The notes beneath the pieces were generated by a model that was given only the letters and a program-made list of their open reading frames with translations, was not told the DNA's origin and made no database searches. Source: Trichoplax sp. H2 (lineage: Eukaryota). From it: 64,000 bases of DNA. This document shows, piece after piece, positions 1-64,000 of this stretch; the stretch's first letter is position 1, and the number at the start of each line of letters is the position of its first letter. The translations under genes and the position numbers were made by a program. The stretch spans positions 930,001-994,000 of the forward strand of contig NOWV01000010.1 of the NCBI GenBank assembly GCA_003344405.1. The letters run 5' to 3'.

Positions 1-1765
1 GAATTATTATATTTATCGATGATACAATGATAGGATTATCCATTTTAAATTGAAATACTAAAATGATCTGCTGTATAATTTAAGGATAGATTTCCTCGAT
101 TCGTAAACCATATCATTATTTTGATCCATAATATGATACAGGATTGTTGATTTTGCAATGACACACTAAAGTAACATACAGTACTATGTAATTTTTAGAA
201 TGGATTTTACTTAATTCACTTATTAGATTATTACGTTTACCTATAACATGATTATGGAACTGTCGATTTTAAAGTAGCATGTCAAAATATTGTACTATGC
301 AAAGTTTTAACCTAAGCGTAGGCAGCTTATATAACTGAATCATTACATTTTTGGATAGTATGATTTTTAGAATTTCTTTTTATTAATAAAACAGTTATCT
401 ACAAAAAGAATTTGTAATGTTAATAAGTTATGTTTCTAACATTTGTTTCCATGAAAGTAGAAACCTTTTACTGCACGTATCTTATCGTACAATAGTTACA
501 ATTTATATATATACAGATATTGTCATACCGTAGATATCAGATTAGATATAATTTGAAGTCAATCTTGTATCTGCTTGCTTAATTGAGAATAGAGAGGAAT
601 AGATGGGTTCTGCAATTTCTACAGCGTTGTTAACATTGAACGTCATAAATATAGCAATATTTGACATGGAATAAAATGATATACTAAAGCAGCATTACAA
701 GCAGGATAGTGTGTTATGTTAATAGAAGTTTAGATTTCATTTGTAAATACTTTGTAGTTTTAGGAATAGTTGTATCTCCTTGTTATAATTATTGTTGTAG
801 GATACCATATTTATTGTTCTGTTGTAATTGTATTACTCTAATTGTGTATTATACTGCGTTACGACTATACTTTATGCTGTATATTTATGGGATGTAATCC
901 TTTTACGGACTAAATGTAGCGGTTATGTGTATATTACGCATCTGTCAGTGCTCAGATATAGATATACAACTTATTGTTGGGATGTAATAGTAATACTAAT
1001 AAAATATTATAAACTTTAACTTTTTTACAATTTATACCCAATTAAGACTTACAGTTATAAAGGTTTGAATACGAGTGTATCTAGGAAGGTAACTACCTAG
1101 GCTTCGATTTTAATGTGACGCACAAACATTTAGTATTATGAATAAACATTTCTTGGCTGCTTTAAGATCTTTTCTTAAAATTTCAATGTATTTATTTATT
1201 AAATCTTATAGTAATAGTTGTGAAGATATTATCAGATTATTGTTGAAACAGTATCGGTAATAATAATTTACAATACATGTGAGATAACAATTCGTCATAG
1301 ATTATTTTAGCATCTACGCGTGAGGTGCTAAATCTGCTGATAACACAAATTTTAAATACTATTAATTTATTTCTTAATATTACTACAGAGTGATACAAAT
1401 ATTTGTTACCGACGAAATCGCTTAAGTACTTTAGGTCAACATAACTGAAACCAATTACTAAGTATATTTTGTCAATATCGAACGGAGTAAAATTCTATAA
1501 TTACGAAAGTAATTACAGTTAAAATGTTACTTGCAAAACATAGTACCAATGTGGAGTTATATTAAAGATACCTTTTTAAGGTATAAAATGACATTTAGGA
1601 GTATACGTTCACAATATTAATCTATCATCTCATGATATATAATCGTATCACTCACTAATATTATAGCATCGTATTATCATAACATATCCGCTATTTAGTT
1701 TAAGCAAGTATTACGCAAAGATATGATGGTAGCGTAGCAGTAGTATGATAGCTTAATAGTATCAT

Positions 1766-5016
<3,251 letters not shown>

Positions 5017-5220
5017 TTGTATGCGTGAGCGTGAGTTGTTGTTGTTGTTGTTATGGGAACGTGAATGAAAGTAAGAATATGGACTGTGGTGGAGATCTTG
5101 AGAATAAGGTAAGAAAGAAATGAGAGTAAAGGATTAAAACTGGTCAGGGTTTTGGAGAACTTGTATGGCAAGTTTTTGGGAAAATGAAGAATTGATTGAA
5201 GGATTCATCGTCTTGGCAGG

Positions 5221-5273
5221 ATATTATATAGAGTTTGGATGATTCACTAGAAATTTCCAGTTGCTTCCAGAAG
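5221..5273 (-). promoter_or_regulatory. HSP70 promoter: TATA box plus heat-shock element
   Basis: TATATAA on the minus strand at 5224-5230; in-phase alternating pentamers aGAAa-tTTCc-aGttg-cTTCc-aGAAg at 5249-5273, matching an nGAAn HSF array with one gap unit. Confidence 0.85.
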
Positions 5274-5334
5274 TACTTGCGCTGCGCAGCTAACGCATCA
5301 ACGCTTGAGCGTGACGAAATCCAGTGAAGACATT

Positions 5335-5652
5335 ACAGTACTTTATATCCGACTTGGGAATGACAGTACTGTACACTGTACAGTACTGTAAACAGAGGGT
5401 CTCTAGTGCAGTACAGTACAATGCAATACAGTGCACAGTACATACTGTACAGTACCATACAGTGTACAGTACTGTACACAAAGCTTCGAGCACAAACGGG
5501 AAAGTGCTAGAACATGTCTTGCAACTTGCAGCAGTAGCAGCAAGAGTGATCAGTGACCGACCACTGCTAGCTCTTTGCAGAAAGAGACGCAGTATTGTAC
5601 AATGGACAGTTGGAGCCAGTACTACTGTACCGCTATACTGCACTGTATACTG
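5335..5652. repeat. TA(CAG/CTG)TA-rich array upstream of HSP70
   Basis: e.g. agtactgtacactgtacagtactgta and tacagtgtacagtactgtaca. Confidence 0.85.
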
Positions 5653-6377
5653 CAGCCTTCACCATAGAGGTCAAAATTGAATTTTTACCTGTATGCACTG
5701 CACCTAGTGGCAAAGGGGTACAGGGCACAGTATGAGAATAGACGCTCTATCTGCCACTCACCGTAAACTGACTACTTTCATTTGATTGGATTTCAGCCGT
5801 TGTCACATGACATCAATCTGAGTTGGCAGTGACATCTGACTCCGATCGAAAACGACGTGGCGTCAACAAGTTTATCCGTATCGGTTGTCGCCATAGCGCC
5901 AAGAAACGTTTGCTGATTGGCCTGATCGCCACCATTTTCCCTCGTAGTCTTTTGTTTGAGTTCCATCGACATCGACGCGTCTGGGAACACCTCAACCGGT
6001 TGTGGGCGGTAAGATAATACATGCTAGAAAAATGCGCATCAAATGCCTACTTACTTTTAATAACACTAGCATACATATACAATTATTATGAATAAGTGCT
6101 CGTGCACAAGCACCATCCTGACTCAATCGCCAGCACAATAATGTATATCGTAGTCTCGTCGGGTCGGAAGGGTGATAGCGCGTGTCACTTGCTATGGCAC
6201 CACAGCTCGTCGTGTCTACTCACCCTGACGCCACCGTCTCCAATTGGACATTCCCCAAATACCTAAAAGACGCATGACACCAGATAAAGTTCGACACAAC
6301 TCGATTGATACATGGTTGCAGTGACGCCAGTCAAAGGTCAATCCAAGCCAGGTATTACTCCTAACTCGGCAGTGACG

Positions 6378-6915
6378 AGACAAAATCAAAATTTTCACTA
6401 AGAATTTCCTTGGATCGCATTCTAAAGCCAAAGCGGAATTTTCACTAAGCATTTCCTTGGATCGCATTTTGAGCTTGTTCAATTCCTTTTCATATTGATT
6501 TACTGTTTGCTGCGATCTAAGGTCAAAGTGGAATTTGCGCTAAGCATTTCCTTGGATCGCATTTTGTGCTTGTTCAATTCCTTGTCATATTGATTTACTG
6601 TTTGCTGCGATCTAAAGACAAAATCAGAATTTTCACTAAGCATTTCCTTGGATCGCATTTTTGTGCTTGTTCAATTCCTTGTCATATTGATTTACTGTTT
6701 GCTGCGATCTAAAGTCAAAGCGGAATTTGCGCTAAGCATTTCCTTGGATCGCATTTTGTGCTTGTTCAATTCCTTGTCATATTGATTTACTGTTTGCTGC
6801 GATCTAAAGACAAAATCAGAATTTTCACTAAGCATTTCCTTAGATCGCACTTTTGTCTTTGTTCAATTCCTTGTCATATTGATTTACTGTTTGCTGCGAT
6901 CTAAAGTCAAAGTGG
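6378..6915. repeat. Tandem repeat of about 5.5 units of 95/97 bp forming a 192-bp dimer
   Basis: Unit anchors (CTAA) at 6422, 6517, 6612, 6709, 6804 and 6901; shared core CATTTCCTTGGATCGCATTTT...GATTTACTGTTTGCTGCGATCTAA. Confidence 0.95.
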
Positions 6916-7067
6916 AAAGTGGTGTAATCCTACGCGAAAAGATTCAACTCGTCCAACTGGATGCTGCAAAATTTGTTTTTCACTTTTAGTCAGGTGTTAC
7001 CGCATTTTAGCATCCAATTACTTGCAGGCCTGATTGTAATTTACTTGCTGTCTCCATTTCTAGGTAG

Positions 7068-7233
7068 GCTTCTTCTAGTGAATTTTCATAATCAATCCCC
7101 TAATTAGAGTTAATCCTAGATAGTATTGATGTTTGTTATGCCATTTTAAGAGCTTCTTCTAGTGAATTTTCATAATCAATCACCTAATTAGAGTTAATCC
7201 TAGATAGTATTGATGTTTGTTATGCCATTTTAA
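7068..7233. repeat. Near-perfect 82-bp tandem duplication (7068-7149 and 7152-7233)
   Basis: GCTTCTTCTAGTGAATTTTC...GTTATGCCATTTTAA occurs twice with one mismatch. Confidence 0.95.
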
Positions 7234-7494
7234 TAGCCTATTTGTACTACAGCAAGCTAAGTAATCATGCAATCAATCACTACAGAGGTTGTCATGTTGA
7301 GAAATCATAGCCAAGCTTATTCACAACTGTAGTAATATTGGTAATTTTGGGGTTCTTCTCTACTATTCGACTTCTTGTCGAAGAAGTTGGTTACAATAGG
7401 ATAACGACAAAATGATACACCAAAGTCAAGCGCTATCATCTAACATCTTGTTTTTTTCCGTCATTTGTTGATAGGATCAAAGAAAAGTGAAAAA

Positions 7495-10400
7495 ATGAAA
7501 CATTTTGATATTGGTGCTACATACGAATTCAATATTCACCATATTCAGTCACCTTCTGGTGAAATTTGGGGACATCTGCAAACAAGTGTACAAGATGTTC
7601 GTGAATTATCCCATGTACTCGATTTTTTCTATAGTAAATGTGGTGATAAAATTCCCCCCTTAACTCAGGCTAAAGTTGGTCAACTGTGTTGCGCTAGAAC
7701 CAAACGCTTCGATGATGATGGCTGGGCACGTGGTAAAATTATCCAACTCGATGAAAGTAAGGATAATTTGCGCCTTTTCTTTCAAGATTACGGTCACACC
7801 CAATGGATACCACTAACCAAAGTCAAAATGTTAAAAAATACTTTCAACAATTTACCATCCTTTACTGTTCAAATTAAACCAAGTGATATTACTAAAAGTG
7901 ATTATGCACATGACGAAGAATTAAGTGCGCAATTTTGCCAACAATTAGAAAAATTAATTTTACATCAAAAAATTAAATGTATCGTTGAAAAGATTGAAGA
8001 AACTGATTTACACAAGATATTAGTTGCTCGTATCTACTTAGCAAATGGAAGAAATGAATCTATAGGCTCAATATTGTCTCAGCAGTTACGTCGTATGAGG
8101 TCCACTTTCCAACATATTTTACCCGATTGTAAAGAAGGACAAGATATTGATATCTCTATCTTACACGTTCACAATCCGGGACAATTCTATTGTAGAATAG
8201 CCAGCCAACAGTCACAAGATAATATCAAAATGGATGAATTGGAACGCTGTCTACGACTCTATTATGGTCTTTCTATTTCAACCGATCAAGACTACCCGCT
8301 CCAAGTTGGAGCTGCTTGCGCTGCACCTTTTACTGATCGAAAATGGCATCGAGGCATAATCAAGCAAATTGTATGCGATGATGGTGATAAAGAAGCATTA
8401 GTACAGAGTGTAGATACAGGTGCTTGCGAATTGATTGACAATGGCAAAATTAAAGGATTAGAACCCGAACTTCAAGATATACCGGTCAATATCTTTCAAT
8501 GCCAGCTACACGGTATTAAGCCCAACGATAGCAAATCTACCTGGTCTGTCGATTCCACGCTTTTTTTACAACAGTTAGCTCAAGAACAGAGAATTTGTGG
8601 TCTCGTACGTAGGATATTACATGACAACTCTTCTATAGGAAAGCAACTCTACAGTGTTGAATTGCATCGGCCTGGCGAAAACTTAACTGTAAACGAACAA
8701 ATGATCATGGATGGTTTTGCCGCTTCTAGCTTATCTCGACAAAGTACCCGTAGCATTACATCTCCAGATGAATCTAAGAATTGTAACGATATCGATAATA
8801 GTCAACTAGACGAAAGCAATAATTGCAAGAGTGTTTGTCAATCGAATGCTAGTAAAGTTTCTTTTGGTGATGAAATGTTTGATGTTGATCATAACGAAGA
8901 AAGAAATGCGAAGACTTTGGTAAATAGCCCCAAGTCTAACAGTAAAGTAAATATTGTAGGCAGTTTTAAGCACAATGAGCAAGATCGAAATGACTGCAAA
9001 AAACCTATTACCTACACTAATGGTGAAAATTTACAAGCTAAAAAATACCAAAACAAAAAATGGGAAGCAGTTGCCAAGGAAGAAGATTTGATCAAGCTTG
9101 TCTACGATCGATCTCGTTTAGTAACTTCTGTTGATAATCCTGACGTTATCGTAGCATTTATCAAGGATCCTGGTGAATTTTGGTGTCAGTTTGCTTCTAA
9201 TATTTCCATAATCAATGATATCCAAGCACGTATGAACGAGTATTCCCAACAAAAAAGACTTCGAATACCGAAGGATATCAAATCAGGTGAATGCTACTGC
9301 ACGCGCTTTGACAAAGATGATGTTTGGTATCGAGGAAAAGTTATTGGCAAATTTGGAGACAAAGCTAGTGTTTACTTTATTGACTACGGCAACACAGATT
9401 GGGTGCAATTGAAAGATATCATGGTATTGGAAAATGATTTTCGTCAGCATCCGTGGCAAGCGTTTACTTGCAAATTAGATGGAGTCTGTCCAATTCTTGG
9501 TAGCAGTTGGGGTTCGAAAGCGACAGATCAATTCACGGAAATGGTAACAAGTAAAACATTCTGTATGACCATTAAGACTGAGATTGATGACAAATTATCA
9601 ATTATACTTGTTGATAACGAGTCGAAACAAATTAATAATCGTCTAGTTGAAATTGGTGTGGCTAATAAAGAAACTTACAATCTGCTGAAGAAACAGTTAT
9701 CTTCCACTTACAGTAAAAATTGGAGGAGAACTGACAATGACTACAAGACATCAATGCCAACTATGAAATTTCAACCGTCTATTTCAGCAAGTCATGAAAA
9801 ATTGACTACTACTGATGTGACTGAGCACACTAAGCATAAACAACCTTCGGAATTTAACCATGTCCAGGTATGCTAGCAATATTATCGTTAATATAACTGC
9901 TTGGATATCGATGGATCGTACATGCACGATCATAGAGCATGAATGCATCATGTATAAAGTTTCCCTTATTTATAAAACTCTAGTAATGCGTAGTTTATTT
10001 ATATATCATCTTATAGAAGGTAGAGGAAAGATTAAGTTTGATCGTGGGAAAGAAGACTAGCGTTTGTGTTATGCATGTTGAATCTCCTAACTGTTTCTAT
10101 GCAGTTATACCAAAAATTGACAGCTTTATTGATATGGAAAAGAAATTGCAAGATTTTTGCGCTAACGCAAGTAAGATGTCCACTCGATTTGTGATTGCTA
10201 TTTTGGCAGTAAAAGTCAAGTAATTTTAATGTTGATCTTACAATAGGAAGTCCTGTTTCACCAGACGAATTTTGCCTTGGTAAAATGTACGTTGCCTTTA
10301 GTACCAAGTTTAATAAATGGTGCAGATGCATTCTCACTGACAAAAATGAAAGAGGCGTGATAACTTGCGACGTTTTCTATATTGATTATGGTACGGCCGA

Positions 10401-11316
10401 AAAATCTATCCAAGGCACGAGTTTGAAAATTTTACCTCCTAAATTTCACGAAACTAAAGATCAGGCATTAAAATGCTATTTGACGCCAGCATCGGCTGGA
10501 GAGGATCTTCGAAGTAATTGGCACCCAATGGCATCTTTACAGTTAGAAAATTTGTGCCATGACAAATGGCTCGATGGTACTATTACTCGCGTAGATCAGG
10601 ATGGTAAACTTTTTGGGCTTTCTATTACCATTGCTAATAAAGATAGTCCAACAAAAGATCGAAATGTCTATGACATGCTAAGCAAATTTATTAGATCTGA
10701 TTCTTCTAAGAGTCTCAATATAAGCGCAACTTCAAAGTCTGGGTTAAATAGGTATGTTCACTTTAAAACGTCTTTATAATTTCCAATATAACCAGAGTAA
10801 CTAGCTAGCTAGCTAGCTTTCAATGCTCTTTATACTTAAGTAGTACATTTTTTTAACATAAATTGTATCCTAAAGTGAAACTAACAATAGCTATACAAGT
10901 TCAAAGCTCGGGCAAACATCTGCAATGAGTAGTAAGAAAGGTAATTCCTCTCGTACGAGTTATAACTTTAGATATATGCCTTATCACTTTGTGAGGAATT
11001 TAAAGTAACTTCGGTTAGATGCCCAACATTGACGTTACTGATTTATTTAGGATCTTCAAGATGTGAAAGTGAAGTTGACACGTTAATTTTTGCTGAAGGC
11101 TCCGCATCTAACTCTCGCGAATTGTCAATACCTTTACAGCCCGAAATTATAAGGATTTCTGGAAGGAAAGGTGAACGTGTTCTTATTCCGTCAAAGGTCG
11201 ATTCTACTAGCACTCCAATAACGTCAAACGGGCATAGGAGCCACATAGGCATGAACAATATTAAAAACGGTCTGTCGACGCAAGATCGATTTAGCCGCTT
11301 AGCTTCAGCTGTATAA
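7495..11316 (+). CDS. Multi-Tudor-domain protein (TDRD1/6/15-like, about 4 extended Tudor domains); exons 7495-9867, 10017-10170, 10247-10751, 10876-10940, 11051-11316
   Basis: Tudor signatures WARGKI..FFQDYGHT, WHRGII..VDTG, WYRGKV..YFIDYGNT and WCRCIL..FYIDYGT, each with flanking eTud strands (e.g. PGQFYC, PGEFWCQ, QAFTCKL); all splice phases are compatible. An acceptor at 7473-7474 suggests an upstream exon, so the start is uncertain. Confidence 0.88.
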
Positions 11317-12027
11317 AAATGAGAATCTGTTCGATTTTTACTAAAATGCTTTAAATCTATAACCAGAAAGCGATCTCATCTTATTCCAATTCATCCCTAT
11401 AATTCGCTTAATTATTAAGGCTTTAGTAAATACTTCATTTACGACTCGTTCATTGTGCTAGTGCCAGCGAGATCGATTAATGCCATGCGTTTGCATTGCT
11501 TCGATGTTAGCTTGTAATTTATAGATGCTCTTTTAGACCTGTTCATTTAAATAGTTTTGTTGTATTTTCATGTTATAATACAATATTTAAATAATAATTT
11601 AAAATAGAGTTGGATACAATTACGTTTTGCTTATAATACAAAGATTTTGTTAGTAGTAGCAGTAAATCTCTCTAAACGTGGTGAAATTAGTGTTGGCGCA
11701 CTGGGTTATCTATTGATCTTGCATAGAATTCGCTGTAACGTCTGCTATCAGGAACTATTAAAAGGTACCTTCTCTGTTCCCTTTTAAAAAGCTCTTTGGC
11801 TATGCATATTTTCCACATTATTCATACTGTGCGATGTTTACTGCCCGACTAATGGCTAAATAACTGTTCTTATGTAGGCCTGTTTTCATTCATTATTATT
11901 GTCTTGCTAGTTTTAGCCTTTTTTACGTGAACCGAGGTCATACGAGTACTACAAGTTATCAAACCATTTGATCAATTTACTGGTAGTACGAACGGTATAC
12001 ACTCGTATGTACGTACATTGTACTATT

Positions 12028-12080
12028 AATAATAGCATGCAAAAGCTAAAGCTGTTCTTTAGCTTTTGCATGCTATTATT
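12028..12080. repeat. Perfect 24-bp inverted repeat with a 5-nt loop
   Basis: AATAATAGCATGCAAAAGCTAAAG-ctgtt-CTTTAGCTTTTGCATGCTATTATT. Confidence 0.95.
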
Positions 12081-12319
12081 CTAAAAAGTTTAATTTCAAG
12101 GTACGGATACCCGTTAACTGTTATATCGGCATCACTAGAAGTCATACAGAAGCAGTAAAGAGAATTTCTTTCGACACCGTCATTTTTTATATTTTATTTG
12201 ATGTTCGCAGTACGCAAAGTCGATTCTTAGTTATGTAAATGATAAATTAAGTTGCACCATCGATATTGAATTTGATACGCGCTACATTCAGGAGTCTTGA
12301 TTGGATCATTCGCGTTCAT

Positions 12320-15300
12320 TTATTTAAACTGCATTATGGTAAAAATGTAGAGGTGTAAATGTTAGGGTTATAAATACCTAGGTTATTTGATAGACTGACT
12401 AGAATGAAATCATAATTTAAACCGTAAAATGTACTAAGCTGTAGTAGGATGTTATGGAACAAAAGCGAGAATACTTCTAATATTAACATTTCATTTACCT
12501 TAATGATAATGCCAGCAGCTACGGTATTACTTCCCGATCGTAGAGTTATCCTCCCTAAGGCTTTATTGTCTTTATATAAATCCGCGCAGATAGGTCGAGC
12601 AGTGGTTATTTCAAAAATTGCACTTGTATGCTTCGTGATACATCTATATAGAACAAAAATTTCAGTTGAGATAAAGTGATATAGTTCCAGATCGACCTGA
12701 GAGGTTTACAAGTATCACTGATGTAGATAATACTATATAAACTTCATTTACCATACCTGGGTTTCTTTTTAATGACTTCTCCAGTACTTTTATCTATTAT
12801 GCTAACTAATTTAGTTACGGAAGCTGTCTCAGTAATTGTATGACAATAAAGTAACCCCTATAGAAAATTGATATAAAGTACTGTTAAAGAATTAAAAACT
12901 AAGTGAATAAATGAAAGTTAAGGATTTTTAATCCCAAAAAGAGAACTGACGGTAAATCCAATTGTTATAGGAGTTGGAGGATCAATAACTATCGCTCGAA
13001 CCAATATCTTTCTCGTGACGCTAGCCAGAGATCCGTGAACGCACACCACTGATCCACGGCTGTAAAATATATTCAATTTATAAATTAAATATCCTGCCAA
13101 ATGTAATTTAGATATACGGGCCCATAGAAGAATTCCTACTATACAGTTTATTTTAATATACTATCGATTCAATGACGCTATTTTACCTAACATTATTAAT
13201 ATCGATACCAATGACCGTTAAGTTACTTTGGTCACCCACACAAGTCCAATTTGTAGCTTCGTCATGGAGACTAATTGCTACACAAGTAAGAACTCGTTAA
13301 TACTGTAATCGGTACATTTAATTTATTTCTTTGCTTACATTTTACGTATCCTGCTTTGTTACTTGGTAATACGACTATCTGTTCTCCAATAGCAACTGCA
13401 CCGGACTCAGCTTTACCGCCGATAACAATACCTTGTCCAATTCCTAATAAATTCATTAAATATTAGAAATAAATAAAGCATACGAAATTTTTAAATTTAT
13501 ATTTAAATAATTTGTAAACCTTTATAGACGTCCGACACACAAAGACGAAAAGGTGCATCAAGTGATCGCTGAGGAATTTTAAAGTTATCTATTAAGACAG
13601 CGAACATGTCTTTCAGTACAATTATTATTATTACAACTGCAAATAATAATAACCAGTTACGTTACTGTAATTACAATTTAAGCGTTCAGATAGTAAAAAG
13701 ATTTATACTAACCAATGCAATCTAACAAACTAGGCCCTTTATACCATGTTGTTAAAGCTTGTGTATCAGACGGCTTAACTAAATTTTCCCCAGTTAATCC
13801 ACTGCATGGAACGTATCGAACATCTGATTCCTATATGAATTTATTCATTATTAATTCCATGATATTCAACATTGTATTAAAGCCAGAGTTAACTCTTATC
13901 TAGGGTAAAAAGGCAGCAGAATAGCCTAACCCATTATAAGGATACGTTAATACAAATACAGTCTATAAAATTTAAACGGTACTCTGAGTCACTGATTCTA
14001 GTATAACCAACCTTATATCCTGATTGTTTTAAAAACGGTTTTAATTTTCTAATTATAGTATCATATCTAGATTGAGACCAGTTGACCTAAATAAATTATA
14101 ATACAGCATAAATTTAGCGTAGCAAAATAAGATTTCTCCTATTTAACTATTTATTGGTATAGAACTGCAGCAATATGTACTAACCGTATCTAATTTGTTT
14201 ACAGCAACTAGTAGTTGCGCTACGCCAAGTGATCGAATTAGCATCGCATGTTCACGAGTTTGTCCACCAGCTTCAAAGCCAGCTTCAAATTCGCCTACAG
14301 AGGCATTTACTACAATAATCGCGACATCAGCCTATAAAAAATTATTAATCCATCAAGTCTATCAGAATACCCTTATAAATATTATATATTATCTTTTCTA
14401 ATTATTCCTGCTTGGTTTTTTCGGATTACCTGAGTAGCACCAGTTATAACATTTGGTACGAAATCTTTGTGTCCAGGCGCATCCGATAAAGCTACTTCCT
14501 TAGTTTTGGTTTCAAATTTTGAATGACCAATGTCTATAGTTATTCCTCTATTAAATAATAGGCATCACTTACAATTTATTCTCTGTAAATCATTTTGCTA
14601 TATAATTTAACTAAGCACCGCTTTCTCTCCTCTCCAGTTTCGTCCAATACCCATGCATACGCGAACGAGGATTTACCTATTTTTCTCGACTCAGTCTCAT
14701 ACTTACGGTTTTGTTAAAGAAATTCTGATTTTTATGTAATAAAGCATTCTCTTAAAATTTGATAATGTTGCATTGTTTAAATCTACACACTAAAATCTTA
14801 CAACAGTTTCAAAGTATTTCGATTTGTAAATTAAATTTAATTATTGAACAGTTTTGCTATTGGGGATATTTATGCATCGTTTTCTTATCGACTTGACCAA
14901 GTAGAAGTAAGAGATGTCCCATAAGAGTACTCTTACCAGCATCTACGTGGCCTAAAAAATGAAAGCAAATATCATACATAGTGAATTAAAGACAATACAT
15001 AGATCAAAATTAAATTCGCGATTGGACTATCTTTGGCTTACCAACAACAATAAGGTTAATAACTTCTTTTCCGGATTGCCTTTTTTTCCATTCGTCTTGA
15101 AGATTTATGGCCTATTTTAGGAAGTGACCAATAGTTTATAAATATGAAGACATCAGTGCATTTATAAAGTACCAACCTGTAACTGTTTCGATAAACTACG
15201 AGGCAACTTGGCAACAGGGGTAGCAGTACTCTCCGACTCCTTTGGTGGCGGAGAAGGAGAATTTCTTTACAGATATATAAGAAGTTATATTAGTCATACG

Positions 15301-18300
15301 ATTTTAGAATACAAATCACAAAATGTAAGATTCTAGCTCACGGAGGCGACGGTCTCGCTGATGGCTGTAAATTCTTCTTCGATGATAAATTAAACGATTT
15401 TCCGTTATTCTCTTTGGATGTGGCCAAATGTTCAGTTAGTGAATGTACCTTGCTGGGCTTTGGTGTTGCATTAGTAACATTGGAGGCAATTCCAACGGTA
15501 TCTGTAAAAGATATGCAATTATTACTGTAAGTGACAGATAATTGTTTTATCGATATTAATTACTAGGATAGATAAGTGCAATTTGAAAGTATATAGTTTA
15601 GAAATTAACAAAAACTTTTCAAATTTCTATTTTATCTATTCACTAATATTTCTAACGTTTAACTCTAAGAATCACTTTGGTAGGGCAGGAGTTCTCTAAT
15701 ACTCGCCTTCCTGAGGAAAAGAACGCTTCTGCATGACTTTGTCGTCAGGAGAGGGCAAGTTAAAATCAAAGGCTTTAATTTTGTGATTACGAATTTGTGC
15801 AAGACTAGATATCTGCGTTTTAACCAAGACTAGAATACTGTTTTTACTAGAAATTAAACTGGCAAACATCGATGGTTTGGCCAATTTCAATATTTCTTGT
15901 TTTTCACTGGATTCTGCAGTCTCCAATGTTTTATCCAAATCATGAAAGTCTCCGATTTCAGATTGCATTACATCGTTCCATTTACGTGTCATTTCATCGA
16001 TTGCATCATTAGACTGATTTAAAATTTGAGAACTACTAGAAGCCTTTGTGGCACTTATTATTACTAGATTCTCATCTTGATTCTTAATTAACGACTCCTT
16101 CTGGAAAGCTATATTACTATCGATACAGGAGGACAAAATATCGTTTAAGTTAATATTAAGATTATCCCATGGCGACTGCTGGTTAATAGTGGTGCCTTCA
16201 CTATTAACTAATGACTTCAAATCAACAAAATTTTCAAATATAAGGGAATTATTACTATCACCGATTTGACGTATTGGTGATAATTGTAATTCAGTGTCTA
16301 CATTTTCTGACAGACAAGATAATTCAGCTAATGCTGATAATGGTACATTAAGGTCATTTTCAAGTTCAGTACTAAATATGGAATTTTGAGTATTAGCAAT
16401 GGGCGATAAGTTTTCCAGCGTGATTGATGGATAGTTATCTAATCGATTTGCACCATCCGATACCAACTGGGTATTGCCTGCGTTATGGTACGTAAAATTT
16501 AATTGTTCATTATCTTTGGTGTGACGATCTGTAATTTTATGGTAATGAAAGTGCAATTAGAAGCGTAGAATACTCATGCCCTGTAGTATGCAATGGTACT
16601 GTATTGCCGTATAAGTGTTTACTTTTCTGCATTTAATTAAAATTACTTTAAGGGGTCATACACTTTAGTGTAAATGTTTACGAAAATAACATCACAAACT
16701 ACAACATTTAATACTATATTTTAGTCATCGGCTCCATCACTTCAATAGTTAACGAATGCAATAAAGGTACAAATGGATACATGAAAAAGCGAAAGCCGAA
16801 GTAATTGTACAGTAGTTATCTCATCAAATTATACCAATTGGCCTACAAACGATTGTATCCATCGCTAAATTATTTGCTGTTAATATTTATACATCTTACC
16901 CGAGCTTAATCCAAAATTTTGCGCGTCTGCTTTAGCTAAACCTACAAGCAAAACATTCGAATATTGGATAACATTATAACAACAAAGGCACCGATATTCA
17001 ATGCGCAGGTTTGCAAATTAAACTGCGCCAAAGGGTCTAATATCGAATTCTAAAACTAGATCTTAATCTTTAAATTGTATAATCCTTGACAGCATTGTCT
17101 GCATCACAAAACCCAATATTACTTACCTGAAATATCTGTAAAGTTTGGTTCTGTCGCTTCACCTGGTTAAGAAAGATTATACCATATTGACAAGTAAGAT
17201 TAAATATATGCGACAATTTACATTCAGCAAGTTTATGCATCTTATATTATACAATATATCAGTCGAACTAGATGTTGCCAGTACTATACACACCTTCTGT
17301 CGAAAGGAGCCTATTCAATGCGGCTTCTACATTAAAATTCTCATTAATGACTACATTCACAACTCTCTTTTCGGAGATATCACCCATTATCGAGCGTATT
17401 TGATCCATGCATGCAAAAAGTTTTACTATCAAAACAGTTAAAAATTGTAGGGTAATTAGCGCAGTAGCTTCATTCGCATTATAGTCTATTGATACAATGT
17501 TCTATTCAACTCTAGATTTATTTATATGTTAGTACTTTTTTATTTGATGAAATTTTATAGTTTAATGCAACTAATTAAGGTGATACAGTAGAAACACATG
17601 ATATATCTTTCAGACACAGCAGTTTATTATATCGTGTTGCTGAAAGACGGAATGCTTACGATATTCTTACTTTTGTTATCAGGAGATAATTTCAGGCGGC
17701 TATAATCGATGGAATCATCTAATAAAGATTCATCTTCATCTTCGTCAACTTTGTCTTTTTCTGCCGATTTTGTAATGTATTCACTAAGAAAATTAGACTG
17801 GTTCCCTCTTGATCTTGAATATATAAACTCCGCTTCTATAATAGTATTTTTTATAACAAAATGTACACGTCATAGCAAATGTTAGTGAAATACCAAACTT
17901 AGTTCAATTACTTAATCCTATTTTTAAAACAATTATGAGTAGCAACTTGTAGCTACAACGTACTGTACAGGCTAAGTGTGAGACCGTGAGTACTTTGCTG
18001 TACTGTATATCAAGAAGCCGTTAACGAAAAGTTAGCTGATATATATAGACAATAGACTCATTCCTGATACTAGAGGTTACCGATATAGTCCTTCAGTTAG
18101 TGTTTAGCGCAATATTATTGCGATATAGAAACAAAACTGCACTGTTCATCTTTGAACTTGAATAAATTACAGGTCTGGGCATGCTATAACGTATTGCTAT
18201 TGTACCGTATCTATCAAGGAGTACTAATATAGAGAAAAAAATTTACCGTATACATATGAGCTAAAGATATTAATTTACAGTTGTACTCAACTTTCACTAC

Positions 18301-19182
18301 TGTAATCACTTCATTAATATAGTCATTGCAACGTTTACATCTATCGATATGACGGAATTCTCGACATAGTTTAACAAAGTTAAGAAAGTAACTTGCCTAA
18401 ACTCGATGACAGCATACTATCTTCTTCCATAGATCTACCATAGACGTCGTCAGTGCATTCTATAAATTCATATTTGTAACATTTTTTAACGGCAATACGT
18501 ATTTTGTTTAAGATACCATAAATATCGCTTAGGTCGTATTTTAGCCAAATTGTTTAAGGTTATTAAGTTAAGTTAAAAGTTTAATGCATTCTACACGTTA
18601 TTACGAATATATTTTAGTAAGTAATACTATTACAAATTGACATGGTTTGATTTGGAATCAGTGCTGATGAGAAATTGATTGCCAACTATCTTAGATCATG
18701 ACATAAAATAATACGAGATAGACATACAGTATAACTATTTGTTAAAGAGGATATATTTCCATTTATTCATTTAGCCAGGTATAAAGGGAAACGCATGTTT
18801 CAGTTGATAGACGTTATATCCTAGTTGATACACTATTGTATTTTATACATTGGACCACCCTAGCGCACGACGGTGGTGACTAGTGGCTGCATACAGCAAC
18901 GTACTTCTACGTATGATCTATTTCAATATCCTAGCGATTAACAACTCGCTCACTCTCTAGACAGCTACTTATTGCGTGATGAAATCCATAGTCATGATAA
19001 ATTACTATACCTGATGTTCTATAATTATTATGATTATGCATCTATCCTGGCCTGGCAATAAAAGGTGTAAACGACTACCACATTACGAATCAAAAGAGCA
19101 AAATAAGACAGTGTATAATCCTCTGTGGTCGTATCTTACCATCTTCATAGTGCATATTGCGAACTGCCCTATGTCTAGCCAT
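12320..19182 (-). CDS. HBS1L: HBS1-like translational GTPase (Pelota partner), multi-exon; last micro-exon (FK-stop at 12328-12320) is tentative
   Basis: Exon 1 [14 protein letters not shown] (19182-19140); [21 protein letters not shown]1_N domain [26 protein letters not shown]-domain [62 protein letters not shown]-terminal [17 protein letters not shown]. Confidence 0.95.
15696..16528 (-). CDS. Alternative terminal exon of HBS1L encoding a Ski7/HBS1LV3-like isoform
   Basis: Long open frame inside an HBS1L intron; acceptor ttacAG at 16530-16529 is phase 1, the same as the constitutive exon at 15501; motifs [11 protein letters not shown] and [15 protein letters not shown] near the stop. Confidence 0.85.
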
Positions 19183-22168
19183 GGTGATGTTCCTCTTGTA
19201 TTGAACTATTTCTCGTATGATAGCGTCTCCAACGTTTTGCAAACTAACATCAGCACCTGTGATAGCTGTTATTCTACTTCATCTATACTGTCAATCTCTT
19301 CTAATGACACAGATAGATGCTATAATACTATATACTATTAATTCCTACCAATGGGATATTACAACACTCTATCCACTGGCACAGGAAGACACTTTTTCTT
19401 GGGAAAGAACAAATCTCATGGTATACAGTATTCTGATTATTGATCACTAACTACTGTAGTGTATCATTAAGGCTTACTAAAGTACTTTTCAATACTGCTA
19501 ACTAGGCACATCAACTATCCAATATCTCCTTTGAAATCAAATCCATTAATGGCAGAAAAAATCCACTTCGTCCTTGTGGTCTATGCTCAGGCCAGGCTAG
19601 TACAGGATGGCTAATTTTCCGTACAACATGTACAGTATGGGCAAATGATTACTGAGTGATACAATAATGCTTGCAACCAGTCTATTTATAGTAGACCACG
19701 ACGGTGGGCTAGTGAGGCGCCTGTGGTTGACGCCAGCTCGATTGTACTGCGACGAGACCGTGACGTTGGACTTGTTTAGTGGAAATGTCTTATACAGGAC
19801 ACAGTCAGTATCATACGCTAATAGGAATAGACCTCCGTTTTTGATCATGTCTGGGTAACATCCCTTAAAGTACAGTACAGTGAGGCGCGTTCAGATCAGA
19901 ATACAGAGTACTGTGCCATTCTGTACTGTAGACTGTAACTGGGTAAACGTCAGTTGCTTCCAGGTGTACAGTATGACATACAGTATACAACATATACTGG
20001 GCATGAGCAGTAAAAGTCACGGCTATGACTATCCACCGCAGTCATTTGTACTGTATTGCAAAATGAAGAGGATATAGCACCAAAATTGCTATCCTAAATG
20101 GTAGTGAGAAATGACTGATTATTGGTATAGGGTTGTAAGAGTATTTCTACATAAAAATGTAGCCGTAAATCAAGTAAAAATCCTGTAAAATAACCAAACA
20201 GTGGTATAAGGAATCACGATCACTTTTGAACTTCTAACCAATATCGACTGTGCCTAGCTATCTGGTCATGGCCTATACTGTATTATACAAGTATACTACG
20301 GTCATTTCAATTTCGTAGGCAGCTAAATATATCCCTGTTAGTAAAAGGTATAAGTACAGTCGGTACACGCCAAGTATAACTAGCCAGGGATCGACTAGTA
20401 TAATAAAAAAATACAAAACTACACTATTACTTTAATGTAATGATAATAATGATGGGAATATTAATATACATGTACTGTACAGTGAAACTGGACTTACTGT
20501 ACTGAACACGCGAAGTAGTATAGTGGATACCTAGTAAATTACGTATCATTTCAATTTAACTATGCACTATAGATACTATCGATAAATATCAGTAAATTAC
20601 ATGTCATTTTATTTATTTTAACTTCACTTGCGAAACCGCATATTTCTTCTATTTTGCAACAAATATGGCCAAAAGACGCATATGTAACGTATCCGTGCAT
20701 ATAGTAGTAACATGACTACATAAAAAGAATAATATCCGTGTCTATAGTATTTCACGATTAAAGATTACAAATTTAGAGCACAGTACCGCACAGTATATTA
20801 CGTAGATTGCATATACTGTACAGTACAAGGCACGCTGCAATACTAACCAAATGCAAGATTGTAGGCAAGCACGCTTGTACAAAGTCAGTAGAAGAATAGT
20901 CGCATTTTTATCACCACTAGATTTCTCTTTGAATCTTGCGTCAAGAGTTTTCCATTGAAAACTGAAAATAGCATTCCGCAATAATGTATAAATTCCTACA
21001 AGTTTAACTAGCAATTTCAACACCAATAAATTACACGACTATTTTTACACCTATTAAATCCAAAACAACTATTTTCATTTATCAATTTGTTGTACTGTAC
21101 AAGTGTTTTAATATACATAAAAAAGTGAAATAGAATTAACTTCAAGCAAAGTTTGGCTATTCTAACTAGGAATATCATATGGTGAATATACATATATAAT
21201 ATACGTATATGCGTCGTGTACAATACCTACAGTATATGTATACTGCATATAACAGTGTACAGCATTTGGGCTGCCTATGCCGTACAAATTCATTTGCCAA
21301 TACAACACCTGCAATGTTCGCAATAATTTACATTGTACAGTTTAAATTTGTAAAGTAATTCAAGTAGTGTAGGTAAGAATTGTGTAGTACACCAGTCGCT
21401 ATTCATAAAGTCGGATATTTTTTAAGGATTAAGAATTCCCCTTTCCTATTACAATGCTATTATGTATCAGTAAATATGCTATCACAATTACTATTGTTGA
21501 AACTATAATTGCAACATCAGAAAACCTTGCAGCATTGAGTCTTATTTATAATAATAAAACAAAATAGACGTTATTTAATAGTGTACAAATTTTAAGGACG
21601 AGAGGCAATTTTTGAATTATTTAAATCAAATTATACATAAAGAGAAAATTTTAAAATAATATAAAAATGAGGCATTGAAAAGTCATCATCTCGTCGAAAT
21701 GTTAATATGCGCATGTTGTAAGTATTGTATAATTGTATAAAAATATCCGATGATTTAGTGCAGTAATATTAATATTGATTCGATTAGCATCCATAGATCC
21801 TTGACAAAGCACTATCTATATGATTTGTGATTAACATAAATTTAATGCGAGAAATCAAAAAAAAACTTTATACAGAATTTCATACAGTAATACGTAGTTG
21901 GAGAATAAAATTTCAAATTAACCGTCAAAAGCTACCCTTCGCATGGCAGTTAAACTTTCTCTTTTTATCTAACAGAAAAATATTAAAATTGCATCATTAC
22001 TTTGTTAGACAATTTGGCGATTAATAGCACCTTGATAGAACTAATAGAAGGACTAATACTTATAGCCAGTTATTACACAACATACATATTACTGCCGTGT
22101 TTTATACTAAACTGACTTGTACACTTACATGTTAAATATTTTACCCATCTAGGTCTTGAAAATGAAAT

Positions 22169-25100
22169 TCAAGCTTGCAAATTAGGTTCTTTCAATTTTT
22201 CCGCAATATGTTGCGCAACTTTTTCTCTATCGTCCTTTAATTAATAACATCACAATTCTTATAAACAAATTTTACAAAATAGGCTCACATACCAGGGCCT
22301 AGAGGTTACTAAGAGCATAAAGTAACCATAGCAAGTTAATACTCCCTAATTTGGCATATACTAACCTGCTTTATAAATCCATATAAAACTAATTCTTCCG
22401 CTAGTTTTGATAAATCTTCGTCTGTGTTTAATATATGTTATATATTATTATTAGTGTAGGGTTTGCAATTCGAATTTAACAAACAATATGTAGCAAATAG
22501 AGTATTTATTTGTATATCCAATGACTCAACTAATCTTCCATGGCGCAAATTAAATGTTAAAATTCATTTTATTGTAAAGAAATAAAATTATTTAAAATAT
22601 AGCGTAGGATTTCTCTTACTAACCTAACGATACATCACACGATAATTCCCTATTGATTTCATTTTCCATTTTAAGGGTGATCACAAGCTAATGTATACGA
22701 TAAAAAATTGTTATTTGATAAGAAAGAAAGTTTCATTGATCAAAATTTTGGGCATAGTTTACTTACATGTCTTTTGACTTCATCATCTTCGACGGCACGA
22801 ATTGTACAATTAACAGATAATACTGATTTAGTCTCCTTACTATAGTGCTCACTATCAATTGATGGATCATCTTTCGTCTTATCATCGGAGTCATCGCTGC
22901 TCGAAAGTAGAAACGGGTGTACTATATTGAAAGGGTACATTAAATTATATAAACTATACTAGTTACCACGTTACTAACCGTACTAAATCTTCATCCTTAT
23001 AAACGGAAGTTAATGGATACAAGCCGCTCCTAATTATGATTGTCACCATTTGTAAATACTTCTTTGCTATAATTTAAAATCATATAACCAACCTCACTTC
23101 CTCTATATATTTTTCTAAATCAAGAGCTGGGGGCCCACTCGCATAACTATTCAAAATAGAGCACTTATATATTAACATTTCTAGTACTTGTATTATTTTT
23201 GTACTGAATATCAACTACAAAAAATGATTACCCAAAATGAAATGGTTCGTCACTGCTTTTATAAGAAATATCTGCGGCAATTCCTTCCATTTGTGATAGA
23301 ATAGCTAATGGAATACTATTCGAGTCTTCAGGTATTGCAACTAGATAATTTTCGATTAAAATGCAATTCCTTTTATGAAATGCTTACATAAATAAGATAT
23401 TCAACCTCGACGAGTTAAGTACTTTCTGACTTTAACAATCTTTAAAGTTATCAATAAATATTAAATAAAGTGCGCAACCAACCTTCTTTATCGACTATAG
23501 TATGCGCAGCTTGTAATTTTAAACTATGTACCTAGGTAATTTAATCACACGCCAAGCTTAGTACAAATTATGCTACGATATTTTGTAATTTAAATACGAA
23601 GTGAAGTAACCTCAAAAAGAAATTTATCTAAAAGTAGCTCCTTAGCTGAAGGTCTCATTTCAGGCTTCTCCTGAAGACATCTTTGCAAAAATTTCTACGA
23701 CGTATCATTAATACGACCGAGTTAAAACTTTCATTTAAGTTATCACAGCGTAAAATGTTTGTTTGTTATACGTCTTAGTTCTTACCAGTAAGTCAGTATT
23801 TTCTAGTGATTCAAGAGAGTTTTGGATAGATCCTCTATTCCAATAATTCATTGAAGGAGAAGGTTTTTTTCCACTTTTAGTATCAAAAAATTGCGTTGCA
23901 ATCTAGTAACATATTATAACCCGATATGTTAGATAAACTATACAGATAATGCTTATAAAATTAAATTCGGTTACAGTTGTCTTATTGACAGCCTAGTCAG
24001 GATACGTAATTAAATAATACTAAGAAAACTTACCTCTAGGGCACAGATACCGAATGCATAAATGTCCACAGAAGTCGTTAAGATAGCTTCTTTGATGTCT
24101 ATGTATTATATTTGAAAGATTAAATTGCATATCGAGACTAGTAATTCGTCTAACAACTCTACTTTTATATAATTGTAGTTATAAATTACCATATTCTGGT
24201 GCTGCAGTAAACAAATTTTGCAGTTCCGATGGGGACCTAGACTTTGCATGGTAACTGATAGCTTCCGGGATCACTACACAAATGTTATGTAATAGTTTTT
24301 TTTGCCGGTGTTTTAATTACCTAAATATTAAGAAAGTCGATAATAATTCAAATTCAGCATTTACTTACCAGACCCAATCTTGATCAAGCCGTTGTGTTGA
24401 ATATAGATCGTATCTAAGCTAAGATTTCCATGGATAATTGGTGGAGTGAATGACGCTAGATGGCTAAAGTTTTAGATAAAAATGGCAAGGAATCATAAAT
24501 ATTGGCGATAGTCTCATCAAAACCTACTTACTTATTGTGTCATATGTATTCATATTATCTGGTAGTTATCTAGTGAAGCAATATTGCTTTACAAAATTTA
24601 GATATAGAGACATACTCTAAGGCAGAAAGAATTTGTCGACACCAACGCTTAAATAACTGCGATATAATAATATAAAAAATTAAATTAATTAGAGATTGCG
24701 TTTCTTAAGTAAAACCATCAATTGTGACTAATAAATATCCTAGATGTTACGCACCTTTTCCTGTAAAAGTCCTTTTTGGTTCTTCTTCGTTTTCTTTAAA
24801 AATTGCTTTAGAGAACCAGACGTCATGTATTCCGTAATAAACGTTATCTATTATAGAAGCAGACATGAAAGAATTTATACGAATGATTAATTTCGAAATT
24901 TCGGCCGGTAAATTTAATTATGCTTTAGAAACTAATTTATATGAATATCATAACTAAGACTTACACGAGCTTTCTTTTTCACTTCATCATTATGCGTCCA
25001 ATAATGATAGAACTCAACAATATTGTTGTGCTAAATTCATTAATATTAGTCAAGTAAAAAATTTCTGATCAGTTTACCCTAGCTACAATTTCATACTGGT

Positions 25101-28100
25101 CAAAACATGATAATTTATAACTTAATAATCTAGTATAGTTTGTTATTTATGCAAAATGACAATTTAGCTATAGCAATGTTAAGAAGACATACATTACCTC
25201 TAGTTTAGTTAGGCTGTCGAAGAATTTTATCATCTTTTTGTTGGATTAAAAATAAGTCATAGTTAGTAATTAATTGAGCAACCATTCGAAGTATTATCAA
25301 CTGTAACACGATTTGTCGAAATTTTGCTAGAAGGTATAGAGTTGTAGTTGCGCTAAATGATCCAGTGTTGATACATAAACGACAAAGATTCTAACACACA
25401 TTCCTATCTACACATAGTTGTGATACTAAGAGCATAAATATTATCTCGTATAGATTTATAAAATAATTTTAATTGGAAACGTTTAGTGTTATCTCAGATG
25501 AATAGCATCTGTCATATCAATGTACATAATATATTTATAGGTACAAAGAGTATTAAATAAATAGCTACTTAAGTCTATTAAACTAATGCTGCATTTATTT
25601 TCCAGCAAATACTATCAAGTGCTGTAATACATCCGTACATAAATAACAAATAATACTTTTAGGTATCACTTTGTCTAACATATGATAGATATAATCAGTG
25701 ACGTCTTACATTATAGAAACTACGTGATTTCCCTTCCGAAAGCCATATTTCATTCCATACAATTTCTACACCTTCATCGGTATCCATTCCCAAGAAAGCA
25801 TCCGTTCCTAGCGATCCATGCTGAACAAGCTAAATCCAAAATTATAGTAAAATGTCAAGTATTACTCTATAATGAAATTAAGATAGTTAGGTTCGGTGAT
25901 CGTATATCGTATTTCTCAGATATTAGATCATCCTTACATTACAACAAATTTGATTACAATACGAAAATAATAACTATAAATCTTCATATGGGTATGCAAA
26001 ACTTCATTGCTAGGTAAGCATAGTCTTACTCCACGTAATTTATGTCAGTGCTTAGTGATGTAACTCTAAAGCAGAAGGATTAAGATCATAGTATGGTGTG
26101 CAATAGAGACCCTGGAGAGTCATTCTAGTGTCTTTAGTGTGCAATAGTGACCATGGAATACTACCATCCGGGCACCATTTATGTACACCATCAATGTAAT
26201 TCAATTCTAATGTAACGATACCACTAAGACAGCATGAATAATCTTGAAGATACTAATCATGAATTTATTTCGGCTCAATGTTTGCTCAGTTCACCCAGAG
26301 TTCTCAACTATCTGTCTAGTTGATATGTATCAGTAGTATCGTATCTTTATAGGTAATTCTCTAGAAAATTCTCTGACATGAACTACTGTATACAGTTAGC
26401 GTATTTAAAATATTAAAGTAAAATACTCATTGATATTTCAGTATCTTCGTTAAAAATTACAAACATATTGACCTTTACAATTGTCCCTTTAGGGGGTCCT
26501 CATCTGTATTGACATCATAGATACTTATCGTTTTTAGAATATTTTCGCGATATGACTGAAGTTGTACATAATCTATAGCAAGCTATATACAGTACAGTAG
26601 TACCACTTTAGAAACTTCTTCTTTGGGAGTCGAAAAAATATATTTATAAAGTTCGTTTCGATACATTGATATTATATTATAATATCGATAAACGGTAAAA
26701 CATTGTTAGTTTCAAGTACCAATTAATGCCTAATCAAAGTCAGTATATACGCTAGACTAGATATACTGTACTGTACTACTGTGCCGTACATCGTTAAAAT
26801 CGTACATAAAGTAAAATAAAGGAATTACTGCTTACTACTGAAGACTTACAAATTCGTAATCTTATTATTTCTACATCATTTTGCAGGTCATAAACATCCT
26901 AATTTACACGATGCACTTCCTGTAGGTCTGACGATGGTGCAGTAATTACTTTATTCTCATTATACAACATACAATATAGTATAGCCTAGTTAAACAGTCA
27001 TCTTAACTTTGAAACTACCAATTACAGTATACAGTACTACAATTTATACTTGATTACTTTGACAATAAGCGTAAGATTGATAATGTTCACGGATAAAAAT
27101 ACGACTAATTAATGCAATAAAATATGTAAGAGCGAGAATGTAGTCTTCAATATGGGATCATGCTAAGGATACCAACAGTTTTTGAGTTTCTCAATGAAAC
27201 TGTCAAGGCCATCGGATACTTTAAGTTACAGTAGATAAACCAGCTAAAAGTATGGATCTTCATGTAGGCTGTTGACGTAGCAGAAATAATATTTCCTGAA
27301 GTGTTTGTAAAATGTGAGATTTTAATTTTATGTTATCGTGGAGTTTTAACCTAAGTTTGATAAGAGGGAAAAATCCTTTGGGTTTGGTCATCTACGCCTA
27401 TTTCTATTGAAATGGTTTAATAAATGCAGTAACATACGCCAGGTAGTCAAGAATTTTTCGTTTTAAGATGAGCTCACTAACTTTGTTTGTACTGTACCCT
27501 ATGTAATAAGAAGGTAACGGAATTGAACCGCTTGGAATAGTAAAATATTTGACTAGTCTGAGGGTGATAATCTATTATATTACATAATCCATTCAATACT
27601 GATCAAAATGGAACTATGCGCAGCACATTATAACGATAATGTACAGTAAGTACAAAACTATTGATTCAAGATGTCAACGCGATTGAAGTTTTACAATCTA
27701 TTTGAACATGCCTATTTCTTTAGCACGTTTCCGACGCGTAGTATTGATACCTTTCCTATTTTTTCGATTCTAGTAATACAGTAAATCCTGCATGGATAAA
27801 TGGTGTAGAAGTAGACGGCAAAATGCTCCATTGCAGATTAATTTTAATAGCCTGCAAAAGCGATAGTTTAATAGAGTTTGAGCAATCTGCATGACGGTAA
27901 TTTTATAGCCATTCTAGAAGACTTTCTCTTTCCTATGCTATTTACACTTAACATCATCAGGTTAGAGAGATTGCCACCTAATCCAACCTACTATCATTAC
28001 AATACAGTCATCCATCTCATTGGATAAATACCAATGTTACAATCATAAGATGGGGGATCTTCAAAATAATCTCAACGAATTCAGAATAAAAGGTTCAACA

Positions 28101-29366
28101 CTCTCTACGACGAGAATGGCTGCGATATATTGTACTGTAAGTGGCTGAAAGTAAATAGACACCTTGGGCGTAGACATTACAATACAGGCTTGTAAAAGCC
28201 TTGCATAATACATGCGTTATACTAATTGAGAAAGAAACTGATAGGATTAGACGATTATTTTGTCTCCACATTCATTTTACTATGAAAGCAACGTCCGCTC
28301 ACTGTTGTCATATTTACGGCTTCTACGCCTTTGATCTGCAGTTGTGGGCCAGCTTGTAAAAATTGTCAACTCAACAACGTTGAACATCCAAACTGTTTCA
28401 GCGATGTCTGGTTGAAGATTTTTTACCAGCTGATAGTTGTAGTAGTCCACTACTGAAAGCTGAGGAATTGGTTAACAGTACGGTTCAGTTAAACTAGAGT
28501 GTTGCATCCACCACCCATGTTGACAAACGGTCGTCATTGGGAATACAGTATAATATTGATGTGTCAATAAATTAAGGCTTGGGCACTGAAATTATCCACA
28601 TTCATGGTCCTCCTGAACGTTTTCTATATATTTAAAAAATTGCGTACCCCGAATAATAGGGCTTTTATAAGCTTATGGCCTACAACATTGAAGATTCTAT
28701 CCATGACTGTCCTGTGAAAAATACACTGAGTGTCGTCTTGTATTGGCCGACTGGGTGACTATGTTGCCTTACCGTATAGTAGAATGTAGGTACAGTACGC
28801 TATACAGTATAGTCCTTGTACCAGCCAATCAACCCAGTCAAGTCAAGTCATGAAAAGAATGCAGTAGAAGGAAGATAAAAAGCACACTGGCTTGCTTTGC
28901 AAGATACAAGGTACAGTAACTCATTTTAAATGATAGAATAAAAGTGCTTAGGTTTTAAATTAGTATAATATTATAGCTCTTTTAGCACTGCAGGTCAATA
29001 ATATATTGAAAAATGCAAGCATAGGCAGTCTTCAATAAGACGAGCAAGTGTAATGATCCATCAACCCAATACCAGTGGTATTCTCTCCACTTTAGTCAGA
29101 AACACGTTTTACTTAAACCAACTCCATTTTTGAACCGCGTAATACTTTGAATGTGAAACGATATGATTTTGTAGTATCACCAAAATTGCTATACATACCT
29201 CTCTTTTTTGTTTCTTGTATCTTCCATTGGGACTTTCTTCTAATACCTTATTCTCATCATCGCTTTCGTCGCCAGAATCAGGACGTGACGAAGTGTCAGT
29301 AGACAACTCTTCATGAGCTTGAGGGTTGAGAGTATCTGATTTACTCAACGAATGAGTAGCAGCCAT
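22169..29366 (-). CDS. NRBP1: Nuclear receptor-binding protein (NRBP/Madm) pseudokinase, multi-exon, first intron about 3.4 kb
   Basis: DESDDENKVLEESPNGRYKK; AFLGMDTDEGVEIVWNE; FITEYMTSGSLKQFLKKTKKN; KRWCRQILSAL; PPIIHGNLSLDTIYIQHNGLIKIGS; ALDLEKYIEEVRSGLYPLT; stop TGA at 22171-22169. Confidence 0.94.
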
Positions 29367-29554
29367 ACCTTTACGAATACTAGAGATTCGTAGACGACGA
29401 CCAGTAACGATGACCAGGCAAGTACTACAAAGATGTAGAATGTAATAACGTCAAGATCCTTTTACATACGTAGACAACAAGGAGATCTCCGATATTAGAA
29501 TGATCGAAATCTAAAACCTTTCTGAATTCTCAATTAATTACAGGCAATGTCGTG

Positions 29555-30090
29555 TACAGTACTGGTACAATCCATCGACAGTAGTTTCCGACTGAATTAT
29601 CTTGTACAGTACAGTACCGTACTGTAGACTATACTGTACAGTACTGTGCAGTGTACCAACTACTGTACCAATTACAGGTTTTAGTAGTGTAACTGTACAG
29701 TACAGTACTGTGTCTACTACGGTACAATGTACTGAGGGCGTTTCACAAAAGATTTCCAGAGATTGCAATTATACAGTACAGTATACTGAACTGTACACTG
29801 TACACTGTACAGTACACGGCACCAGTGGCACAAGGCAAGCAAAGACCAAAAACCACTGTAGGGTAGAAAAGTACTGTACTGTATTGTACTGTACAGTACT
29901 GTACAGAAGAGGTAACAGAGACTGTGACCGTTACTTTTACCAGTGCTGTACTGTACTGTACAGTGTACAGTAGATGATAGAGGTCTTGCTGGTCTGGTCT
30001 ACAGTGTACAGTACTGTAAATTCCCAGTGGCTAAGCCTGTTGATACTGTACAGTACAGTACAGTACTTTCTATTATACTGTAAGTACTGC
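29555..30090. repeat. TA(CAG/CTG)TA-rich array upstream of NRBP
   Basis: e.g. tactgtactgtattgtactgtacagtactgtacag (29872-29906). Confidence 0.9.
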
Positions 30091-30863
30091 CATAGGATAA
30101 TGATAATGATCGCAAAAAAGATGATTAATTTTCTTAGTTTGAGCAAGAATGGTCATCACGTTGATATTCAATGAAATTAATTTGTGAAATGCACTGCAGT
30201 ATAGACGTCAATTTAACGTTGGCACATCTCTTTCTCTGGATCTCTAGACTGTAAAACACACTTCTTAGAGAAGGTAAAAGATAACCTATGCAAAGTGAGA
30301 GCGACAATGCATACTGTGAACAGGTGTACCGACCGATAGTTTACAACAATTGTACAGTGTACAATCATGGAAAAATCAGGCTTATTCTGATCAAGGGTAT
30401 AGTATCAAAGCGTTCAATGGATACGGCACAGCGTACAGTACCTTTCCTTCCTTGCTAACAATATCTCGCTCTGATTTCCAACAATATTTATTTGAATATT
30501 TTGATAATTTGTAACCTTTTATTCATTTCAAGTGCCTAACCATAATAGTGAGCACTCCTCTCGTAACACCTAAGTTACTATCAACTTAACCTTTCTATAA
30601 TTTAGAATTGATGGAATTAATGGAACATACTTATTCAAATGTGATGTGATGGACATAAAATTAACATAAAAATAGCCTTTTTAACGCCAATCACACTACT
30701 TCCAAGTTGAAACACCCCACATGATAAAATCAGTAAATTACTAATAACTTCGGTTTACAGGAAGAATAGCTTGACTAACTATTATGCCTAGGTACTTTCA
30801 AATGAATAAAAAATAACAATTTATCAAATATCCAAATAAATATTGAAATTATGAAATAAAGCG

Positions 30864-31967
30864 AGATATACTTGTACACGACTGCGCAATTTTTCCCTAT
30901 TATTACAGTAATTAGATATGCCTGACATTATGTAAATGAGCTTTCCACTTTTTCAGCTTTGTGCATTCATTGTGAATCGGTTACTATGCACGTACAGTAC
31001 AGTACTGTACAGTGTACAGTATGTGTTTTATAGTACTGTACAACTGTACAACTACTGATGCACGTCCATCACTTGGTGTACCGTACAGTACAGTATGAAG
31101 TCGATGTGGTCATTAACTAGCTATTAATTACAGTACAGTACCGTACTGTAATTAATTAATCATCATGAGATGATTTATAAAACATACTGTACACGTACAG
31201 TACTGTACAGTACAGTACAGTAGGCCACGCTAATTCCCACGTACAGTACTGTACAGTACAGTACATCGTTGCTTATCATTATTACTAACATGTACTGTAC
31301 ATACAATGTAATAGAGATAAAGACAAATACGTCATAGTGCGCTTGTGCAGACATGCTTCAGAATTACAGTTTACAGTAGACNNNNNNNNNNNNNNNNNNN
31401 NAGATATACTTGTACACGACTGCGCAATTTTTCCCTATTATTACAGTAATTAGATATGCCTGACATTATGTAAATGAGCTTTCCACTTTTTCAGTTTTGT
31501 TCATTCATTGTGAATCGGTTACTATGCACGTACAGTACAGTATGTGTTTTATAGTACAACTACTTATGCACGTCCATCACTTGGTGTACCGTACACTACA
31601 GTATGAAGTGGATGTGGTCATTAACTAGCTATTAATTATACAGCACAGTACCGTACTGTAATTAATTAATCATCATGAGATGATTTATAAAACATACAGT
31701 ACACGTACAGTAGGCCACGCTAATTCCCCCGTATGTTATCACATACGTGTAATAAAAAAAATTGTTTATGTACAGCGGCAATACTTCTAATCAAAGTGGA
31801 GTTAATCTTAATCTTATTAACAGTGTGGACAGTACAGTACAGTACAGTACATCGTTGCTTATCATTATTATTAACATGTACTGTACATACAATGTAATAG
31901 AGATAAAGACAAATACGTCATAGTGCGCTTGTGCAGACATGCTTCAGAATTACAGTTTACAGTAGAC
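30864..31967. repeat. Diverged duplicate on both sides of a 20-N gap (30864-31381 vs 31402-31967), probably two haplotypes assembled in tandem
   Basis: Copy A ends and copy B begins exactly at the gap edges; they differ by SNPs and indels. Confidence 0.9.
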
Positions 31968-32294
31968 AAGTTATGTCATCCTATCAACTCTATTGTCAAA
32001 TGGACTAATTAAAATGATAGCATGATCCCATTTTAGTCGGGGAGTACTAAAAGAAAGAATAGTAGCCTCTGTTTTAGTTTGCCAAATCTAAACTTAAAAG
32101 AGGGCTCATATAGATTTTAGCTCATCAAGATATTATTTATAAGGTTTCGCTAAAATTGAAAAATTTTCAGTCAAGATCGATTGGACGATTGGGTCAGTCG
32201 AAATTGAAGTCAATTATCCATCTAATTACTGTATACTATAGTAATTATTATCATCGAGACGCTGTAAAACCATTTGTTAGAGTAGTCTAAAATT

Positions 32295-36325
<4,031 letters not shown>

Positions 36326-37770
36326 TACGTTGATAAGATTCTATGTTGTAAACAGATAACGTATGAAATATACTGTATCCGACCTCCTATCACTGTTATT
36401 TGTTCATGATTCGATACTCGTATAAAAGTACGTATGTACATGTTGTTAATTTACTCGAGTTATCTGTCCTTTCCTGGTGTACGCTCCTCGTGGACTCTAA
36501 ATAAAATCCTGATAACTCTTAACCTCAACAAGCTCATGTCTTGGTTCGTGATCTAATTTTTGACTAACGAACCCGTAATATTACAATCTGAAGGTGCTAA
36601 AACTGCTGAGAAATAGTAAAATTGATACCATCTGTTATGTATGTAAGAATACAGTAACTTGTTGTACTGGACCTAACGTGTTAGCATAAGATAAGGTAAT
36701 GAATTACTAAGATAAGGGTAAAATACGCCATTACAGCTATACTATTCAAATGCAGTAAATCCTAAATAAAGGAGACTTTTCAGTAAGCTTACTAGGAGGA
36801 GTGTATCAAAGTTCCTCGTGCTAACGTTAACGACTAAGAGTGGAAACACAACGCCATCTACATGTTTAGAATTATCGTTCACCATTGTAAAGATATGCAG
36901 TGAACCTGTAGCCACAGTTGATACATATGATCTACAGTATAAAAGATCACAATTATCATTTATCGTATTTGTATCAGCTATACAGTATAATCCAACTTGA
37001 TATTGCCATATTAGTGGACATTGATAACTATTTATTTATTTATACTAAGTGTAGGAAAAATCTAAAGTTGATAAAGCATTTTTAGATGACAAAGATAAAT
37101 GAAAGCAGCAACATTGGCAGAATGCTGCTAGATATTTCAACTAAATAATTTTTTATAGGATATTCAAGTGGAAGGACATTGTTTCGTCGTCCTATAATTT
37201 TATGTCAGCCATTTTGCAGTCGTTATATGGGCTTGCTGTTCACAACCAGCCAGAATTTTGTAACGTGGTAATAATAAAAATGTACGGTAGGGTCAGGCTG
37301 GGCTGAGCGTGTGTGTGTGAGGATTGGATAGATTTGCAAATCAACTCCTGTAACTTGGAACTCTATGATCCACCGTCTGCGCTATACATTTTATACAATC
37401 AACCATTCAATTAACTTGTGACAAGTACACTGACAACAACTACAAGTCATATGACGTTGATCTTTAAAATCTGCGAGACTGTTATTAACTTCAAGGCGAG
37501 ATTTTGCGTGGTAACGAAATGAATGAAATTGAGCATATCGCTGTAGTACTGAAAAGCCTTGGTGGCTCCAACAACGCTTTATGTCTTCTGTCCAGTACAC
37601 ATAGCAATGCAAAGCTTATCGCCAAGATCTCGAATAAGGCGAGCATGAAGTCTGCACTGCACTGCTACGTAATAATCTGCATTCCACAATCACCACCGTT
37701 ATATTCTCTGGTGCGACACTAGGTCAATCACGCAATACTCTACTAGGTTAGACACAGCAAAGCAGCCAAC

Positions 37771-37970
37771 ACTGTGGAGGAGGCTTGTGCGCTGTGGAGC
37801 AGGTTTTCGCACTGTGGAGGAGGCTTGTGTACTGTGGAGCAGGTTTTCGCACTGGAGGAGGCTTTTGTGCTGTGGAGCAGGTTTTCGCACTATGGAGGTG
37901 GTTTGTGTGCTGTGTAGCTGCGCCGCACTGTGGAGGAAGTTTGTACGCTGTAGAGCATGTTTTTACTGTA
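37771..37970. repeat. G-rich minisatellite, about 5 copies of a 38-40 bp unit built from two ~20-bp halves
   Basis: ACTGTGGAGGAGGCTTGTGYRCTGTGGAGCAGGTTTTCGC starting at 37771, 37811, 37851, 37889 and 37927. Confidence 0.92.
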
Positions 37971-37989
37971 ACATGGTGGCCCTTCTCGG

Positions 37990-38750
37990 CCACCGTACAG
38001 TACCTCTCTACTGTACACTGTTACTGTACAGTACAGTATGTACAGTACAGTACATTGTACAATTGTACAGTACAAAGCTGTGACGATACAGTACAAATCA
38101 CTCTGGGAGTATCCCGCCATACTGTACAGTACAGTGTACAGTACACTACAGTCAAGTCCAGGTATCCTTCTAGCAGTACAAGTGTACAGTACAGTACTGT
38201 ACTGTACTAGTGTACTGTACTGTACAGTACAGTGGACACCTCCCCGGATGGATGGACTTTTCATACCAGATTCCGCCGAAAATGTCGACTCGGTATGAAT
38301 CTTCCATGTCTGTTTTCGAAATCACTCGTATTAATTTGAATAATGTTTATGATCTACGGTAAAGCTACTACTTCCAAGCAGAGCTTAGTAAAAGCCAACA
38401 GAATACAATGTATTAATCAAATTCAGAATCGACTGTCTGCATACTCAACTGCTGTCATAACGAAGTGTTTGACACAATTTGTTGACCAAAGTTGGCCAAA
38501 TGTCTGTCCATCCAAAGAAACGTTCAGTCCTTCCAGCTGTCCTAGCAGTCCTTGCTACAGGAGCTCAATTACAGTACATCGTACTGTAAAGCACCCGGTG
38601 AAATACTGTACCTACGGTACTTGACTGCCATCTACTGTCCTGTTGGTATAAAAGCCTTGAAGTACAGTACTGTACGGGGACCATAGTACTGTACTGTACA
38701 GTACCGTGTTGGTCTGAAAAAAAAGACCGTACTGTAGAGTATGGTACTGA
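37990..38750. repeat. TA(CAG/CTG)TA-rich arrays upstream of EIF3E (37990-38235 and 38565-38750)
   Basis: e.g. gtacagtacagtactgtactgtactagtgtactgtactgtacagtacagt. Confidence 0.9.
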
Positions 38751-38827
38751 CGACTGAGTCAGTAGCGCGTGTATAAGCCTTAAAGGCCATTGCGCCAACA
38801 AAGTCATCCATAGAAATTTTCTTCCAA

Positions 38828-41800
38828 ATGGCAGAATTCGATCTAAGCACGAGGATCGCTAGCAAACTAGATCGCCATCTCGTTTTCCCTCTTTTGGAAT
38901 TCCTCTCTGTAAATAAGGTAATGATAAATCAATCTCTGTCGTATTAGAGTATAAAAAATCCTGCGATCATCAACTACTAGTGCTGTTGCAGCGTAGATTA
39001 TTTCGTATTTGACTTTTCTGACACGTGTACTTCTTTCCCTACCGCCTGTTTGAGCCTTGTGAAAGCTCGAAATTGTAGAACGTAAAATTCTAAACGATAG
39101 TGGGCTAATGCCCATTTCAGGTCTAGACATCACTACATGTTGATATTTTTCTATCCATCGATTTGAAATGATAGTGATTACTTTATACAATGTTGACGCG
39201 TATGTATCAAAGTATCTACCAATCCGACATGGCTACTGTACTCGCATGCAATTACTCTGTAGACGATAGAATTGCCGCTAGTAATCAACAATACTGTACG
39301 GCAAATCGTTTTAATTTACTAACTACAAAGTAGAAAAATGGATAACTAATAGGACAATCTTCTACGTCTTCGTAACGTCTTAATCTTAATAACGGATACT
39401 AACTTGTAGGCTTAGTACAGTTACTGCAATAACAGCAAGGTACACAATAGCGACCAAATTCAAAAGTTTAACTATACTTTTTCTACTCACGATCTACTTC
39501 ATACTTTCGTTCAAAATTGCAAACCTATCAAATTAACTTCATCTTATAGCACTTTATATAAATTATTAGTCAAGATAGACAATACACTGTAGTTGCCGTA
39601 ACCATACGTAGAATTTTCCATAACAAAATTAATAATTTTGACAAGAAATCGATATAGCTATTGTCTAGTGATGAATTATAGATTTTATCGATGATTAATC
39701 CCCTACGTGTTAATGATAAAATTTATAGTCTAAAACTGATTAAGAGTGATATTTTCGGGTTATTAGATCTACAATGAGGATGATATCCTGAAAGGAAAGT
39801 TAGAGTTGTTAAAGAACACCAAGATGGTATGTATGCAATCTCCAAGTTTTTGCTATCCTTAAACTGCGACTATATATACTAAGTATGTACAGTAAAAGTG
39901 GACGACACCGTACTTTAGTAGTTCATGCTAATAATCACTACCCGTTCTTTCGATATTTCTGAAGATTTTTAAGACAATGATGTCGTAATATACTGTAGCA
40001 CATTTTGATTGATCTACTACTAAAGTAATATATGTTACTAATGGCACAGGTGGATTTTGCTATGGACGTTCATAAAAAGCTCTACCCTGAAATGGAAGTA
40101 CCTGAATGTAAGTAATACACCTATGTTCATTATACGTCGTACAAGTGTTATACTATACCTTTGTAACCCTCACCAATGTAGGGCTATTCATATTTAAAAT
40201 GGCCACTACTTTATGTACACTTTGTTAAAAGCCATCTTGTAATCTTTCATAGCATTCCGGGATAAGCGTACGGAAGTTGTCTCTGAATTAAAAAACTTTA
40301 GAGAAAAATGTACTCCAGTGGTTGAAGTCTTTAGCAGTGACGAAGATTTTATGAAATTATTACAGGATCACAGGTCTGAATAACATGTTTTCATGAAATT
40401 CTTGTCAGTGTAGCGCAGTAATTGTTAAATTAGGAACACTGAAATTGTAGTTTTTATATTATTCCTGAAGCTAATGCTGTGATGTAGAGCAGGTCAAGTT
40501 ATATATTAAATGAGTATAATCTACAGTTCAGTGATGAGATTTTTGCCGCCCCAGTCTGATTTTCTGTGGTGAATGGCTTAAAAATTCTGATTTCAATGCA
40601 CACGTACAGTATCTAAATATGAAACTGTATATAGGTTGCTGTTTTGTATACGCTATACGTTACGGAAATGGATATAGTAATTATAATCGTAGAAATTTAT
40701 CGCTGTAATAACAGCTTTCTTTATCGGCGCTCTTGCATCGATTATATAGGGATGGTCGCTATCTTTTCGATTACTTATCACGAAAACATAATGTAAGTTT
40801 ATCCATTCATCCTATAGTAATGGTGTTGTTACTGCCGTCGATTCTGTATAACTAGTGAATTATTATATTAAATTTTCAGTATACCATTTGATAACGCTAA
40901 TGTAACTTCCAAGTATTAACTTTCATAATTTACATATGTAATTCGTACAATATCAGCTTACTGCAGTAATTTAGTAATAATTAAGTTACATTCAGTATGC
41001 TAATCTATTGCAATCCACTAACTAGATACAACCTGATACATTGGACGCACTTTATGATTACGCTAAGTTCCAATATGAATGTGGTAATTATTCTGGTGCT
41101 GCGGAATATCTACACTTTTTTCGCGTTTTGTCACCAAACGCTAATGATCAGAAAGGGGAAAGTGCTCTTTGGGGAAAACTTGCATCCGAGATATTAATGC
41201 AGAATTGGGATGTAGCCCTTGAAGATTTGCATAGATTACGAGAAGTAATAGATACCAATGTAAGTCAATGCCCTTATTGGTAAATCTAAGAACGTTAAAC
41301 CATATAATGATTCCTATGAGAATCTTACAGATTATGCAAGCAAATGCTAAATTGAACACTTTTTATTCAATATATTTATATATCTATAGACAACCTTAAA
41401 TGTCGTAGAACAATTACAACAACGAACTTGGCTAATCCATTGGAGTTTATTTGTATACTTTAATCATCCAAAGGGCAAGGATGACCTTATTGAGTTATTT
41501 TTATATGCACCACAGTAAGTAATATTCATAAGCGTGTAATTTCTATACCGAAATCTAGATTAGGATAAATGTAATACTATACATAAACTGATTATGATTC
41601 AACCTTTTATGAAAATCAATAGATATGTGAATGCGATACAAACACAATGTCCTTACATTTTGCGCTATGTGGCAGCGGCTGTTGTTATAAATCCTACTAA
41701 GATTCGACGTGGAGTATTTAAAGATTTGATCAAATTTATCCAACAGGTATTAATCGGCTACTTTAGATGTAATTATGATTATACCCTCAATCATCGGTAA

Positions 41801-42635
41801 AATATTTTCTATCATTCTAGGAATCTGGAGCGTATAAAGATCCAATAACGGAGTTTCTAGAACATATTTACGTCAACTTCGATTTCGATAACGCACAGCA
41901 GATGCTTCGAGAATGCGAAACCGTAAATCAGTAAAATTTAGATCATATTATGTCTACAAGCCCTTAGACTAATTCTATTCATTTATTACTATACAGGTCA
42001 TCTCTAATGATATTTTCTTGGTAAGTAGCCTGGATGATTTTATTGAAAGTGCTCGTCGCCTTATCTTTGAAACTTTTTGCCGTATACATCATCGTATCAG
42101 TATAAGGTAACTACTATTTGCTGGATCGAAAAGTTATATAAATATCATAACTACAAATTCTAAGTACGCTATATTGCATTTGCAGTATGCTTGCTGAAAA
42201 GTTAAATATGACACAAGATGCTGCTGAAAGATGGATTGTTGATTTGATTAGAACCGCATTATTAGATGCCAAAATTGACTTAAAAGAGGTACAACGAAAT
42301 ATTTCAAAAGCGTTAGTAATAAAATTTGTAAATGACCAAATGATTTTGTTATCAATTTCAAGGGGCATGTGATTATGGGAGTGCAAATGCCGTCGGTTTA
42401 CGAACAAATCATTGAAAAAACAAAATCATTAACCTTCAAGACACAATACTTAATGCAAAATATCGAGAAAAAGACGAATATGCAGAAATCTGGTCGCGAG
42501 GGAAACGTAAGTTTTTGCATATGACGTTCGAGATTAAGATCTCTTTCGTAACGAACTTACATTTCAAGCGGCATTAATCTTATATATTTTCACCTATTTC
42601 AGCCAATCTGGCATGGCCAGGAATCCAATTACTAA
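38828..42635 (+). CDS. EIF3E: Translation initiation factor 3 subunit E (INT6), multi-exon
   Basis: [105 protein letters not shown]; ends [10 protein letters not shown]-stop. Confidence 0.97.
40526..40595 (+). ncRNA. Intronic box C/D snoRNA, U31 (SNORD31)/snR67 type
   Basis: C box GTGATGA 40531-40537; guide TGCCGCCCCAGT 40544-40555; D' CTGA 40556-40559; C' GTGGTGA 40566-40572; D CTGA 40587-40590. The guide is complementary to the LSU rRNA P-loop ACUGGGGCGG. Confidence 0.85.
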
Positions 42636-43269
42636 GGAACACTTGCAACGATCCACCTAAGCATCCCAAGTGTTAGTGTTAGTGTACAATAGTATGCTCT
42701 GTAATTAAATATTAGCTGTATCATGCTACAAACGAGCACTATAATATCATCATTACAAAAAATAAAATTTCTAATTTACAATGTCATTCAGAGATTTCGT
42801 ATTGCTTTATAGCATTAAACTGTATGTATACAGCATAACGATTAAACTGATTTTGCTATTATCTATCCAAACCGTAAAGTTGAAGTCTGACAGTCTCAGT
42901 CCACTATTGAACGCACCATACATTGTTTTTATACCCTTAGATTATAGTATAAAGCAAAAAAATCGTAGGCAAATCTCTGAAATGCACTCGAAGTAATTAA
43001 AACCCCTCTAATATTCGATTTAATGAAACTACAATTCTGTTAATTCCTATAAAATAATCAAATTAAGAGATAAAAATACTATTTAGCGAATTTGAATTAC
43101 ATGTCGTAATTATGCACGATTAGAGGTGGATGATAGCAAACGGTAAACTGGTTATAGCAACGAAGCGTGATTAAATACTACTCGACCGAGCGCATGACTA
43201 ACTATTAAACCCAACATTAGCCGATTGTATCAAAGTTTATCGGCAACGATTGCTTCTACGAGTACATAT

Positions 43270-45351
43270 ACTGTATTGTTGTCATTAGTTATAAATCGAG
43301 GAGGGGTGACGCTTAATGCCAACTTCTTGTTATAGACAATGTTACCACATTGAAGACCAATTTGTACTTGGTAAGGTATCCAACTTATTCATAATTAATG
43401 TCACAGAAGTTGATTCAAAATTATTTGACACACGCCTTTCTTATAGTGAGAATTATTTACACGAGGCAAAGTACTAGCATAGAATATTCTACCAATGCCC
43501 ATGTAATATTCAGCTTTAGCTATTATTTACGGTATCAATCAATCAATTTAGCCTTACCAATTTGTGATACTAACCAATATCCGTGCAGTGTTTAGTTTTA
43601 GCTATTATTTACAGTATCAATCAATCAATTTAGCCCTACAGATTTGTGACACTATGACGATATGCGCAATTTTAAAATCACAAGATACCAAGCTAGAACT
43701 AAACATAAAATATAAAACGGCTAAATCGGGAGTACCGTAAACAGCAATTTGCTATCAATTGTACAATTTTGATAAAAATTTAATATATTAAATTTTGATC
43801 ATAATAATTAATCTACCGAATAACGACATATTCGATATTTACCAAATCTAAAGTATTAATACGCGTATATTAAAATTTATTTCCTATGTACAATACAATA
43901 CCCTATACAGAGGACAAACTAATATACAGAACTATACAACAAGAGACATCTAGACATGACTTTAGCAATTAATGTACAGACAGATCGAGTACACTACAAT
44001 CATTACGTATGCATAAACCCTGATATAAAGGGATCATTACCACTGCTGATGCTGCTCGAGCTTACTTTAGCGTAGTATTGCATCCAATAATTTGAACCTG
44101 ACTTCTGTATCACTAAAATGAATACACATAGACTGTATATACTAGTAGTATACTCTCATTATAATACTCATAAAAATCACTCTTCATCATATTTTAGAGA
44201 TTCTTATACTTTATTCAATTTGTGAAGTTCAAGTCATGATGATAAGTTCGTACCATTGTATTATTAAACAAGCATACTCTCTCATCATAACACTCTTATA
44301 TATATTAATATGTGTTCTTCATAATTTGTAATGTTTCAGTGATTTATTATTAAATTCAGCTTATGAGATTTGAGCTCGGACAATAAATCAGTATCATTGT
44401 ATTGATAAATGTCGTATAACTTGATACTTGGTATCAGTAAAATACAGTAGTCACAATTATGTTTACTAAGGTCATCAATTATTATTATAATTGCTATAGA
44501 ACCAAGTTTTAATATACAATTAGAAAATTAAGAATTACTTCATCATTAATTGACAAATAATTAAACTACTTGTATTCATAACCTGTTAGTAGACGCTACA
44601 GTCGTCGATATATTAGAATAATAAATTGGATTCTGAAATCTATTGGTATCAATCTGAACTATTTGTTGCAGCCAGTAGGACAAACATCTTCAATATTACC
44701 CATTCAGGTGTTATACCTATCTTGCACTTTCTATTTAATGGGTACAGATTATTCTCTTCTTTGTAGGCTTTTAATGATATGTTTAAATCTATTTTAAAAT
44801 TAATGCTTTGTAATGATAGCGTCAAAGCGCTTATTAACTAATTTAAATCCAATAAAAAATTTTCAATGCTTACCTATTGTACTAGGGCTTATTGATATTG
44901 TTATAATCGTAACCACTAAATTATATAACATTGATGTACAAGCTAATTGAAATTGATTAGATGTAGAATCTTTTAATGACCGTTAAATATTCAACGGTGC
45001 ATTATACTTTGAATCTTTTTGGATCAAATAATACCATGTTTGCCATCTGCGTCATGGTTTATTACAGCTGTTAAATATAACTAATTGTTATTAAATCTAG
45101 CATATTGTCTTGATCATACAATATGTTGTTACTGTAATAAATTTTACCCAATCACGTACAATAGTTATGTGTCTAATTCACACGTAGATGCTGGGAGCTA
45201 ACTTTAAATTTTAATCTATATACAAGACAGTGTATTTGATACCATTCAATACCCCCACCCCAATATCGATTGCCATTCTTCAAATAAATTTAGTACGAAT
45301 AAGATATAGTAGGTTCAAGTTGACTTTGCGAAGCAACAGGTAGCAATGGCG
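43270..45351 (-). CDS. Putative multi-exon gene of unknown function; structure unresolved and may extend upstream toward ~53200
   Basis: Series of short AG...GT-bounded open segments with mostly compatible phases (PLLPVASQSQLEPTISY, VINHDADGKH, VTIITISISPSTI, DLNISLKAYKEENNLYPLNRKCKIGITPEW, KAEYYMGIGRIFYASTLP); no recognisable family, and some junctions could not be joined. Confidence 0.35.
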
Positions 45352-48300
45352 CTAATTAATATTTTTTATTAATACTTCCGACTTCTTTAGCCTTAATTAC
45401 GATTTACACAATAAGTTTTTCTCTCCTTTATTCCTTGTTAATTTTAACTTAATTTAGTTTCTGTTCGTTAATTTTGAATGATAGTGATTACTATCATCCT
45501 TATATCATATTTTACTAGACCAAAATGCTCAACACAAAATGTACTCTTGGTTTTGTTTCTTAAAAAATAAGATTCTATTCGCTAGGTGACCTTATGGTTT
45601 TATAAACTGTATTGTTTATTGAACAGTCAATTTAATAAGTTAGACGCTAATTATAGGAAATACTGTAAACTCAAAAATGATCACTCTATGGTGTAGTTTA
45701 CTACCGCATTAACGAGCGATCCTAATAATGTCGAAACAGTAAACAATAACTAGTTTGAATTCGGAACATTAATTATTTATGGCCATATCTTCTATACACA
45801 ATAACTTTACAAGATGAGTTACAGAAACAAACAGCTGCATACTAAAGATTGCAATTGTTAACGGAAAGAGGATAAAAAAGGATAATGTATTACTTAATAT
45901 GTTGTCAATGGCCGGCTTAGAAGTAATTTTGAAACATAGGATTATCTTATGTCACTATCAGTCGTCGTTTATTCGCATTACCTGAGCTATGATGATAAAA
46001 GGATAATTACATCATCATCTTTTATATAAGTATCTTTTTAAAACATTACGGTATATCATTAACGATGTATTGATGTATTAATAATTGTAATATCGATCTT
46101 AATTTTAAGATAATAAATTAGCGTCATCATTCAAATTCACCTATTGTATAGCAATAGAATAAGACATGAACACATCAACAATATAGAATAGAATTATATT
46201 ATTGTAGGATATAAAATTTACATCGCTAATCAACGTTTAATTTAGATAACTCTATAGATAATAAAACCCATCAGAATACAGGTGTTCTCATGATCTTAAT
46301 AGAATGAATTTTTCTAACGGCTATCGGCCTCTTTTAATTGATATCCAAATTAGTATAACAATATAATTTTTAATTATAGCAGTGTTTCTTATTAATAACT
46401 CAATAATGAGCAATGACCATAATCAACTAGTTAAGTATATCAACACCTAATAAGTTATATTACGAGTCCAAATATCGGTTCTTTTCTTCTATTACAATTT
46501 TGGAAGTGTTTTAATTTAAACTTATTAGATATTTACAATGATGAGCCTAGTTTACATGATAGACTTTTCCATTAGCTATATTTTCAGTAATAGGTAACGT
46601 CATCGTATCGAATAATCGCGCTTTTCAAGGGCTAATTAAGAAGATGATATCATTGTTTTCTATTGATTTCTATTACTATTTCTAAATCACAAGATGGTAA
46701 CATACTATAATATTCAAGTCATAGACACTCCCCCTATTGAAACAAGCGTAGAAACTAATTAATTGAGTAATCCAAAATTGTATTTCCTATTGATGCAACG
46801 GTCACTATTTGCAGTTTCTCTGTGATTATTATTGTCGATATACCAATCTACTGCTAGTTGGCGACTAAGTGGTAGATCTTGAGTTAACTTGAGATGTGAT
46901 TGTCGGAGAAGCTGTAAAACTTGACATAGTCGCAGACTGAAAAGTGCTAAAATGTACGTCTAAATCAAGCTAATTGTGCTCATACTGCTGTAGATCTATT
47001 TAGTAAGGCGATAGTTAACACTTTAATATATTAATTTATGCCGTAATTTACTATCGTAGGAAACACGATGAAACCTTTAACGATGTTTTCATAACGATTT
47101 GATAGCACCTGTAATTAGCAAAACAGCCTGTTTATAAAAAAAATAATAGTAAGTATAATAAGCAATCTTCAAGGCGATGTCTTTATTTTGGTTGTTACGC
47201 AACAAATATAATTAATACAAAAAGGATAACAATAAATCGAAGAAATAATTATGGCTTATATACAATATGCCTTGTATGAAAGCGTAAATAGAACAACCTC
47301 TGTTTAAGACAGAGTACTTTCTCTTGGTATTTTAACAACTTGATGATGGTATACCAATTGCATTATAATTATACTAAAATATTATTATATTACAATTCCG
47401 GTTAATCAATCCTTTCAGAGTTAATTATTGACTTTACCCCTAACCATATGGCTATTATCATTGATAATAATTAATAACTGATGCATTTATTATAATGACA
47501 TTCTTATGCCATTACGAGGCTACTGAAGGCATCATGTACCGTATATTGTAATAGGAAAATAGCTTTAGAATGCGAAGAAAAATATATCATAACGATGAAT
47601 TAAATAACGAAAATTTCATAGGTGATTGATCAATATTTTTCATTTGTTTGATGCACCTAAGTCATGTTTTGCAGATCATGTTACTCGATAGTTACTTTAA
47701 CAAATAAAAGTTACAAAATCCTATCAAGATACCTAAATTAGGTGGCGAAATCAATGATACAACTTGATTGATCCAAATCTAAAATCATAGTTAATTGAAA
47801 CATAAAGTAAGACTCCACGCCGTGATATTGCTATATTTAATTCTTAAAAACTGATGGGAATCCATTGCAGTATTGCGCTAGGAATTAGTATCAGAAGTAC
47901 TTAAGTCCTAGCGCAAATACGCGACACGGTATGGACAATAGAGGTTATATTACATTTATTCTTAATTTTTTCCCGATTCTTACAATCTCAGGCCGTAAAG
48001 CAACCAATAGAAGAAGTTCTACCGGATATCCTGCATCGCTAAGCATGTCAATTTCAATTGAGTAATTTAGTAATAACAAAAAACGCTTTGAGTATAACTG
48101 CATAATTTACTCATGATGATTAGTGTTTATTAATTATTTTATCAAACATTGTAAAACGATGTAATAGTTAATTAGCAATTAATCAATCGCTCATGAAATA
48201 GTTGCTTAACATTAAATATCTGCTAGAAAATTTATCACTAGTCCATCTTCCTTTAAACCGAAAAAGACTTTGATACTTGTCTCTACGTACCGAGTTCAAT

Positions 48301-51300
48301 CAGTAATATAGAAAAATGCGTCTAATTCTAAACACCAAACTCCTGAGTGCGGAATAAATTGCGGGTACTATTCATTACTACTAGCTTAAGTACAACCCCT
48401 TAACGTATTGAATAAGGTGCTTCAGCATCCTCTCTATTCGACTAATACTTTAAGGCGCTATTAAAAATATTTCAATATAAGAATGGAGCGTTTTTGTTAC
48501 TACTTGAGCTGCACTCGAGCACTTCATCGTGCCATACTATGGTACTTACCTAGAGCTTCTACAAGAAAAGGATGCTAAAAAATACGAAAGAGTTCATGTA
48601 GCTAATTGCTAATATGAAAAGTAAATACCTGATCCATCTATTGAAGGTTGAAATAGTTCAGATAATAGTAGAACGTATATGTAATCATTAGCAATGACAG
48701 TAAAGTTATTTTAGATTATTTCAATGAAAACCTTTCAACGATAGATTTACAAGATCCTGCATAGTATGCAAGTCATCAAACAACAGAGTTTTACTAAATG
48801 TTTCTCAGATACAGTAAAGTATTTAATCAACCATTAAAATTTTGTCGCATCACAGGTAATTTCGAATAGCACTATTAGTATCTACACTTGATGAACTTTT
48901 ATGTCAACATTAGCGCCTACTTCCACAACTGCATCATTTCACGTACAGTACTATAAGGATAGTGAAAGTCATAATAATTCATTAACTTACCAAATTATTT
49001 TTTACGCATAATAAAATCAATATATCGTACAAAATATCTAAATCTATAAGATCTACGTTATTGAAATTATATAGACTAATTAATCTAATCCTCCATCGCA
49101 TTATTGACTGATCATGCCTCATCTTGTGAAAAGAATCTCTATATAAACGTATTAATTTTTTGCATTTCATGATCAATGCCATTATCTAGATGAACTTGCC
49201 AGTTTATCATTATACTGAGTTAGAGATTATTATATACTAATACTAAATTGTACTTGATTCAGCCGAATAGTATCTGGTATCTATTGCAGATAAAACTTTT
49301 ACAGTAACTCTATCTAATCAAGTCAAAGTTGTAGATATTGAATTAAGATAGTATTTTTACTTTGGTACACACTCAAGAGTGCCTTTAAAACTTGTCATGG
49401 ATCGTCAGTAATGGATAAAATAATTCAATAAATCGTGGTACTTAGATGAATTTTTAGGTTAGAACCTGGTTGATAGAAATATTAACTAGTTGTTTATGAT
49501 ATATTTAGTAAGGATATACAGTATTACATGATACGTATATTTATATTTTACGCAATAATTAATAATTATGATTATAAGTTGCAATATATGTATATTTATT
49601 TATTCCATGATTCTCGGATTTAATGATAAAAACTGTTAAATAACAAGCTGATTAATTTTGAAATGATAATACAAATGTACTAGTTTACTAGACTTTATTT
49701 TGCAGTTAATCATTTAATAAGATTGCTAAATAATTTATGACTTATTGCGCAAAGCTTGAATCATTCCATAAAAGAAAGTTAATACCAAATTGACAATTAA
49801 TGAATAAAAAATGTTATTGATCATGACTGTTACTATCGTCAACGAATTTAAGAATTACTGTACTCTGCTTTTACTCATACGTCGCCTTTTGCTATGATAC
49901 CCTACTAATAGGTAGAAACATGACTAATAAATCTATAGTAAGCTAATAAATCATTGTATTCTATATCTTTATTGCACACAATGAACTATTATAACGATAT
50001 TACTGTAGCACTAGGATAGGCAAAATAGATCATTGTTAGCAAGGAAATATAAAACTGTAACAAGAGGCATAACAGTAGATGACATAATTTTTTATTTACT
50101 ATATTAAACAATTACATAATATCTTTAAGCATTATTCGAGGAATATAATATTTTTAGCATTGTTTAAAACTGAACGAAATCAATATAATTTACAGGATAG
50201 GTAATAATAATCAGGCATTACATGACGTATAAAAAGTATTATTTGAAAATAATTTTATTGCTAGCGTGACTATTGCTTAGAACTATTTTACGATGTGGAT
50301 TAAAATTGGCTATCGTGATAATATTCAACTCGGTGAAAAAAATTTTCATCATTCATTAAATGAATATACCAGTACGATATTAAACAGCTTAAAAACCATA
50401 ATATCGTTTATCTATCATCAATACAACTCGGTGATTGAGCGATACAACGATTACTGTTCAGAACAAAATTTAGTTACAAATTGATAAGTAATAAAATTAT
50501 ATAATAATGACTAAGTAACTATAGCGATTACGTAAAAATCATTGAAACAAATAATCCTTATGATGACATCAGTGTCATGGGAATGTACACTAACACAACC
50601 ATCTCTGTATTCATTGCATAGTAAAATAATAAGAAAGGGCCGTTACATATGTTGATTACTCATTGATAGTATTTAGAAGAATGTTTAACTATTGTTAAGA
50701 TAAATTACAATAATACTTATCCTCAGACAAATAGTGAGATCTTAGTTATTTAGACTAAAGTTTTTCCTTAATGATAAATTGATTTTATATCCGTATCTGT
50801 CATAAAAGTAATTGCATCTTGTACAGCCGTGATCTATCAAAGTATCGAATTTTATAATTTAATTTATCATCTAATATGATTAGGAAAAAGTTCTGTACCA
50901 CATTATAGAACAAATTCTATTTTAAATATCTTACTACAGTATACAAGTAGACGTGATAATACGGAATCAATAGTCTACAGATGGTTTTTTATTGTAACTG
51001 ATTTAAGAGGCATACTGCATGCTAACGCTAAGATTAACAACGACTCTACTGTACTGTATATCTGAATGATACAATGAAAGAGTCGGTTCTATAATAATAA
51101 AAAATTTGTTTAACTATTAGGCAAACGATCATCAATAAGATCATTGTACTAATAATCTCAGACAAGGAAATAAGCAGCAAGTTTCCATCATTTTATATTA
51201 TTATTCTATATTAAGTTTAATTTGGTGAGAAAAAGACTTAAAATGTTCTTGCCAAAATTGATTAGCGATTTTAAAGGAAGAAATGATAGAAGATGGTATA

Positions 51301-53503
51301 TTGACATATAAAATTTAATACGCGTACGTTGATTTTTAAATGGCCAAAAATGTCAATCTTATTCATAGATCATGACAAGAGGAAGACCTTAACGACTTGT
51401 GCTAAGAGCTAGTCAATATCTTAAACATATAATACCCTTTTATAATCACTGTAGAGTTGACCTTATTTCCTTTTGAAGGCAAGTCTATCGATAAATTAGT
51501 TTGCATTAGGCATAAACGATAAATAGACTTATAAAATCATCCCTTATCTGGTCTATTGATTAATACCATAACAATAGTGTAGTAAATATCAGTATGTAAT
51601 TGTTCTCATTAGAAGTAAAATGCTCTCTTTCCTTTCTCAGTCACTGACGTCAGGAGAAAAATAAATTTAAAAACATTACAGTAATAGAATTGCGATAAAG
51701 CTAATATTAGCATGTTGTATTATTATTTATCTGTAGGTTGTCTTAATTAAATTTGATCTACAGTACATGAGATAAAATTTTTAATCTTAAATGATTTTTA
51801 AGGATATACTCGTAGATCAAATAATTAAAAAATAGAAGCCAATTTAATAATACGGTATGTCTCAATCTATCTTTATATATATATATCTCTCTCTATATAT
51901 ATGCGTGTATTTGAATGGATAAAACCATTAAAAGATGTGGCTAAATTTATTACTTAAAGGAACAAAATGTAATCAAAAATTGATATCTCTTCATTGATTA
52001 TAGCTTACTTGACAACAGTAGAATGTAGCATTTAATAGCTTTCTTATCGCTTTTAATCGAAATTAAATAATGGCGACGCTATAAAGAAATCAACAACAGT
52101 AAATTTTATTTATCTAGATGAAATAATTCTAATGCATGTATATCGCCTGAGATCAAAAGGCTCTACCATGTTATGAAAGATCTGATTTAATATAAGATCT
52201 ATTATAAATGTTACGAGATTGGTTTGGAGACACCCAACCTACATAATTATATTATCTTATTCAATAACGGATTCAAAGTATAATATTCCCATGGAATCAG
52301 TATGGAGAGTTATTTAATCGATCAAGATAAGCTAAATGATAATTAAAGAGTAAATTGCGGACGGGTATCTTGAGTCATTTCTATTTTAACGTGCAGATCA
52401 TTTTTGGGAAGAATAAAATGACGGCCTATTGCTATCCTTTAAAATGATTAAGGGATAATTCAAATAGTTGTTACTTAATACGAGATAAGAGTCACTATTT
52501 GTGAAAAAAGTCACAAGATAGTAGCGTAAGGTATACATTTGGAGACATTTTATGTCAATATTGTGAAGGCATCAATTATTTTTTATGCATCATTTTCGTT
52601 CAGGCTAGGCGTCGGCTTGTTAGTTGATCGCTACGTGATTAAGTCATTAAGTATATTTCCGATAGCCTATTTGATGATACAACCTGTTGTTGAATGTCCT
52701 AAAGTCTCAACCCCTGTAATTCTTATTTTGCTTACGTAAACATTGAAGCAATCAGTGTAATTGGTCATTTTCTATACAAGATCAGTGATTTCAAGTAGAT
52801 TGATGCTTTCAACTACAGAATCGGTAGACTAGATTAGATAGAAGTAAGTCAATTTTAACTTTCGATGTCTGGGTTGCTTGCTTTCTCTCACCGTTATATT
52901 GTACACGTCTGTAAAGAAATGTAATCATAGTAACAATGAATCAGCAATAGGGTGGATTTATCGTGCAAGAAGAGAAAAAAAATGGATTGTTCATGATGAT
53001 TATTAATGGATATTGATCATTCTATTCGACAATTACTAGGAATCATAACTTAGGCTATTGGTACTTTACAGGTGCATTAATTTTTTGTTGCTTTAGATAA
53101 AGATCGACTATAAATTGTATAGGGTTTAATTTTCAAGCATAACAATACACTTGCTGTCCATGTTGTTGTCATCATCGCTGATTGTAATTTCATGCTATCG
53201 GTCGTGCTAGCGACACCGTTGTCAACGTTGTAGGAGATGATGATTTTTTTTTCCCCCCTTTTTGGATATCCTATGTCAATCCCCATTTAATGATGTTATT
53301 TGTCAACTGGTATTGACATTAGAAACAAGAGGCAGTTGACTCACACGCGATTTCCACACTCTGTTCATTCAACACCCACTAACGGTTGTATTGTTAGATG
53401 ATCGATGATCGATCAGGATAAAAGGTGCCTATTGAATGCAGTAAGACATTCATCAATTGGATAGAATAACGGTTATCTAGAACTCGGCACGCGACCAGCC
53501 CCT

Positions 53504-53538
53504 ATTGGTCGGTCAATATTTTCCCACGTCTTGATTGG
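53504..53538. promoter_or_regulatory. Paired CCAAT boxes 30 bp apart flanking a CCACGTC element; candidate promoter
   Basis: ATTGG at 53504 and 53534, CCACGTC at 53524-53530, upstream of the 54455 gene. Confidence 0.35.
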
Positions 53539-54454
53539 TCGAAGGGTATGGGAACTAAGGCAGTTCTGTGGGAATAAACACCTGGTCCTAGTAATAACAT
53601 ATTAACAAGTTGAATTATACTAACTAAGTAGGCTTGATACCAGGAGGAAAGTAGATTCAATTTCTTTGCAATAGCTAGCTAGAATGATGGGAAAAGATGC
53701 TTCTGCATCATATGAGCTAGCAATCAACGGCAGTCAGCGTTTTTTCTAGCTTTCATTCTCTTCTACATGGATTTCAACTAGCTACATTGAGAAATCCAAC
53801 CGTTAAATTCAATCAGTTGGAGGACATTATCATGTGATTGTTGTTCCCTCCCCTTATTGGTTCATTTAGGGAAAGGAAACAAGCAATGATGATAAAGTAA
53901 ACACAAGCATGAAGATTGCAAATCTCAGGTTAACACTCTTCCAATCAATGGTTCATCACTTTGCAAATCACTGGAAATTAACACATTGACGTCAAGTTGA
54001 TGCTAGCGAAGATTGTAATGATTGCAAGCATTCAACACAATTGATTAAACTTGTTATTTCCACCATATTCTAAATCCAGCAATCAAAAGACGCCAAGAGA
54101 ACTAATCACGTGTCCATCACTAAACAATACTAAAGTGGTAAGATTTCCCGCCAGTTACCTTGAAAGAAAGGATATAAAGTCTCCATCGAAAACAATCTTA
54201 TCCCATTAGATTTGTTCATCGATTAGCAGCAACATCGATAGACTGTCATTCTACTCCTTGACCTCCAACTAACTTACTTGATAGTCCAACCTTTCAACTC
54301 TACTCTATAAAAAAAAATTGCATTTCACCAATTTATTACAGATTAATTCGTTCTCATCAATTGATCACTCTTGATTACTTTGATAGATAAATTCCACTTT
54401 ACATAGATATATTTTTCTCTCTCTCTCTCTCCTTTATTGGTCCTGCAATAAGAC

Positions 54455-57400
54455 ATGGAATTACCATTGACAACGGATTCACATGATGCCACACAATCAA
54501 CTGGTGGTATCAATGGCGATGTCCACTTTACTCCAACCATGATAAGTCAAAAAAGGAAAAGACAAGATGAAGATGATCCACAACAGCAACAACAGGTGTT
54601 GGCAACCAATCAACCCATCGATTATAATCAATTACCGTTATGTAGTGGCCGATGGCTAGCTCTCGATACTCCCTTGACTGTCGAACAATTACGTGATCAA
54701 GTACGTAAGCGAAAAAGTTATGAAAACAATCAAAGTATGCGAAAACGTTTACGAATCACAGGTACAAAATGCCAATTATTACAGGAATTACGCAGTTATG
54801 ATCATGCTAAGATGGACGCTATCAAAGATGAGATACAAGATTGGGATATCCATCAATGCTTAGATCGCTTAATAGCTTGCTTACATGATGAAATTGATGA
54901 ATACTATGTTGCACCATTACTGCGCCGTCTATGTAAATTGTTGCAAGTTTATCATGCTGATTTATACGCCGGCCAAGTTAAAGAAGAATTAAATGTTGAT
55001 ATGATTGGTATAAATCTTTTCCAGGAAGCTTGCTTTCGCAATTTAGATTTTATCTTATCTTGTCCACAAATGAACAAAATTTTATACCAGGATAAATTAA
55101 TCGCTCCTGCAGCAATTGCACGTCAGGTTAAAAATCATCAGCGTCAACTTGCTGTTGAACAAAATAAATTAACAGCCACACAAGCACAACAACTAGCAAG
55201 TGTTGACGATTTAGCGGTTGCAAGCGATCAAAGTATGAGCTGTTATAGCCTCTTTCCTACCGCTATCTTGACACGCATTGTCCGCGATCAATCGGGAAAA
55301 TATGACCGCGATCGAGCATTAAAACGCATCATTCAACTATCTAAAGATACATTAACGCGTGAATCATGTGGTATGGCATTATCCGAAGCTGTCTCACGAA
55401 TTTGTCATTGCTATCAACTTAAAGATAAACTTCTCCAATATGGTATTCTTGAGTGTGCCGCCATCAATTTCAAGGATGATCCAATGTGCTCTCAACACTT
55501 TGCCCAGTTTATGGATTCTCTCAATTGTAGCGATTGGCGTCAACAAAGTTGTGATACACTAATAACTGTACTGGAATACTTTGTCATCCCAGCTATTGAA
55601 GGCTACCATAATCATGTACTCGATATCGATTTTAGTGATCAAGCATTTTGTGTTGCTCATCGATTATTCTCCTCGCTTCAACAGCCACAAACTATGGCCA
55701 CGATTATGGAAAAAATTAGTGATAAACATCCTATTCTCAGTTATATGAAAGGCCAATTGAACGAAGATAGCCAAAATTTACGCGGTAAGTCCTCCTGATT
55801 AATGTTAATTAAATATAAGACTAAGGGATTAAATATTTTTTTAGTTTTGTCTTTTTTTTGTTTTTCTGTTAATGCTCTTTACACACAGACACACACTCAC
55901 TATAGATTACTCAATTTACCAGATAGTAAATTGAGTAATCTAAATTATCAATTTTTTTATATCTTAAATCAGCCTGACTTTTAATGAATATTACATCTTA
56001 AGAAGTAGTCTACCGATAGTTAGACTTCAATGTTAATCCAATCGATGGAAATTGAACTAGACATTAGGAGACACTTTAAAATATTTTATTTAACACCCTT
56101 ATAATTAGACCGATCAACTTAACTCGTGATGTAGACATGAACATTTCAGACAAATTTTTTTTATAATTAGTGTCTCTAGCGCAATAATATTTTCTTTATA
56201 TGTTAATATAGATTGAATTAGATAGCGCAAAAAATAACATAAAAATAGAAATAGTCATCATAAGATTGATACATGATAGATTGGATACAATTTTGAATAT
56301 CATCAAATATTCATTAGCTATTTGTGCATAATTCAATTTAATATAGTAAATTGTCATGCGGCATTGTTCATATTTTGCCTTTCATGACTGAAACTATGAA
56401 TATATCAAAGTTTTATATCATGACATGAACGATGTTAGAAAATACTTTTTTTCTCTCTCTCTTTCATATTCACACGCACACAGCCTCTCTCTCCCTCTGC
56501 ATGCCTTACTTTTATAATTTAGTTCAATCAGTCTTTTTCGTCGCTTATTCCATCATTTCTAATTATCAACAATACCTTGATAATATTGATGATTATTTCC
56601 ATTCAATGGAATGCTTGTTTAAAGTTCTCGTCATCTACGTTGATGGCTGCTTTGCATTCTCTAAGTTAGCATAGCCCTCTAGCGAGATGAATAATATCCT
56701 AGTTGAATGATGATTGTTGATGATTATGCTAACTAATCAATGATTGTTGTCTAATCATTAACTTGCATCCCATTACGTTAATGTTGACAATTTTATTATA
56801 ATGTTTTGTCTTGGTTAGCATTACCTTTATTGTTAGGTAGTTAACAATAGAATACAAGACAAGTTTATTATTGGTTATAGAATTGATTTTTCTCATCAGT
56901 TTAGCATTTAATCAAGTTAAAATTGAATTTTTAACTTGGACTCTATTATCCTATATTGTCCAGTCGAGTCAATTTGTTGTCTGGGTGTTTTTTTTACTTC
57001 AATTCTATTTATCGTCTTATACAATTTTAACTACTTGAGTGATCGTATAAAGCTCGAATTGAAGGAGTTCATAAAGAATTGTTAAGTAATAACACAAGTG
57101 TATACAGGTTGTACTGTACTTCTCTATGGCCAGTAGAATGAGATAGAAAAAGACTATTTCTATATAGAATAATAAGAAAAGAGATAGAAGATGACGGATT
57201 AACTTGTTTAAACCTGTTTGATCATGAAATTTTAAATTTTCTATCGGTTATTGCTTGTTTTTTTTCCCCCCGCTTGCTACTAGCACACCCGATTCCACGC
57301 TTTGGAATCTCTTTTTACATTTTTCTTTAGCGTCTGCATAGTTAAAAAGATCAATCACGCGCTATAAAATACAATGCTAATGATTCTCATCCAATACGAT

Positions 57401-58323
57401 TTGACGTCCTTTACATACCTTAATTTAATATTATTCCTATTGGGCGGGACAATCTGCTCACACGATTTCTGATTCGAGATGAGCGAGAGCCTTAAACGCT
57501 AATTTGCAATTAGTTTAGCGTCCTTTTCCTTGCATCGACCAATGAAAAAATTTGATTACTGTCATGATTGAAATAATCATTTCCATTGATAGTCATCTTC
57601 TACCGTAGCGTCTGTTGATTAAATCAAGTGTTTTATTATAGACAACATCATGGGGATAAAAAATGAGGTTAATTAAAATGAGAATACATCACTGTTACAA
57701 CAGTTAGGAAACAAATCGATTGTATTTCCCCCATGGTTCCTCTTTAAATTTACTTTTTTACCACGCTATTGTACTGACAGTCAGCTTGTATTCCATTCGT
57801 ATTTTCAAAATATTACCGTATAAAATAATAAAATAAATTTCCTACTAGTTCTGTTTCCCGTCTTTAGTATATCCAGTTGTTTATAATAACTGTTCCCAAA
57901 GGGGGGGGGGAGATTTAGAGACGGAGAAAAAAAGAGAGAAAGTAAGAGAGAAAATAACGTTGACGATAAATTGATGACTGCTTTTCTTTGAAAATAATCA
58001 GTACTCTATATTAGATTTGAATGGTATAGAATGACGAAATCAACTTATAAATGACATTAGTCGAATTGCTTATCTAATCAAAATTTTTATTTATTTCTAT
58101 CTTATTGATGATAGGCATTGAATTAGGAAATATGATCGTAGAACACCTTGAAAATTGGTCTACACTTTCTCAAGACCATCCAATCAAATTGAAACATCGT
58201 TGGTTAACTTACTCGGATAGTATTAAGAAGGAATTATCCTCTGAATTATTTATTCGTTTAAGTAAAATTTCATCCCCTAAAAGGCAAGAGACCGATTACC
58301 TATGTGAAGATAAACAAGCATAA
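54455..58323 (+). CDS. Orphan protein of about 512 aa in two coding exons (54455-55784, 58115-58323) with basic NLS-like clusters, a SAP-like motif and a helical C-terminus
   Basis: 447-codon ORF in AT-rich DNA, preceded by a (CT)n pyrimidine tract and AG; donor G|GTAAGT at 55784/55785 is phase 1 and matches acceptor atAG|GC at 58114/58115, which continues open to TAA at 58323. Confidence 0.75.
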
Positions 58324-61300
58324 GAAATACCAGTTCTTACTATTTGATGTGTCATATATTATGCCTACCTTGACTTCAATTTGTATAAAGTGAAAGAGGG
58401 AATAAGAAGAGCTCTGGAACATTTTTTCTTCAATCAGCATAATTCTATTTGCCGAATAGAATAGAAATACGATAGGAAAATATATTTCAACTCTTGCCTT
58501 TGACCTCACATCAATCAACATGGATATAGTCATTATCATACAATCTTAATAGAATAGAGTTGACAATTGGACCTTTTTCTCCATGTAGCAATCATGGATA
58601 GAAAGCAAAACTGCTATTTTTTAACTCTTGTACAAGCTGTAAATTTTTTCGTTATTGTATATTTTACACTATTCTATCTAACAAATAATGATATCAACAT
58701 AAAATGGATACGTTTCTGTATGTACTATATAAATTATTATAGAATAACATCGAATCAATCACTGCCTTTTCTAATATTTTCAATCAATGTCATGATTGCT
58801 CTTTACATTGTATAAAGGTTTTACTTCCTTTTTGATAGAATTTAAACTTTCACGGCTTTCTTATATTAACTCTATCAGCAATTGACTGACCCTTTTGAAG
58901 CAGTAGATTGTTGTCGCCAAAAAATCCTTTTGGCTATGTATAATGTTTCTCTACTGAAAAAGTGCAAAAACTTGTAATCAAGCAATATTGATTATCCATA
59001 ATCTTGATCATTTCTACTATTATAATTGTAAAATATGGCACTATACATCAGTTATTTGATGATATTTGCTTTACAATTAACTCAGGTGAGATTTTTCGAT
59101 TGGCTTTGACTGTTGTACAGTCTCGTTAACTATTCGAAAGATCAAACTGTAGCTTTGATAATAAGCTGCGATATATTTTCACTACTCCATTATGTTTTTT
59201 TCATTTTTATTTAAAAAAACAACAGTCCAAAAATTATCGACCCAAATCGATCCCAATTCGCCTTTATTGTATGTAAAAAAATATCGACTCCTCACTCAAT
59301 TTTATAAGATTTACCATAAACGTCATTTCACTCTTTGCTCAATTAAGTGGCAATTAAATCAATAAAAAAGATTTTCTATAAAACTCATGGTGCGAACTTC
59401 AATTTTGAATAAAAATTAATATTTACGGGAAAATAGCAACTTCAGTGTAGATAGCTGACATCTCCCATATTGCAGGGGAGCTGTAAATAGATTTAAATCA
59501 TAGAAAGGGGACATAATAAATATTTGACGATATTGGTAGTGGTCTTTAATCTATACTGTTAACCAGGAGTTAAATTTCAGTGCTGACAGTATCTGTAAGC
59601 TACTTTTACTATGAAGTAAAAGACATTCTGCATTCCTTTCATATACGTAATCTTTCCTTCCGTATTTAGTATGATTAGTTGAAATTTTACGGGATAGTAT
59701 TGACTGTTAATCTCCTTTTACTCATAGAAAAAAGTAGCACTATTTCTCTTGTAGAACTATAATGATGCAGTTAAGACCGAAAGTGTTTCTGGCAAGCTAT
59801 AGATTTTACGGAATAAGATAAAGCTACATTTCTTATTTTCATTATCATCTAAACTTACCGTACTCATTTAGTGATTAACTAAAGCTAACTAGTATTACAA
59901 GAGTTGCTAGATTTTCGTAATATGAACAAGAAAGAAATATTTTTCACTTTATTTTCTTAACATTTGGTAGTGGAACTTCTCTACATTATTGTGGTGTAAG
60001 AAAATTTTTGCCACGTTACATTTAATAAATCGCCTTATGAGAGATTAGATTCATAAATAAGAAAGAAAAACTTACTCCGCTAAAACTGTGCTACAACTCA
60101 TCAAACTACAACTATTGGTAAGGATCGGTCTAGTAGCCGATATTGATAATTAGTAGATGGGGAGTTAGTAACCTTGAACACCAATAGCTAATAATTTCAA
60201 TGACTAATTCGCTAATTTAATTCGTTGCTGTCATTGAAATTCTTAAATTATTTTATTCTAAGTACTGCCTAATGCGGCAAATTCTATCTAGCGTTGGCGA
60301 AAAATTCTTTTCCCACAAAAAATGTACATCAGAGCTTAATTCATTGATGAGCAATTTTATCGAACTAGTTAATTGTTAGTTATATTACTTTATTCTATGC
60401 AGGGAAAATTTTATGCGGTCAATTTAATTTAAAAACGGAAAAAACTTCTGGAATACAGCACATGAGAATAATTATCTTAATATCCTAAATATCGGTAATA
60501 TATATTTCTTGTAATAGATTTATAAATCTTTCTTAGTCGTCGGGAGACCAAGCGTACTCCATCTAATTCGATTTAGTAAACTAACTCATTACTCTATGCA
60601 ATAAAGCTCTTATTCAGCTTTACAGAGTTAATCGAAAGAATTTTTCTTCAAAATACGGCTATAAGCCCCAATCTTCCTGCCGCTATCATTAATCATCTTT
60701 CAATAGATTTACTATAGAGATTTTATCATTTATTCTAAGGTAGGATATATTTAACTTTATGTCATAAATTTAATAATTGTATCTTCATAATAAAGTCACA
60801 CGACATCGATGGGTAGGAGATCACTTTTGGCGTGAACATATTTCATTTTACTATCAGCTTGCAGTACACTATGAAAGGTACGATCAGCTAATAGCAAAAA
60901 AATTATGTTTGCATCGCTGAGAAGTACGTTATTATAATTAGCACCTTGATGTTAACATTGATGGTAAATCTTATAATCGGCTTGTCGATGTGATAGCAAA
61001 TGAAATTTTATAATGCAAGATTTTAATGACGAAAATGATTAAATTAAATAAAATTAGTGATAATAATTAACTATTCTTATTTCTAATGTCATTGAATCAA
61101 TGTTAGAAGAGCATATTAAATTAAAGTTTGATGTTTATTTCCATTGATTAATTGATTGATTATTATTAATAATGTATTATATTGAAGACTGAATAGTTAT
61201 GACTGCCTAATACTTTCAATTAATCACCTTTTGTTGACAGATTGTCTTCTAACTGTCTCAAGAACGTAAAGAGTATTTTTCAAGAAATTTAAGATGTGAT

Positions 61301-61785
61301 TAACGAATAGAAAATGTTCATACTTACTAAAAAATGAGGAATGAAAACATAGAACTCACTCTACTAAGAAAAAAGAGGTAAAAATCAAATTAGATCAAAT
61401 ATTGTCAATCTAACCAAATATATTCATAATCAAATAACTGCAACTAAGTTTTTCCTCTTTTGTTTTTGTCGTAATCCATCAATGAAAAGGTCTAAGCATT
61501 TTATATTGTCGCCATGTTTTTAAATTATTAAGTTAAACAATAGTCGACATGATATATTCAATGCTCTTAGCCCTGGTTTTATTATTATTATTTTGATTAA
61601 GTATATCGCTATTAATCCACGCTGAATAAGTTTTATGCTCTACAAATATCGGTTGGGTAATAACTTCAGGCTTGAAGATTTAAAGTTATCTTTTAACATT
61701 TTAGATTCGGGCTAACGCTTTAGGGGCCTTTTAAGCTGCTTTTTCGTATACATGATCCTTGGAGCTAAAAATTAGAGAATGTAGT

Positions 61786-62610
61786 GCTAGATCCATAATA
61801 TCTTATATTATAGAAGTCTTGTTCCGTTGATACTAGTGTGAGTAATTTGATTCTTTAATTTCGCTCTACGGAGCGCTAATAACCTCTTGTTACAACATTT
61901 ACAATCTATTAGACTACTGCCACTATCAAAGGATTACAGTATATACTGTGATGGAGGGTTCGATATCTCAGAGGATTGAGATTTAGTCGCCATTTACAAT
62001 TATTACAACAAAGGGTTTATAAAAGTTATGCTTTATTGTAGGTTAGTAATGTGAAGTACAGTGAGGTAGTTACGGTAGATCAGCGTGCAAGCTGTCGTGA
62101 GTAACGAGTAGAAGTATTAGACTGTGAGAGACTAACTAGAAGACTAACTGAGAGGCTAATGAACTCTGAGGTAGAAATCGCTGGTATTTATAGTTTTAAA
62201 GATAGAGCACATGTAGAGAATAGGATTGTGGAATTAGATACAACATATACCATAACAGGTTACAAAATAGCAGATGATTGTAGAAAAACAGCGAGTACCG
62301 TAATAACTAAATACAGTAGTCTATATATGAATGTAGAGTAAGCGGACTGTAGATCTGTCTAAATATAAGAGCAATACAACATGTCTATATTTAAGAGTAG
62401 AATATAGTTACAGTATATTCTNNNNNNNNNNNNNNNNNNNNGCTAGATCCATAATATCTTATATTATAGAAGTCTTGTTCCGTTGATACTAGTGTGAGTA
62501 ATTTGATTCTTTAATTTCGCTCTACGGAGCGCTAATAACCTCTTGTTACAACATTTACAATCTATTAGACTACTGCCACTATCAAAGGATTACAGTATAT
62601 ACGTATATTC
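61786..62610. repeat. Duplicate on both sides of a second 20-N gap (61786-61946 equals 62442-62602), probably alternative haplotypes
   Basis: About 160 bp of identical sequence restarts exactly after the gap. Confidence 0.9.
61947..62412 (-). mobile_element. 466-bp insertion with TG...CA termini (solo-LTR-like or non-autonomous element)
   Basis: Present in the first copy and absent in the second; the minus strand reads TGTAAC...TATATAG...AATAAA...ATCACA. Confidence 0.6.
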
Positions 62611-64000
62611 GTAGAGTGTATTCTCACTGTTCTCTGCAGCAACTTATGTATGCATATATTTTATTTCTATAGGACATGTAAGATATTTTTTCATCTGGCT
62701 CAAGACAAAATAAAAATTTTAATAGTTTATAAGGACGATGAAGTTATATACAATATTTAAAACGATAACAATACTATGTTTCATTTTTATATTTCAACTG
62801 AGTACGTATAATATTTTCCTATCCTTTTTAAAAGGTTGCATGATATATTGTGATTAGAAAATTCTTCCTGGTCGTAAGAAACAATCAAATTGTATCACAA
62901 TAATAATCGATTCATAGTTGCTGCAATAGAATTAATGCTGTGATTTCATCTAGATTAAACTTTACTTGATACATTTGATATTTTACTAATCTTGTTTAAA
63001 CTAAAATTATATTTAGCAACATGACATTCTTACAGGTGGTAAGATGTAGTATGACAAAATTATATCTCAATAATAATAATAATAACAGCTGCTATAATAA
63101 AAAATATGAAGCTTTATTATATGGACAATCACAGTGAATAAGTGATTTATTTTTTGTTATATTGTATGTTATCCTCCTTTGAAATATATTGATTGCATAT
63201 TATATTATTTCTGACCGGAGACAACAATAAAGTTAAATAGTCGACGTAACATCATGATATAAATTATCTGATTTAATGCTCTATTTATGATAGTGGTTAT
63301 AATTCAAAGTCGTAATTTCTTATTCTCATGGATTTTATTTAAGACTTTAATATTGTTGTCATTCATATTATGAAAGTAATAAATAAAATAGATGTCTTAA
63401 GCTTGAATCAGACTAATGAATGATATCTAATTAGAATGATAATATATCGCTTTAATATAATATACTAGTATTACATAATGTCGTCGAACTTTTTTAATTA
63501 ATCGAAGTAAACAAAAAATTGAAGGTCAAAATTTTTCTTGATTTCTCTTGCTGGGGTAGTGCCTCAATAAATATTTTTAAAACAGTATAAGGGTGCCTAC
63601 AGTTAAATCTCATATATCTAACCTAACTTACGCTAATTCAATTACAATAATTTTGTCGATTTCATAATATCTATCAACTCAATTTCTTATTTCCCTATAT
63701 ACTGTGAACAATGTGCGCGATTGACTTTCAAAAATGGCTTAATGATTAAATTGTAACTACCTTAGTGGAGCAGATGTCATCTAATTCAGCCTATTTAATC
63801 CAGATTGAATGCAATGGCTTATTCCATGAAATATAACAATAGAGTGTGAACATAGATTGAATAATTGGAGCTAATAATTTTTTATGATATTTAACTTGCT
63901 CCTACGTATAATTAGTACTTTTCAAATTTTCAGCAAAACATCGCTGTTGGACACCACCACTATTAAGGTAAACATACGGTACAAGAAGATATTAACGGAC

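What the first reader, a model, noticed from the sequence alone, without database searches (positions are those of the whole stretch)
29555..30090. Promoter-proximal TA(CWG-TA)n arrays that look like stacked Tc1/mariner excision footprints
Seen: dense arrays of CAGTA/CTGTA units occur upstream of HSP70 (5335-5652), HBS1L (weaker, ~19860-20055), NRBP (29555-30090), CBS (30990-31300) and EIF3E (37990-38750). They are only sporadic elsewhere. Units are anchored on TA and mix both orientations irregularly (TA-CTG-TA-CTG-TA-TTG-TA-CTG-TA-CAG-TA-CTG-TA-CAG), with variants TA-CAGTG-TA, TA-CACTG-TA, TA-CCG-TA and TA-CGG-TA. Known: Tc1/mariner elements insert at TA, many begin with CAG(T), and Sleeping Beauty excision leaves TACAGTA or TACTGTA; simple slippage tends to give single-orientation runs. 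Inference: repeated cut-and-paste cycles in open promoter chromatin may have built these arrays, each event adding a new TA target. That would record germline-accessible DNA and could since have been co-opted as a promoter element. Alternative: a palindromic factor-binding microsatellite.
Basis: partly seen in the sequence, partly recalled or inferred. Interest (0 to 1): 0.82.

Follow-up and report, generated by a model that had tools for sequence, protein, structure and literature searches.

The report
Trichoplax promoter repeats as transposon scars
The five-letter repeats crowding gene starts in the tiny sea animal Trichoplax have been known since 2010, but here they appear to be inserted one at a time at TA sites, like the scars a jumping gene leaves, although that jumping gene was not found.

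Summary
The arrays are real: 27 TACWGTA against 1.7 in shuffles at 29555-30090. They are the (ACAGT)n promoter repeat of Trichoplax published in 2010 (PMC2871265). This scan noted them, and the footprint idea, on other DNA of this genome before.

What is added here is a direction for the change. In dispersed repeat copies, 12 of 14 non-duplicating TA-bounded 5-bp indels make TACWGTA (7% expected). Six exact ones sit in single copies that 25-31 partner sequences lack. Two TA sites were hit independently in both orientations. Slippage or local template switching does not give this; the canonical Sleeping Beauty/Tc1 footprint does. Unit order is near random (56% same), which limits slippage.

Against: no element with paired CAG ends was found among eight transposase-derived loci or about 1 Mb of DNA. 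Alleles also differ by central A/T flips and multi-unit indels. Co-option is untested. Best reading: TA-targeted insertion and excision, concentrated at open promoters and then reworked (0.6).

The parts
29555..30090 (.). Island of TA(CWG-TA)n units: 15 runs of 1-4 units in mixed orientation, with TA-CAGTG/CACTG-TA and TA-CCG/CGG-TA variants; lies in the divergent spacer between the NRBP-like gene and CBS
29112..29366 (-). First coding exon of the kinase-like (NRBP-like, name unconfirmed) gene; ATG at 29366, 189 bp from the island
   Evidence: an RNA-library contig covers 29199-29512 (weak hint)
30990..31300 (.). CBS-proximal island, allele 1 (21 heptamers)
31403..31968 (.). Second allele of 30864-31381, assembled in tandem after the N gap; differs by 13-, 17- and 20-bp repeat-flanked indels, a 96-bp indel and two central A/T flips
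32295..32411 (+). Probable first coding exon of CBS (start codon read by me; a downstream exon matches CBS)
5335..5652 (.). Island upstream of HSP70 (minus strand, ATG at 5016)
19860..20055 (.). Weak island upstream of HBS1L (minus strand, ATG read at 19182)
37964..38750 (.). Two sub-islands upstream of EIF3E (plus strand, ATG at 38828)
26588..27036 (.).
36633..36853 (+). 221-bp solo-LTR-like dispersed repeat (about 40 places in G000, 5-bp target duplication); its other copies gave the polarised TA to TACWGTA insertions

Best explanation
The (ACAGT)n repeat of Trichoplax is built mainly from Tc1/mariner-type excision footprints. Step 1 (shown): the 5-mer CWG-TA is added at TA dinucleotides across non-coding DNA, in either orientation and without a local template. 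Step 2 (inferred from the match to Sleeping Beauty chemistry): the writer is a cut-and-paste element with CAG ends that duplicates TA on insertion and leaves CAG or CTG when the 3-nt overhangs are rejoined over a central mismatch. Step 3 (clustering shown, cause inferred): events are far denser near housekeeping promoters, probably because that chromatin is open. Each scar adds a TA in a G-TA or TA-C context that seems favoured, so scars stack. Step 4 (partly shown): stacked islands are then reworked by slippage, repeat-mediated deletion and central A/T flips. Whether a host factor now reads the islands is untested.
For: SB leaves TACAGTA or TACTGTA (PMC6943129 passages). In 116 sequences (1.0 Mb, about 105 kb in qualifying alignments, island-like alignments left out) there are 32 merged 5-bp indel places; 14 are non-duplicating and TA-bounded, and 12 of those 14 give TACWGTA, against 1336 of 18216 TA-NNN-TA words (events not fully independent). 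Of 17 indels of 3-8 bp lacking in at least 10 partner sequences, 10 are 5 bp: 6 exact TACWGTA, 3 one substitution and 1 two substitutions from a TA-CNG-TA scar (read by hand). One TA was hit in L086 (CTG), L095 (CAG) and L145 (CTG), copies 83-89% alike and closer to non-carriers; a second TA in L162 (CTG) and L174 (CAG). In 23 allele pairs, 5 bp is the commonest indel above 1 bp (11 of 60 up to 30 bp). Neighbouring units share orientation in 218 of 388 cases; simulated TA insertion gives 0.45-0.54, 30% slippage 0.74-0.82. Isolated heptamers have near-background flanks: 202 of 552 with G before or C after, about 33% expected. They are 6.8-fold rarer per TA in predicted exons, control words 2.1-2.5-fold. 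Three exact gains per 154 singleton substitutions in 39 repeat copies imply 2-3 per kb at steady state by my arithmetic, the order seen (about 1.2 per kb).
Against: No TIR pair with CAG ends was found around eight transposase-derived loci or in TIR scans of 0.8-1.0 Mb. The best candidate, L011, is a single-copy DD34E gene with one premature stop and no TIR pair. PMC2871265 found 11 mariner/Tc1 fragments and no active element. Heterozygous insertions seen at assembly gaps were LTR-like or TTAA-bounded, none CAG-ended. 11 of 84 aligned heptamers differ between alleles only at the central base, against 18 of 8466 other A/T sites, and many allelic indels span several units. Real tracts end at W (0.30) and T (0.14) more than in any insertion model (W 0.09-0.25, T up to 0.12), and TA-CASTG-TA (4.7 per 100) was not reproduced; it is not among the eight SB footprints listed in 10.1101/659086, whose short non-canonical forms are not enriched here. 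Thirty copies of a second family showed no such gain in 18.9 kb, but they were the best 30 of 677 candidates and so selected against indels. Same-orientation neighbours are in slight excess (p 0.017).
Confidence: 0.6

Rival explanations
1. The units are inserted at TA by a host-encoded or domesticated enzyme, or an unusual break-repair reaction, with no mobile element that persists. It works like a footprint but is not left by a transposon.
For: Insertion at TA is shown while no element is found. The genome holds TIR-less transposase-derived ORFs with intact DNA-binding domains (L012, L182, L185-L187).
Against: The four long ORFs (L012, L185-L187) have altered catalytic positions by my reading and L182's frame holds only the DNA-binding part. 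A fixed C-W-G needs a donor, and a transposon end supplies one. Parallel TA-C..G-TA words (TACSGTA 150 vs 79, TACGCGTA 86 vs 12, TACGAGTA 77 vs 27) suggest several element families.
Confidence: 0.2
2. A palindromic microsatellite that grows by slippage and template switching and is kept at promoters as a factor-binding site (the reading of PMC2871265).
For: Promoter and housekeeping-gene association (PMC2871265). ACAGT came out of a de novo search for motifs that affect predicted chromatin maps (10.1101/2024.11.14.623548). Of 9 single-unit allelic gains 5 duplicate a neighbour; multi-unit indels and central flips are common. A 7-mer tandem sits at 29790-29811.
Against: It cannot make TACWGTA from a lone TA in a repeat copy, in both orientations at one site. 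A fold-back copy of local sequence predicts the central base in 4 of 8 testable lone events, which is chance, and 2 more events lack the needed context (by hand). Slippage above a small share overshoots the same-orientation fraction. Duplicating-looking gains are expected at least half the time under insertion too.
Confidence: 0.12
3. The islands are remnants of Mutator terminal inverted repeats, the loop-anchor motif reported by Kim et al. 2025 (my first guess).
For: PMC12221973 reports a motif at housekeeping promoter hubs of placozoans that lies in Mutator TIRs.
Against: The Chimaera preprint names ACGG, not ACAGT, as the transposon-borne motif of that paper. No MULE domain was found in G000 (controls rang in 3 of 14). 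Contigs that match the islands continue into unrelated flanks (agreement 0.38-0.44 in the two DNA runs). The logo itself is a figure that I could not see.
Confidence: 0.05

Closest known systems
(ACAGT)n microsatellite of Trichoplax adhaerens (Wang et al. 2010, PMC2871265; main text parts 1-3 of 4 read, supplement passages seen)
   Same: Same unit and genus; upstream of genes (54% within 1 kb), enriched at translation and kinase genes.
   Different: That paper counted perfect single-orientation repeats over 12 bp and proposed a binding site. The text I read does not describe mixed orientation, dispersed single heptamers, insertion at TA or a footprint origin.
Canonical Sleeping Beauty / Tc1 excision footprint, TACAGTA or TACTGTA (PMC6943129, 10.1101/659086, PMC8151067; passages seen)
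   Same: Identical 7-mer, TA target, both orientations, 5-bp net gain.
   Different: Known from engineered or single excision sites. Here of the order of 200,000 per genome (extrapolated from 1716 in 664 kb of non-random blocks), stacked at promoters, with no element found and without SB's short non-canonical footprints.
Placozoan loop-anchor motif in Mutator TIRs (Kim et al. 2025, PMC12221973; passages, motif methods section and searchable supplements seen, logos not)
   Same: Housekeeping promoters of placozoans, linked to a DNA transposon.
   Different: Reported second-hand as an ACGG repeat; other superfamily; element ends rather than scars.
ACAGT motif from the Chimaera Hi-C model (10.1101/2024.11.14.623548; passages and section 60 read, supplements not asked for)
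   Same: Same motif, tied in silico to chromatin structure in Trichoplax.
   Different: No origin proposed; in silico effect only.

Membership tests
Trichoplax (ACAGT)n repeat (Wang 2010) | Genome is Trichoplax | tested here: met
   ORF 54452-55795 is 100% identical over 99% to a protein named for Trichoplax adhaerens
Trichoplax (ACAGT)n repeat (Wang 2010) | ACAGT unit, upstream of genes | tested here: met
Tc1/mariner canonical excision footprint | Net gain of 3 bases plus TA at a TA site | tested here: met
   6 exact single-copy gains against 25-31 partner sequences
Tc1/mariner canonical excision footprint | Both orientations, independent of local sequence | tested here: met
   two TA sites each hit with CAG and CTG; 218 of 388 neighbours same
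Tc1/mariner canonical excision footprint | An element in the genome with paired TIRs beginning CAG and TA duplication | tested here: inconclusive
   none found, but about 1% of the genome was scanned for TIRs, the family search is a loose first look, and flanks of L185-L187 were only 0.4-0.8 kb; one relic has TA-CGGT arms
Tc1/mariner canonical excision footprint | An intact DDE/D transposase | tested here: not met
   L011 has D,D,E but one premature stop; L012 and L185-L187 have altered catalytic positions by my reading; L182 truncated; L183 and L184 broken; holds for this assembly at this sensitivity; search for longer relatives blank, weak
Tc1/mariner canonical excision footprint | Filled, empty and scarred alleles at one site | not testable with these tools
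   needs raw reads or several assemblies; only contigs could be laid
Slippage microsatellite | Gains copy the adjacent unit in the same orientation | tested here: not met
   12 non-duplicating gains; 5 duplicating vs 4 non-duplicating among allelic single-unit events
Mutator TIR loop-anchor motif (Kim 2025) | Motif identity with the published logo | not testable with these tools
   logo is a picture; a later preprint gives it as ACGG
Mutator TIR loop-anchor motif (Kim 2025) | Shared element sequence beyond the units; MULE transposase | tested here: not met
   unrelated flanks; no PF10551 match

The most novel reading that the evidence does not exclude
A TA-targeting cut-and-paste element that hardly ever stays put has long been hopping in placozoans and still is. 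It has left some 200,000 scars that pile up at open housekeeping promoters, so the genome's dominant microsatellite is a natural calling-card record of stem or germline chromatin accessibility, and it may now help to mark or insulate promoters. Rarer TA-CSG-TA, TA-CGCG-TA and TA-CGAG-TA words would be the scars of other families.
Probability: 0.35. Interest if true: 0.87.

Novelty: new variant of a known kind. Interest (0 to 1): 0.68.

Why it matters
The 2010 paper left the origin of this unusual dominant pentamer open. If it is made of excision scars, a genome regarded as transposon-poor has been heavily edited by transposition that leaves no copies to count, and repeat annotation misses this kind of activity. 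It would be a second route to microsatellite-like DNA, a source of promoter variation between haplotypes, and a sequence-only map of accessible chromatin. The 5-bp indel spectrum is a simple test that can be run on any genome.

Tried and rejected
1. Identity with the Kim et al. Mutator motif: my first guess, dropped. 2. GTAC-anchored unit: fits islands (G precedes 47% of island singles) but not isolated heptamers. 3. Local template switching: predicts the central base at chance level (by hand). 4. Element hunt: MULE 0; DDE_3 2; L011 protein 4; DDE_1 3; Transposase_1 0, uninformative because controls were blank; HTH_Tnp_Tc3_2 the same four Tc1 loci. Three dispersed repeats examined proved solo-LTR-like and one TTAA-bounded. 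TIR-scan hits starting CAG lay mostly in islands or were chance-level; one unrelated 81-bp TA-bounded hairpin element was seen. 5. Read laying was swamped by contigs from other islands and gave no usable indel list; run shares and depths are not used as evidence. 6. The self-trained exon finder is insensitive (256 exons in 664 kb), so its promoter test is rough; 1 of 38 large islands had no flanking call. 7. A Minos footprint of TA-CGAG-TA is recalled; searches did not confirm it. 8. PMC6067683 mentions ACAGT only inside a primer. 9. No paper proposing a footprint origin appeared in searches; the library lacks most subscription journals, and supplements 2 and 6 of PMC12221973 are pictures that may bear on the motif's identity.

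Full report
Observation. The island at 29555-30090 holds 27 TACWGTA heptamers against 1.7 in 200 dinucleotide shuffles. The other four named islands are likewise far above chance, and the window has 186 against 14.9. HSP70, HBS1L, CBS and EIF3E are confirmed; NRBP is only kinase-like at E 0.006. The island lies 189 bp upstream of that gene's ATG, in a divergent spacer shared with CBS. The CBS island is assembled twice as two alleles around a gap.

What it is. A window protein is identical to one named for Trichoplax adhaerens. Wang et al. 2010 (PMC2871265, parts 1-3 of 4 read) describe ACAGT as 78% of the pentanucleotide repeats, 54% of them within 1 kb upstream of a gene, and suggest a binding site. 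The repeat and its promoter bias are therefore known. My rough exon finder agrees: 16 of 37 large islands lie between divergent exons against 805 of 3088 random places. I first took the islands for the Mutator-TIR loop motif of Kim et al. 2025. A later preprint gives that motif as ACGG and lists ACAGT separately, no MULE domain was found, and island-matching contigs run on into unrelated flanks. Earlier notes of this scan reached the same repeat and were split on the footprint idea; two of them prompted the insertion test below.

Grammar. In 660 kb from six blocks that I chose (not random), neighbouring units share orientation in 218 of 388 cases, and 1025 of 1257 runs are single units. Outside islands TACWGTA is still the most enriched 7-mer (668 against 215-300 expected) and has near-background flanks, so the unit is TA-bounded there and not GTAC-bounded. 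The next most enriched TA-bounded words are also TA-C..G-TA: TACSGTA, TACGCGTA, TACGAGTA. The heptamer is 6.8-fold rarer per TA in predicted exons, control words 2.1-2.5-fold. Simulated insertion at TA, with a mild preference for sites next to G or C, reproduces the run lengths and gives 0.47-0.53 same orientation; 30% slippage gives 0.74-0.82; the real value is 0.57. No model reproduced the tract ends or TA-CASTG-TA.

Direction of change. Copies of dispersed repeats serve as each other's outgroup. Among 116 sequences (1.0 Mb; about 105 kb aligned, island-like alignments left out) there are 32 merged 5-bp indel places. Fourteen are non-duplicating and TA-bounded, and 12 of these make TACWGTA, where 7% is expected. 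Of 17 indels of 3-8 bp that at least 10 partner sequences lack, 10 are 5 bp: 6 exact scars and 4 within one or two substitutions of one. One TA in the repeat family of window 36633-36853 was hit in three copies that are not each other's closest relatives, twice with CTG and once with CAG. A TA in a second family was hit once each way. Slippage cannot do this, and a fold-back copy predicts the central base in only 4 of 8 testable cases (by hand). Sleeping Beauty's canonical footprints are exactly these two heptamers. The gain rate, 3 exact per 154 singleton substitutions in 39 copies, would sustain 2-3 per kb by my arithmetic, near the 1.2 per kb seen. One family showed no gain in 18.9 kb, but those copies were the top 30 of 677 candidates.

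Alleles. Twenty-three gap-flanking pairs (12,957 aligned bases, 182 substitutions) have 11 five-base indels among 60 of up to 30 bp; of the 10 with clean flanks, 5 are duplicating and 4 non-duplicating unit gains. Islands also differ by many multi-unit indels, and 11 of 84 aligned heptamers differ only at the central base. Repeated hits at hot sites explain some apparent flips, but by my estimate not this many, so a second process (in-place inversion, conversion or misalignment of rearranged arrays) is needed.

The missing writer. Six protein or family searches of G000 gave eight transposase-derived loci. None has a TIR pair around it in the DNA held. L011 is a single-copy Tc1 gene with an intron, all three catalytic residues and one premature stop. 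L182 keeps the DNA-binding part and two back-to-back arms that begin TA-CGGT, with an island between them; it is single-copy and would fit the CCG/CGG variant only. L012 and L185-L187 look domesticated. TIR scans covered about 1% of the genome. A few active copies could be absent from a collapsed assembly, but that is inference.

Verdict. The repeat is known. That units are inserted at TA is shown here on small numbers. That a Tc1/mariner element writes them is the best explanation (0.6) and is unproven without the element. Open chromatin as the cause of clustering, and any present function, are inferred or untested. Searches found no paper that proposes this origin. It works like an excision footprint, but membership fails or is open on the element and the enzyme.

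Noticed in passing
window 36633-36853: 221-bp solo-LTR-like repeat with a 5-bp target duplication, about 40 places in G000; several are heterozygous, with the empty allele assembled beside a gap.
   Followed up: partly
window 31382-31401 and 62422-62441: N gaps flanked by two alleles assembled in tandem, an assembly artefact that doubles local sequence; at the second gap one allele carries an LTR-like insertion holding ORF 62105-62341.
   Followed up: partly
fetched blocks, outside islands: TACGCGTA (86 vs 12, both strands), TACGAGTA/TACTCGTA (77 vs 27) and TACACGTA (47 vs 24) are enriched; possibly 4-base scars of other TA-targeting families; no 6-bp gain of this kind among 9 six-base indel contexts.
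   Followed up: partly
L182:1480-2450 (G000:C1 about 1491540-1492510): Tc1 DNA-binding-domain frame downstream of two back-to-back TIR-like arms starting TA-CGGT, with a unit island between them; single copy.
   Followed up: partly
L011:1376-2520 (G000:C323): Near-complete single-copy Tc1 DD34E gene with one intron and one premature stop, no TIR pair.
   Followed up: partly
L012, L185, L186, L187: Four uninterrupted, TIR-less transposase-derived ORFs (358-525 aa; DDE_3 or DDE_1 with HTH domains), candidates for domesticated DNA-binding proteins.
   Followed up: partly
L033:1055-1278: About 220-bp TTAA-bounded repeat, 5 places in G000, heterozygous at two.
   Followed up: partly
G000:C164 about 381096-381176: 81-bp TA-bounded element with a perfect 25-bp inverted repeat beginning GGCCCG; possible miniature element.
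   Followed up: no
window 6421-6917, 7068-7237, 37770-37969: Tandem repeats of 95, 84 and 20/38 bp close to the HSP70/Tudor and EIF3E promoter regions.
   Followed up: no
window 7444-10779: Multi-Tudor-domain gene, head to head with HSP70.
   Followed up: no
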